A DNA stretch of 64,000 nt from an uncultured Planctomycetota bacterium (GTDB taxonomy: Bacteria > Planctomycetota > Planctomycetia > Gemmatales > Gemmataceae). The notes below the pieces were generated by a model. The model was not told the DNA's origin. It ran no database searches and saw only the letters and a list, made by a program, of their open reading frames with translations. Each line of letters starts with the position of its first letter. Position 1 is the stretch's first letter. The position numbers were made by a program, and so were the translations under genes. Of this stretch, positions 1 to 64,000 are shown piece by piece. The DNA lies in the NCBI GenBank assembly GCA_963849325.1, contig CAWKHF010000002.1:224001-288000 (forward strand). Direction: 5' to 3'.

Positions 1-957
1 CGAGAACTGGCCGCCTTCGACCACGACCTGCGCCATCACCGTCGCATCAAGTACAAACTGACCGACCTGATCAAGTGTCTGCCGGAGACGGGCCATCCGA
101 TGGACGCCCTGCAAGCGGGCGTTGCCGCCCTGGGCATGTTCTACCCCGCCCGCGATGTTCACAACGAGCAGAGCAACTGGGATTCGGTCGTGCGCCTGAT
201 CGCCAAGCTGCCGACCATCACCGCCGCCTTCCACCGCCTCCGCCACGGCGACGCGCCGATCGGGCCGCGCGACGACCTCGGCCACGCTTCCAACTTCTAT
301 TACATGCTCACCGAACAGGAGCCATCGCCGGCCGTCGCCAAGGTGCTCGACGCCTGCCTGATCCTGCACGCCGAGCACACCATGAACGCCTCGACGTTCA
401 GCGGCCGCGTCACCGGCTCGACCCTGGCCAATCCGTACACGGTCATTAGCTCCGCCATCGGCACGCTGACCGGCCCGCTGCACGGCGGCGCCAACGAGCA
501 GGTGCTGGACATGCTCGACGAGATTGGCTCGCCGGACAACGTCCGTGCCTGGCTCGACGACGCCATCGCCCACAAAAAGAAGATCATGGGCCTGGGCCAT
601 CGCGTCTACAAGGTCAAGGACCCGCGCGCCACGGTGCTGCAAGAACTGGCGGAGAACGCCTTTGTCGAGACCGGCCGGCCGAAGCTCTATCAGCTGGCCC
701 TGGAAATGGAGCGCGTCGCCGCCGGCGTCCTGGGACCGAAAGGCATTTATCCCAACGTCGATTTCTACTCCGGCATCGTCTACCTGAGCATAGGAATCCC
801 GCGCGACCTGTTCACGCCGATCTTCGCCATTGCCCGCGTCGCCGGTTGGCTGGCGCACTGGCTGGAACAGTTGAAGAACAACCGCATCTTCCGGCCGGAG
901 CAGATCTACGTCGGCAAGCACGACGTACCGTATGAGCCGCTTGAGCAACGGCCGTGA
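1..957 (+). CDS. gltA: Citrate synthase (5' end lies upstream of the window)
   Basis: LHAEHTMNASTF, GPLHGGANE, GLGHRVYK..DPR and YPNVDFYSG motifs; frame is open back to the window start. Confidence 0.95.
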   Translation, partial: RELAAFDHDLRHHRRIKYKLTDLIKCLPETGHPMDALQAGVAALGMFYPARDVHNEQSNWDSVVRLIAKLPTITAAFHRLRHGDAPIGPRDDLGHASNFYYMLTEQEPSPAVAKVLDACLILHAEHTMNASTFSGRVTGSTLANPYTVISSAIGTLTGPLHGGANEQVLDMLDEIGSPDNVRAWLDDAIAHKKKIMGLGHRVYKVKDPRATVLQELAENAFVETGRPKLYQLALEMERVAAGVLGPKGIYPNVDFYSGIVYLSIGIPRDLFTPIFAIARVAGWLAHWLEQLKNNRIFRPEQIYVGKHDVPYEPLEQRP

Positions 958-1047
958 TAACCTGCTTCACGCATATCGAGCCAGGAGGCCGCGAGGCGAA
1001 CGAGGATCGCCTGAAAGTGATCCCCGTGCCTGGAGCATCATGTCTCC

Positions 1048-1131
1048 TTTTGACCACGGATAACACAGATAAAACACCAGAAGCGTTCGGGTTTTCTTTA
1101 TCCGTGGTATCCGTGGTATCCGTGGTTCAAA
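1048..1131. repeat. Imperfect inverted repeat of 9-nt units (ACCACGGAT/ACACAGAT ... ATCCGTGGT x3)
   Basis: Seen directly; a related copy lies at 51266-51345. Confidence 0.8.
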
Positions 1132-1279
1132 ATGCATTGGGCCGGGCGAGTCGCCGGTTTCTCGCCCTTGACGAACGCCAACGCGAGCTGTAGCGTACAA
1201 AATCGAACACGCCTTCCGGCCGTGAACGACACCAGGCATCGCCCCTAGCTCCGGTCCCGTCGAAAACCGGGCCGCCTGG

Positions 1280-1308
1280 TTGACGTTGGAGAGATGCCCT
1301 GTTCTAAT
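1280..1308 (+). promoter_or_regulatory. Putative sigma70 promoter of the protease cluster
   Basis: TTGACG-17 nt-TCTAAT with an extended -10 TGn; a weaker TTGACG-17-TAGCGT candidate lies at 1168-1196. Confidence 0.5.
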
Positions 1309-1378
1309 AGCGCACCAATCTCTTTACTCCGTGGCCCTTCCCCGGTGGAGGGCCGCTCCTGCTCCGGGAGTCACCGCC

Positions 1379-3645
1379 ATGAAGGACATTCCCCGTCTGC
1401 TGATCGCCGTCACGCTGGCCATCGTCGCCGCGGCGCCGCTTCAAGCCGCACCAATCCGGCACGCTCTGCTGGTCGGCTGTACCAAATACGACAACCTCGA
1501 TCCGGCCAACTACCTGGTAGGCCCGGCCAACGACGTGCTCCTCTTCCGCGACGTGCTGACGAATTATTACGACTTCCGCGACAAGGACATCGTCATCCTC
1601 TCGGAAGCGGCCGGCAAGGAGAAGGGCGAGCGCTTCCGGCCGACGCGGGCCAACATCCAGCGCGAGTTCGCCGAGTTGGCCCGCAAGGCCGGCAAGGATG
1701 ATCGCGTGGTCATTCTCCTGGGCGGACACGGCAGCCAGCAGCCCGACAGCAAGCCCGATGACCCCGAGCGCTTCGAGCCGGACGGCAAGGAAGAGATCTT
1801 TTTGCCCGCCGACGTCGGCCAGTGGGACGGCGTCTCGCGCGTCAAGAATGCCATCGTCGATTACGAGTTCCGCGATTGGCTCAAAGACATCCGCAAGACC
1901 GGAGCGTCGCTGTGGGTGATCGTCGATGCCTGCCATTCGTCGTCCGTGCTGCGTTCGCCGACGGAGAAGCCGCGCGAGGTGGAGGGGAACAAATTGGTGC
2001 CTGCCGACGTGCTGCGGCAGGCCGAGGACAAGGCTCGCAAACGCCAGGAGGGCCGCGAACGCGGCAAGAAACGGCTGACGTTCAAGCTCCCTCCTCAGGA
2101 GCCGGACCTCGTGGCCATCTACGCCGCGCAGTCCACCGAACCGACCGTCGAGCTGGTCCTGCCGGAAGAAGGGCCGGAGCGGAGTCGCAAACCGCAAGGT
2201 TTACTTACTTACACTCTCTGTAAAGTCCTTATTGAGGCGAAGGAAGCCAAGGCTTCGCTCACCTACCATCAGCTGCTTCAACGTATCCACGACCACTACA
2301 AGGGTTGGAACCGGACCTATCCCACGCCGCTCATCGAGGGCAAGGACCGCAACCGCGAGATTTTCGGCGAAGTGCGGAGGGGGGAGCGAACGCCGGCGAT
2401 ACACTGATCCGCCTCGATCAAGACGGACAAGGCGACTGGTTCATTGACCAGGGTTCGCTGCACGGCCTCACCGTGGGCAGCGTCTTGAAGGTCTACCCTC
2501 CCGCCGGAGGGGCCGATTCCGAGAAGGCCATCGGTCATGTCGAAATCCTGGAGGATGATTTCGGTGCTCTGCGGGCGCGGGTCAAGCCGTGCGCGTTCGC
2601 CCGGATGCCGGAACCGAAGGGGAACGAGTTACCCAAGCGCGGCCGCTGTGAGCTGGTCTTCGTCAATTATGGCGAGCAGCGGTTGGCGGTGGCCGTCGAT
2701 CCGCGGACGCTCAAGGACGAGGAAGTGCCCAAGGACAAGCGGCAGCCCCTGCTCGACATGCTGAAAAAACTCGAGGGCGAAGAAGGTTCACTCGTCAAGT
2801 CTGCCTCCCCCGCCGAGGCGCAGTGGCTGTTGCGCTTCGATTCGCTGCAATCAGGCAAACTATATCTGACCCCGGCATCCGGCCTGTCGTTGCCGGACGG
2901 GTCCGGCAAGTCGGCGGCGCGAGTCGGAGCGTCGCCGAGCCTGCCGCCGCTGTTCGGCCCTGTCCCCGCCGGGAGGGAGAGTTGGCTGCGGGAGCGCCTG
3001 GCCCGCATCGCTCGTGTGCGGAACCTGTTGGCCATCGCCAATCGGCCGGCCCGCGCTCACAGGGATTCTCCCCTCGACGTGAAGTGCAAGTTGGAGGTGG
3101 TACGGTTCCGCAACGACGACGACGAAACCGGCGCGCCGCTGACGCGCGGCCCCGAAGGTGCCGTCCTCCATGACCGAGACAAGGTTGGCATCGTGGTGAC
3201 CAACGAGGGCCGCGAGCCGATCGACGTCACCATCCTTTTGCTCGACAACGAGTATGGCATCAGTTCGATTTTCCCGCAGGCGGCTGATACGGACAACCGC
3301 GTTCAACCCAACAAACCACTCCCCTTTCGCACGACGCTGCGCACCAAGACCGGGGGAGTCGAACATGTCCTGGTCGTTGCGGTCAAGGGCGAGAGTGTCC
3401 GGGAGTATGCCCAGTTTAGCTTCCTGGCTCAACCGAGCATCGAGAAGGCCACCCGCGAAATGGCGAGCGTTTCCCGGGGAACGCGGGAAAGGAGTCTGGA
3501 ATCGTCCCTGGGCAAGCTCCTGCTGGGCGCGGCTTACGGTCGGGGCAAGCAGAGGGGCATGGAGATGACGGCGGCGAAGGAGTTTGCCTTCCAGCTATTC
3601 TCCTACGAGGCCATGCCGACGCGGTGCCCGACCGGCAAGAAGTAA
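1379..3645 (+). CDS. Exported caspase-like peptidase (C14) with C-terminal DUF4384-like domain, ~755 aa; one frameshift at the G-run near 2380
   Basis: Signal peptide MKDIPRLLIAVTLAIVAAAPLQA; ALLVGC..Y, L.GPANDV, LGGHGSQ (His) and IVDACHS (Cys); continues in ORF 2305-3645 (IDQGSLHGLTVGS; VGIVVTNEGREPIDVTILLLD..YGISSIFP). Confidence 0.85.
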
Positions 3646-3695
3646 ACGCAAAGGTTTGTCACCCAATGAAGTCTTTTTCTTCGAGGAGCAACGCG

Positions 3696-5651
3696 ATGAG
3701 GTATCGTCGAGTGGGGAGCGTCCTGGCGGGGATGGCCGCCTTATCCGCCCTGATGTGGCTGACTGCGATCTCCGCCCCGGCCGAGGGACGCAAGGACATC
3801 GAGGCGAAAAAAGCGGCGACGCGGGCCGCCCCGGAGGACGCCCTGCGAGCGCTGACGGCCTTCCGTCCCGCCGCCGCCTCGGCCGACCGCGGCGAACCGA
3901 TCCCGCAAACCATCGCCACGCCGTACACCAGCGCCTACAAAGTCCTCCACCTGGAGTTCAAGAACGCCGACTCGTGTGAGCGCTTCAAGGCCGACGGCGC
4001 TTACGTCTTCAACCGTTTCGGCCGTTTCGCCGACCTGTTCATCGACGCCGACAAGAACCTGGCCGACGTGCTGTTCAAGGACAAGAACGCCGGCATCGTC
4101 TGGTTCGACTTCTCGACGACGGCCATCGCGCCGCCGCCGCCGCCGGCCCGCAAGGACAAGGAGAACGTCCGCGCCCTCGAGGGCGTCCTTCGCGGCGGCG
4201 CCGGCGCGCTGACCGGCAAGGGCGTCCTCGTCGCCATCATCGACACCGGCATCGACTTCCATCACCCCGACTTCATCGACTACGACGCCGACGGTAAACC
4301 GACCTCGCGCCTGCTCGCCTTCTGGGACACCGCCAGCGACGCCTACGCCGATCAGATCGGCAGTCCGGGGCCGGTTCGCTATCCCAACGGCGCCTCGGTC
4401 GGCACGGTCTTCTCGCGCGCGGACCTGACGACCGAGCTGCGTTCGGGCAAGCCGCGCATCCACGTCTGGGACATCGACGGCCACGGCACCGCCTGCGCCA
4501 GCATCGCGGCCGGCAACGGCAACGCCCTGGAAAAGAAGCGTTACGCCGGCGTCGCTCCGCAGGCCGACCTCATCGCCGTCCGCATCCAGGATCGCGGGCC
4601 TGGACTGGAGAACTTCTATCTGCTCAACGCCATCTGCGCCTGGGTTAATGACCTGGCCGCCAAGGAAGGCAAGCCGGCGGTCCTGTCGTGCAGCTTTGGC
4701 GGCCACGTCGGCGGTCACGACGGCTACCGCATCGATGAGCGCCAGCTGAACGCTCGCTTTCCCAACACCCTCCGCGGCCGGGCCATCTGCATCGCCGGCG
4801 GCAACGAGGGCGCCGACCGCATTCACGCTGCCGTCTCGTTCGGTCCAGACGACAAGGGCACTCTGAAATGGGACTCTTATCGCGGCGGCACCCTCGACAT
4901 CTACACGGACGCCGAGAACAAGACGGACGTCGAGGTCGAGGGCGTCAGCGACAAGCAGGTCGTCAAGTTCTTGCACGGGTCTGACCGGCAAGGTGGTGCT
5001 GTACGTGCGGGTGCCGGCCGGCCGGGGCGAGCTGCGCCTGATGAGCAAGGCCAACAAGAAGCTCAGCGCCGACGCCTACATTCCGACGAGCCACTATCCC
5101 GGCGACGGCTTCGACGATTCGTGCCGGGTGCCGGGCAAGCAAATCGGCACGCCGGCGACGACCGGCCAGGCCATCACCGTGGGCAGCTACGACTTCGACA
5201 ACCACTTCGAGCTGCAGGGCAAGCCGGTCTTCTTCAAGGCCGAGGACAGCAAGGGCCAGCTGACTGCGCATGACGCTCGGGCGCCCTGTCGGGCTACTCC
5301 AATCCGGGACCGAGCCGCATCGGCGACGTGGTCAAGCCGGACCTGGTAGCGCCGGGGCAATACTGGACGGCCAGCGCCGCTCTGAACACACGGGCCATCC
5401 GCGACACGTCGGGCGGCTATCGGCTGTTCAACGGCACCAGCGCCGCGACGCCGTACACCGCCGGCGTGGTGGCCCTGCTGATGCAGAAGAAGCCGTCAAT
5501 CACGGTGGGCGAGATCAAGGACTTGATCCGCAACCACGCCGACAAGGAGGACGATCACGTCAGCCGCTCCGGCCGCACGCCGAACCCGGAGTGGGGCTAC
5601 GGCAAGCTCAACCGCAAGGCCGTGGCCGCTATGCTGGAGGCGATTCGCTAG
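3696..5651 (+). CDS. Exported S8 subtilase, CspA-like, ~650 aa; frameshifts near 4980 and 5270-5282
   Basis: GAGGAG RBS; signal peptide; catalytic VAIIDTGID (D), DGHGTACASIAAG (H), GGNEG (N), SGYSNPGP..KPDLVAPG, FNGTSAATP (S); C-terminal WGYGKLN. Confidence 0.88.
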
Positions 5652-5750
5652 GAACTGTCGGGGCCGGCTGGGTGAGCGACGGACAGCACCGTCGCTGACG
5701 CTGCCGGCTCCGACCCCTCCTCCGCCCTTGGCCGCATCAGGAGGACAGGC

Positions 5751-8700
5751 ATGTCTTCGTATACGCATTCCAGGCTGTTGTGCTTTTGTCTTCTCAGTGG
5801 GTTAACGTGTCTTGTTTTCTACGCGCCGTCTCCTGCCGGCGATCCACCGCCACTGACAGGAGTGCAAAAGGAGAAGCTGAAGGAGTTCAACCGCCTCGCT
5901 GGGGAGGCGGTTCGGCTTCGCCGCGAGGGCAAGGCGGCTGAGGTCGTCGCCACCATCGAGAAGATGCTGACAATCGAGCGACAGGGATTCGGCGAGGTGC
6001 GAGAGAGCGGAGTTTCATGGCTGGAATGGCTGGCCGGAATGCATGAGCAGGGTGAGGACTTCACCGCCGCCCGCAAGGCGCGGCAGGAAGTGCTGGCGAT
6101 CCGTACCAAGCTCCACGGTGAGGAGCACTGGAGGGTCCTTGATGCCCGGCTGGAGTTGGCGGACGTTGATCTGCTGGAAAAGCTGGACCGCGAGCAGCGG
6201 CGACAGTTGAGCGAGGCCGACACCCTGCTGCGGCAAGTGAGTCAACTCTACCAGCGAGGCAAGGCGCGAGAGGCTTTACCCCTGGCGGAGAAGGCCCTGC
6301 GTATCCGCCGGAGTGTTTACCGAACACAACACCCTCGTTATGCCGCGGCGTTAGTTTGGCTCGGTCTCCTGAATTCCTCCCAGGGTCACTACGCCCGGGC
6401 CGAGTCGCTGTACCGCCAGGCGCTGGCCATCCGCAAGCAGGCGCTAGGCGAGAAGCACCCCGACTACGCCCTCAGCCTGAACAACCTGGCCCAGCTGTAC
6501 TTCTACCAGGGCGAGTATGCCAAGGCCGAGTTGCTGTACCGCCAGGCGGTGGCCATCCGCAAGCAGGCGTTGGGCGAGAAACACCCCCACTACGCTACCA
6601 GCCTGGATAACCTGGCCGCGCTGTACGACTCCCAGGGTCACTACGCCCGGGCCGAGCCGCTGTACCGCCAGGCGCTGGAGATCAAGAAGCAGGTGTTGGG
6701 AGAGAAGCACTCCGACTACGCCTTCAGCCTCAACAACTTGGCCCATCTGTACTATTCCCAGGGCGATTACGCCCGAGCCGAGCCGCTGTACCGCCAGGCA
6801 TCCGAGATCTGGAAGCAGGCGCTGGGCGAGAAGCACTCTCTCTATGCCACCAGCCTGAACAACCTGGCCGCGCTGTACTCCTCCCAGGGCGACTACTCCC
6901 AGGCCGAACCGCTGTTCCGCCAGGCGCTGGAGATCAAGAAGCAGGCGCTGGGCGAGAAGCATCCCGACTACGCCACCAGTCTGAACAACCTGGCCCAGCT
7001 GTACAAGTACCAGGGCGACTACGCCAGGGCCGAGCCGCTGTACCGACAGGCGTCGGAAGTCTTGAAGCAGGGGATGGGCGCCAAGCACCCCAACTACGCC
7101 ACCAGTCTGAACAGCCTGGCCCATCTGTACTATTCCCAGGGCGACTACGCCAAGGCCGAGCCGCTGTATCGCCAGGCGCTGGACATCCGCAAGCAGGCGC
7201 TGGCGCGAAGCACCCCGACTACGCCCTCAGCCTGAACAACCTGGCCTTGCTGTACAAATCCCAGGGCGACTACGCCCAGGCCGAGCCGCTATACCAGAAG
7301 GCATCGGAGATCTACGAGCAGGCACTGGGCGCGAAGCACCCCGACTACGCCACCAGTCTGAACAACCTGGCCGCGCTGTACGACTCCCAGGGCGACTACG
7401 CCCAGGCCGAGTCGCTGTACCGCCAGGCGTCGGAAACCTGGAAGCAGGCGCTGGGAGAGAAGCACCCCGACTACGCCCGAAGTCTCAACAACCTGGCCCA
7501 TCTGTACTCTTCCCAAGGCGACTACGCCAAGGCCGAGCCGCTGTACCGGAAGGCATCCGAGATCTGGAAGCAGGCGTTGGCGCGAAGCACCCCGACTACG
7601 CCACCAGTCTGAACAACCTGGCCCAGCTGTACCACTCCCAGGGCAACTACGCCCAGGCCGAGCCACTATGCTTGCAATCCCTTGGCATCTCCCGCGATAA
7701 CCTCGAACTGGCCGCCGCCGTGCAATCCCAACGTCAGCAACTGGCCATGCTGGAAAACCTGCGTTTCCGCCTCGACGCTTACCTATCCCTGGCAGCCGAG
7801 GCCAAGAAACCCGCCGACAAGCTGTATGAGCAGTCCCTGACCTGGAAGGGCATCGTCGGACTGCGGCAACGCAACCAGCGAATGGCCCGACGCCATCCCG
7901 AGTTGGCCGCCGACTTCGCCGAACTCAATCGCGTCGCCGCACGCCTGGCTACCCTCGCCCTCAGCATGCCCGATCCCAAACGTCTCGACGTACACCGCCA
8001 GCAGATGCAGGATCTGACCGAGGACAAGGAACGACTGGAAGGCCGGCTGGCCCGCCGCAGTGCTGATTTCCGTCAGGAGAAAGAACGAAGCCGGCTGACG
8101 CCGGCGCAACTGCAAGCCGCACTGCCCAGGGACGCCGCCCTCCTCGACTTCCTCGAATATACCCACTTCACTCCCTCCGCCCAGAAGAAGGGACAACTGA
8201 ATCGAGAGCGCCGGTTCCTCGCTTTCGTCGTCCGCCCCGATACGCTGGTGCGGGTGGACCTCGGCCCGGTCAAGCCCATCCAGGAAGCGATCGAGCGCTG
8301 GCGGCCGGCCCTGCAACGCCGCTTCCGCACCGAAGGCGATGACGCCCTCGGCGCCGCCGTCCGCCAACTCGTCTGGAACAAGCTGGAGAATCACTTGCAG
8401 GGAGCGCAAGTGGTGCTGGTCTCTCCCGATGGCGCCCTGGCCCGCGTGCCCTTCGCCGCCCTGCCCGGCAGCAAAAAAGACTCCTTCCTGCTGGAAGAGT
8501 TGGCCATCGCTGTCGTGCCCGTGCCGCAACTCTTGCCGCAACTGCTGGCACCACGCCCGGACGAGGGCAAGACCGAGCCGTCGCTGTTGCTGGTCGGCGA
8601 TGTCAGCTACGATGCCGGCGTTGGCGCGGCGGTCGCCGACAGCCGCTCGGCTCCCCGCGCCGGCACGCTGTTGAGCTGGAAGGCGTTGGAGAACACGCGC

Positions 8701-9423
8701 GCCGAGGTGGCGGCGGTCAAGGACAGCTTCCAGCGTCGCTTTCGCCGCGGCGTCGTCACCGACCTGCGCGAAGACGAGGCCAGCGAGGCCGAGGTACGCA
8801 AGGAAGCGCCGAAGAATCGTTATCTGCACTTCGCCACGCACGGCTTCTTCGCCCCCAAGGAGCTGCGCTCGGCCCTCAGCGCTGCCTCGCGCGGCAAGGA
8901 GTCTGACTCCGCCAACCTGTTCGGTGGTCGCAAGGACATGGCCGGCTTCCATCCGGGTCTGCTGTCGGGTCTGGTGCTGGCGGGGGCCAATCGGCCGGCG
9001 GAGGTGGGCAAGGACGATGGCATCCTGACGGCGTTGGAAGTGGAATCGCTGGACTTGGCCGGCGTCGAGTTGGCGGTGCTGAGCGCCTGTGAGACGGGCC
9101 TGGGCGAGCAAGCGGGCGGCGAGGGCTTGCTGGGATTGCAACGCGCCTTCCAGGTGGCCGGAGCGCGCGGCGTAGTAGCGGGTCTGTGGCAGGTCGATGA
9201 CAAGGCCACGCGCGATCTGACGATGCGCTTCTACGAGAACCTGTGGAAAAAGAAGCTGCCCCGCCTGGAGGCGTTACGACAGGCGCAGTTGTGGATGCTC
9301 AAGGAAGGCATCAGCCGGAGCATGGTGAACGTGAAGGTGCCGAAAGAACGGCTGGGCAAGGACGACGGACGCTTGCCGCCTTATTACTGGGCCGCCTTCG
9401 CCCTCTCCGGCGACTGGCGCTAA
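5751..9423 (+). CDS. Exported TPR-repeat / CHAT (caspase HetF-associated) protease, ~1220 aa; 1-bp deletions near 7204 and 7581
   Basis: AGGAGG RBS; hydrophobic N-terminus; 42-aa HPDYATSLNNLA repeats; CHAT motifs VSPDGAL, YLHFATHGFF (His), VLSACETGLG (Cys), LWQVDD, PYYWAAF. Confidence 0.92.
6330..7670 (+). repeat. 11 tandem 126-bp repeats encoding kinesin-light-chain-type TPRs
   Basis: His codons at 6330, 6456, 6582, 6708, 6834, 6960, 7086, 7211, 7337, 7463, 7588; spacing is 126 bp except for two 125-bp gaps at the frameshifts. Confidence 0.95.
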
Positions 9424-9432
9424 TCCCGCCAT

Positions 9433-11076
9433 TTAGACCAGGTAATCGCCCAACAGCGTCCGGGCGATCAGGAAGTAGATGACGATGCCCGTCACATCGA
9501 CGGCGGTGGCCACGAAGGGGCTGGAGGCGTAGCCGGGATCGCGGCCCAGACGTTTGAGCAGCAACGGCAGCATCGAGCCGACCAGGGTGCCCCACAAGCA
9601 GATCGACGCCACCGCCAGGGCGATGACCAGCGACAGCCGATAGCGGTCCACCGGATCGTGGATCACCCGGCAATTGCCCGGAAACTTGTAGATCTCGAAA
9701 TGATCCGGATCATGGACATCGGGGACGATCTGATAATTCTCCTTGCGAGGTAGGCCAATTTTCGTCAGATGTTGGTCCACCATGCTCTGTTGGTAGCCAG
9801 GCGGGACCAGGACGACCGTGAAAGGCTCCTTTTCCGTCCACTCCGTCACCGGGTATTCGTCGAGTCGCGTCCCCCGGGGCACCTTGACCTGGAACGGTTC
9901 GGGGCGCGAGGCGGCGCTGCTGCGGACGCTGTCGGGAGTCAGCGAGGCGCGGCCGAAGCCGATCAGGCCCAGCGTCGCCCCCAGGATCAGCCCCATGCCG
10001 ATCTCGTGACGCAGCACGCGCAGCCAGTCCTTGCCCCGGACCTGGCCCAGGGCCATGGCGCGCGTGATTAGGGTGGCGGCCTGCGAGCCGGAGTTGCCGC
10101 CCGTGGAGATGCACAGCGGCACAAACAGGCTGAGCACGACCACAGCGGCGATGGCGTCCTCGAAGTAGGACAGGGCCGTGAATGTGAACAGCTCGGCGAC
10201 GAACAGGATGGCCAGCCACGAGGCCCGCTTGCGCCAGATCAGAAAGAAGCTCGCTTCCAGGTAGTTCTCTTCCAGCGGATTGACCGCGCCCATGCGGTGA
10301 ACGTCCTCGGTCGCCTCGGACACGACCACGTCGATCACGTCGTCGTAGGTGACGATGCCGACGAGGCGCTTGTCGTCGTCGAGGACGGGGATGGCCAGCA
10401 GGTCGTAGTGCGTCATGTCCTGGGCGACCTTCTCGCGGTCGTCGCTGACGCGCACGGTGATCGGCTGGGCGTCCATCAATTCGTTGACCAGCGCCCGCCG
10501 CGGCGCCAGGATCAGCTCGCGCAGCGTCACCACGCCGAGCAAGCGTCGCTGCTCATCGACGACGTAGACGTAATAGATGGTCTCGCTGTTCGGCGCCTGC
10601 AAGCGGAGACGGTCCAGCGCCTGTTCGACGCTGATGTTGGCCGGCAGCCAGGCGTAGTCGGTGGTCATCAAGGCGCCGGCGGTGTTCTCCTCATACTTGA
10701 CCAGCGTGGCGATGTCGCGGCGGTCGGCCTCATCGACCAGGCGCAGCAGGCTCTCGACGACCTTCGGCTCCAGATGGCGCAGCAGGTCGGCGCGATCGTC
10801 GTGCGACATCTGCTCGATCAGGCGAGCCATGTGCGGTCGGCCCGTGCCCTCGACCAACTGTTCCTGCCACTCCAGCGGGAAGTACACGAAGATCGTGGCC
10901 TGATTGGCGATCGACGTGGTATTGAGGAAACGCCAAACGTCTTCGACCGCGAAGTGATCGGCCAGCGACTCGGCGACCGTGGCCGGGTGCAGCGTCTCGC
11001 AGAACGCCTCCATCGCCGCGGTGTCTTCTTTCTCCAGCAGCAGACGGGCTTCCGGGGTGAACAGGGGATGCGACAT
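9433..11076 (-). CDS. mgtE: Magnesium transporter MgtE
   Basis: N-domain, CBS pair (AGALMTTDY, YYVYVVD), TGGNSGSQAATL, SSPFVATAVDVTG. Confidence 0.95.
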   Translation of the reverse strand: MSHPLFTPEARLLLEKEDTAAMEAFCETLHPATVAESLADHFAVEDVWRFLNTTSIANQATIFVYFPLEWQEQLVEGTGRPHMARLIEQMSHDDRADLLRHLEPKVVESLLRLVDEADRRDIATLVKYEENTAGALMTTDYAWLPANISVEQALDRLRLQAPNSETIYYVYVVDEQRRLLGVVTLRELILAPRRALVNELMDAQPITVRVSDDREKVAQDMTHYDLLAIPVLDDDKRLVGIVTYDDVIDVVVSEATEDVHRMGAVNPLEENYLEASFFLIWRKRASWLAILFVAELFTFTALSYFEDAIAAVVVLSLFVPLCISTGGNSGSQAATLITRAMALGQVRGKDWLRVLRHEIGMGLILGATLGLIGFGRASLTPDSVRSSAASRPEPFQVKVPRGTRLDEYPVTEWTEKEPFTVVLVPPGYQQSMVDQHLTKIGLPRKENYQIVPDVHDPDHFEIYKFPGNCRVIHDPVDRYRLSLVIALAVASICLWGTLVGSMLPLLLKRLGRDPGYASSPFVATAVDVTGIVIYFLIARTLLGDYLV

Positions 11077-11139
11077 CGGTAGAGTTTCGGGTTTTGGGTT
11101 TAGTGGCCCTCATGCTCCGTCGAAATCTCCCAGACCATT

Positions 11140-11204
11140 CGTTTAGCCGCGACGCGCAGCGGAGCGCGATGGTCCCGCGCTCCGCTGCGCGTCGCGGCTA
11201 AACG
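11140..11204. repeat. REP-like palindrome, family A (CGTTTAGCCGCGACGCGCAGCGGAGCGCG / loop / reverse complement)
   Basis: 29-bp perfect stem; near-identical copies at 24273, 32937 and 43122. Confidence 0.92.
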
Positions 11205-11230
11205 AGGGTTTCGATAGAGCATGAGGTGTT

Positions 11231-12092
11231 CTAAACCCTATCGATCAGGAGATTATCGATCAGGCGCGTGCCGCCGAAACGGACGGCAAGGGCCAGCAAA
11301 ATCGGTCGGCCGGCGCCGAGCCGGGCGAGAGGTTCCAACGAGTCGGCATCCACGACAGCAGCATAATCGAGGACGGCACCGCGAGCGGACTGGACGTGCT
11401 CCGCCATCACCCGGCGCAGCACGGCGGCGTCTTGCTCTCCCGCGTCGATCCGCTGTCGCGCTTCCGTGAGCGCGCCGTGAAGGACCGTGGCCTGACGGCG
11501 CTCGTCCGCTTCAAGATACTGGTTCCGCGAACTGAGAGCTAGACCATCCGCTTCACGGACGATTGGACAGACCCGGACCTCGACCGGGACGTTCAGGTCG
11601 TGCGCCATTTGCCGAATGAGGCGCGCTTGCTGGGCGTCCTTCTGACCGAAATAGGCACGATCCGGCTGGACCAGGTTGAAGAGCTTGAGGACGACGGTAG
11701 CCACGCCGCGGAAGTGCCCCGGCCGTGATGCGCCGCACAGCACGTCCTGCCAGCCGGTCACCTCGACGAAGGTGCGGTAGCCCGGCGGATACAGCACGGT
11801 CGGCTCCGGATGGAAGACGAGATCGACGCTCGACTCGGCGGCACAGTTCCAGGTCGCGCTCCAGCGGACGGGGGTATTGCTGCAAATCCTCGTTCGGGCC
11901 GAACTGCGTTGGGTTGACGAAGATGGAGACGACGACGTAAGCCGTCTCGGCACGGGCTGCCTCGATCAGGCTGAGGTGTCCCGCGTGCAGGGCGCCCATC
12001 GTCGGCACCAAGCCAATCGTCAGAACGCGCCGGCGAGCATTGGCGACGGCGACGCGCAGGGTAGGAATGTCCGTCACCACGGTAGGTTTCAT
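11231..12092 (-). CDS. panC: Pantoate-beta-alanine ligase; frameshift near 11835
   Basis: [56 protein letters not shown] split over two frames. Confidence 0.93.
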
Positions 12093-12676
12093 GGGGCGTT
12101 CTCCGGGATGTCCGCAGGCTGCGGCCTGCCGAGGACGGACAGCAGAAGGTTGAGGTACGAACGCGGCTGGAGATCGGTCAGGCCGAGGGAGGCAGTGGTG
12201 TCCGCCAACACGATCCGGGCTTTGTCCACCCGTTCCTCCGCAGCGAGGATCTCGACCTCGGCGAAGCGGCCCAGGTGCTCGACTTCGTCCAGGCACACCG
12301 TCAGGGCGAAACCGTCTCGCTCCAGTTGGTACATCCGACGATGCTTGCGGACCACGGCGACGGGACGATAGCCGAGGTGAACGAGGAGCTGCATGAACTG
12401 CTCCGTCGCCTCGTCGCCATCGCGGAGCGGGATTTCCAACTCGGTGCGGACCTTGACGGTGCCGGCGCTTTTGGGGCCTTTGTAGGTCAGGAAGTTCGCC
12501 GCGCCGACCCGACGCAGACGGAACGCCTCATCGGTGCGTGCGAAATCGCGGTCCGGCGCGTTGAAGTAATGGTCCGCCTCCGTGTGCGCCTCGCCCGGCT
12601 GTGCGCCCCATTCGGCCAGGCGACGTTCGAGGACGGCGAAGTCGGCGTATGCGAATTTTTGTTCGATTTCGAGCAT
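12089..12676 (-). CDS. CYTH-family (class IV adenylate cyclase-like) triphosphatase
   Basis: N-terminal ExExK (LEIEQKF), LTYKGP, KHRRMY, CLDEV..LG.FAEVE; stop overlaps the panC start. Confidence 0.9.
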
Positions 12677-12767
12677 GAGTGGCGAATCCTGAGGGGTCGG
12701 TGAGCAGGCGGAAGTCGAAGAATGGCTCACGGACGTGTACACCGCAGCCCATAGGAGCAAGAGACCG

Positions 12768-12822
12768 TCCGAGCCGCGAACGTCAGCGGGTCGGTCGCGC
12801 TCGCTGGCGCTCGCGGCTCGGA
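12768..12822. repeat. REP-like palindrome, family B (CCGAGCCGCGAGCGTCAGCG type)
   Basis: Inverted repeat; related to 23096-23157. Confidence 0.8.
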
Positions 12823-13002
12823 CTTGTCAGGGAATCGTCTTGACCCGTTCCTGTTCCCCCTCGGACATTCTAATGTTCGGTATCTGTCGCCGCAAAGTCC
12901 ACTCCCTTCGCGGGAAAGGCTCGCGGTGTACAAGCCCCGAACATCCGCTAGAATCAGGACAAGGACACGGCGCGGGGTCCGTGTGTTCAAGTGAGAGACA
13001 TT

Positions 13003-13368
13003 ATGGCCGAGAAGGAGCGAGTAGATACTGGCACGTCGGGCGCGTGGCGGACGGTCTGCCGGGTCGGCGAGTTGGCCGAGGGCGAAGGCAAGACCGTGAC
13101 GGTCGGCGGACGGCTCCTCGCCATCTTCCACAGCCAGGGCGGTTATCAGGCCATCGATGACACCTGCCCGCACATGGGCGCTTCGCTCAGCGGCGGCTAC
13201 GTCGAGGAAGGTCTCGTCACCTGCCCCTGGCACGCCTGGCGCTTCCGGCTGTGCGACGGCCTGTGGGCGGACAACCCGCGAATCAAGATCGGCTCCTATC
13301 CGGTGCGCGTCGAGGGGGACGAAGTGCAGGTCCAGATGGGCGAGGGACCGTCCAGCCCGAGAAAATAG
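13003..13368 (+). CDS. Rieske [2Fe-2S] ferredoxin (NirD-like)
   Basis: CPHMG...CPWH Rieske motifs. Confidence 0.9.
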   Translation: MAEKERVDTGTSGAWRTVCRVGELAEGEGKTVTVGGRLLAIFHSQGGYQAIDDTCPHMGASLSGGYVEEGLVTCPWHAWRFRLCDGLWADNPRIKIGSYPVRVEGDEVQVQMGEGPSSPRK

Positions 13369-13379
13369 GGGGCGAACCG

Positions 13380-13919
13380 ATGAGGCACATCCGCGAGCTG
13401 TTGGGCCTCGCCTTGCTGGCGGGCGGGATCGCGGTGACGGCATGGGCCGCCCCGCCGCGGCGGTTGCCGGAGCAGTTGCCTCATCCCGACGCCAAGTTCG
13501 TGCCTCGCTTCGAGGCGGTGGCCGAGACCAAATTGCTCATGGAAGGATTGGCCCAGCCCAATTACGCCGCCCTGGAAAAACACTTGCAGGGCGAGGGACC
13601 ACCCGACGCCGACACCTGGGTGTTCGCGCGCGGCCAGGCGCTGCTGATCGCCGAGACGGGCAACCTCCTGTTGCTGCGGCCGCCGCGCAACGACGGCCGC
13701 GATACCTGGATGCGCCGCGCCATGGAGATGAGGGAGTCGGCCGCCAACCTGGCTCGACGGCTGGGGCAGCGCGACCTGACACGCGGCCGTGCCGCCCTGG
13801 CCGACCTGGCCGCCCGCTGCAACCGCTGCCATCAGTCCTTCCGCGTCCCGACGCGCATCCGACCCGACGCCTCGCCGACCGCGCCCGGAGCGAAGGGCGG
13901 CAACCGCGATACGGAGTGA
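13380..13919 (+). CDS. Exported monoheme cytochrome c (cytochrome c'-like helical type)
   Basis: Signal peptide; C-terminal CNRCH heme motif. Confidence 0.8.
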   Translation: MRHIRELLGLALLAGGIAVTAWAAPPRRLPEQLPHPDAKFVPRFEAVAETKLLMEGLAQPNYAALEKHLQGEGPPDADTWVFARGQALLIAETGNLLLLRPPRNDGRDTWMRRAMEMRESAANLARRLGQRDLTRGRAALADLAARCNRCHQSFRVPTRIRPDASPTAPGAKGGNRDTE

Positions 13920-13937
13920 GCGAATTACCTGGAGTGC

Positions 13938-13966
13938 TTGACAACCGAGGCGTCGGCCTTTAGGTT
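13938..13966 (+). promoter_or_regulatory. Putative sigma70 promoter
   Basis: TTGACA-17 nt-TAGGTT upstream of the 14077 ORF. Confidence 0.5.
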
Positions 13967-14076
13967 GTGGCCTGGCGCCGACGGTTTTTCCTCAAGATCA
14001 ACCGCCGAACCGCGAAAGAGTCCATAGAGGGAACGTCGCGGAACTTAACCGCTTACCGATCAGGCGAGAACCATCC

Positions 14077-14931
14077 ATGTCTGTCGCGCAACCGCAAACG
14101 CTGCCGCCGGCCACCTCGGCCAACCGCGAAGTCCGGATTGTCAGCCACTCCAGCTTGTTTTACTGGTGGCCGGTGTGGGCGATCGGTTTCCTGCTCGGTT
14201 TGCTCTCCCTGTTTTCCGGCTGGCGCATGGTCAGCGTGCCGGAGAATACCGAGATCATCCAGGGGGCCGACGTGATCGGACCGACCAAAGACGGCAAGGA
14301 AACCACGTACAAGGACCGGGAGGTGTTGGTCCTACCCGCGGTCGATCCCAAACATCCCGATCAAAAACTCTCGGAGGCGCCCCTCCGGCTCCGCGCCTAT
14401 CGGGGCAAGAACTTCGGCGTCCTCTTCGCCACCGTCCTGCTCCTCGTCCTCGTCATCACCAACGTCCCCCTGCGCGGCATGTGGTCGTGGATGGTGATTT
14501 TCCTCGTCATCGCTCTGTCGATCATCTTCGCCCTGGCCGACTGGTGGGGGAGAATCATCTCCGTCATCCATTTGCTGGACATCCGCATTAACGCCGGCGG
14601 CTACTTCTACATCTCCGGCATCCTGTTCAGCATCTGGCTGTTCACCATCCTGATCTTCGACAAGCAGATTTACATGGTCTTCACGCCCGGCCAGTTCAAA
14701 GTCTGCACGGAGGTCGGCGGCGGCGAGCAGGTCTACTCGACCGTGGGCCTGACGCTGGAGAAGCGGCGCAGCGACCTGTTCCGCCACTGGATTCTCGGCC
14801 TCGGCTCGGGAGATCTGATCGTCAAGACGTTCGGCGCGCAGGCCCATCACTTCGAGATGGACAACGTCCTATTTATTGGCAAGAAAGTGCAGCAGATCGA
14901 GGAGATGGTCCGGCAGATTCCGGATCGATAG
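14077..14931 (+). CDS. Hypothetical integral membrane protein
   Basis: Several hydrophobic helices, typical codon usage, soluble C-terminal domain. Confidence 0.8.
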   Translation: MSVAQPQTLPPATSANREVRIVSHSSLFYWWPVWAIGFLLGLLSLFSGWRMVSVPENTEIIQGADVIGPTKDGKETTYKDREVLVLPAVDPKHPDQKLSEAPLRLRAYRGKNFGVLFATVLLLVLVITNVPLRGMWSWMVIFLVIALSIIFALADWWGRIISVIHLLDIRINAGGYFYISGILFSIWLFTILIFDKQIYMVFTPGQFKVCTEVGGGEQVYSTVGLTLEKRRSDLFRHWILGLGSGDLIVKTFGAQAHHFEMDNVLFIGKKVQQIEEMVRQIPDR

Positions 14932-14942
14932 ACAATCCGAGC

Positions 14943-14983
14943 CGCTTGCGGCTTAGCATCCCATCAACGCTAAGCCGCGAGCG
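14943..14983. repeat. Palindrome, family C (CGCTTGCGGCTTAGC...GCTAAGCCGCGAGCG), between convergent genes
   Basis: Inverted repeat; related copy at 63244-63288; could act as a bidirectional terminator. Confidence 0.75.
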
Positions 14984-15010
14984 ACTGGGAATACCTTGCG
15001 GAACGCTCCC

Positions 15011-15436
15011 TTATTCCTTCTTCTCTTCTATCGGCTCCTTGAGGGGTTGAAGGAAGAACGGTTGCGGAGGGTTCTTGGCGGCCGACAGCTTGGCAGCGTG
15101 TTCCTCGGCCTCCTTGCGCTTGGGGTAATCGAACTTCGCCACGCACTGGTTGGAGTTGTTGAACACGCCCCAAACGACTTTCATGCGCACTTGCTTGGCC
15201 GCGCGCGTCCGCTTGGGCTTGGCTTCCTTGACAACCTTCTTTTTCTTTTTGGGCGCTACTTCTTCCGCCTCCTCCTCGGCCTCTTCGCCTTCGTCTTCGG
15301 CTTCGACCTCGTCGTCGGACTCGTCGCTTTCTTCCTCGTCGCCTTCGACCTCTTCTTCGTCGTCCTCTTGCTTGCGGCGCTCAGCCGCCTCGAAGTCGGC
15401 GCGGAGGTCTTTCCGGTTGAGAATGCGTCGTGCCAT
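15011..15436 (-). CDS. Hypothetical protein with a long acidic tract followed by a Lys-rich segment
   Basis: 141-aa ORF with upstream AGGGGA; D/E-rich middle; globular C-terminus. Confidence 0.8.
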   Translation of the reverse strand: MARRILNRKDLRADFEAAERRKQEDDEEEVEGDEEESDESDDEVEAEDEGEEAEEEAEEVAPKKKKKVVKEAKPKRTRAAKQVRMKVVWGVFNNSNQCVAKFDYPKRKEAEEHAAKLSAAKNPPQPFFLQPLKEPIEEKKE

Positions 15437-15683
15437 GGGTTCCCCTGCCTTCAGGACGTCATCGCTCGGCGTCGTTCCACCGAGGATCGAACCGGGTCAT
15501 TCGTGCAATCAGACCGACTTTTACAGTAGCGAGCGGATGGACGGGTTGCAAGCCGGTTTGACACTCGTTCGCACGCCCCTGTCCGGTCCCTCGGATTGTC
15601 GGATGACGCCGGTGCGGATCGTGTTATGATGGCCTGATTCTCCCGCCGTCCTGCCTGCCCCGAACCGGCTCCCTGGAGGTCCC

Positions 15684-17369
15684 ATGTTCCTGACGTCGCG
15701 TCGATCCGCTGGCTTCCTCGTCGCCCTTCTCTCGCTCTGTCCGGCCGGGTGGTCGTCCGCCGCCGAGCCGGCTTACGACCTGGTCATCCGCCACGGCCAA
15801 ATCGTGGACGGCAGCGGCAATCCGTGGTTTTTTGGCGACGTGGCCATCCGCGGGCAGCGACTCGTCGCGGTCGGACGGATCTCCGAAGGAACGAGTCGGC
15901 GAGAGATCGAGGCGCGGGGCTTGATCGTGGCCCCCGGCTTCATCGACATGCACTCGCACTCCGACTTCGTACTATTGGAAGACGGCCGAGCCGAGAGCAA
16001 GGTCCGGCAGGGCGTCACCACCGAAGTCCTCGGCGAAGGCGCCTCGGCGGGGCCTTACCAGGGACCGCTCCCGCCGCATTCCGTCGTCGTGGCAGGGACG
16101 CCGCGAAAATGGACAACGCTGGGTAGTTATTTCGAGACCGTGGAACGCGCCGGCATCTCGGTCAACGTCGCCTCGTATGTCGGCATGGACAACGTCTGGC
16201 AGAGCGTGATGGGACGTTCGTTTGAACGTCCCACAGCGGAGCAGCGCGAACGGATGAAGGCGCTGGTGGACGAGGCGATGACCGACGGCGCCTTCGGCCT
16301 GTCCACCATGTTGGCCATGCCGCCCGGCTCCCTCACGACCACGGACGATCTTGTCGAGTTGTGCAAGCCGGCGGCGCGGCACGGCGGCATCTACTCCAGC
16401 CACATCCGCAACGAGGGCACGGGCGTTTTCGAGTCCGTCAAGGAGGCCATCACCGTTGGCGAGCGGGCGGGCCTTCCGGTGGACATTATCCATCTCAAGA
16501 TCGCCGATCAGAAATACTGGGGCCGCATGAACGAAATCGTCGCACTCATTGAGGAGGCCCGCAAGCGCGGCGTGAACGTGCAGGCCAACATTTATCCGTA
16601 CACGCGCGGCCACAACGATCTGGCGAGCATCATCCCCCCGTGGGCCCACGAGGGAGGACGGAAGAAAATGCTGGAACGCCTCCAGGAGCCGGAACAGCGC
16701 CGGCGAATGAAGAAAGACATCCGCGATGGCCTACCGGGCTGGTACAACCACTACACGGCTGTCGGCGGCGATTGGGGCCGCATGCTCGTCAGCGGCAAAG
16801 GACGCTACGAGGGGCTTACGATGGACCGCGTGTTGCAGATCAAGAGCAAGGGCAAGGAGCCGGCGCCGGAACCGCTGGACGTGCTGTTCGACCTTCTGCT
16901 GGAAGAGGGCGGATCGGTGCCGACGATCTACGAGCATCACACCGAGAAGGACATGAATCGAGCATTGGTGCAGCCGTGGTGCTCGATCGGCTCGGACGGT
17001 TCGGCCCTGGCCATCGAGGGACCGCTGCGGCGCGGCAACCCCCATCCGCGCAGTTTCGGCACCTTTCCGCGTATCCTCGGCGTGTACGTCCACCAGCGCC
17101 AACTGCTCCGGCTGGAAGACGCGGTTCGCAAAATGACCTCGCTCAATGCCGCCAAGCTCGGCATCCGCGATCGGGGTTTGCTTCGGGCCGGTCAGTACGC
17201 CGACCTCACCCTCTTCGACCCCGAGCGCGTCCGCGACACGGCCACCTACACCAATCCGTTCCGCTACAGCGAGGGCGTCGAATACGTTGTCGTCAACGGT
17301 CAAATCGTCCTGGAGCGCGGCAAGCGCACCGGGGCACGTCCCGGAAAGGCGTTGCGACACCATCCCTGA
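15684..17369 (+). CDS. Exported D-aminoacylase / N-acyl-D-amino-acid deacylase (amidohydrolase)
   Basis: GGAGG RBS; APGFIDMHSHSD, IGSDG, PHPRSFGTFPR, GQYADL. Confidence 0.9.
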   Translation: MFLTSRRSAGFLVALLSLCPAGWSSAAEPAYDLVIRHGQIVDGSGNPWFFGDVAIRGQRLVAVGRISEGTSRREIEARGLIVAPGFIDMHSHSDFVLLEDGRAESKVRQGVTTEVLGEGASAGPYQGPLPPHSVVVAGTPRKWTTLGSYFETVERAGISVNVASYVGMDNVWQSVMGRSFERPTAEQRERMKALVDEAMTDGAFGLSTMLAMPPGSLTTTDDLVELCKPAARHGGIYSSHIRNEGTGVFESVKEAITVGERAGLPVDIIHLKIADQKYWGRMNEIVALIEEARKRGVNVQANIYPYTRGHNDLASIIPPWAHEGGRKKMLERLQEPEQRRRMKKDIRDGLPGWYNHYTAVGGDWGRMLVSGKGRYEGLTMDRVLQIKSKGKEPAPEPLDVLFDLLLEEGGSVPTIYEHHTEKDMNRALVQPWCSIGSDGSALAIEGPLRRGNPHPRSFGTFPRILGVYVHQRQLLRLEDAVRKMTSLNAAKLGIRDRGLLRAGQYADLTLFDPERVRDTATYTNPFRYSEGVEYVVVNGQIVLERGKRTGARPGKALRHHP

Positions 17370-17439
17370 GACCTTCTCCCGTTCGCGGCGGCTCGACGGG
17401 TCGCCGCGAACGGGAGAGAGGAGGTCCCAGGACGCGCCC

Positions 17440-18741
17440 TCACTTGGCCTTCACGTCGAAACAGAGCAGCACGTCCTGATCGCGCAGATACAGCCGGCCG
17501 CCGGCGATGACGGGGTGGGGCCAGGCCTTTTTCTTACTGCGCTGGGGCTGCTCGAAGCGGCTGATCTCCTTGTAGTCGGTCGGGTTGGCCTCCACCAGCG
17601 CGATCGGCCCGTCCTCGCTGCGCACGTAGAGCCGGCCGTCCGCCGCCGCGATCGACCCTTTACCCACCGAACGATTCTGCCATTTCGTTTCTCCGGTCTT
17701 GAAGTCGAGGCACACCAACCCCGTGTTGTTGGTGCCGTAGAGATAGTCGCCGACGCGCACCACGCCGCCGTGATGGTTGGCCAGATCCGGGTTGTGATAA
17801 ACTTTCTTCGCCACGACGCGACCTCCTTCGGCCGTCAACTGGACGAGGTCGGCGCCGCTGGTCGGCGTGCGTCCGCGGCCGCTGGCGGAGACAAACACGG
17901 CGTCGTTGTGGAAGATCGGCGTGGTGCAATTGGTGATGCCGGTGATGCCGTCGTAGAGCCATAACAACTTGCCGTCCTTGGCGGCGACGCCGACCAGACA
18001 GCCGCCGAGGAACTGGATGTATTGCTTGATGCCGCCGACAGTGGCCACGATGGGCGAGGCGTAGGCGGCGGCATTGCGCGGCAGCCCCCGGCCGCGCGGG
18101 GCCGCGCCGGCGGCGCCGCCTGCCGACACGGAAGCCTGCCACATCTCTTTCCCCGTCTTCTTGTGTAGGGCGACCAGTGTGGCCTTCTCGCCGCCGGGGG
18201 TACACACCAGCACATCGCCATCGATCAGTGGCGACTCGGCGTAGGCCCAGAGGCCGCGGAGTCCACCGTAGTCCTTGCCGAGGTTCTTGCGCCAGGCCAC
18301 CTTGCCGGCGGTGTCCAGCCAGAGCAGATCGCCGCTGGAGCCGAGGACGCACAGGTGATCGCCGTCCACTGTCGGCGTCGAGCGCGGTCCAGGATAGGAG
18401 GGAGGACCGTCGGGAGCGATGGGACCGACCTCGGTGGCCCACAACTCTTTGCCGTCCTTGCTGCTCAGGGCGATGGCATACTCCTTGCCGTCGCGCGTGC
18501 CCAGCAGGTAGATCCGGCCATTGGCGATGGCGGGAGTGGAGTAGCCGCCGCCGAGTCCGGTCGCCTTCCAAATCACCTTCGGGCCGCCCTCGGGCCACTT
18601 CTTGAGCAAGTCCTTTTCCTGGGAAACGCCGGTGCGATCCGGCCCCATCCAGCCGGGCCAGTCGGCGTCCGCTGCCTGGAGCTGGCCTTGAACCGCCAGA
18701 ATCGCCGCCGACAGCAGCGCGATGGTTCGTGCGGAGAACAC
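17440..18741 (-). CDS. Exported PQQ-binding-like beta-propeller protein
   Basis: Signal peptide; DWPGWMGP, GYSTP, PRSTP, YAESPL, AYASP, WPHPVIAGGRLYLRD. Confidence 0.9.
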   Translation of the reverse strand: MFSARTIALLSAAILAVQGQLQAADADWPGWMGPDRTGVSQEKDLLKKWPEGGPKVIWKATGLGGGYSTPAIANGRIYLLGTRDGKEYAIALSSKDGKELWATEVGPIAPDGPPSYPGPRSTPTVDGDHLCVLGSSGDLLWLDTAGKVAWRKNLGKDYGGLRGLWAYAESPLIDGDVLVCTPGGEKATLVALHKKTGKEMWQASVSAGGAAGAAPRGRGLPRNAAAYASPIVATVGGIKQYIQFLGGCLVGVAAKDGKLLWLYDGITGITNCTTPIFHNDAVFVSASGRGRTPTSGADLVQLTAEGGRVVAKKVYHNPDLANHHGGVVRVGDYLYGTNNTGLVCLDFKTGETKWQNRSVGKGSIAAADGRLYVRSEDGPIALVEANPTDYKEISRFEQPQRSKKKAWPHPVIAGGRLYLRDQDVLLCFDVKAK

Positions 18742-19057
18742 GGTTCGACTCCTTCACAAAGAGGATAGTGAGGAAACCACCGAGGCGGTTTCCGTTGCCA
18801 GTTTGAACCCCGACACCGCGAAGGTGTCTCGCCGATGGCTGGGAGGGCGTTCGCTAGGATCCACCCGAGAAGCGGCTGGCCAACCGAAATGCTATCCCGA
18901 ATCAGAAGCGGCCTCAAGGAAGTGATCGGCTCGACAGACTCTGGTGTCGGAAGGTTCGGAGAGATAAGCTGACAAGTACGCGGTCCATCGTCCGGGCTGC
19001 GCTCGATCAGCTGAATCAAACGAACGTTCTCCGCGCCGACCCGAGGAGGTCTATTCG

Positions 19058-22000
19058 ATGCGGACATTCGTGCAGGGCTGCGCCCTCGTCGCCGCGTTCT
19101 TGTTGGTGACGCCGACCCTGCGTGCGGGTTCGGCGGACGTGGGGAAAAAAAAGGTTCCGATAATCCTCGACACCGACATCGGCACCGACGTCGATGACGC
19201 CTTCGCGCTGGCGCTGGTTGTGGCCAGTCCGGAGTTGGAGCTGCGCGGCGTCACCACGGTCGGCAGCGATCCGCGGACGCGCGCCCTGATAGTTTGCCGA
19301 TTCTTGACCGCGATCGGTCGCCGTGAAGTTCCCGTGGCGGCCGGAGCAGCGCCGCAGCCGGCCGAGGAGATCAAGGGACAGGCCCGATACGCCAACCATC
19401 CGGACGTCATCAACCATCGAACCTCGAAGCCCGTGAAGGAATCGGCCGTCGAGTTTCTGTACGGGCAGCTCAAGGCGCGGCCGGGCGAGCTGACGCTGCT
19501 GACGATCGGTCCCCTGACGAACATCGCGCCGTTGCTGCGCGAGCACCCCGACTGCAAACCGTGGATCAAGCGCCTGGTGATGATGGGCGGCTCCGTCCGC
19601 GTCGGCTACAAGGGCACGGCGCCCGCCGAACCGGAATGGAACATGAAGTGCGATATCGCGGCGGCGAAGACGGTCTTCTCTTCCGGCGTTCCGCTCGTGG
19701 TCGCTCCGCTCGATGCCACGACGATGCTCAAGTTGGAGAAGCCGCTGCGGCAGCGCCTGTTCCGGGCCGAGACGCCGCTGACGTCTCAGGTCCAGGCGCT
19801 GTATCAGATGTGGGCTGCGCCGACGCCGACGCTTTACGATCCGGTGGCGGCGGCGCTGTGCTTCGACGAGCACTTCTGCACGATGGAAGACCTGCGACTG
19901 GAAGTCGGTGATCGGGGCATTACACGTCCGGTCAAGGGCAAGGCGAACGTCCGTGTCGCCAAGGCAATCCGGGGCGACGATTTTTTGAAGTGGTACGTCG
20001 AGCGCGTCGCGTCGGCGGCGCGGCCCAAGCAACCGAGGAGCGTGGACAGCGAAGCAGGCGCGGCCAGACTGCCGCAGGGGTTCACGGAAACGGCGATCGT
20101 CACCGGCATCAACGGGGCGACGGCGATGGACTTCGCGCCGGACGGCCGGCTGTTCGTCTGCGAGCAGACCGGAGCGCTGCGCATCGTCAAGAACGACCTG
20201 CTGCTGCCGCTGCCTTTCGTCACCGTCAAGGTCGATAGTAGCTGGGAGCGCGGCCTGCTCGGCGTGACGTTCGATCCGCATTTCGACACGAACCACTACA
20301 TCTACGTCAATTACATCTCGCCTGATCCCTATCCGCATCACCGCATCAGCCGCTTCACGGCGGACGGCGATACGGCCATGCCCGGCAGCGAGGTCGTGCT
20401 GTTCGAGGGCGACGATCAGAACAAACTCGGCGGCGGCGTCAAGAATGGCCACCAAGGCGGGGCCATCCACTTCGGCCCGGACGGCAAGCTCTACGTCGCC
20501 ATCGGCGACCAGACCGCCGGGACGCCGGCGCAGGACATGAAGACGCTGCAAGGCAAGATCTTGCGCATCAACGCCGACGGTAGCATCCCCGAGGATAATC
20601 CGTTTTATCGCCAAACGACGGGGAAATACCGGGCCATCTGGGCATTGGGACTGCGCAACCCGTTCACGTTCGCGTTCCAGCCGGGCAGCGGCCGCATGTT
20701 CATCAACGACGTGGGCGGCGCTAATGAGGAGATCAACGTCGGCGCGGCGGGGGCGAATTACGGTTGGCCGATTGCGGAGCACGGCCCGACGAAGGATCGG
20801 CGTTTCCGGGGGCCGATCCACTGGTACAAGGAAAGTTCCATCGCCGGCGGGGCGTTCTACAATCCGCCGCGCCGGCAGTTCCCAGCGAAGTACGTCGGCA
20901 AATACTTCTTCGCCGACTTCAAGCAAGGCTGGGTTCGGACGCTCGACCCCGACAACCCGGCGGACGTGCGCGATTTCCTTACCGGCCTGGGTAATCTGAG
21001 CGTGGTGGATCTCAAGATCGCGGCGGATGGCAGTTTGTACTACCTGCGCCGCCTGGCGTGGGTGCGCGACAAGGATTACAAGGCGAACACCGGCGTACTG
21101 TACAAGGTCCGCTACGTTGGGGCGGAGGCGCCGGCGCGTATCGCGGCGGAACCGGCAGACCAGCGCGTCACGGTCGGGCAGGCTGCGACGTTCCACGTCG
21201 GCGCCGACGGTGGTAGTCCGCTCCGCTATCAGTGGCAGCGCGATGACAGCGACCTCGCCGGCGCGACCGGCGCGACCTACACGTTGCCGGCCGTAACCCA
21301 GAACGATGACGGCGCTCGCTTCCGTTGCGTCGTGACCAACGCTCACGGCAAGGCCGTCAGCCGCACGGCGACGCTGACGGTGCTTCCCTCGTTCGAGGAC
21401 ATCGAGGCGGAAGGATTCGACGGCGTGAGCGTGACGCCGCGGCCGGCAAAATACACAGGGCCGGTGACCGTGCGCCTGACACCGCACGATCCGCGCGCGA
21501 CGATCCGCTACACGACCGACGGCCGCATGCCGAGCGCCGTGTCCGCGTCCCACGAAGGGCCGTTCGTCCTGGAGAAGACGACACGACTGCGCTGGCGTGT
21601 GTTCCGAGACGACAAGCCGTGGGGGCGGTCGGGCGAGGCACTCTTCATCATCGAAGGCGGGGCGCCCTATGGGCTGGCGTCGCGCCCATCGGTGTCGGGC
21701 CTGCGTGTGCCACTGATGGCCGAGAACGTACCGGCGATACTGTCGCAGACGGGGTTGTTCGCCTCCTTGAGCGATCTGGTTCCTCGGCGGGGGCTGGTCC
21801 CCTATGACGTTAATGTGCCGCTATGGTCCGACGGTGCGGTGAAACAGCGCTGGATGGCGCCGGGACGCAGCCCTATTGTCTTTACGCCGGAGGGCGAGTG
21901 GACTTTCCCGGCCGGCACCGTCTTCGTCAAGCATTTCGATCTGTCGATCGACGAGCGCGATCCGCGCCGGAAACGTCGTCTGGAGACGCGCCTGCTGGTC

Positions 22001-22708
22001 GTGGACGGCACGGGCAACGGCTACGGCGCGACCTACAAATGGCGAACCGACAACAGCGACGCCGACCTGCTGCGCGACAGCCTCCTCGAAGACGTCACTA
22101 TCCGGACGGCGGCGGGCACGCGGCGACAGACCTGGTATTACCCCAGCGCGGCGGACTGCCTGACGTGTCACACGACCGCCGCCAAGTTCGTCCTCGGCGT
22201 CAAGACGCGGCAGTTGAATCGGCCGTTCACCTATCCCGCCACCGGCGTCACCGACAACCAGCTGCGCACCTGGAACTATCTGGGACTCTTCCGTCCACGG
22301 TTGGACGAGACCCAGATCGCCGGCTTCCGCAAGCTCGCCGGGTTGGGTGACACCCAGGCGTCACTGACCGACCGGGTCCGCTCGTACCTCGACGCCAACT
22401 GCGCCAACTGCCATCGTCCGGGGAACATCCTCCGGGCCACCTTCGACGCTCGCTTCGACACGCCGCTGGCACGGCAGGGGTTGATCGACGTGCCAACGGT
22501 CAGCGACAGCCTGAACCTGTCCGATCCGCGCGTCGTCGCCTGCGGCGACGTTGGACGGTCGATGGTCCTCCAACGGATGCGCCGCACGGACAAGTCGCGC
22601 ATGCCGCCGCTGGCCAGTGCGGTCCCCGATCGCGCCGCCCTGGACGTGCTGGAACGATGGATCAAGACTGGAAAAAAAGGTTTCTCCCATGATTCGCTTG
22701 ACGAGTGA
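19058..22708 (+). CDS. Exported multidomain protein: nucleoside hydrolase + glucose/sorbosone dehydrogenase propeller + Ig + Fn3-associated + diheme cytochrome c domain
   Basis: GAGGAGG RBS; DTDIGTDVDD, IGPLTNIA, EWN; ERGLLG, HQGGAIHFGPDG, GLRNPF; YQWQR..GAT; IRYTTDG; PLWSDGA..CLTCH..CANCH..MPP. Confidence 0.85.
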   Translation: MRTFVQGCALVAAFLLVTPTLRAGSADVGKKKVPIILDTDIGTDVDDAFALALVVASPELELRGVTTVGSDPRTRALIVCRFLTAIGRREVPVAAGAAPQPAEEIKGQARYANHPDVINHRTSKPVKESAVEFLYGQLKARPGELTLLTIGPLTNIAPLLREHPDCKPWIKRLVMMGGSVRVGYKGTAPAEPEWNMKCDIAAAKTVFSSGVPLVVAPLDATTMLKLEKPLRQRLFRAETPLTSQVQALYQMWAAPTPTLYDPVAAALCFDEHFCTMEDLRLEVGDRGITRPVKGKANVRVAKAIRGDDFLKWYVERVASAARPKQPRSVDSEAGAARLPQGFTETAIVTGINGATAMDFAPDGRLFVCEQTGALRIVKNDLLLPLPFVTVKVDSSWERGLLGVTFDPHFDTNHYIYVNYISPDPYPHHRISRFTADGDTAMPGSEVVLFEGDDQNKLGGGVKNGHQGGAIHFGPDGKLYVAIGDQTAGTPAQDMKTLQGKILRINADGSIPEDNPFYRQTTGKYRAIWALGLRNPFTFAFQPGSGRMFINDVGGANEEINVGAAGANYGWPIAEHGPTKDRRFRGPIHWYKESSIAGGAFYNPPRRQFPAKYVGKYFFADFKQGWVRTLDPDNPADVRDFLTGLGNLSVVDLKIAADGSLYYLRRLAWVRDKDYKANTGVLYKVRYVGAEAPARIAAEPADQRVTVGQAATFHVGADGGSPLRYQWQRDDSDLAGATGATYTLPAVTQNDDGARFRCVVTNAHGKAVSRTATLTVLPSFEDIEAEGFDGVSVTPRPAKYTGPVTVRLTPHDPRATIRYTTDGRMPSAVSASHEGPFVLEKTTRLRWRVFRDDKPWGRSGEALFIIEGGAPYGLASRPSVSGLRVPLMAENVPAILSQTGLFASLSDLVPRRGLVPYDVNVPLWSDGAVKQRWMAPGRSPIVFTPEGEWTFPAGTVFVKHFDLSIDERDPRRKRRLETRLLVVDGTGNGYGATYKWRTDNSDADLLRDSLLEDVTIRTAAGTRRQTWYYPSAADCLTCHTTAAKFVLGVKTRQLNRPFTYPATGVTDNQLRTWNYLGLFRPRLDETQIAGFRKLAGLGDTQASLTDRVRSYLDANCANCHRPGNILRATFDARFDTPLARQGLIDVPTVSDSLNLSDPRVVACGDVGRSMVLQRMRRTDKSRMPPLASAVPDRAALDVLERWIKTGKKGFSHDSLDE

Positions 22709-23141
22709 GACGATCGATTACCACGCCCTGACCGAGCAGGTGCGTCGGCCCGGCTGTGGCGGCGTCGTCGTGTTCCTCGGCACCGTGCGCGACCTGACCG
22801 GCGATCGGGAGACGGTGGCGCTGGATTACGAAGCCTATCCGGGCATGGCCGAGAAAAAGATGGCCGAGATCGAGGCGGACACGCGGCAGCGCTGGCCGGT
22901 CGGCGACCTGGCCCTGGTGCATCGCCTCGGCCATCTCGATGTCGGCGAAATCAGCGTCGCCGTGGCGGTCAGTTGCCCGCACCGCGCCGAGGCGTTCGAG
23001 GCGTGCCGGCACGCCATCGATCGTTTGAAGGAACTGGTGCCCATCTGGAAGAAAGAGAACTGGGCCGACGGCTCGACGGAGTGGGTCCATCCCGACTCCG
23101 AGCCGCGAGCGTCAGCGAGCGGGCCTGATCCCGCTCGCTGA
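22689..23141 (+). CDS. moaE: Molybdopterin synthase catalytic subunit
   Basis: FLGTVR, LDYEAY, HRLG, HRAEAF, LKELVPIWKKE. Confidence 0.93.
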   Translation: MIRLTSETIDYHALTEQVRRPGCGGVVVFLGTVRDLTGDRETVALDYEAYPGMAEKKMAEIEADTRQRWPVGDLALVHRLGHLDVGEISVAVAVSCPHRAEAFEACRHAIDRLKELVPIWKKENWADGSTEWVHPDSEPRASASGPDPAR

Positions 23142-23157
23142 CGCTCGCGGCTCGGAG
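23096..23157. repeat. REP-like palindrome, family B, overlapping the moaE 3' end
   Basis: CTCCGAGCCGCGAGCGTCAGCGAGCGGG...CCCGCTCGCTGACGCTCGCGGCTCGGAG; supplies the moaE stop codon; lies between convergent genes. Confidence 0.88.
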
Positions 23158-23160
23158 CCT

Positions 23161-24251
<1,091 letters not shown>

Positions 24252-24272
24252 GCGGAGTTCCGAGAATAACTT

Positions 24273-24339
24273 CGTTTAGCCGCGACGCGCAGCGGAGCGC
24301 GGAGCGATTCCCGCGCTCCGCTGCGCGTCGCGGCTAAAC
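24273..24339. repeat. REP-like palindrome, family A
   Basis: Same arms as 11140-11204. Confidence 0.9.
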
Positions 24340-24375
24340 CGAGAGGAAATGAGACACCTTCCCCGGTAGCAAGTT

Positions 24376-26021
24376 TCAGGCGGTTCCGACCTTCGCCTTC
24401 TGCTCGCCGGGCGGCACGTCGTCGGAATCGGGATCGAACCACGATTCCTGGAACTCGATGCGCTGGTGCTTCCGCATGGCGTGGTTGGCGGTCAGGGCGA
24501 TGATGGCATCGGCCATGGCGACCTTGCCGGGGCAGCGTGGCAGACGGCGGTCCTTCTCGTTGGCCTGGTTCCACAGGCGGACGCAGTAGGCGAAGTCCTC
24601 CATCTCCTCGCGGTAGCCGCGGCTGACCGGGCCGCCGCCCGCTCCCGCCGGGCCGGCCGCTGCCGCGGTCGGCGACACCGTCGGGCCGCCCCACGTCGAG
24701 CCGGACTCCAGCACCGGCTTGTCTTTGCCGCCGGCGCTGACGCCGACCTCCGTGGCCCGCGGCTGCGTCTTGACCTTGCCCGGCTCCAGCTCCGGGAACA
24801 CCATCACCGTCGATTCCTTCTCGACGATCATGGTGCCGCGGTCGCCCGTGACGCATTCGCCGTAGTTCTCGAACTGGTTCGTGCTGATCGAGGAATAGGT
24901 GACGACGACGACATCGTGCTTGTCCCGGGCGTGGTTCTTGCCGGGGAACTCGTAGGTGGCGAAGACGTGGTCGTCAATGTCGCGGTCGTTGCGGCCGGGT
25001 CCGAAGAACGAGCGCGTGCCGACGCCGGAGACGGCCAGCGGATGGACGTGGCCCAGGAAGATGCTGCAAGCGTCGAGTTGATGGCTGCCCAGTTCGGCCA
25101 TCAGGCCGCCGCCCGTCGCCTGGTAGAGCCGCCAGCGGATCAGTTGCTCGACGTTGTCGAAGCCGTACTTCTTGAGCATGTCCTTCTTGTCGTGCAGGGC
25201 GTCGTAATCCAGGTGCGTGATCGGCGGGAACCAGCCGTCGCGGAAGGTGGGCTGCGCCACGTCCTTGACCAGTCTCCATCTTGGGATCGGCGTGGAACGG
25301 CCAGGTGAAATTGCGGTGCCACAGGGCGCGGATGTGCTTGATGTCGCCCAGCACGCCGGCGTTGACGACCTCCGTGGCGTGGGCGTACAGCATACTGTAA
25401 TGGCGCTGGTGGCCGACGGCCAACAGGCTGTTGCAGTCCTTGGCCGTGCGGATCATCTGCTTGCACTGGGCGATGTTCCAGGCCATCAGCTTCTCGGTCA
25501 GCACGTGGATCGGCTTGCCGCGCTCCTTGCCGATCTTCATGGCGTCGATGGCCGCCTTGGCGTGCATGACCAGCGGCAGGGCGATGACGACGGCTTCGAT
25601 GTCCTTGTTCTTGCGCAATTCCTCCATCAACCCTTCGTAGGTGTCAAACTTCTTGATCTTTTCGGCGTCGTTTGCCGTAGACCTTGTTGAAGCCCTTGCG
25701 GAGCGCGACCTTGGGGTCGCCCTCGAAGATGCGCGTCATGTTCGAGGGGCGGATGTCGCAGACGGCGACGAACTGGAGGTACTCGGGGTTGTGTTCGCCG
25801 ACGAGGACGCCGCCCTCGTCGCCGCCGCCGATGAGGGCCGCCTTGACCGGCTTGCCCTCCATGCCCTTGTAGCCGAAGTAAACGGCCGGCGAGACGACGG
25901 CCACGCTCGCCCCCGCCACCGCCAAACTCTTCATGAAGCCGCGCCGCGTCAGGCCGTCAGCCGTGTGCGCGAAGTTCGCCGTGCCGGTCGCGCGTTGTTC
26001 GGGGGTCAGGTCGATCGCCAT
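24376..26021 (-). CDS. Tat-exported Gfo/Idh/MocA oxidoreductase; frameshifts near 25660 and 25270
   Basis: TRRGFMK twin-arginine motif, [25 protein letters not shown]...[14 protein letters not shown]. Confidence 0.88.
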
Positions 26022-27209
26022 GTTGGATCTGTCTCCAAAAAGTAACCTTCTTGTTCCTTTTCGAGCCTCTCGTGATCCGAGACGGCATCCTGTTTCAAAC
26101 CACCGGCTGCCGAACGCACCGGCCGCGGCGTCACGGGCCGGCGCCAGCCAAAGAAGAGGGCATGGATCAGCGCATCCAGGCCGAACCATCGCCCGCTCGC
26201 CGTGGTCGCCAGGGCCAGAAGGGCCAGCATCTCGATCAGGTTCTTGTTGACGAAGGCGTAATAGCCTTCGGTGTTGGGCGCCACCGGCAGCCACGGCCAG
26301 GGCGGCACGCACAGATACGTCATCAGCAGGAAACCGGCCGACAGCACGCACGCCGTCCGCGAGAACAGTCCCAGCAGCAGCAAAGCGCCGAGGATCGCCA
26401 GGCCATACATCGTCGAAAGATCGAGCCATTTCTGGATGCGACTGGGCGGCGGCTGCGGCTGCGGCGGCTGGCCCTTGTCCTCGGCCTGCTTCTTCTGCTC
26501 CTCGGTCAAGATGCCGTCCAGGCTCTTTTGCAGCTGCTTGGTGTAGTCGTCGAGTTCCGCCAGCAGGGCCAGCCGCAGACGCACGACTTCGCCCTTGGTC
26601 TCCAGCAGGCGCCGCCCTTCCACGTCATGGCCCAGCAGATAGAGGCGGTTGCTCATCGTGTCGCGCAGCTCGCCGAGTTTCGCCTTGTACTCGGCGATGC
26701 GCTGCGGCATCGGCAGCTTCACCTCGACGGTGTTCGACTGGAAGCTCTTCTTGACGGACTTGGTCTTCTCGTCCGTCTGTTCCTTCGTCAGCCATAGCAC
26801 CACCGCGTCCTCGGTCTGCTTCCGCTTGCCCTCGGCCTCCTGGCGTTGTTTGTCGTCCAGGGCGTAGTAATCGCTGAAGCGCTGAACGTAATCGCTCCAT
26901 TCCTGGGCCAGCAGCGGCGGCGTGCGCGTGTTCGCCGGCGCGTTGGCCGAATCGCCGGTTTTCGGCAGCGGCTCCAGCCGACCCAGCGCCTCGTCGTCGG
27001 GGTCGCCAACTTGCTTGCGGACGACCTGGGCCAATGGGCCGGTGCCCTCGCGGAAGTAGCCGGCGCTGCTGAACGGCTTGAACTTGCCGACGACCGTTTC
27101 GGTCGGGCCGCGCCAGTAGCCTTCCAGCTTGTGGAAGCCCTCGGCGAAGAAGTGCCAGCCGATCGCCAGGCGCAAGGAGGATCAGGAAAAATGCGGTGCA
27201 TCGATTCAT
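26006..27209 (-). CDS. DoxX-family membrane protein with a large soluble insert; frameshift near 27178
   Basis: LRLAIGWHFFAEG, G.LLLLGLFSR, VNKNLIE, GRWFGLD. Confidence 0.85.
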
Positions 27210-27230
27210 GGTGCCGGCCGGGGGTGCCTT

Positions 27231-28290
27231 TCAGTTCAGGGCGAACTCCTGCGGGGCGAGTCCTATCACGACAGCTTCCGCCCCCTCTCCCTCCGGCAGC
27301 AGGATCGCGCCGACGCCGGGATGGGCGGCACAATATCGGCGGGCCAGATCGACGCCGCCGACGTAGAACGCGGTCGAGAGCGCGTCGGCCTCGGCCGCGG
27401 TCGGGGCGAGGACGGAGGCGCTGGCGACGCCGGCGGCCGGCCAGCCCGTGCGCGGGTCGAGGATGTGGCCCAGCTTTTGTCCGTTATATTCCAGGTGCTG
27501 AAACGTGGCCGCCGAGGTCCCCAGCGCTCGGTCGCGCAGCCAGACCCGCGCCAACCGTCGCTGCCGGTCCCACGGATGCAGGATGCCCACCTGCCAGCCG
27601 CGTTCGCCGTCTGGAGGACTGCCTCTAGCGTACACGCTGCTGGTGCCTCCGTGCAACAACATACGGCGAAAGCCCCCATTCCTCGCGCCAGCAGCCGCGC
27701 CATCCGGTCGAGGGCGTAGCCCTTGCCGATGCTGCCGAGGTTGATCTCCAGCCCCGGCCGTCGGTAGCGCACGGTCCGCCGCGGCTCGTCCAGCTCGACC
27801 CACTGCATGCCGACGCGTTCCCGCACGGCCGCGCGTTCCGCCTCGGACGGCACGCGCCGCGGGCCGCGGAAGAAGCCCCACGCCTTGATGAGCGCTCCCG
27901 CCGTGATGTCGAACGCGCCTTCCGTCTCCGGTGGATCTGGGCCGCCAGCTCCAGCAGGCCGAACAGTCCGCTGCTCCACGCGCACCGGCGCGGCGAATGC
28001 GCGCCGATTGAGCCGGCTGACCTCGCTGGTCTCGCGGTAGACCGTCAGCTGGTCTTCCAGCGCGATCGAGCAACTCGAAGGCGTCCTCGCCCATCTCCAC
28101 GCGCGTTGGTCGTCCCGAAGGGCAGAACGATCTCGAAGCCGGTGGCCATCGCTCGCCGGCGTAGGTGGAGCAGAACGCTGTTCTCGGACGAGGAAGAGTC
28201 CGGCGCGTCGGCCCACTCGTCGAGAGCGCCGAGCATGTGGCCGGCCGTTTGCGCGAGCTGTCGGGGCTGAAGGAAATCGCGGCGGTTCAT
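27231..28290 (-). CDS. apbE: FAD:protein FMN transferase; several frameshifts
   Basis: AMATGFE, SEVSRLN, GAFDITAG, INLGSIGKGYALD, GHILDPRTG, ADALSTA. Confidence 0.88.
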
Positions 28291-28294
28291 CAAA

Positions 28295-28370
28295 AGTTGC
28301 TGAGTTGCTGAGTTCTGAGTTCGTGAGTTCTGTCATTTCACTCAGAACTCAGAACTCAGAACTCAGAACT
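28295..28370. repeat. Inverted heptamer tandem repeats (AGTTCTG)n ... (CTCAGAA)n
   Basis: Seen directly; fills the spacer between the DUF4912 gene and apbE. Confidence 0.9.
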
Positions 28371-28374
28371 TCGG

Positions 28375-29513
28375 TTATTCGTTGCCGTCGTGGATCATCG
28401 GTTCGAGCTGCTTGGTGTTGCGTTCGACGGCGAGGACGATGGTGCGTTCCTCGATGCCGTCGGGCGAGGCGGCGACGGCGGGGATGATCTGCCGGCTGTC
28501 GGGCAGGCTGAAGCGCATCGTGAAGGTGCCGTCGGGGCGCAGCTTGACCGGCTCGCCCTGCAGGGTGACGCGGGCGTTCGGCTCGGTGGCGCCGTAGACG
28601 ATCAGCTCGGCGTCGAGCTGGAACCAGAACTTGCGCGTCTGGCCGCCGAGCAGCCATGCCGCCGGAGCCGAAGCTGGTGACGGCCGGCGAGCCCAGCGGC
28701 CGGCGCAGGCGTTCCTCGAACAGCTGCTTCAGTTCGAGACTGCTGGCGGTCGGATCGAAGCCGCCGGACATGGCGTAAATGCGGTCGGCCTTCTTGGCGT
28801 CGATGTCGGCCCAGTTTTCGTCGATGACGTCGCTGACGCCGGCGCGCGGCGTGGTGACGACGTTGGAGCGGGCCAGGACGTAGAACTGGCCGCTGCGGGC
28901 GAGGTAGCCGATGTCCACGCGGAAGGAGCGCGGCGGATTGCTGACGTCGATGTACCAGTTGTTGCAGCCGCCGTGGATGTCGATGTCGCGGAGGATCGAC
29001 TCGGACGTGCTGGTCGTGTCGTGGCTGCTGACGTCGAGCAGGCGCAGGATCGGCTTGGCCGTGTGCCAGTCCTGGCCGAGAGCGGCCTCGGCCCGCTGGA
29101 TGGCGTGGCGCGTCAGCTCCCAGTAGCAGTGCAGCCAGTACGGATCGCGCACCATGACGACGATGCGGTCCTTGCCGTAGCCGGCCGGCAGATCGCTGGG
29201 CACCTTGGCCGACAGATCCTTGGTCGGCACGCCGACGTCGTACTTGCTGCTTTCGACCTGGTCCTCGGCGGAGGGAGTGCTGGAGGTGTCGCGGGCGGCG
29301 GCGGCCTGGACGGGAACGGCCAGGCGCGAGCGCGAACGGGTGCGGGACGGCTTTGCGAGCAGCGGGCCTGCGCGTCGAGGAGGACCGCGAGCGCTTGGCC
29401 AGGGTCTCGATCAATTCCTCCTTGGTCATATCGTGCCAGCCGGCGATGCCTTGCTGGCGAGCCAGGTCGATCAAGGTCTTTTTGGTGCTGGCTTGCAATT
29501 GATCGCGAGTCAT
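28375..29513 (-). CDS. Rho-N + DUF4912 domain protein; frameshifts near 29340 and 28640
   Basis: N-terminal L..LARQQGI.GW..M.KEELIE; LPAGYGKDRIVVMVRDPYWLHCYWE; LARSNVVTTP; FWFQLDAELIVYGATEP. Confidence 0.85.
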
Positions 29514-30075
29514 GCCAAACCACTCCCGCGCCGTCCAAGCACGGCGCCGCGAAAAGGTGCCGGGGAGACATCCCTGTGTAATACCTTCCCGGAGGGTCCG
29601 TTCCAGGGAGTGTTACCGCATCGCCCCTCGCATTCACTGTGGATGCCGTGTTAGGGGAGCACGGACGGAGTACGACAAAATGTCCATTCTTCCACGAAGA
29701 GGGAGGATGGCCTTAGCGGAAAACAGGGCTGATTCTCAGGAGCACGATTCGTTCAACGCAGGACGAGTTCGGGAGGCGAACTCTTGCTGTGGGGTTTTGC
29801 CGTAAGGCGTCTTACCCTCAGGCTGGCTTGATTTTAAAGAGATGCGGCGTGAATGTCAACAAGAAAAACCTTGATTCGCCGCGAAAAACACAGGCGGGGC
29901 CGTGGCCGAGACGTTGCCGATGGCAGGAACGGAACCTCTTTCCGACTTTGTGAAAACTTACACGAATTTCAGATTGACTTTCCTCTCCGGGTCCAGAAAA
30001 TACCCCCGCACAGGCAAGGAAGGCCGGAGGGAGAGGTTTTTCGGGGTCCGGCGTGGCCGCCCTGGAGGACCGTTG

Positions 30076-30318
30076 ATGTTCCCGGAGATGCCCGACCGCA
30101 AGGAAATGGGGCGCTATCTCGCCCTCAGTCAGATCGGCCTGGAGATGGTCGTGCCGATCGTCGTCGGCCTGGTGGTGGATCACTACCTCGGTTGGACGCC
30201 GTGGGCGTCCGTGGCCGGCGCCGTGCTGGGGATGTGCGGCGGACTGGTGCATCTGGTGCATTTGTTGAACAAGATGGACGCGAAGGATTCCTCGCCGTCC
30301 GACCGGGAGTCGCGGTGA
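30076..30318 (+). CDS. AtpZ/AtpI-family (ATPase gene 1) protein
   Basis: GGAGG RBS; two TM helices with the G..VD..LG.TPW motif; first gene of the atp operon. Confidence 0.85.
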   Translation: MFPEMPDRKEMGRYLALSQIGLEMVVPIVVGLVVDHYLGWTPWASVAGAVLGMCGGLVHLVHLLNKMDAKDSSPSDRESR

Positions 30319-30731
30319 TTGGGCGTTTGTTGTTCCTGACTGGGGGTTGTGCCGCCTTTGGCCTGCTCGTTGGGCTGCCGGCCCGTCATCTCGGCGGCGG
30401 CGATTCGGCCCTCGTCTTCATCGCCACGGCCCTGCTTCTGTGCCTGGTGCCCGCTGTCGTCACGCTCTTCTGGGGCGAGCGGGCGCTGCACCAGAGCGCC
30501 GACAAGCAGCTGGTCCTGGTGCTGGGCGGGACCGGCGTCCGCATGGCGTTCGTCCTGTTGGCCGGCTGGACGCTCTACCAGTGTGTTCCCTACTATCAGC
30601 AGCAATCCAGCTTCTTGATCTGGTTGGCCGTTTGTTACCTGTTCACCCTGGCCCTGGACATGACGCTGCTGCTGGCGGGGCGTCCCGAGGGGGGGCCGGA
30701 AACTTCCGCTTCGCGGTCCACGATTCAGTGA
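30315..30731 (+). CDS. ATP synthase I-like membrane protein
   Basis: Four hydrophobic helices; GTG start overlaps the upstream stop; lies just before atpB. Confidence 0.7.
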   Translation: MIGRLLFLTGGCAAFGLLVGLPARHLGGGDSALVFIATALLLCLVPAVVTLFWGERALHQSADKQLVLVLGGTGVRMAFVLLAGWTLYQCVPYYQQQSSFLIWLAVCYLFTLALDMTLLLAGRPEGGPETSASRSTIQ

Positions 30732-30739
30732 GTGTAGAC

Positions 30740-31748
30740 ATGGCCCAGCACGCGGCCCACGAACCGCATCCGTTCGAGCACGTGATGGACTCCCACAACT
30801 GGGAGTTCTTCAACGCGGTGTTCGGCCCGCCGGTCGAATGGCACCTGCCCGGCTTCAACATCGACATCGGTTCCTTCCACCACCGCTTCCAGCTCACCAA
30901 GTTCATGGTGCTGGAGCTGGTCGCGGCCATCCTGATCCTGTTGATTTACGTCCCCCTGGCTCGCCGCTCGCGCAACGGCGAGCTGCCCAAAGGGGGATGG
31001 TGGAACGCCTTCGAGTCGCTGTTGACCTTCATTCGCAACGAGGTCGCCAAGCCCAACCTCGGCGAACACGACGCGGACAGGTACGTCCCCTATCTGTGGA
31101 CGCTGTTCTTGTTTTTGCTGTTCTGCAACCTGCTCGGCATGTTTCCGTTCCTCGGTTCGCCGACGGCGAGCATCTGGGTAACGGGAGGCGCTGGCCTGCA
31201 CCGCCTTCGTCATGCTGCACGGGGCGGCCATCGTGAAGATGGGCTTCGAGTACGGCCACGGCGGTGGGCACCATGATGGACACGATCACCATGAGGGGCC
31301 CGGACATCATCTCGGCCACGGACCCACCCCCAGTCCACTCGTGGACGGTCTGCGGAAGGTTCCGTTCCTTGGCCCGCTGCTGGCCGGGGTCGTCCTCTAC
31401 GCCAAGGCGTTGTGGCCGCACATCGAGGTGCCTTACGTCGGCTGGTTCTTCAGCCTCACCATCTTCTGCATCGAGTTGGTGAGCACCGTCATCAAGAGCG
31501 GCGTCTTGGCCGTGCGTCTGTTCGCCAATATGTTCGCCGGGCATACGGTGCTGGCGGTGATCCTGCTGTTCATTTACTCGGCGGCCAACGCCGGCAACGG
31601 CTGGCTACTGGGCGGTGTGTCGATTGCCAGCGTGCTGGGCGTGGTGGCCCTGAGTCTGCTGGAACTGTTCGTCGCCTTCTTGCAGGCGTACATTTTCGTC
31701 TTCCTGACCGCGCTGTTCATGGGCATGTCGCTGCACCCCGAACATTGA
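30740..31748 (+). CDS. atpB: ATP synthase Fo subunit a; frameshift near 31190
   Basis: NLLGMFP, IELVS..IK..VLAVRLFANMFAGH, LELFVAFLQAYIF. Confidence 0.93.
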
Positions 31749-31814
31749 CGGTCGCTTGCGGATGCGTTCCCGGACGGTTGTGACCTGAGTTGACACAAGG
31801 GAGTTAAATTGTCC

Positions 31815-32141
31815 ATGAAAGTCCTGAAACTGTTCCTCATGGTGGTGGGCGCCCTGTTGTTGCTGGCGGCGCCGGCGATGGCCCAGCAGCCGCCGACGGT
31901 GAACTCTTTGACGCTGTCCGGCCGCGGCGTCGGCGCCGGCCTGGGCGCCGCCCTGACGATCATCGGTGCCGGCTGGGGCTTCGGCCGCATCGGCGCCGCC
32001 GCCCTGGAGAGCATGGCGCGGCAGCCGGAGATCGCCGGTCGCATTCAGACGGCCATGATCGTCATCGCCGCCCTTCTCGAAGGCGCAACTTTCTTCGCCC
32101 TGATCGTCTGCATCCTCATGGCCGGCGGCGCGCAGTTTTAA
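31815..32141 (+). CDS. atpE: ATP synthase Fo subunit c with N-terminal extension
   Basis: GAGWGFG, ESMARQPE loop, ALLEG carboxylate. Confidence 0.95.
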   Translation: MKVLKLFLMVVGALLLLAAPAMAQQPPTVNSLTLSGRGVGAGLGAALTIIGAGWGFGRIGAAALESMARQPEIAGRIQTAMIVIAALLEGATFFALIVCILMAGGAQF

Positions 32142-32158
32142 GGGGTGTGATCACCATC

Positions 32159-32215
32159 CACGAGCCCGGAGCGCTAGCGACGGGTCTCCCCCGTCGCTAG
32201 CGCTCCGGGCTCGTG
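32159..32215. repeat. REP-like palindrome (AGCCCGGAGCGCTAGCGACGGG type) between atpE and atpF
   Basis: Long perfect stem; related to 44069-44123. Confidence 0.88.
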
Positions 32216-32250
32216 AGGACGACCGTTTCGCCTGATGGGACGAGGTAGCC

Positions 32251-32943
32251 ATGCGTCATGGTTGGTTGCTGATGGGAATCGGCTTGCTGGCGTTGTTCCT
32301 GTACGCGCCGGCCGTGGTCGGGGCGGACAAGAAGCACACACCCCAACGAGTCAAGACGGCCGAGGATAGGTTCGAGGAGAGGAACCAGGCAGAAATCGAG
32401 GAGGCGGCCGGCGAAGTCAAACGCGACCTGTTCGCCTGGGCGATGGACCTGGGCATCTGGACGTTGGTCATCTTTCTGCTGCTGCTCTTCGTCCTGGGCA
32501 AGTTTGCCTGGAAGCCGATGCTGCAAGGACTGGAGCACCGCGAACGGGCCATCCACGCGGCGTTGCACGAGGCCCAGCAGGCCCGCGACGAAGGGGCGCG
32601 GCTCCGCGCGCAACTGGAAGAACAGATGCGCAAGGCCCACGATCAGGCCCGCGAGATGCTCGACGAAGCTCGCCGCGCCGCCGAGCGGACCACGGCCGAG
32701 ATGACCGCCGCCGCCCAAAAGAAGTTGCAGGCGGAGCACGAACGTCAGCAGCGTGAGATGACCCTGCAATACGACCAGGCGCGGCGCGACATTCAAATGC
32801 AGGTGGCGCAGCTGGCGACCTTGGTTGCCGGCAAGGTGATCCGCCGCCAGGTCAACTCCGACGATCATCGGCAGCTGGTGGACGAGGCGTTGGCTGAGTT
32901 GGGACAGGCCGGCAACGGCCGGCAATCGAAAACGCTCGTTTAG
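32251..32943 (+). CDS. atpF: ATP synthase Fo subunit b with N-terminal extension
   Basis: IWTLVIFLLLLFVLGKFAWKPML..L..RE followed by a coiled coil; operon position. Confidence 0.92.
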   Translation: MRHGWLLMGIGLLALFLYAPAVVGADKKHTPQRVKTAEDRFEERNQAEIEEAAGEVKRDLFAWAMDLGIWTLVIFLLLLFVLGKFAWKPMLQGLEHRERAIHAALHEAQQARDEGARLRAQLEEQMRKAHDQAREMLDEARRAAERTTAEMTAAAQKKLQAEHERQQREMTLQYDQARRDIQMQVAQLATLVAGKVIRRQVNSDDHRQLVDEALAELGQAGNGRQSKTLV

Positions 32944-32990
32944 CCGCGACGCGCAGCGGAGCGCGCTCCGCTGCGCGTCGCGGCTAAACG
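32937..32990. repeat. REP-like palindrome, family A (loop-less perfect palindrome), overlapping the atpF stop
   Basis: 54-bp perfect palindrome; its TAG is the atpF stop codon. Confidence 0.92.
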
Positions 32991-33015
32991 AACTGGAAAC
33001 GACGAACGAACCATC

Positions 33016-33621
33016 ATGACCGAAACCGTCCAGGTCCATCACGCGACCGTCTTCGACGACGCCACCCGGCACATCGCCCGCATCTACGCCGAGGCGCTCC
33101 TGGACGCCGCCGACAAGCGCCAGCAGACCGCCGAGGTGCTGGAGCAGCTGGAAGAACTGGTCCGAGACGTCCTTAATCGGGACTCGGCCTTCGCGGTCTT
33201 CCTTGCCAGCGCGGTCGTCTGCCGCGAACACAAGCGCGAGGCGCTGCGCCGCGCCTTCGAGGGCAAGGTCAACGAAGTCCTGTACAATTTCCTGCTTGTG
33301 CTCAACGACCACGACCGTCTGGACGTGATCCGCGAGGTAGCGATCACGCTGCGCGACATCTACGAGCACCGGGCCGGCCGCATCCACGTCGAGGTCCGCG
33401 CCGCCGTGCCCCTGGCCGACGAGCAGCGCGAGCGGCTGCGGCACGAACTGCGGACCAAGTTCGGCCGCGAGCCGATTCTGTCGCTCCGCGTCGATCCCGA
33501 CCTGCTGGGCGGCCTGGTGGTGCGCGTGGACGATTGGGTCTACGACGGCAGCGTGCGGGCCCGCCTGGAGCGAATTCGGAATCAACTCATCGAGAAAGGC
33601 AGCCATGTCCAATCGCATTAA
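33016..33621 (+). CDS. atpH: ATP synthase F1 delta subunit
   Basis: [29 protein letters not shown]. Confidence 0.95.
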
Positions 33622-35326
33622 CGCCAACGAAATCGTCTCGGTCTTGACCGAGGAAATCAACCGCTACCGCGACAAGATCGAGCCGAAGGAAGTCGGCGAG
33701 GTCCTGGAGGTCGGCGACGGCATCGCGCGCGTCTACGGCCTGGCGAACGTGATGGCTGGCGAGATGCTCGAGTTCCCGCAAGCCGGCGTACACGGCCTGG
33801 CCTTCAACCTCGAAGAAAACTCGGTCGGCGTCATCATCCTCGGCGATTACAAGGCCATCGGCGAGGGCCATGAAGTGCGTTCGACCGGGACGCTGTTGCA
33901 GGTGCCGGTCGGCGAGGCGCTCGTTGGCCGGGTCGTCGATCCGCTCGGCAATCCCCTCGATGGCAAGGGTCCTGTCGCCACCTCGCACAACCGTTTCGTC
34001 GAATCGACGGCGCCCGGCGTGGCCGGCCGGCAGCCGGTGGAGGTGCCGCTGCAAACCGGCATCAAGGCCATCGACGCCATGACGCCGATCGGCCGCGGTC
34101 AGCGCGAACTCATCATCGGCGACCGCAAGACCGGCAAGACCGTCATCGCCCTGGACGCCATCATCAACCAGCGCGACAGCGGCGTGGTGTGCGTTTACGT
34201 CGCCTGCGGTCAGAAGGAATCGAGCGTCGCTCGCAACGTCGAGGTGCTCCGCGACCACGGCGCCATGGATTACACCATCGTCGTCATCGCCTCCTCGTCC
34301 GATCCGGCGCCGTTGCAGTACATCGCGCCCTACGCCGGCTGCGCCATGGCGGAATTTTTCATGTACGAACAGGGCCGCGATACCCTGTGCGTCTACGACG
34401 ACCTGTCCAAGCAGGCGGCCGCGTATCGCCAGCTCTCCCTCTTGATGCGTCGGCCGCCGGGACGCGAAGCCTATCCCGGCGACATTTTCTACGCCCATTC
34501 GCGCCTGCTGGAGCGCTCCGCCAAGCTGGCCGAGCGCTACGTCCTCGTGCCCAGCGACGCCGACGAGAAAAAGGTCGGCGACGACTGGGGCGTCAACAAC
34601 GAACAGGGCGAACGCCGCCAGCCCGGCGAGAAGGGCAAGGTCTACTTTGGCCCCGTCGATAAAGAACACGCCCTCAAGCACGATCTGCCGAAGTTCCCCG
34701 GTCACAAGGTCGCCAAGGTGGCCAACTCCGGCGGTTCGCTGACGGCACTGCCGATCATCGAAACGCTGGAAGGCGAGGTGTCGGCGTACATCCCGACCAA
34801 TGTGATTTCCATCACCGACGGCCAGATTTACTTGCAGCCGGACCTGTTCAACGCCGGCATCCGGCCGGCCATCGACGTCGGCATCAGCGTCTCGCGCGTC
34901 GGCGGCAAGGCGCAGATCCCGGCCATGAAGCAGATCGCCGGCGGTCTGCGCCTGGACCTGGCCGCCTTCCGCGAGCTGGAGGCGTTCGCTCAACTTGGCA
35001 CCGAACTGGACAAGGCCACGCAATCGCAGCTGGACCGCGGCTATCGCATGGTCGAGATTTTGAAACAGCCGCAGTTCAAGCCGATGAACGTGGTCGATCA
35101 GGTCATGATTATCTTTGCCGGCACCAAGGGTTATCTCGATAAGGTGCCCCTCAAGGACGTGCGCGCGTGGGAGGAGCAGTTTTTGCGCTTCATCCGCGAA
35201 CGGCAGCCGGAGGTCCGCAACGCCATCCTCAAGGAGCGCAAGCTGACCAAGGACATCGAGCAGCAGCTGGGCGCGGCCATCACGAATTTCCAGGCGCAGT
35301 TCAAACCCGCCGGCGCGGCGCGTTGA
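33605..35326 (+). CDS. atpA: ATP synthase F1 alpha subunit
   Basis: [34 protein letters not shown]. Confidence 0.98.
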
Positions 35327-35334
35327 CGATCTGA

Positions 35335-35393
35335 CGAGCGGGGGGCGTCAGCCCCCTGTTGCGAAGAAACAGGGGGCTGACGCCCCCCGCTCG
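35335..35393. repeat. Palindrome, family D (CGAGCGGGGGGCGTCAGCCCCCTG), between atpA and atpG
   Basis: Perfect inverted repeat; a solo half copy lies at 60815-60838. Confidence 0.88.
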
Positions 35394-35423
35394 CCAAATT
35401 CCAGGTGAGATAGTCGAGACATC

Positions 35424-36303
35424 ATGGCCAACACCCGAGCGCTCGTCAAACGCCGCAAGGCGGTTCGCAACATCAAGAAGATCACGCGCACCATGGAGCT
35501 GATCGCCACGGCGCGCTTCAAGAAGGCGCTGGACCGCGCCACCGAGGCCGAGGCGTACACGCGCAAAATCACCGAGCTGGCCGCCGACCTCAGCGCCTCG
35601 GCGACCAACGTCTCGCATCCGCTGCTGCAACAGCGTGAGGACGTTCGCAACACGGTGCTTCTGGTGCTGTGCTCCAATCGCGGCCTGTGCGGCGGCTACA
35701 ACGCCAGCATTCTCCGCGAGGCCAACCAGCGCATCCGCCACATCCGAACCGAAAACGCAACGCTGCACCTGGAGCTATCCGGCCAGCGGCGCCATCACCT
35801 ACTTCCGCTACCAGGGCGTCAAGGCCGAGCACACCTACACGCAATTCGAGGAGAAGCCGCGCTTCGACGAGGTGGAAGAGATCGCCAACCGCTACATCGA
35901 AGGCTTCATCAGCGGAAAAATCGACCGCGTTGAGGTGGCGTACATGAAGTTCCTCAACGCGGCCCGGCAAACGCCCGTCGTCGAGACGCTGTTGCCGCTA
36001 TCGCGGTCAGCCCCCGGCGAAGCGCGTCAACCGGCCCCGCGCCCTGTCGAGTACGAGTTCTTGCCCAGCGCCGCCGACATCTTGCAGGAACTCTTGCCGG
36101 TCTCGTTCAAGGTCCGGCTGTTCAAGTGTTTCCTTGACGCCGCCGTCAGCGAGCAGATTGCCCGCCGCGTCACCATGAAGCAGGCGACCGAGAACGCCGA
36201 CGATATGATTAAGAGCCTGACACGCCTGTACAATCGCGCGCGCCAGGCCCAGATCACCAAGGAAATCGCCGAGGTCATCGGCGGGGCGGCGGCGCTGGAA
36301 TAA
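35424..36303 (+). CDS. atpG: ATP synthase F1 gamma subunit; frameshift near 35785
   Basis: KITRTMELIA, RGLCGGYN, YNRARQAQITKEIAE. Confidence 0.95.
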
Positions 36304-36318
36304 GACAGGGGCGAGAGT

Positions 36319-38473
<2,155 letters not shown>

Positions 38474-38478
38474 CGAAC

Positions 38479-38908
38479 ATGCCAAACCCCGCGGATCGAG
38501 AGCTGCATTGCGTGATCGTCACGCCGGAGAAGGCCGTCCTCGACGAGGCTGCCGATTTCGTGGCCGTGCCGATGTTCGACGGCGAGCTGGGCGTGCTGCC
38601 CGGCCGAGCGCCGCTCATCGGCCGGCTGGGATACGGCGAGCTGCGCCTGCGTCGCGGCACGCAGACGCGGCGTTTCTTCGTCGATGGCGGCTTCGTGCAG
38701 GTGCGCGCCAACATCGTCACGGTGCTGACGTCGCGGGCCATGCGGGCAGAGGACATCGACGCCTCCGCCGTCTCTCACGCGCTCGCAGGCCGCCCTCGCT
38801 CCCACCGCCACGCCGCAGGCACGCGAGGCGCAGATCAAGACGCAGGAACGCGCCCGCTCACAATTGCGGGTCGCTCGTCATCGCGAGGAGAGCGCGGGAC
38901 GAGCCTGA
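38479..38908 (+). CDS. atpC: ATP synthase F1 epsilon subunit; frameshift near 38787
   Basis: IVTPE, GELGVLPG, VDGGF; shifted frame gives ...ERARSQLRVARH...TGA at 38906-38908. Confidence 0.9.
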
Positions 38909-38932
38909 TCATTTCCGCGAGCGAGTCTCGGC

Positions 38933-39829
38933 TCAGCCACGGTAATACTCCGCTCGTTTTTTCTTGAGGAACTCGACCGAGCGCTGCAATTCCTCCAGGC
39001 CGTTCATACCGTCTTCCACCGAGATCCAACCGGCGAAACCAGCGCCGGACAGGATGCGGAAGATGGCGTCGTAGTCATGGAGACCCTTGCCGGTTTCGCC
39101 GTGGCGGAGCTTGTCGGAATAGCCGATCGTGCCGTCGGCTTGCCGCAGCTCATCGAGCGTAGCGCCGGGCGCCAGATAGCGATCCGAGGCGTGCATCGAT
39201 ACGACCCGGTGCTTCACCTTTTCCAGAAAGCGCACGGCATCGAACCCGCCCACCGTGGCGTTGGAAGGATCGTATTGCACTCCGAAATAGGGTGAATCAA
39301 TGCGGTCGATGATTTCGAGGAAGATGTCTTCGGGCTGGGCGAATTCGGAATACTGCCAGGTGCCGTCCTTGTAATGGTTCTCCAGACACAGGACCACGTC
39401 CTTGCGCTGGGCGTACTCCAGGGAGCGCTGGATGCCCTCGACGGTGCGTTCGACGCCCTCGCGGCGCGACAGTTCGGGATAGCGTTGGCCGCTGAGCGTG
39501 CGGCAGTGGCGGATGCCCAGCGCCACGCACAGGTCGATGGCGGTCTTCTGCCGTTCGACCTGACGGCGACGCTCGCCGGCATCGGGGTGCGTGAAATCCG
39601 GCGAGAAACAAAGGAGCGAGGAGACCTGGCCTGTCTCTTGCAGCGTGCGGCGCACCGGGGCGATGCCGGCCTCGTCGAGGCTCGTAAAAAAGCCGTCGTA
39701 GTGTTCGACGCCTTCGGCCCCGAGCGTGGCAGCCTGCCGGAGCCATTCGAGATAATCGCGGCGGCCCGCGTACAGGTCATCGAAATAACACTTGGGAAAG
39801 ACGCTGATCCGCGGATACGCCTGGCTCAT
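38933..39829 (-). CDS. Sugar-phosphate isomerase/epimerase (xylose-isomerase-like TIM barrel)
   Basis: LCLENH, YDPSN, MHASD, WISVED metal ligands. Confidence 0.88.
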   Translation of the reverse strand: MSQAYPRISVFPKCYFDDLYAGRRDYLEWLRQAATLGAEGVEHYDGFFTSLDEAGIAPVRRTLQETGQVSSLLCFSPDFTHPDAGERRRQVERQKTAIDLCVALGIRHCRTLSGQRYPELSRREGVERTVEGIQRSLEYAQRKDVVLCLENHYKDGTWQYSEFAQPEDIFLEIIDRIDSPYFGVQYDPSNATVGGFDAVRFLEKVKHRVVSMHASDRYLAPGATLDELRQADGTIGYSDKLRHGETGKGLHDYDAIFRILSGAGFAGWISVEDGMNGLEELQRSVEFLKKKRAEYYRG

Positions 39830-39843
39830 GTGTTGTTTTCCTC

Positions 39844-40835
39844 TCACTTGCGCGGCACGGCCAACACCGGCCGTCCCACAGTCGAATCGTTCGGTCCCAG
39901 CTCCCGGCCGCGAGGGCCGCACCCTTCGGGGCGATGGCGATGCACAGCACCTCGCCCGAATGTTTCAAGGTATTCCGCTCGCGCCAGGATCTTGTGTCCC
40001 ACCATTTGATCTCGCCCGGTCGCTTCCAATCGCCGCCGCCGCTGACGAGCGTCTGACCGTCGTCGGTGAAGGCGACAGACCACACGTCTCCCTCGTGCGC
40101 CTTGAGGACAGCCCTCTGTTGCCCACCGTCCACGTCCCAGACCACGACTTCGCCGTAGCGCGTCCCCGCCGCGACTGATCGGCCGTCGGGCGACAGGGCG
40201 ACGGAGCGCGCCTCACCGCTGCGAACCGGCATCGTGACCCGCACGCGCCGCTGTTTCACGTCCCACAACTTGATGGTCGCGTCGGAACTGCCCGTGGCCA
40301 GCAGGGCGCCATCCGCCGTGAAGGCGACGCTGTTGACCCAGCTCTTGTGGCCGGTAAGCGTCGCACGCTCCGCGCCCGTCTCCGTGTCCCACAGTTTGAC
40401 CGATCCGTCGATGCTTCCCGTCGCCAGCGTGCGACCGTCCGGGCTGAACGCCACCGCCAAAACCGCTCCGCGATGCCCACAAAGCGCAAGCGACTTTGCG
40501 TTTTTCACGTCCCACAGCCTCGCGGTGCGATCGTAACTGCCGGTGGCGAGTATCGTCCCTTTGGGATGAAAAGCGATCGCACAAACGGAATCGTCATGTC
40601 CGCGCAAGGTGGCCTGGGTCGTCTTCGTCTTGCAGTCCCAAAGAAGGATGGTTTTGTCCGCAGCAGCGCTGGCCAGGGTGGCCCCATCGGGCGAGAATGC
40701 GACACCGCCGATCCATCCGGTGTGCCCTTTCAGCATCGCCGCTTCCTCGCCGGCCCTGGCGTTCCGAGAAAGTGCCAGCGCCAACACGATCACGAACCAT
40801 CGCCGATGACGCGAACGGAATGGGATGGCGGTCAT
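39844..40835 (-). CDS. Exported WD40-repeat protein (probable frameshift near the 3' end)
   Basis: About seven GH...VAFSPDG..LATGS.D..VKLWD repeats; signal-like N-terminus. Confidence 0.88.
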
Positions 40836-40930
40836 GGACAGCTCCAACACAATGGCGGCGATGAGGTCATCCGGAATCGAGGAGACTTCGCTCATGGCGA
40901 CAAGGGTCTCCCCTCGTTATAGTAAGTGTC

Positions 40931-41984
40931 ATGAGGGGAAAAAAACGATTCCTGGCACGATCAATGTATCCCGTAATCACGATCGGACTGGTACTTGGCT
41001 GCGCCGCTGTTGCGGCTCCGGCCGGGGAAGAAAAGGCGGCGGTGACACCCACCGAGGTCTTGACGGGAGTGCGCACTTTCTTCGCCAAAACCGCCCGCGA
41101 AGACGGTTCCTTCCGGCCGGGCCTCGATCCGGCTTACGAAGGGATGTCCGACAGCGCCTACAGCGACCTGGCTCCCGTGACGTATGCCGTGATTCTGCAT
41201 CGGACGTTTGGCTGGAAACTGCCCGACGAGGCGAAGACTCGAACATTTCTGCTCTCGCGTCAGCAGAAGGATGGGGGCTTCGTCAACGTCAAGGGGACCG
41301 TCGATCCGAAATCATCCCAGGCCCGCGTCTACAACACGACGCAGGGACTCGTCGCCCTTCATGCGCTCGGCGAGCTGTCCGCGCTACGACCCGTTGCCCG
41401 TCTTTGCCGCCGTGCTGGAAGGCGATTACCGAACGCTGCCCGCATACAGCACGAGTTTCTTTCCGCTCGCCTATCAGGCGATGGGCAAGCCCTTCCCCGC
41501 GGCCGCGGACAAAAAACTGCGTGCCACCATGATCCAGGCGGACGATGGCTACCTGAACGATCACATCGCCGCCACGTTCCATGCGGTGCATTACTACCGC
41601 TTGCTGGGCGAGGCGACGCCCCGGGCCGACGCCATCCGGGCGCGCGTCCTGCGCGATCAGAAGCCGGACGGCAGCTGGCTGCTTAACCCGCCCTCGCGCG
41701 ATCGACACGCCGGCTTTGACGCCTGCTTTGTGCTCAAGCAGCTGGGCCGAGGCCAGCCGGAGTGTCAGCGCGCGCTGGATCGCGCCGCCCGATGGGCGCT
41801 GAGCTGCCGCAATCCCGACGGCGGTTTCGGCCACTATCCCGGCAGCACGTCCGACGCCGACGCGGTGTATTTCCAGGTCGGCACGCTCGTTCTGGCCGGT
41901 TTCCTCAAGCCGGTTAATCCACCGCCGCCCGATCCCCACTTGCTCGGCTGGGGACATCTCTTTCCGCACTTGAAAAGGGACTAG
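40931..41984 (+). CDS. Exported prenyltransferase/squalene-oxidase repeat protein; frameshift near 41378
   Basis: QQKDGGF, QKPDGSW, CRNPDGGFG repeats. Confidence 0.82.
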
Positions 41985-42047
41985 GGACGAGGGACTAGGG
42001 ACGAGGGAAGAGCCGCCTTCTTCCCTAGTCCCTCGTCCCTAGTCCCT
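41976..42047. repeat. Inverted heptamer tandem repeats (AGGGACT/AGGGACG)n ... (AGTCCCT/CGTCCCT)n
   Basis: Seen directly; overlaps the upstream gene's TAG stop. Confidence 0.88.
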
Positions 42048-42079
42048 TCTTCCGACGAGTTTTTTCCGGGCAAGACCCT

Positions 42080-42108
42080 TTGACCCTTGGCCCCTGGAAT
42101 GCTACGAT
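42080..42108 (+). promoter_or_regulatory. sigma70 promoter of rpsB-tsf
   Basis: TTGACC-17 nt-TACGAT with an extended -10 TGn. Confidence 0.65.
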
Positions 42109-42216
42109 GACCTTCTTCACCCTTTTGGCAAGGGGGCTCGCGATGAGCGTGGTGGCGATTGTTTGTTCACTGTTTCACCCCAACCGTTATCCCGCCTGGG
42201 AGCAGGAGGGCAGTGC

Positions 42217-43110
42217 GTGGCCATTGTCCAAGTAACCGATCTGATCGAGGCCGGTGTTCATTTCGGTCATCGGGCCAGTCGCTGGAACCCGAAGATGCGG
42301 CCGTACATCTACGGCAAACGCAATCTCATCCACATCATCGACCTGCGCGAGACCGTCCGCGGTATGCTGCGGGCGCACCGCTATCTGGCCAAGGTCGCCA
42401 GCCAAGGCAGTCTCGTGCTGTTCGTCGGCACCAAGCGCCAGGCCAAGGAGGCCGTCGAACGCGAGGCGGCGCGCTGCGGCATGCCGTTCGTGAGCGAACG
42501 CTGGCTGGGCGGCACACTGACCAATTACCGCACCATCCGCGATCGACTCAAGCGCTTGCAAGAGTTGGAGGCGATGTGGCTGCCGGCCAACGAGAACCCG
42601 GCCAAGGTCGATCTGCCCGCCCACATGAAGAGCATGCTCAACGAATCGGGCAAGCTCGAATTGAGCAAGGCGCCCGACACGGCCGAGATCCGCGGTTACA
42701 GCAAAAAGATGGTCGCCACCCTCAACCGCGAACTGACCAAGATCCACCGCAACCTGTCGGGCATCCGCGACATGAACCGTCTGCCCGACGCCCTGATCGT
42801 CGTCGATCCCAAGCGCGAGCACATCGCCGTCAAGGAAGCTCAGCGCATGGGCGTGGCCACCGTGGCCCTGATCGACACCGACAGCGATCCCGACGTGGTT
42901 GATCTGCCTATCCCCGGCAACGACGACAGCATCCGCTCCATCGAACTGATCCTGGGCAAGCTCGCCGATGCCGTGCAGGAAGGCAAGGCCGCTCTGCCGC
43001 CGGAACAGCAGGCGACCGGCCCCAGGCCGCGGCCCGCGCCGGCGGGCGTCGGCAATGGCAATCCGCAGACCGCCGCGAACCCCAAACCCGCTTCGGCGGT
43101 CGTGGAATAA
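42217..43110 (+). CDS. rpsB: 30S ribosomal protein S2
   Basis: AGGAGG RBS + [31 protein letters not shown]. Confidence 0.97.
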
Positions 43111-43121
43111 GACAAGGTTCC

Positions 43122-43187
43122 CGTTTAGCCGCGACGCGCAGCGGAGCGCGAGTTGTCGCGCACTCCGCTGCGCGTCGCGACTAAACG
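43122..43187. repeat. REP-like palindrome, family A, between rpsB and tsf
   Basis: Same arms as the other family A copies, with a couple of mismatches. Confidence 0.9.
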
Positions 43188-43212
43188 CCAAGTTTGTTAA
43201 GGACGAAGCAGC

Positions 43213-44052
43213 ATGGCTGAGATCGGCGCGGAACTGGTCAAGAAACTACGCGATCGAACCGGGATGCCGTTCGGCAAGTGCAAGGAAGCCCTCGTCGAGA
43301 CGAATGGTGATCTCGACAAGGCGGTGGATAAGCTGCGCAAGCGCAACAAGGACGCCCAGAACAAGCTGGTCTCGCGCGAGACCGCCGAGGGCCGCATCGG
43401 CGTGTACATCAACCCGGTCAAGCAGGTCGGCGCCCTCGTGGAATTGCGCTGCGAAAGTGCCCCCGTGGTCAAGAGCGAACTATTCATCCAGCTGGCCAAC
43501 GACCTGGCCAGGCAGGCGGCGCTGCAAGAAGCGACCACGCCCGAGGCGCTGCTGGCCCAGCCTTACATCGACGATCCCAAGCGAACCGTCAACGATCGCA
43601 TCGGCGAAGTCGTGGCATTGATCCGCGAGAACATGAAGCCGGTTCGCGTGGTCCGACTGGCCGGCGGTCCCCTGGGCAGCTACGTCCACCACGACGGCTC
43701 CGTCGGCGTCATGGTGCAGGTCGAAGGCGCCAAGGCCGATCCGCAGATGTTGCGCGACGTGTCCATGCACATCACCGCCAAGAACCCGGCGGCCGCCCTC
43801 CGCGAGCACGTTCCGCAGTCCACCATCGATAAGGAGATGGAGATCGCCCGCGCCCAGGCGGCGGCCACCGGCAAGCCAGCCAACATCGTCGAGAAGATCG
43901 CCGAGGGCAAGATGAAGACCTGGTTCGCCGAAAACGTGCTACACGAGCAGCCGTTCGTCAAGGACGACAGCAAGACGGTCGGCGACCTGCTCAAGTCCGC
44001 CGGGCTGAAACTGGTCAAGTTCGTTCGCTTGCGCGTCGGCGAGGTCAGTTAA
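43213..44052 (+). CDS. tsf: Elongation factor Ts
   Basis: VKKLRDRTG..CKEAL, AEGRIG, ELRCES, GKPANIVEKI, QPFVKD. Confidence 0.97.
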   Translation: MAEIGAELVKKLRDRTGMPFGKCKEALVETNGDLDKAVDKLRKRNKDAQNKLVSRETAEGRIGVYINPVKQVGALVELRCESAPVVKSELFIQLANDLARQAALQEATTPEALLAQPYIDDPKRTVNDRIGEVVALIRENMKPVRVVRLAGGPLGSYVHHDGSVGVMVQVEGAKADPQMLRDVSMHITAKNPAAALREHVPQSTIDKEMEIARAQAAATGKPANIVEKIAEGKMKTWFAENVLHEQPFVKDDSKTVGDLLKSAGLKLVKFVRLRVGEVS

Positions 44053-44068
44053 GGAGCGATGGCCTAAC

Positions 44069-44125
44069 AAGCCCGGAGCGTCCGCGACGGGGGAAATTTC
44101 CCCGTCGCGGACGCTCCGGGCTTTT
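44069..44125 (+). terminator. REP-like hairpin followed by a T-tract; probable terminator after tsf
   Basis: AAGCCCGGAGCGTCCGCGACGGGG...CCCCGTCGCGGACGCTCCGGGCTTTT. Confidence 0.7.
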
Positions 44126-44237
44126 GCTCGTCGAACCCCTTTCGCAAGCGGGACGAACGGCGGCTTGATCTGCCGCACGGCGATTCGCTATCCTGGATGC
44201 AGGAGCATCCCGTCGCCGTTGGAAAGCCGCGAGCATC

Positions 44238-45083
44238 ATGCCCGACCCCGATCGCATCCTCCGCACCCTCCGCCGCGCCATTCCCTGCTTCCGCGAGACG
44301 CCCGGCCGTCGCGGTCGAGTGGTGGTCCTGGAAGGGGCCGCCGAAGTCCTTGTCGGCGGCGATCTACACGGCAACGTGGAGAACTTTCGCCGCCTGTTGA
44401 CCGAGGCCGACCTCGCCCGGAATCCCGAGCGGCATTTCGTCCTCCAGGAAGTCATTCACGGCCCGTATCACTACCCGGCCGGCGGCGACAAATCGCACCA
44501 ACTGCTCGACCTGGTAGCGGCGCTGAAATGCCAGTTTCCCCGGCAGGTCCACTTCCTGCTCGGCAACCACGAGCTGGCGCAGCATACGCAGCGGCGCATC
44601 AGCAAGGGCGACCTCGACCTCAACCAGTGCTTCCGCGACGGCGTCGGCACGGCCTACGGCAGCCGGGCGACGGAGGTGTACGCCGTCTATCAGGAACTGC
44701 TGGGGGTCGTGCCGGTGGCGCTTCGGGCGTCTAACCGCGTCTTGCTGACCCATAGTCTGCCGCCGGCCTCGCGCCTGGACGATTTCGACCCCGCCGCCCT
44801 GGAGCGCGACGTCTCCACCGACGCCGATGTGGTGCCCGGCGGTTCCGTACATTCGCTGGTCTGGGGCCGCGATACCCGCGTCGAAACGGCCGTCGCCTTC
44901 CTGGCCAAGATGGACGCCGATCTGCTCATCACCGGGCACGTTCCCTGCGACAACGGCTTCGACGTGCCCAACAATCGGCAGCTCATCCTCGACAGCCTCG
45001 GCACGCCTGCCTGCTATTGCCTGTTCCCCGCCGACCGGCCGCTCACCCATGCGGAACTGATCCAGCACGTTCAGACCCTGTGA
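44238..45083 (+). CDS. Calcineurin-like metallophosphoesterase
   Basis: GDLHG, LLGNHE, THS, ITGH motifs. Confidence 0.88.
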   Translation: MPDPDRILRTLRRAIPCFRETPGRRGRVVVLEGAAEVLVGGDLHGNVENFRRLLTEADLARNPERHFVLQEVIHGPYHYPAGGDKSHQLLDLVAALKCQFPRQVHFLLGNHELAQHTQRRISKGDLDLNQCFRDGVGTAYGSRATEVYAVYQELLGVVPVALRASNRVLLTHSLPPASRLDDFDPAALERDVSTDADVVPGGSVHSLVWGRDTRVETAVAFLAKMDADLLITGHVPCDNGFDVPNNRQLILDSLGTPACYCLFPADRPLTHAELIQHVQTL

Positions 45084-45100
45084 GGTTTTGCTAGACAGCC

Positions 45101-45826
45101 ATGTCCACGAACGATGAACTCCGCGCCATCCGGCCGCCGATGCCGGAAACGCCCCCGGACGCCCTCGGATCACTGATCCGCGAGCCGGTGATCGTCGAGG
45201 ATCGCACGTTTGTCATCATCCGGCCAGGCGAATCGGATCGGATGCTCGATCATCCCAGCGTGCGCTCGGCGTTCGCGGCGGACGAATACATGCCGTACTG
45301 GGCCGACCTGTGGCCGGCGGCCCGCATGCTGGCCAAGGCGATCCTCCGCGAGAAGTGGACACCGGGACGGCGGGCGCTGGAAGTCGGCTGCGGCCTGGGT
45401 CTGCCGGGCATCGCCGCCCTGGCGCGCGACCTGCGCGTCACCTTCAGCGATTACGACGCCACCGCCCTGCGCTTCGCCGCCGACAACGCCCGCGCCAACG
45501 GTCTGACCGACTTCGACACACTGCAAATGGACTGGCGCTATCCGCCGGACGGCTTGCAATTCCCGATTCTCCTCGCATCGGACCTCATCTACGAGATGCG
45601 CAATGTCGGCCCGCTGGTCGCCCTCATCAAGAAGATGCTGGAACCGGGCGGCGTCTGCCTGCTGACGGATCAGGACCGCGTACCCTCGCACGTCCTGCGC
45701 GACACACTGACGCAAGAGGGCTTGCCGTTCACCACGAAGATCATGCGCGCCGGCGAACTGGGCGGCCGGCGTCTCAAGGGCACGTTGTACCGAATCATGC
45801 GCGAGGATGGCGCGAACGCTCTTTGA
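45101..45826 (+). CDS. Class I SAM methyltransferase (METTL21/lysine-MTase-like)
   Basis: PYWADLWPAA, LEVGCGLGLPG, SDY, ASDLIYE. Confidence 0.88.
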   Translation: MSTNDELRAIRPPMPETPPDALGSLIREPVIVEDRTFVIIRPGESDRMLDHPSVRSAFAADEYMPYWADLWPAARMLAKAILREKWTPGRRALEVGCGLGLPGIAALARDLRVTFSDYDATALRFAADNARANGLTDFDTLQMDWRYPPDGLQFPILLASDLIYEMRNVGPLVALIKKMLEPGGVCLLTDQDRVPSHVLRDTLTQEGLPFTTKIMRAGELGGRRLKGTLYRIMREDGANAL

Positions 45827-45890
45827 TTTGCGTCCCCAGAGAGTACCATGAGGGAGGCAGAGTCCCGGCGATCCCTACGGAGGACGATCC

Positions 45891-46106
45891 ATGTCCGGTC
45901 TGGAAATCGAAGCGATCTATGAATGCGGCACCCTCAAGCTGTCGCGCGAATTGCCTTTGCATGAGGGGCAGAAGGTCACCATCACCATCCATCCGCCGGG
46001 CGGCATCGTCGAGCGGGGTTATGGCCGTCTTCGATCGCCCCTCAGCCGCGAGGATTTGGAGCGAGCCGCACTCGACCCGGAGCTTGACATTCTGGAGGGG
46101 CCATGA
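45891..46106 (+). CDS. Antitoxin, DUF104/AF2212-like
   Basis: IEAIYECGTLK...L.EGQKVTITI; ATGA overlap with the PIN gene. Confidence 0.8.
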   Translation: MSGLEIEAIYECGTLKLSRELPLHEGQKVTITIHPPGGIVERGYGRLRSPLSREDLERAALDPELDILEGP

Positions 46107-46603
46107 CGTTTGCAGACATCGCGGCTGGCCTGGATGTCTTTCTCGACGCCAACATCTTCGTTTATTATGCCGAGCCGCATCCAACGTTCGGGCCGGCCTG
46201 TCAGCAACTGTTGCTCCGGATCGAAAACAAGGAAATTCAAGGTTTCACCTCATCCGCCATCCTCAGTTCCGTGGTTCACCGCGTTATGACGTTGGAGGCG
46301 GTAGCTGTTTTTCAGCGCTCGATGCAAGGCATCGTCAGTTGGCTCAAGCGACACCCTACCGAGATACAGCGATTGTCCCATCACAAACAGGTTGTAGACG
46401 ATCTTTCCCTCTTCGGCATTCAGGTGCTGCCCGTAACTTCTCCTCAGGTATCTCTCGCGGCCGACCTCAGTTCGCAGTTCGGTATCCTGACCGACGACGC
46501 CCTCGTTGTCTCCGTCATGCGGCACCATGGCTTGCAAGCGCTGGCCAGCCACGACGCCGACTTCGACCGTGTGTCGGGATTGACCCGCTACGCTCCCGTT
46601 TAG
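46103..46603 (+). CDS. PIN-domain (VapC-like) toxin
   Basis: VFLDANIFVY, DDAL, ASHDADF. Confidence 0.88.
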   Translation: MTFADIAAGLDVFLDANIFVYYAEPHPTFGPACQQLLLRIENKEIQGFTSSAILSSVVHRVMTLEAVAVFQRSMQGIVSWLKRHPTEIQRLSHHKQVVDDLSLFGIQVLPVTSPQVSLAADLSSQFGILTDDALVVSVMRHHGLQALASHDADFDRVSGLTRYAPV

Positions 46604-46641
46604 GACGTTCTCCTCTTACGTTCCTCGTTGCGAAGCACCCC

Positions 46642-48080
46642 ATGACTACCTCCAGCACGACCGTCCTGATCGACCGCCTCCGCGCCATCGTCGGCCGCGA
46701 CGCCATCCTGACCTCGCCCAGCGAGCTTGCTCGTCTACGAGTGCGACGGCTTCACCATCGAGAAGAACAAGCCCGACGTGGTCGTCTTCCCGACCACGAC
46801 CGAGCAGGTCGTGCAGATCGTCCAGGCCTGCAACGAGCTGGACGTGCCGTTCCTGCCGCGCGGCGCCGGCACCAGCCTGGCCGGCGGCTGCCTGCCGGTC
46901 GGCGGCGGCGTCATGATTGCTCTGTCGCGGATGAAACGCATCCTCGAAGTCGATTACCGCAACCGCTACGCCGTCGTCGAGCCGGGCGTCGTCAACCTCT
47001 GGCTGACCAACCACCTCAAGGCCGCACGGCTACCACTTCGCCCCGGACCCGTCCAGCCAGGGCGCCTGCACCATCGGCGGCAACGTCGCCACCAACTCCG
47101 GCGGGCCGCACACCCTCAAGTACGGCGTCACCGTCAACCACGTCCTCGGCGTCGAGATCGTCCTGCCCGACGGCCGGGTCGTTCGCACCGGCGGGCCGGC
47201 CGAGGACAATCCCGGCTACGACCTGACCGGCGTCATCGTCGGCTCGGAGGGCACCTTCGGCATCGCCACCAAGGCGTGGGTGCGCATCACGCGCAACCCG
47301 GAGGCGTACCGCACGCTGCTCGGCGTCTTCGAGACGGTGGACGACGCCACCAACACCATCAGCGACCTCATCGGCGCCGGCATCGTCCCGGCGGCCCTGG
47401 AGATGCTCGACACGCTCATCCTGCAAGCGGTCGAGGCGGCGTTTCACTTCGGCTTTCCGCTCGACGCCGGCGCCGTGCTCATCATGGAGGTGGACGGCCT
47501 GGAGGCCGGCCTGGACGACGAGGCCGAGCGCATCACGGCCATCGCCAGGAAGAACCACGCCCGCGAGGTGCGGCGAGCGGCCACCGACGCCGAACGGCTG
47601 CTGTTGTGGAAGTCGCGCAAGCAGGCGTTCGGCGCCGTCGGCCGGCTGGCGCCGAGCTACTGCACCCAGGACGGCGTCGTGCCGCGCACGCAGCTGCCGC
47701 ACATCCTCCGCGAGATCCAGCGCATCGGCGAGAAATACGATCTGCGCATCTGCAACGTCTTCCACGCCGGCGACGGCAACATTCACCCGATCCTGCTGTT
47801 CGACGAACGCGACGCCGACCAGGTGCGGCGCGTGCTGGCGGCCAGCCACGAGATCCTCGACGAGTGCATCCGCGTCGGCGGCAGCGTCACCGGCGAGCAC
47901 GGCATCGGCGTCGAGAAAATCGACTTCATGCCGAAGCTGTTCACGCCGGAAGATTTGGGGATGATGTTGCGATTGCGAGCCGCGTTCAACCCGGAGGGCC
48001 GGTGCAGCCCGCGCAAGATGCTGCCGACGGCCGGCGCCTGCATCGAGCCGAGCAAGGCCGGCCGGCATGCGGCACTGTGA
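46642..48080 (+). CDS. glcD: Glycolate oxidase subunit GlcD-like FAD oxidase; frameshifts near 46728 and 47027
   Basis: PRGAGTSLAGG, APDPSSQ, GSEGTFG, HAGDGNIHP, TGEHGIGVEK. Confidence 0.9.
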
Positions 48081-48131
48081 ACAACCGGCGGAGTTGGAAC
48101 CGCTCATCTATTCTTCCGCGAGGAGATGCTC

Positions 48132-48600
48132 ATGTGCGACATCATCATGCTCATTTTCGGCATCATCACCCTGATACGGGGGAAGTTCCTCCTCACCCGT
48201 GCCAAGGAGGTCCGCGGCGTCCCGCGCGGATCATCGGCGCTGTCCTGATACTACCTTGGCCGTTGGCGTTCGTACTGGGTGCTGCGCTGGGCCTGGTGAT
48301 GGGGAGCATGGGTAAAGATGTCGAGGACATGAAATCGGCTGGGATGATCCTGGGCATCGCCGTTACGGGGGCTGCTTCGTCGCCGCCATCGTCATCGCTC
48401 TGTTCACGGCCAAGCCGGTTGTTAAAGAGCCCTCCGGTCGTAGGCGAAACGTGCTGATCGACGAGGAATTGCCCGAGGAATATGCGGATCGTTTTCGTCC
48501 CGGCGCCGCCAGCGGCAATGCCAGCCGAGCTGAGAGCGAGGACATCACCGAGCGGAAACTTCGGCCGGAGCAGCAGCCCGACGATCGCATCCGAGAATAA
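48132..48600 (+). CDS. Small hypothetical membrane protein (about 3 TM helices + charged tail); frameshifts near 48222 and 48372
   Basis: GAGGAG RBS; reconstructed MCDIIMLIFGIITLIRGKF..RIIGAVLILP..FVAAIVIALF..DDRIRE*. Confidence 0.6.
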
Positions 48601-49898
48601 ATGGACGTCGGACAGACATCATTCGGAGAATGGGCCATCGTGGAAGAGAATGCCTGTTCCATCGACGACTTCGGTCCCCTGCCGATCGTCCGGCCGAGCA
48701 GCATCGCCGAGGTCGGCGACCTCGTCCGCCGTGCTGACGCCGAGGGACAGGCTCTCTATCCGCTGGGCGGCCGAACGCTGCTCGGCGTCGGCCTGCCGCC
48801 GACGCGGCCCGGCTACGGCAGTCGATCTGCGTGGCCTGTCGCAAGTCCTCGATTATCCGGCCCGCGACATGACCATCACCGTGCAGGCGGGCATCACCCT
48901 CGCCGAGCTGCAATCCCTGCTGGCACGGGAGAACCAACGGCTGCCGATCGACGTGCCGCGGCCGGAACAGGCCACCCTCGGCGGCGCTCTGGCGGTCAAT
49001 GTCAGCGGATCGCGCCGCCTCGGCTTCGGCACGCTGCGCGATTACGTCATCGGCATCAGCACCGTCAACGACGAGGGCCACGAGACCAAGGCCGGCGGTC
49101 GCGTCGTCAAGAATGTGGCCGGCTACGATCTGTGCAAGCTGCACGTCGGGGCATTGGGCACACTCGGCATCATCACGCAGGTCACGCTCAAGCTGCGGCC
49201 ACTGCCCGAGGCGCGGGCACTCCTCACCTTCGGCTGCGAAACCGCGGCGCTGGGCCGTCTGCTCGACCAGCTGCACCAGCTCGCGCACCCGACCCGTCTG
49301 CGTGGACGTGCTCAACCGCGCGGCGGCGAATCGTCTCGCCGGCCAGACGGGGGTGGATCTGCCCGAGGCGCCGTGGTTGCTCGTGACGGGATTCGAGGAC
49401 AACGGCGAGGCGGTCGGCTGGCAGGTGCGGCAGTTGCTCCAGGAGATCAAGCCCGCCGACATTCAGGGGCTGGAAGCGCGGGCCGGCGATGCCGGCGAAC
49501 CGTTGTGGCACGGTCTCGTGGAATTCACGGCCCCTCCCCCGGAGGGTCTGACGTTCAAGGCCAACCTCTTACCACAGGCGGTCGCCTCCTTCTGCCAGCA
49601 GGCGGCGACGTTGCCCGAGCCGATCCGTCTGCACGCCCACGCCGGCTCGGGCATCGTTCGCGGACAGTTCGACGGCGACTTGACCTTGCCGCGCGTCGCC
49701 GCCATGCTGAAAGAACTGACCGATACGGCCGTCCGCGCCGAGGGCAATCTCGTCCTGCCGAGGTGCCCCGTGCCATGGAAGCGCGAACTCCCCGTCTGGG
49801 GACGCGAGCGCGGCGACCTCTGGCTAATGCGTCAAGTGAAGGAAAAACTTGACCCGCGCCGCCTGTTCAACCCCGGCCGTTTCGTCGGAGGGATTTGA
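48601..49898 (+). CDS. glcE: Glycolate oxidase subunit GlcE-like; frameshifts near 48820 and 49280
   Basis: DMTITVQAG, ATLGG, GGRVVKNVAGYDL, KLDPRRLFNPGRF. Confidence 0.88.
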
Positions 49899-49927
49899 GA
49901 CGGCCGGGCATTCGGATAGCGAGATTC

Positions 49928-51266
49928 ATGAACACCACCGTGGAAAGGCAGCGCACCACTTTGCCGGTCGTTACCGGCGGTTCCCAGCACGGGCGCAACA
50001 TCGACTACGAGCTGTTCATGGACTGCGTTCACTGCGGTCTGTGCCTGGGTTCGTGTCCCACTTACGTCGAGACCGGCAACGAGAACGACAGTCCACGCGG
50101 CCGGATTTACCTGTGGCGGGCCGTCACGGACGGTCGAACCGAGCTGAGCGACGAGGTACGGCGGCATCTCGACCTGTGCCTGGAGTGCCTGGCCTGCGAG
50201 ACCGCCTGTCCCTCCGGCGTGCAGTATCGCCACATCATCGGCTCGTACAAGAAGGACGTGGCTGGTCTCGGCCCGGTCTTTCCAACGCTGAACGCCGTGC
50301 AGCGTTGGACGTTGTTCCATCTGACGCCGTACGCTCGTCGCATGCGCTGGGCGCTGGCCCCGGTACGGCTGATGCAGCGTCTGGGACTCGGCGGCCGTGG
50401 TGCGCGGCATGAGCCGGCTGCTGCCGCCGTCGCTGCGGCGCATGCAGGAGATTGTGCCGCGGCTGGCACCGCACTACGGTCGGCTGCCCGAGTTCCTCCC
50501 AGCCGAGGGCCGGCGGCGGGCGCGCGTCGTTCTGTTCGTCGGTTGCGCCGCCGACGCCTTCTTTCCGCAAACGACGCTGGCCACGGCGCGGGTGCTGCAG
50601 CGCAACGGCTGCGATGTGTGGGTGCCGCGTACGCAGGGCTGTTGCGGTGCCCTGCACGAACATGCCGGCCTGGTCGAGCCGGCCCGTCGGTTTGCCTCCG
50701 CTAACTGTGCCGCCTTTGGGCAACAACTCGCCGAGGTCGATGCCATTATCAACAACGCCGGCGGCTGCGGTCCGGTGCTCAAGGAGTATGGCCATCTGCT
50801 GGAAAAGACGCCGGACGCCGCTGTCGCCGCTTCGTTCGCCGCCAAGGTGCGCGACATCAGCGAATTCCTCGTCGAGCTGGGACCGATCGCCCCGCAGCAC
50901 CCGCTGAAGATCCGGGCGACCTACCACGACGCCTGTGGACTCAGCCACGCCCAGAAGATTCGTCAGCCGCCGCGCCAGCTGCTGGAGATGATTCCCGGCC
51001 TGCAACTGGTCCCGCTCGCCGAGAGTGAATTCTGCTGCGGCGCGGCCGGAAGTTACAACCTGACGCAGCCGGAGATGTCGCGGCAGCTCGGCGAGCGCAA
51101 GGCGCGGAACATCGTCAAAACCGAGGCCCGCGCCGTCTTCACCGGCAACGTCGGCTGCCTGCTTCAAATCGCCCGCCATCTACGCGAACAGCATCCGGAC
51201 ATCTGGGTAGCCCACCCTATTGACGCCCTATGGGCCAGTTACAGCGGCGAAACGCCAATACAATGA
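49928..51266 (+). CDS. glcF: Glycolate oxidase Fe-S subunit GlcF; frameshift near 50395
   Basis: CVHCGLC...CPT, CLECLACETACPSGV, two CCG domains. Confidence 0.92.
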
Positions 51267-51345
51267 ACCACAGATGCACACAGATGAACACGGATAAAGA
51301 AAAAGATTGGTTTTCATCCGTGTTTATCTGTGTTCATCCGTGGTT
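51266..51345. repeat. Inverted repeat of 10-nt units (AACCACAGATG-CACACAGATG-AACACGGAT ... ATCCGTGTTT-ATCTGTGTTC-ATCCGTGGTT)
   Basis: Seen directly; related to 1048-1131. Confidence 0.88.
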
Positions 51346-51366
51346 AATTTCTTTGTGAGGAGTATC

Positions 51367-52245
51367 ATGCACATTCACGGCATCATTCCGCCCGTCGCCA
51401 CGCCCATGCAGGCCAACGAAGACCTCGACCTGCCGCGTTTGAAGTGGTTTATCGACCACCTCATCGCCAACGGCGTCCACGGCATTTTCGTGCTCGGCAC
51501 CAACAGCGAGTTCTACGCCCTGGACGAACGCGAGAAGCAGGAAGTCATCGCCACGGCGGTTGCCCACGTCAACAAGCGCGTGCCCGTTTATGCCGGCACC
51601 GGCGCCGAGACGACGCGCGAGGTCGTGCGCCTGACGAAGATGGCCGAGCGCGAGGGCGCCGACGGCGTCTCGGTCATCACGCCGTACTTCATCAGTCCGA
51701 CGCAGCAGGAGATTTACGACCATTATCGCCGCATCGCCGAGCACACGCGGCTGCCGGTGATCCTGTACAACAACCCCGGCACCTGCGGCGGCGTCAAGAT
51801 CGACGTGGATACCGTGGTCCGCCTGGCGGAGATTCCCAACATCCTGGCCATCAAGGATTCCAGCGGCGACTTGCAGAACACCAACGAGATGATCCGGGCC
51901 GTGCCGCCGCGCTTCTCCGTGCTCATGGGCCGCGACACGCTCATCTTCTCGGCCTTGATGTTCGGCGCGCGGGGGGCGGTGCCGGCGACGGGCAACATCG
52001 CCCCGGCCCTGCTGGCGGAGATTTACAACGCCTTCCAGCGCGGCGACCTGGAGGCGTCGAAGGCGGCGCAGCTGCGGCTCAATCCGCTGCGGCTGGCGCT
52101 CGCCCTGGGTACGGCCCCCGGCGCCGTCAAGGCGGCGTTGCAAGTGTTGGGTCTGTCGATTGGGCCGTGTCGTTCGCCGGTGTCGGGATTGTTGGCCGAT
52201 AAACTACCGAAGATGCGTGCGGCCCTGGAGGCCGCGGGGTTATGA
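51367..52245 (+). CDS. DapA/N-acetylneuraminate-lyase-family aldolase
   Basis: GTNSEF, ILYNNP, IKDSSGD (Schiff-base Lys). Confidence 0.88.
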   Translation: MHIHGIIPPVATPMQANEDLDLPRLKWFIDHLIANGVHGIFVLGTNSEFYALDEREKQEVIATAVAHVNKRVPVYAGTGAETTREVVRLTKMAEREGADGVSVITPYFISPTQQEIYDHYRRIAEHTRLPVILYNNPGTCGGVKIDVDTVVRLAEIPNILAIKDSSGDLQNTNEMIRAVPPRFSVLMGRDTLIFSALMFGARGAVPATGNIAPALLAEIYNAFQRGDLEASKAAQLRLNPLRLALALGTAPGAVKAALQVLGLSIGPCRSPVSGLLADKLPKMRAALEAAGL

Positions 52246-52263
52246 GCGAACACGTGTTTGTTG

Positions 52264-52337
52264 TCCGAGCCTGAAGCGTAAGCGAAGAGCACGGCAACCT
52301 TCGGTTGCCGTTCCTTCGCTTACGCTTCAGGCTCGGA
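52264..52337. repeat. REP-like palindrome (CCGAGCCTGAAGCGTAAGCGAAG type)
   Basis: Long inverted repeat with an inner hairpin. Confidence 0.85.
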
Positions 52338-52349
52338 GGAGATCCTGAC

Positions 52350-53276
52350 GTGAAACTGGGTTTCGTCAGCGCCATTCTGCCCGAGCAAAGTCTCGAACAG
52401 GTTCTGCGCTTCGCCGCCGACATCGGCTACGATTGCGTCGAGCTGATGTGCTGGCCGGTCAGCAAGGCGGAGCGCCGCTACGCTGGCGTCACGCACCTGG
52501 ACGCGACCGACTTCCGCGACACCGACGCCGAGCGCGTCCGGCGTCTGAACGCCGAGACCGGCGTGTCGATCAGCGGATTGGGCTACTACCCTAATCCGTT
52601 GGCGCCCGATGAAGACGAATCGCGGCGGGCCGTTGAACATCTTCGCGCCGTGATCCGCGCCGCCGCCCGGCTCGGCGTGCCGCAGGTCAACACCTTCATC
52701 GGCCGCGATGGGAAAAAGTCGGTGGACGAAAACTGGTCGCGCTTTCTCAACGTGTGGCGGCCGCTCGTCGGCTTCGCCGAGGAGCAACGAGTGCACATCG
52801 GCATCGAAAACTGTCCGATGCTGTTCACGGCAGACGAATGGCCCGGCGGCAAGAACCTGGCGACGTCGCCGGCCATCTGGCGGCGCATGTTCCAGGACAT
52901 CCCCAGCCCCAACTTCGGACTCAATTTCGATCCCTCGCACCTGGTCTGGCAGCACATGGACTACGTGCGGCCGCTGCGCGAGTTCCGCGATCGCCTCTTC
53001 CACGTCCATGCCAAGGACGCGCGGGTGGACCGCCATCGCCTCGATGATGCCGGTATCCTGGCCGTGCCGCTGGAGTATCACACGCCGAAGTTGCCCGGCC
53101 TGGGCGACGTCGATTGGGGAGCGTTTTTCTCGGCCCTCAACGAGGCCGGGTATCGCGGCCCCGTGTGCGTCGAGGTCGAGGACCGCGCCTACGAAGGTTC
53201 GCTGGAGTCGCGGTGGGCGGCGCTGCGCCAGAGCCTGACGTATCTACGCAACTTCGTGCCGGTGCGCCGCGACTGA
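52350..53276 (+). CDS. Sugar-phosphate isomerase/epimerase
   Basis: GGAGG RBS + GTG; GIENCPM, FDPSH, HVHAKD, VEVED. Confidence 0.88.
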
Positions 53277-53309
53277 GAGATGATTCATCCCCTTATCGGA
53301 GTGCTGAGG

Positions 53310-54038
53310 GTGGACTATCGCTACGAAGACATCGCCAAGATGATCGACCACTCGCTGCTGAACCCAACGCTGACAGCGGCCGATCTGGAGGCGGGGTGCC
53401 GCCTGGCGTTGACCTACGACGTGGCGAGCGTCTGCGTCCTGCCGTATTACCTGAAGCGATGCGGACAGCTCCTTCGCGGCAGCACGGTGAAGGCCAGCAC
53501 GACGGTCGGTTTCCCACACGGCGGCCACACGACGGCGGTAAAGCGGGCCGAGGCCGAGCAAGCCCTGGCCGACGGCTGTCAGGAACTGGACATGGTTGTG
53601 AACATCAGCCAGGTGTTGAGCGGCGTGTGGGATTACGTCCGCGACGACATCCGCGCGGTGATCGACGTCGCCCACGCCGCCGGGCAGAAGGTGAAGGTCA
53701 TCTTCGAGAACTGTTACCTGCGGGATGAACACAAGGTCCGGCTGTGCCAGCTGTGCAGCGACGTGAACGCCGACTGGGTGAAGACCTCGACCGGCTACGC
53801 CAGCGGCGGAGCGACGATGGACGACTTGCGGTTGATGCGCCAGCACGCGGCGCCGCACGTTCAGGTCAAGGCCGCCGGCGGTGTGCGCGACCTCGACACG
53901 CTGCTGCAAGTGCGAGCGCTGGGCGTCTCACGGGTCGGGGCCAGCCGTACCCGCGAAATGCTCGACGAATGCCGCTGCCGGCTTGGACTGCCCGCGCTCG
54001 CCTCTACCACGGCCGGCGTCGGCAGCATGGGCTATTAA
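53310..54038 (+). CDS. deoC: Deoxyribose-phosphate aldolase
   Basis: IDHSLL, VGFPHG, ELDMV, KVIFE, VKTSTG, VKAAGGVR. Confidence 0.93.
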   Translation: MDYRYEDIAKMIDHSLLNPTLTAADLEAGCRLALTYDVASVCVLPYYLKRCGQLLRGSTVKASTTVGFPHGGHTTAVKRAEAEQALADGCQELDMVVNISQVLSGVWDYVRDDIRAVIDVAHAAGQKVKVIFENCYLRDEHKVRLCQLCSDVNADWVKTSTGYASGGATMDDLRLMRQHAAPHVQVKAAGGVRDLDTLLQVRALGVSRVGASRTREMLDECRCRLGLPALASTTAGVGSMGY

Positions 54039-54074
54039 AGCGCCAGCGGCGAGGACTCTCGACACGGAGTTGAC

Positions 54075-55418
54075 ATGACCACCCCGCGCACGTGTCGGCT
54101 CGTCACGCTCGGTTGCAAGGTCAACCAGTACGAGACGCAGTACGTCAAGGAAACGCTGGAGTCCAACGGCTACGTCGAGGCGGCGGAGGGCCAGGACGCG
54201 GACCTGTGCGTCGTCAACACCTGCACTGTTACGGCCGAGGGCGACGCCAAGAGCCGGCAGGCGGTGCGTCGTCTGCATCAGGCGCATCCGCAAGCCGGCA
54301 TCGTGGTCATGGGCTGCTATGCCACGCGCGATCCGGACGCCGTCGGCCGTCTGCCCGGCGTCGTCAAGGTCGTCACCGACAAGACGCGACTCCTGGAGGA
54401 ACTGGGGCCGTTCGGCGTTCTTCACCCGATTGACGGCATCTCGCGTTTCGACGACCATCAGCGGGCCTTCGTCAAGGTGCAGGACGGTTGTCTGTTGAAT
54501 TGCAGTTACTGCATCATCCCCCACGTCCGCCCCGTGTTGCGCAGCCGGACGCCGGAGGAGATCGGCGCGGAAGTCGAGCGCCTGGTCGCCAACGGCTACC
54601 GCGAGGTCGTTCTGACGGGCATCCACCTGGGGCATTACGGCATCGATCTCAGCCGTGGCCAGCCGAAAGGTGAGTGGTGCCGCTTGTGGCACCTGCTCGA
54701 ACGGTTGGCCGGCCTGCCCGGCGACTTCCGCATTCGCCTCAGCAGCCTCGAAGCGGCCGAGGCGCGCGACGATCTGGTGCGCGTGCTGGCCGAACAGCCG
54801 CGTATCTGTCCTCACCTGCACCTGTGCCTGCAAAGCGGCTCCGACCGCATTCTGGCACGCATGAAGCGGCGCTACCGCAGCGGCGGCTTTCTCGAACGCT
54901 GCCGCCGTATCCGGGCGGCGCTCGACCAGCCCGCACTGACCACCGACGTCATCCTCGGCTTCCCCGGCGAGACCGACGCCGACTTCGAGGCGACCTGCCG
55001 CGTGGTGCGTGAGGCGGGTTTCGCGCGTCTGCATCTTTTTTCTTACAGTGCGCGTCAGGGGACCGAGGCGGCCGGCTGGCGCGAGACTGTGCCGCCGGTC
55101 GTGGTCGCCGAGCGGCGAGCGCGACTGCTGGAGATCGAACGCGAATTGATGACGGCTTACGGCCGCAGCCTGCTGGGCCGGCGCCTCGACGTTCTGGTCG
55201 AGGGGGCCGACCTGCGGCGGCCCGGCTTCGTGCGCGGCACGTCCTGTCGCTCGGTCCCGGTCGTCTGCCGCGGTCACGCCCCGGCCTTGATTCGCCGCCG
55301 CATCCCCGTGCGTGCCGTCGCCGTGTCCGACGGAGTCGTGCTGGGGGAAGCGGAATGCGGGGACATCGGGCCGTCCGAGCGCACGAGCGATAGGCGACTC
55401 ACGCTGCCGCTGATGTGA
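54075..55418 (+). CDS. mtaB: tRNA t6A methylthiotransferase
   Basis: TLGCKVNQYE, NTCTVT, KVQDGC...CSYCIIP. Confidence 0.92.
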   Translation: MTTPRTCRLVTLGCKVNQYETQYVKETLESNGYVEAAEGQDADLCVVNTCTVTAEGDAKSRQAVRRLHQAHPQAGIVVMGCYATRDPDAVGRLPGVVKVVTDKTRLLEELGPFGVLHPIDGISRFDDHQRAFVKVQDGCLLNCSYCIIPHVRPVLRSRTPEEIGAEVERLVANGYREVVLTGIHLGHYGIDLSRGQPKGEWCRLWHLLERLAGLPGDFRIRLSSLEAAEARDDLVRVLAEQPRICPHLHLCLQSGSDRILARMKRRYRSGGFLERCRRIRAALDQPALTTDVILGFPGETDADFEATCRVVREAGFARLHLFSYSARQGTEAAGWRETVPPVVVAERRARLLEIERELMTAYGRSLLGRRLDVLVEGADLRRPGFVRGTSCRSVPVVCRGHAPALIRRRIPVRAVAVSDGVVLGEAECGDIGPSERTSDRRLTLPLM

Positions 55419-55537
55419 GGCCCGGCAGGCGCTTGACATCCGGAAGCGGAAGATTACGGTGAAGGGGTGCGAGGGGCTCGCAACAAACGGCGTCGAACGC
55501 TGCCGGGGTTACACCTCATCTCCGTGAGGGCCGAGAC

Positions 55538-55903
55538 ATGACGCGCCCCTACCGCCACATTGAAGTCGAACGCCGCGGCGAGGTCTTTTGCGTGCGGCTC
55601 CAGCAGACGCGAATGGACGAAGCGACGATTTATGAGTTAGTCGCCGAGCTGCGGCGACTGGTGACGGATGGAGGCTGTCGCCGGATGGCCCTGAGCCTTG
55701 GACCACAATCGCCGGAGTGCCTGTACAGCGTCTTCCTGGCCAAGCTGATCACCCTGCAGCGCGTGCTGCGCGAACACGGCGGCGAGTTGGTGCTGTGCCA
55801 CGTCCAGCCGGACGTGCGCAACATCTTCGCGGCGTGCTGCCTGGAGCAACTCTTCCAATTCCTGCCGGATTTCGAGGCCGCCGTCGCCCACGGGGCGAAG
55901 TGA
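55538..55903 (+). CDS. STAS-domain (anti-sigma antagonist-like) protein
   Basis: LYSVFLAKLITL..GGELVLC.V.P.V..IF pattern; TTGACA at 55433 upstream. Confidence 0.8.
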   Translation: MTRPYRHIEVERRGEVFCVRLQQTRMDEATIYELVAELRRLVTDGGCRRMALSLGPQSPECLYSVFLAKLITLQRVLREHGGELVLCHVQPDVRNIFAACCLEQLFQFLPDFEAAVAHGAK

Positions 55904-55920
55904 AACGGACGCGAGGTTTC

Positions 55921-56337
55921 ATGGTCTTTCAAGAACAGTTCACCGTCTCGACGCACGGTCACGGCGACATGCACGACCTCACCGAACAGGTGTCGGCGAT
56001 CGTCGCGCGGGCGAAGGTCCACCGTGGCCTCGTCCACGTCTTCAACATCGGCAGCACGGCGGCGGTGGGGACCATCGAGTTCGAGCCGGGACTGCGCCAG
56101 GATCTGCCGGCGATACTCGATCAATTAATGCCGCCCAGCCGCGACTACGGGCACGAGCAAACGTGGCACGACGGCAACGGCCATTCGCACTTGCAAGCGA
56201 CCGTGCTGGGTCCGGGGCTGACCGTGCCCATCGGCGATGGCGGACTGCTCCTGGGCACCTGGCAGCAGATCTTCCACCTGGAGTGCGACACCCGCCCACG
56301 GCAGCGCACCGTCGTCGTGACCGTTCTCGGCGAATGA
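55921..56337 (+). CDS. yjbQ: YjbQ/UPF0047 family protein
   Basis: GSTAA..IE.EP, NGHSHL, LGTWQQI. Confidence 0.9.
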   Translation: MVFQEQFTVSTHGHGDMHDLTEQVSAIVARAKVHRGLVHVFNIGSTAAVGTIEFEPGLRQDLPAILDQLMPPSRDYGHEQTWHDGNGHSHLQATVLGPGLTVPIGDGGLLLGTWQQIFHLECDTRPRQRTVVVTVLGE

Positions 56338-56360
56338 CGCGCGCCGGCGTCGGATGACCT

Positions 56361-58168
56361 TCACTTTGTCGCCGGTTTCACGGTGATCGCACGCAGGTCC
56401 ATGACAGCGGCAGCTGCCTTCTTCTTCGGCTTCACCATCAGCGTGTACCGTCCTGCCTTGTCGAGCGTCACCGTACCGATGGTGCGGGCCTTGAAGTTTT
56501 GGAAGTGCCCCGTGTCCTCCACCGTGAACATCATCGACTTGTCGGCGATAGATAGCTCGACTTCACTGCCGCCCTGGCCCTTGCCGCATCCTTGCAACAC
56601 CTCAACGGCGAACGTGCCGGGTTTGGTAATGGTGAACTCCCACGACGCCCAGTCCTCCGCTCGCACCCAGAAACCGAGCGTGTTCTTGTGCGGCAGCGGT
56701 TCGTAGCGCAGCTGCGTGCCGTGGACCTCCGCCGTTCGCGCCGGCAACCTCACCCTACCATCCGTTGCCTGTGGGTTCGGCCGGTAATCCGGATTCGGCC
56801 GCATCATCCGCGCCCCGACTTCCTTCCTCCAGGCGGCGAGCTTCTCGCCCAACTCCTTCGCCACTTCCGGCTTCTCGGCGATCAGGTTGTGCGATTCACC
56901 GGGATCTTTCGTGAGGTTGTACAGCTCGCGTCGGCCGTCCTCGTAGAACTCGATGAGCTTGGAGCCGCCGACGCGAATGGCCGCGCCAGGCCGGCCGCCC
57001 TGGTTGCTGTAATGTGGATAGTGCCAGAACAGGGCGTCCCGCTTGAGGGTGTCTCCCCGAAGCAGCGGCACGAGACTGACGCCATCGGTCTGGACATCGT
57101 TCTTGACGTCGCAGGCATCGAGGATCGTCGGGAAAACGTCGATGCTGCATACCGGCGTGGCGCTGGTGCTGCCCGGCTGGATGTGTCCCGGCCATTTCAC
57201 GATCAGCGGCACGCGCAGGCCGCCCTCGTAGAGATAGCCCTTGCCCTCGCGCAGCGGGGCGTTGATCGTCGCCGGAGTGTTCGGTCCCTCCGTCACGCAC
57301 AGCCCACCGTTGTCCGACGTGAACAGAACGATGGTGCGCTCGCTCAGCTTGAGGTCGTCCAGCTTTTGAAGGACGCGGCCGACGCCCTCGTCGAGGCTTT
57401 CGATCATGGCGGCGTAAATCGGATTGCCTTGCTGTCCCGACCGGCCCGGCTTGTAGTGGGCGATCATCTCGGCCTTCGCCTTGAGCGGGATGTGGACCGT
57501 GTAGTGAGCGAGGTAGAGGAAGAACGGCCGATCGCGGTTCATCTCGATGAATTTCACCGCCTCCGTCGTCAGTCGGTCGGTGAGGTACTCGCCCTCCGGA
57601 GCGCGCTCCAGTCCGGGAATGAAACGACCGTCCTTGTTCTTGTACGGGGCGAAGTAACTGCGCGGCGAGCCGGCGGCGTCGCCGGCGATGTTGACGTCGA
57701 AGCCGCGATCTTCCGGCGCCGATCCCTTGCCGCCGAGGTGCCACTTGCCGACGTGGCCGGTGGCGTATCCCGCGGACTTGAGCGCGGCGGCGAGCGTTGT
57801 CTCCGTCGCCGGCAAAGCCTGGTTGATGACGGGGCGCAGCAGCTTCTGGTCGGGACGGTCGGATCGTCCGGGCAGCCAATCGGTGAGGTTGAGCCGGGCC
57901 GGATACTTGCCGGTGAGCAGGGCGGCGCGCGTCGGCGAACAAATGGAGGCGGCGGCGTAGGCGTGGGTGAAGCGTAGCCCCTTGGCGGCGAGACGGTCGA
58001 GATTCGGCGTCTTGTGGTAGGTGCTGCCGTAGCAGGCGAGGTCGGCCCAGCCGAGATCGTCGGCGAGGATGACGATGACGTTCGGCCGACGGGCCGGCGT
58101 CTCCTCGTGCGCGTCGCCGAGGCGATTGCAGCCATCACCAGCCAGCCCGTGACGAATCGCGCAAGCAT
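56361..58168 (-). CDS. Exported Cys-type sulfatase with a C-terminal beta-sandwich module; frameshift near 58115
   Basis: PNVIVILADDLG, CSPTRAALLTG, GKWHLG, SDNGG, YEGGLRVP; the signal peptide is in the adjacent frame starting at 58168. Confidence 0.9.
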
Positions 58169-58185
58169 GGGTTTTTCGCTCCTCT

Positions 58186-58282
58186 CCCCTCTCCCCCGCT
58201 TCGGGGGAGAGGGGTTGGGGGTGAGGGGGAGTCTGCCCCCTCACCCCCAACCCCTCTCCCCCGGAGTACCGGGGGAGAGGGG
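58186..58282. repeat. G/C-tract palindromic element (CCCCTCTCCCCC...GGGGGAGAGGGGTTGGGGGTGAGGGGG and its complement)
   Basis: Nested inverted repeats between the ABC permease and sulfatase genes. Confidence 0.85.
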
Positions 58283-58297
58283 CTTTCGCAACAGTTC

Positions 58298-59797
58298 TCA
58301 CTCCAGCCGCAGCAGCCAACTCGCCAGCCCCAGGCTGAGGGCACCGAGCGCCGCCAACACACCGCAGGCGCGAAAGACGATCACAGCGTTGGGCTGATAT
58401 ACGCCCGAACCGCCGAGCAGTTCTCGATAGGCGTCCAGCGCCCAGCCCTGAGGGGTCAACAGCGTGAAGAGCTGCGTCTGCTCCGGCATCATCTCGCGCG
58501 GCAGCACGCAGCCGCCGACCACCGCCAACACCAGTACGAGGACGCCGCCGAAGATCGCCACTTGCAATTCACTGCGCGCCACCGACGCGATCAAGAGTGC
58601 CAGCCCCATCGCCGCCAGTGACGTACACAGCACCACCGGCAGCAGCCAGGCGAGTTGTTCGGCCAGCGACCAGTGATCCGGCCCCCAGCGGATGCCGAAC
58701 AGTCCGCGGCTGGCGATCAGCAAAAACAACGTCTGCCCGACCGACAGGGCGAAGCACGGCAACATCTTCCCTAAGAGGATGTGACCGCGCGTCAGCGGGG
58801 CGGTTTGCAGCCGCCGCAGCGTACCCTGGCGCCGCTCGGCGACGAACACCCAGCCGACGATGAGCACCAGAAAGAACACGAACATGACCACGAACATCGG
58901 CACCAGGTACTTGTAGTGCTCGCCGCCGTAGCGCAGCGGCCCGCTGCCTTCGCGGTCCTCGTAGTTCTTGACCTCGGCGCCCTCGCGCGCCTCCTCCGAC
59001 GATTTCGTCAGCGACGCCCACGTCTTGCCGCGCAGATTGTACTTGCGAAACTGCTCCGCTAATGCCTTCTGCACGCCCTCGCCGACCTTCTCCTTGTACA
59101 TCTGCGCATTCTTCGCGTCGCCGCCCGCCGCCATCTTGAGCATCTCGCCGAGCTTGATCTTCTCCCTGCCGAGCAGGATGAGCTGGAATTGCTTCGGCAC
59201 CGGCAGGTTGACGTTGTCGCCCAGAAGCTGAATGAATTCCGGGTCGCTCAGCCGCTCGAAGGCCCGGCCGATCATCCACGGCAGGATGACGCGCAGCAGC
59301 GACACCTGCACCACCTGCTCGATGACCGCGGCCGTCGCCGGCTGTTTCTCGTCTTTGCACAATTGCACATCTACTTTGTCCAAATAGACGCCCTCGCGGT
59401 GAAACGGGTTGAGTCCGTCGGCCAGGAACGAGCAGCGGTTGATCTTGTCGGTGAAGCCCGGCTCGAAGATGAGAATGGCCGCCCGCTTGTGCTCGCGGAT
59501 GAGGCGTTCGGCCTCCTCGCGGCTGTCGATGACCTCGACGCGAATGTCGGCCGTCTCGCCCAGGTCGCGCCGAACCACCCGCGACCACGTTTCGCCGGGG
59601 TGCAGTCCCGAGCCGCGGTCGAGGTCCACCAACGAGATGCGCAGGCGGTTGTCCGGCTTCTGTCCGAAGCTCTCGCCGACGAACAGCCCGAACACGATGA
59701 TGAACAGCAGCGGCAGCACGAATAGCAGGATCAGCGCCACCGGATCGCGCAGCACCAGGCGCAGCTCCTTCTTCACCAGCGTCCAGACGATACCCAT
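58298..59797 (-). CDS. ABC-2 type transporter permease
   Basis: KELR..LRD, large extracytoplasmic loop, ERRQGTLRRL, GKMLP. Confidence 0.92.
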   Translation of the reverse strand: MGIVWTLVKKELRLVLRDPVALILLFVLPLLFIIVFGLFVGESFGQKPDNRLRISLVDLDRGSGLHPGETWSRVVRRDLGETADIRVEVIDSREEAERLIREHKRAAILIFEPGFTDKINRCSFLADGLNPFHREGVYLDKVDVQLCKDEKQPATAAVIEQVVQVSLLRVILPWMIGRAFERLSDPEFIQLLGDNVNLPVPKQFQLILLGREKIKLGEMLKMAAGGDAKNAQMYKEKVGEGVQKALAEQFRKYNLRGKTWASLTKSSEEAREGAEVKNYEDREGSGPLRYGGEHYKYLVPMFVVMFVFFLVLIVGWVFVAERRQGTLRRLQTAPLTRGHILLGKMLPCFALSVGQTLFLLIASRGLFGIRWGPDHWSLAEQLAWLLPVVLCTSLAAMGLALLIASVARSELQVAIFGGVLVLVLAVVGGCVLPREMMPEQTQLFTLLTPQGWALDAYRELLGGSGVYQPNAVIVFRACGVLAALGALSLGLASWLLRLE

Positions 59798-59828
59798 GTC
59801 GATGCCTCCGGCGCCATGCCACAAGCGG

Positions 59829-60764
<936 letters not shown>

Positions 60765-60854
60765 GGGTGGTCCGTTCCAGATGTTCTCCTGGTCGCGCCG
60801 ACATCATAGCAGGGCGAGCGGAGGGCGTCAGCCCCTTGCGCGCCGAAGATGACC

Positions 60855-60905
60855 TTGACACGTCAGTCATTCTGTCTTAGACTGCGCTCAGACTTTATGT
60901 CTGAG
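60855..60905 (+). promoter_or_regulatory. sigma70 promoter with two candidate BlaI-type operators
   Basis: TTGACA-17-TAGACT; palindrome CTCAGAC-TTTAT-GTCTGAG (60887-60905) and a degenerate copy TCAGTC-ATTCT-GTCTTA (60863-60879). Confidence 0.7.
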
Positions 60906-60917
60906 GCAGGAGGGTTC

Positions 60918-61325
60918 ATGGCACGAACTCCACAGGATGTCACCGATGCCGAGCTGGCGGTGCTCCAGCTACTCTGGGACGGCGGCCCGGCGACGATCCG
61001 CCAGTTGACCGACGCCCTGTATCCGGGCGGCGGCGCGGCGCAATATGGGACCGTGCAAAAGCTGCTTGACCGGCTGGAAGCCAAGGACTGCGTTCACCGC
61101 GACCGCACGGCCGCCGCGCACACCTTCGCCGCCGTCATCGCGCGGAGCGACCTCATCGGCCGGCGTTTGCAGGACATGGCCGAGAAGCTGTGCGGCGGTT
61201 CGCTGACGCCGCTGTTGACGCACCTCGTTCGCAATCGAAGCCTGTCGGCCCGTGAGCGGCGAGAGCTGCGCGACCTTATCGACGAACTGGATCAGAAGGG
61301 CAAAGGCAAAAAAGGGACACGCTGA
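60918..61325 (+). CDS. BlaI/MecI/CopY family repressor
   Basis: AGGAGG RBS; TDAELAVLQLLW, TVQKLLDRL..K, GGS..PLL.HL. Confidence 0.93.
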   Translation: MARTPQDVTDAELAVLQLLWDGGPATIRQLTDALYPGGGAAQYGTVQKLLDRLEAKDCVHRDRTAAAHTFAAVIARSDLIGRRLQDMAEKLCGGSLTPLLTHLVRNRSLSARERRELRDLIDELDQKGKGKKGTR

Positions 61326-61337
61326 GCAGGACTTGCC

Positions 61338-63236
61338 GTGGACGACTTGCCGAGCATCGCTGTGAGTAACGCCGTGGCCGCGACGATCCTGGCCGCGATC
61401 GCCCTCGCCGTCGGCGCGGTGTATCGCCGGCCGGCCGTGGTGCATGGGTTGTGGCTGCTCGTCTTGCTCAAATTGGTGACACCGCCGCTGGTGCATATCC
61501 CGGTCGCCTGGCCGACGGCGACGGAGCCGGCCAGGCTGGACCTCGCCCTTGTTGCCGAGGAACCGCCTGCCGCCACTGTGCCTCGTCCCGAGGAGGAACC
61601 GGCTGCGGTCGTCGTCCTCGCTCCGGCAGCCGAAAATGTTCCTCCGGCGAACGAACCCGCCGCCACGGTCGATCTCCCGACCGTTCCATCCTCGCCCCCG
61701 TCGCCCGATCCGCCGCTGTGGCCGCAATTGTTGTGGATCGTGTGGGGCGTCGGCTCGCTGGCCTGGTTCCTGCTGGCGCTGGAGAGACTGCATCGTTTTC
61801 GCCGCTTGCTCCGATTCGCCCAATCCGCCCCGGCGCCGTTGCAGGAGCGCGCTCGCGGCCTGGCTCGTTCGCTGGGTTTGTCCCGCTGTCCGCGCGTTCG
61901 CCTTCTGCCCGGCCGCATCGCGCCGATGCTCTGGGCCGTCGGCGGCCCGCCGCGCTTGCTCGTGCCAGTGGACCTGCTCGGCCTACTGAGCGACGAGCAG
62001 CTCGACACGCTGCTCGTGCATGAACTCGCCCACCTGCGCCGCCACGATCACTGGGTTCGCGTGCTGGAGTTCGTCGTCATGGGATTGTACTGGTGGCACC
62101 CCGTCGTTTGGTACGCCCGCCGCGAACTGCACGAGGCGGAGGAACAGTGCTGCGATGCCTGGGTCGTGTCCACGCTGCCCGGCGCCGGCCGCACTTATGC
62201 TTCGGCCCTGCTGGATACGCTCGATTTCCTGTCCACGGCCCAGCCCGCCGTACCGCCGTTGGCCAGCGGCCTGGGTCAAGTAGCCGATCTCAAAAGGAGG
62301 CTGACCATGATTATGCGTGGGACGACGCCGCGAGCGTTGAGCTGGCCCGGCTGCCTGGCCGTCGTTGTTCTGGGCCTGACCTTCCTGCCGATGCTGCCGG
62401 CGCTGCATGGGCAGCCGCCCAGTAAGGAGGAAGACACGGCGAAAACCGAGGTGGAGGAAGCCAAGGCGCGACTTGCGGCGGCCGAGGCAAAAGTGGAGGC
62501 GGTCAAGCAGAAAAACATCGTCCAGCTGATGAAGCAGTACAACGAGTTGCTTAAGGAGGGCAAGTACGCCGAGGCAGTGAACATCGCGGTGCGGCTCCAG
62601 GAGTTGGATCCTGAAAATCCGATGATCGCCGCCGCCATCAACCAGGCCATAATGCTACGCCGGGCTTCATCGTCCAAGGAGCTAATGAAAGCACTCACCA
62701 TTAGCAGCCCAGGTAGGGTCGAGAAGAAAGCAACTTATCGCATTGAGATCACAGTTCCCGTCGAAGCGAGCATGAACGATAACGAGATCCTCGAGAGGAT
62801 CAAGAAGGCTCTTCCGGAAAAGCTACGCCGCGAGATCGTTATTCGCCGCGTTCTTGTGCCGGAAAACTCCCTTGTCACCAAGCCACCGCAGTCAGAGTCC
62901 GAGAAACGCATCAACGATCTGGAAAAGAAGTTGGAGAAGGTGCTGCACGAATTGCACGAGCTGCGCAAACAGATGAAAGAACCGCGATCGGGGAGTTCGG
63001 GCACGAAACCGTCCTCTCCTACTACCACGACTCCGCGCGCCCATCCACCGATCGCTCCACAACCGCCGGGATCTGAGCCTCCGCCGCCGGTCGAAGGCGA
63101 GCGACTGCCTCCGAGCCGCAACGCGCCGGGATATCCGCAGTCCCCGCCGCCGTCCGGAGGCGCGGCACCGCCTTTGAACAATCCGTATTACGCTCCGACT
63201 ATACCTCTGAAACCCCACAAACTTATGCAGCGGTGA
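61338..63236 (+). CDS. BlaR1-like M56 metallopeptidase sensor with a non-canonical C-terminus
   Basis: LWLLVLLKL, HELAHLRRHD, YWWHP, EQCCD, LKRRL; C-terminus is coiled-coil and Pro-rich. Confidence 0.92.
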   Translation: MDDLPSIAVSNAVAATILAAIALAVGAVYRRPAVVHGLWLLVLLKLVTPPLVHIPVAWPTATEPARLDLALVAEEPPAATVPRPEEEPAAVVVLAPAAENVPPANEPAATVDLPTVPSSPPSPDPPLWPQLLWIVWGVGSLAWFLLALERLHRFRRLLRFAQSAPAPLQERARGLARSLGLSRCPRVRLLPGRIAPMLWAVGGPPRLLVPVDLLGLLSDEQLDTLLVHELAHLRRHDHWVRVLEFVVMGLYWWHPVVWYARRELHEAEEQCCDAWVVSTLPGAGRTYASALLDTLDFLSTAQPAVPPLASGLGQVADLKRRLTMIMRGTTPRALSWPGCLAVVVLGLTFLPMLPALHGQPPSKEEDTAKTEVEEAKARLAAAEAKVEAVKQKNIVQLMKQYNELLKEGKYAEAVNIAVRLQELDPENPMIAAAINQAIMLRRASSSKELMKALTISSPGRVEKKATYRIEITVPVEASMNDNEILERIKKALPEKLRREIVIRRVLVPENSLVTKPPQSESEKRINDLEKKLEKVLHELHELRKQMKEPRSGSSGTKPSSPTTTTPRAHPPIAPQPPGSEPPPPVEGERLPPSRNAPGYPQSPPPSGGAAPPLNNPYYAPTIPLKPHKLMQR

Positions 63237-63243
63237 ACAGACA

Positions 63244-63288
63244 GAACCACTTGCGGCTTGGCGCGTCGCGCTAAGCCGCAAGCGGTTC
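63244..63288. repeat. Palindrome, family C
   Basis: Related to 14943-14983. Confidence 0.75.
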
Positions 63289-63384
63289 CTGTTCGGCCCC
63301 CCGCCCTCCGCTACAATATCACTGGCGTTCATCAGCGGAGTTAAACTTTTGCCGCCAAATACCGCCTTGCACGGGAGGTCCATC

Positions 63385-63651
63385 ATGCAAGCCGAGGAAA
63401 TGTACCACCTGCTGCATAAACGTCCCTTCGAGCCGTTCCGCATCCATCTCAGCGACGGACGAGTATTCGACATTCGCTATCCGCACATGAACATGGTGGG
63501 CGTGACCTGGATTCACATCGGCGTGCTGGCCCCCGGTGATACCGACTCCGATCCGATCCCCGATCATACGGTCAAGGTCCCCTTGTCGCTCATCAGCAAG
63601 GTAGAACCGCTGCACAGCCTGCCGACACCTTCGGGTGGTCCGAAAACGTGA
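63385..63651 (+). CDS. Small hypothetical protein (paralog 1)
   Basis: GGAGG RBS; RPFEPFRIHLSDGRVFDIRYP...ISKVEPL. Confidence 0.8.
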   Translation: MQAEEMYHLLHKRPFEPFRIHLSDGRVFDIRYPHMNMVGVTWIHIGVLAPGDTDSDPIPDHTVKVPLSLISKVEPLHSLPTPSGGPKT

Positions 63652-63664
63652 GGGAAGAGGTCCC

Positions 63665-63922
63665 ATGCGTCCCCACGACGTTCTTCGGTTATTGCAACGC
63701 CAACCCTTCGAGCCTTTCCGTCTGTGCCTGGTGGATGGTGCGGCTTACGAGATCCGCCATCCAGACCAGGTGGTTGTGGACCGTTCCGTGGTGACCATCG
63801 CTGGGACTGTGGCCAATCTGCCGCTGCCTCTCGTGGAGCGCGATATAATCGTCTCCTTGCTGCACATTTCGCGTCTGGAGCCGATTGAGTCCGCCGCCAT
63901 GCCGCCAGCGGCGGGGGCGTAA
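63665..63922 (+). CDS. Small hypothetical protein (paralog 2)
   Basis: GAGG RBS; QPFEPFRLCLVDGAAYEIRHP...ISRLEPI. Confidence 0.8.
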   Translation: MRPHDVLRLLQRQPFEPFRLCLVDGAAYEIRHPDQVVVDRSVVTIAGTVANLPLPLVERDIIVSLLHISRLEPIESAAMPPAAGA

Positions 63923-64000
63923 ACGCACCAGCCGAGGCGGTCGCCTCGGCCGGTGACGGATCGGGGTGGAGAACATTACTTCTTCTCGGACTTTTTCTCG

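Follow-up and report, generated by a model that had tools for sequence, protein, structure and literature searches.

Research on caspase homologues, CHAT proteases and defence-linked subtilases of bacteria has dealt almost wholly with cytoplasmic sensor-protease-effector systems. CHAT proteases rest in an inactive state, and Craspase, composed of the type III-E CRISPR protein Cas7-11 and Csx29, is a cytoplasmic, RNA-guided representative. Protease-activated gasdermin systems were reportedly presented by Johnson et al. in 2022. Subtilases acting outside the cytoplasm are exemplified by the clostridial Csp proteases (CspA/B/C), which activate the zymogen pro-SleC and retain their prodomain. In Craspase, the protease is kept inactive until a signal is received (PMC11506125), and S8 and CHAT proteases can stand in for each other as activators of gasdermins in fungi and bacteria (PMC8851545). 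The gasdermin systems draw on a repertoire of S8, CHAT and caspase-like proteases, which frequently carry TPR, WD40 or NLR-type repeats as fusions and are combined in a mix-and-match manner; these proteases are cytoplasmic and encoded beside their gasdermin substrate.

The closest known case to the locus presented here is the periplasmic TPR-CHAT region of DdvA from Myxococcus xanthus. DdvA is a transmembrane anti-sigma factor that combines this region with ECF sigma control. For its TPR-CHAT part, the sensing of a protein signal and an action via regulated proteolysis have been proposed; its CHAT site is described as incomplete (PMC11506125). Prokaryotic metacaspases bearing signal peptides were noted in 2012 (PMC3501461). 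The C14+DUF4384 architecture was found in 23 of 473 cyanobacterial orthocaspases, and some prokaryotic metacaspases and orthocaspases were suggested to be extracellular (PMC3501461; PMC8283722). The consulted passages of these surveys report no linkage to TPR-CHAT or Csp-like S8 genes (PMC3501461; PMC8283722).

The window, i.e. the whole stretch of 64,000 nucleotides that was analysed, harbors a cluster of three protease genes from these families, with the following features:

1280..1310, + strand: promoter-like hexamers TTGACG-17 nt-TCTAAT (by-eye site 1280-1308), about 70 nt upstream of gene 1
1379..3645, + strand: gene 1, C14 caspase-like protease (Pfam and translation)
2376..2387, + strand: frameshift 1 in gene 1, one base lost, in a G run
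3696..5651, + strand: gene 2, Csp-like S8 subtilase (Pfam and translation)
4974..4988, + strand: frameshift 2 in gene 2, one base gained
5278..5293, + strand: frameshift 3 in gene 2, one base lost
5751..9423, + strand: gene 3, TPR-CHAT protease (Pfam and translation)
6377..7664, + strand: TPR array as DNA tandem repeat (126-bp unit, 10.2 copies, 80% matches)
7197..7211, + strand: frameshift 4 in gene 3, one G fewer than in the repeat consensus
7574..7588, + strand: frameshift 5 in gene 3, the same loss as in frameshift 4, three units on

The coordinates bear out the earlier note, which had placed three co-directional genes with gaps of 50 bp (genes 1/2) and 99 bp (genes 2/3) between citrate synthase and mgtE: the former ends at 957, the latter (9433-11076, minus strand) is convergent with gene 3. 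Shine-Dalgarno-like purine runs precede each of the three ATGs by 5-9 nt. The promoter-like sequence claimed by that note stands in so far as the hexamers TTGACG and TCTAAT can be spotted by eye, but a consensus scan of positions 900-9700 reports 0 sites against 1.0 expected, the second hexamer failing the scanner's rule. No RNA run is listed among the sequencing runs that contain words of the window. The GC content of the trio is in line with that of its surroundings, and the flanks consist of housekeeping genes, with no defence island.

The family assignments made earlier, a caspase-like C14 protease, a CspA-like subtilase and a TPR-CHAT protein, each with complete catalytic residues, agree with Pfam and the translations. 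Gene 1 encodes about 755 aa if read through its frameshift and matches Peptidase_C14 (PF00656) with 71.5 bits (cut-off 21.4, E 1.1e-19). Its His/Cys dyad is complete in the translation (His in GGHGS, Cys in DACHS), and both positions are conserved in an alignment with six relatives. A predicted signal peptide is followed by the p20-type domain, a charged Lys/Arg-rich linker and, at the C-terminus, a beta-barrel plus an Ig-like beta-sandwich. The closest solved relatives of an intact paralogue from the same genome are metacaspases, with which gene 1 shares the p20 C14 domain with His and Cys; for prokaryotic metacaspases and orthocaspases, DUF4384 or N-terminal signal/transmembrane segments are described (PMC3501461; PMC8283722). 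DUF4384 (PF14326), which the earlier note had listed for an HMMER check, has no Pfam match in gene 1 of the window at E<=0.05 and is matched in paralogues and relatives: L011, a paralogue, reaches 27.3 bits (cut-off 27), L014 20.1 bits and L153 30 bits. The DUF4384-type C-terminal region of gene 1 aligns over its whole length with these three proteins. A predicted model of this region (pLDDT 84.5, pTM 0.82) returned only generic beta-barrel and Ig-like matches in fold searches (Foldseek best E 8e-4; VIA Z <=9.2), which gave no functional lead.

Gene 2 (about 650 aa if read through) matches Peptidase_S8 (PF00082) in two pieces with 63.7 and 66.7 bits (cut-off 21.8; E 2.3e-17 and 2.8e-18). The catalytic set is complete, with Asp in DTGID, His in GHGT, the oxyanion Asn in GGNEG and Ser in GTSAA. 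Its best solved relatives are all germination-specific Csp proteases of clostridia (E 2.3e-16 for the window piece; E 3.1e-22 for an intact S8 paralogue from the same genome). This likeness crosses to another phylum and another process, and the identity is confined to the catalytic core; to our knowledge, Planctomycetota do not form spores. The family alignment further delimits an N-terminal region of about 170 aa that is specific to this S8 family and is possibly a prodomain.

Gene 3 (about 1220 aa if read through) comprises a predicted signal peptide or N-terminal anchor, about 12 TPR_10/12 units, a helical linker and the CHAT domain. Pfam gives strong TPR_10/TPR_12 matches along the array and 219.5 bits for CHAT (PF12770; cut-off 24, E 8.7e-65). 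The dyad is complete (His in THGF, Cys in SACET) and kept in 49 of 50 aligned CHAT domains from neighbouring genes. The CHAT profile reaches the Csx29 chains of Craspase (E 7e-5 to 3e-4), whose TPR-CHAT architecture gene 3 shares; a phmmer search of the gene 3 CHAT part against PDB sequences gave no match, so that only the profile made this connection. Unlike Craspase, the locus lacks Cas genes (no Cas domain among the annotated ORFs of the window), and gene 3 carries a predicted export signal.

The lengths given above presuppose that the genes are intact. Judged from the changes of frame, the trio contains four single-base losses and one single-base gain; three of the losses lie in G runs, and frameshifts 4 and 5 occupy one identical position of the 126-bp TPR repeat. 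Both pieces of gene 1 align end to end with intact relatives of 757-836 aa. The assembly of this genome comprises 14 contigs at 84.7% completeness, and atpG, atpB, panC, a glcD-like gene and a GFO/IDH/MocA gene of the same window are also split between two frames. Since the ATP synthase genes, panC and other housekeeping genes are broken alike, the five frameshifts in the trio are assembly errors and not decay, and the three genes are therefore taken as intact in the organism. In a soil DNA run with 7% of the sampled words, the contigs matched only short stretches and none spanned any of the five sites.

Signal-peptide-like N-termini had been ascribed to all three proteins, and they are indeed present: a short basic region leads into a hydrophobic stretch followed by small residues. 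Such N-termini are common among relatives: C14 relatives show them in 66 of 78 cases, close S8 relatives in 34 of 35 and TPR-CHAT neighbours in 16 of 28, compared with 5 of 22 for controls; the calls derive from our own hydropathy heuristic, for which cytoplasmic-type control genes yield about 23% positives. Sec signals, lipobox Cys and twin-arginine (Tat) motifs all occur among the relatives. Export looks real for all three proteins and is a trait of each family.

With its predicted location outside the cytoplasm, the TPR-CHAT protein of gene 3 resembles that of DdvA, and in the same-genus genome G006 an ECF sigma gene adjoins the TPR-CHAT gene. Differences are also evident. With only about 8 residues ahead of its hydrophobic stretch, gene 3 lacks a cytoplasmic anti-sigma domain of the zinc-binding type, and no ECF sigma gene adjoins the cluster in the window. 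The dyad of gene 3 is intact and conserved, whereas the DdvA site is given as incomplete, and no C14 or S8 partner is described for DdvA (PMC11506125). DdvA was not retrieved by the CHAT profile at E<=0.01. The earlier note did not recognise the arrangement as a described system. This holds for the combination, on which the literature search returned no publication, just as it returned no characterised member of the exported C14 subfamily; it does not hold for the elements, as a periplasmic TPR-CHAT region (DdvA, PMC11506125) and signal-peptide metacaspases (PMC3501461) were already known.

The recurrence of the neighbourhood was assessed in other genomes and in metagenomes. The C14-centred set consists of 80 loci, out of 268 relatives found by a contig scan with a 4-row alignment, and the fetched flanks average 13.6 kb per locus (two sides summed). 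A CHAT gene lies in the flank of 33 of them, and in 15 it is co-directional at a distance of at most 500 bp (11 upstream, 2 downstream, 2 overlapping the match). In Novipirellula sp. SH528 (L073), 3 kb separate a C14 gene from a CHAT gene. The remaining 47 have none in the fetched flank, many of these flanks being short, and the S8 subfamily occurs in just one of the 80. As a baseline, the genome of the window holds about 9 CHAT genes in 8.16 Mb, i.e. about 2% per 20 kb, and yet a TPR-CHAT gene is found within 10 kb of three of its four C14-family copies (copy number from the protein search; the PF00656 genome search, a lossy first look, missed the C14 gene of the window). Among 80 S8-centred metagenome loci, 12 contain CHAT, 9 contain C14 and 4 contain both, while 63 contain neither; for close S8 relatives with at least 2.5 kb of flank on each side, CHAT, C14 or both adjoin in 8 of 13. 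Across 400 other genomes of the phylum, at least 2 contain the S8 gene at E<=1e-30, a floor owing to the stricter first look, and in each of these two it is directly followed downstream by a (TPR-)CHAT gene. Neither C14 nor CHAT is present within 10 kb of the S8 paralogue on contig 12 of the genome of the window or of the S8 gene in G018. The full neighbourhood of C14, S8 and CHAT, proposed from the window, does occur elsewhere: the trio is found in five further loci (L046, L122, L124, L146, L153), and including the window it shows four gene orders and a GC content of 0.48-0.71. L046 and L124 have the trio intact, and L025 likewise provides intact orthologues. The counts include loci that are not independent (L110 equals L133, and L120 equals L121, in match/ORF coordinates), and many surveyed loci derive from related Planctomycetota. 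An apparent S8-C14 fusion in L153 was ruled out, as the S8 match lies in another frame than the long ORF, which has no Pfam S8 match. Overall, the three families co-occur far above chance, and the module is not an obligate trio, most loci having just a pair.

The best reading of these data is that a TPR-CHAT protein pairs with a C14-DUF4384-type caspase homologue, a Csp-like S8 protease, or both. Its recurrence in many bacteria from soil and water suggests a proteolytic pathway that runs outside the cytoplasm. No gasdermin or other effector gene was found beside the inspected loci, so the absence of an adjacent effector stated in the earlier note extends beyond the window; inside the cluster, the 50 and 99 bp gaps are too small for a gasdermin gene. 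Nor do 16 pair or trio loci share a fourth gene or effector, their other neighbours being varied housekeeping genes. Linked families, Sec, lipoprotein or Tat signals and the lack of an adjoining effector together point to regulated proteolysis that takes place in the periplasm or at the cell surface. In this respect the locus departs from the gasdermin systems, despite the common protease repertoire, by its predicted export signals and by the lack of a gasdermin gene beside it.

It is an evenly balanced proposition, in our estimate, that the cluster represents a module which is conserved and self-contained and whose two or three exported, site-specific proteases act jointly in the periplasm or cell envelope, with TPR-CHAT as the hub and cross-activation of a zymogen type. 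The module probably operates via regulated zymogen activation. The three enzymes would be made in an inactive form, a proposal based on the N-terminal region of about 170 aa in the S8 protease, the Lys/Arg-rich linker between the halves of the C14 protease and the resting state of CHAT. The TPR array may hold a partner protease or a protein signal, one protease would cleave its partner or partners and thereby activate them, and, as the output, envelope or periplasmic targets with genes at other places in the genome would be cleaved. Export, co-occurrence and the lack of an adjacent effector bear out part of the earlier note's interpretation; its ligand-sensing TPR array and its order of activation would be putative elements. 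Observations against the module include that exported repeat-rich proteins and proteases are common in such large genomes and that most loci hold a pair instead of the trio, with 63 of 80 S8 loci holding neither partner.

A somewhat doubtful, still weighty alternative is that co-regulated but independent exported proteases serve one process (surface-protein maturation, periplasmic turnover or feeding) without mutual activation. Housekeeping flanks, the lack of a common fourth partner and the excess of pairs over trios fit such independence, as do the predicted generic beta-barrel and Ig-like folds at the C-terminus of gene 1, which are seen in many extracytoplasmic proteins. Against it, clan-CD proteases and Csp-type subtilases have a narrow processing role and do not degrade proteins in bulk. 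Moreover, the linkage holds across phyla and changes in gene order, the usual mark of functional coupling, and the TPR array speaks for a partner that is a protein.

A bolder version of cross-activation is unlikely as a whole: a caspase-type cascade located entirely outside the cytoplasm and distributed over at least four phyla. Here, a periplasmic TPR-CHAT protein would capture a protein signal (from phage, a competitor or envelope damage) and activate the C14 and Csp-like zymogens, which would cut envelope targets and thereby cause lysis, remodelling or ECF signalling. If true, bacteria would have their own equivalent of extracellular zymogen cascades.

By analogy to DdvA, which unites a periplasmic TPR-CHAT region with ECF sigma control (PMC11506125), the proteases might form the periplasmic arm of ECF-sigma or Ser/Thr-kinase signalling, cleaving an anti-sigma factor or receptor in the manner of site-1 proteases or as sensors. 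The gene order in G006 (Ser/Thr kinase, C14, ECF sigma, TPR-CHAT) is in line with this, and the 80 C14 loci contain ECF sigma genes in about 10, Ser/Thr kinase genes in about 17 and WD40 protein genes in about 17 cases. Kinase and ECF genes are numerous in Planctomycetota, so that their frequencies here may be near chance. Given, in addition, that no sigma factor, anti-sigma factor or kinase gene adjoins the cluster in the window and that gene 3 is devoid of a cytoplasmic anti-sigma domain, we consider this arrangement improbable. The largest cluster of neighbouring genes (41 loci) was rejected as one family, being a single-linkage mixture of Ser/Thr kinases, WD40 proteins and others.

Highly improbable is an extracytoplasmic defence or cell-death cascade in which the periplasmic TPR array would sense a protein of a phage or competitor and which would end in envelope damage. 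The generic PADLOC models 'caspase' (E 1.2e-17) and 'subtilase' (E 1.6e-10) match, S8 and CHAT proteases replace each other as gasdermin activators (PMC8851545), and the C14 family, which 1 of 10 genomes of the genus contains, is distributed as patchily as accessory systems typically are. Neither the effector-free loci nor the flanks, which are not defence islands, nor the unremarkable GC content agree with this; gasdermin (PF04598) has no match in the genome of the window, although the search gave none in control genomes either. That the trio represents decaying pseudogenes, or adjacency by chance, is scarcely credible: five frameshifts fall within 8 kb, but essential genes of the same window are frameshifted likewise, all changes but one are single-base losses, three of these losses lying in G runs, every catalytic residue is retained and the linkage recurs widely.

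Should the enzymes of the module indeed activate one another, they would constitute a testable bacterial zymogen cascade outside the cell. Mutual activation would also provide a function for the exported metacaspases, noted in the 2012 surveys and never explained, and a context for DdvA, the single solved periplasmic TPR-CHAT protein. As the module comprises only two or three genes with obvious active-site residues, processing experiments with mutants would be straightforward. A paralogous cluster of the same genome encodes a TPR-CHAT protein, then a C14-DUF4384 protein and then a Trypsin_2-HEAT-C14-FGE protein, by analogy again a serine protease beside the clan-CD pair.

The three putative protease genes at 1379-9423 share one strand and lie between a citrate synthase gene (end at 957) and mgtE (9433-11076, minus strand, converging), in DNA with a base composition close to that of its surroundings:

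1379-3645, plus strand: gene 1, Peptidase_C14 (Pfam, E 1.1e-19)
3696-5651, plus strand: gene 2, Peptidase_S8 (Pfam, E 2.3e-17 and 2.8e-18 on two pieces)
5751-9423, plus strand: gene 3, long TPR_10/TPR_12 arrays and a CHAT domain (Pfam, E 8.7e-65)

The intergenic gaps measure 50 and 99 bp, a Shine-Dalgarno-like purine-rich run precedes every ATG of genes 1-3, and a sequence scan revealed no terminator-like sites on the plus strand within the cluster. All catalytic residues listed in the earlier note are found in the translations, and its observation of the cluster is confirmed save for two details. The promoter it saw upstream of gene 1 is probably the pair TTGACG and TCTAAT, 17 nt apart, at 1280-1308, where a consensus scan gave 0 sites. 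DUF4384 has no Pfam match in the window's own copy of gene 1; Pfam finds it at the corresponding place in relatives. In the 420-bp intergenic region 5' of gene 1, a 9-bp unit is also repeated perfectly in tandem (3.1 copies, 1099-1126).

Gene 1 has one break in its reading frame, and genes 2 and 3 have two apiece; judged by which way the frame moves, four are one-base losses and one is a one-base gain. One of these five frameshifts sits in a G run, and two share a position in a 126-bp TPR repeat, the copy there being the repeat consensus minus one G. Five further genes of the window are split likewise, with the halves of a Pfam model in two overlapping frames:

11234-12527, minus strand: panC (profile positions 2-84 and 74-267)
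24379-25735, minus strand: GFO/IDH/MocA oxidoreductase gene
30269-31745, plus strand: atpB (profile positions 5-94 and 115-216)
35409-36300, plus strand: atpG (profile positions 2-121 and 121-285)
46712-48454, plus strand: glcD-like gene

Because each of these genes is spread over two frames, the assembly is taken to carry frequent one-base indels. ATP synthase subunits are indispensable to a live cell, and since atpG and atpB are split too, the frameshifts in cluster and housekeeping genes are read as assembly indel errors, which also fits the few contigs and low completeness of the genome (14 contigs, 8.16 Mb, estimated completeness 84.7%). The single run of public reads found covers 0/5 of the cluster frameshift sites. 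The F-type ATP synthase operon itself (29875-38470, plus strand) opens with a small ATPase_gene1 protein (PF09527), followed by a, c, b, delta, alpha, gamma, and beta, and a PIN-domain ORF (46088-46600, plus strand) lies just 5' of the glcD-like gene.

Both fragments of gene 1 can be aligned over their whole length with intact proteins (757-836 aa), some from the window's own genome and others from relatives. Closest among solved structures to the intact own-genome paralogue are metacaspases, the match being limited to the catalytic p20 part; a charged Lys/Arg-rich stretch of ~60 residues separates the catalytic Cys from the second half of gene 1's domain. The C-terminal 415 residues yield a confident predicted fold (pLDDT 84.5, pTM 0.82; alignment of 53 sequences) composed of a small beta-barrel, an alpha/beta unit, a long helix, and an Ig-like beta-sandwich, for which fold searches returned generic matches only. 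For gene 2, the label 'Csp-like' holds at sequence level, its best solved relatives being clostridial Csp germination proteases. The CHAT domain of gene 3 gave no match to solved chains in a single-sequence search; with a profile built from 29 CHAT domains, the Craspase Csx29 chains were matched (E 7e-5 to 3e-4). The catalytic His/Cys dyad is retained in 49 of 50 aligned domains of neighbour CHAT genes.

Signal-peptide-like (SP-like) N-termini were scored with a home-made hydropathy rule, demanding a best 12-residue window mean of >=2.0 (Kyte-Doolittle) after the start codon and a basic stretch. They occur in 66/78 C14 relatives whose 5' end is complete (80 loci, two truncated), 34/35 close S8 relatives (36 examined, one truncated), and 16/28 TPR-CHAT neighbours whose 5' end can be read, compared with 5/22 cytoplasmic-type control genes of the window. 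Half of the 12 negative TPR-CHAT neighbours are open frames <620 aa, i.e. fragments. Predicted export is a trait of all three families and no accident of the window copy, because such N-termini recur in relatives of each and the positives look canonical, many with a lipoprotein-style Cys after the hydrophobic stretch; twin-arginine motifs appear in alphaproteobacterial C14 relatives.

The distribution of the C14 family is patchy: it is present in 7 genomes among 40 near relatives and in 1/10 same-genus genomes. The window's own genome encodes three more copies, two of them adjoining TPR-CHAT genes. A paralogous protease cluster on its contig 5 (183465-192613; L011:5465-14614, minus strand) comprises, in order, a TPR-CHAT gene (1170 aa), a C14-DUF4384 gene (757 aa), and a 1263-aa Trypsin_2/HEAT/Peptidase_C14/FGE-sulfatase protein. 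A same-genus genome (G006) shows the order Ser/Thr kinase, C14, ECF sigma factor, TPR-CHAT. A scan with one genome per species yielded 268 relatives, and 80 loci were fetched; they belong to Planctomycetota (several families) and Acidobacteriota, and further to a Verrucomicrobiales MAG and a Gallionella MAG. Of these C14-centred loci, 33/80 carry a CHAT gene (E<1e-10) in the flank; in 15/80 it shares the strand of C14 and lies no more than 500 bp away, in most cases on the upstream side. The ~9 CHAT genes of the window's genome correspond to a ~2% chance of one per random 20-kb stretch. Of the 80 loci, only L046 has the S8 subfamily. A ~270-aa family with a signal peptide and no Pfam match (e.g. 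L024:325-1146) accompanies 12/80 C14 loci, directly upstream on the same strand in several and within 500 bp in six; it is absent from the window, and its beta-rich C-terminal part looked, by eye only, like a pre-peptidase C-terminal (PPC) domain.

Seen from S8, neither the own-genome paralogue nor the copy in a relative's genome (G018) has C14 or CHAT within 10 kb. At E<=1e-30, this S8 occurs in at least two of 400 other genomes of the phylum (a lower bound, since a stricter first look came before), in both with a (TPR-)CHAT gene directly downstream. A metagenome scan (195 relatives; 80 loci fetched) gave CHAT in 12, C14 in 9, both in 4, and neither in 63; many of the contigs are short, and half the loci hold more distant subtilases. 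Two pairs of loci with identical coordinates (L110/L133 and L120/L121) look like duplicates, so that the counts overstate independence slightly. The close set, also matching the family-specific N-terminal region, numbers 41 loci; 13 have >=2.5 kb on both sides, and 8 of these carry a partner gene. The full trio recurs in five fetched loci.

Gene order in the window and in fetched loci carrying all three families
Window: C14, S8, CHAT
L046 (Pirellulaceae MAG): S8, C14, CHAT
L146: S8, C14, CHAT
L153: S8, C14, CHAT
L124 (GC 0.48): CHAT, S8, C14
L122: C14, WD40-C14, S8, CHAT

The flanks of 16 pair or trio loci share no fourth gene; what lies there is a mixture of housekeeping genes (GroEL, sigma-70, riboflavin synthase, and an MFS transporter among them). 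Large WD40-repeat proteins lie within or beside some clusters (L122:3944-7507, L120:3-7562, L146:1-1173). Their position, and the C-terminal C14 domain of one of them, suggests that repeat-plus-protease proteins are swappable module parts.

Genes that stay linked across phyla even when their order changes usually work together. Judged by sequence, the cluster is most likely a compact and self-contained module of exported, catalytically competent proteases that can be mixed and matched, TPR-CHAT being the most frequent among them. Its enzymes might activate one another, given what their families do elsewhere: Csp subtilases are zymogen activators outside the cytoplasm, metacaspases require processing, and TPR arrays are protein binders; CHAT proteases are described, for DdvA and craspases, as inactive until triggered (PMC11506125). 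Alternatively, the proteases may simply be regulated together, with none of them acting on the others. They may also feed ECF-sigma or kinase signalling, as the G006 locus suggests and as neighbours in the 80 loci hint (raw counts: ECF sigma ~10, kinases ~17, WD40 ~17), but no such gene adjoins the window cluster. They may, finally, form the defence or cell-death cascade proposed earlier: generic PADLOC caspase and subtilase models match, and S8 and CHAT proteases can replace each other as gasdermin activators (PMC8851545), yet no effector or defence island lies at the cluster, and a gasdermin search, silent in controls too, found none.

The nearest described counterpart of this putative protease module is the periplasmic TPR-CHAT of DdvA, a Myxococcus anti-sigma factor; compared with its published account (PMC11506125), gene 3 has a complete dyad but neither a cytoplasmic anti-sigma domain nor a sigma factor next to it. 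Earlier surveys mention 23 operons with other proteolysis domains as well as prokaryotic metacaspases whose N-terminal helices 'might in fact be a signal peptide' (PMC3501461, from 2012), and list C14+DUF4384 for cyanobacteria (PMC8283722). In a full-text search of openly accessible articles, none was found that describes C14, Csp-like S8, and TPR-CHAT genes as a linked module. The earlier interpretation is borne out in part, for predicted export and for linkage beyond the window; ligand sensing, the order of a cascade, and a biological role stand as proposals. Elsewhere in the window (60810-63233, plus strand), a BlaI-type repressor (Penicillinase_R) and, next after it, a BlaR1-type M56 peptidase sensor form a regulated-proteolysis signalling pair.
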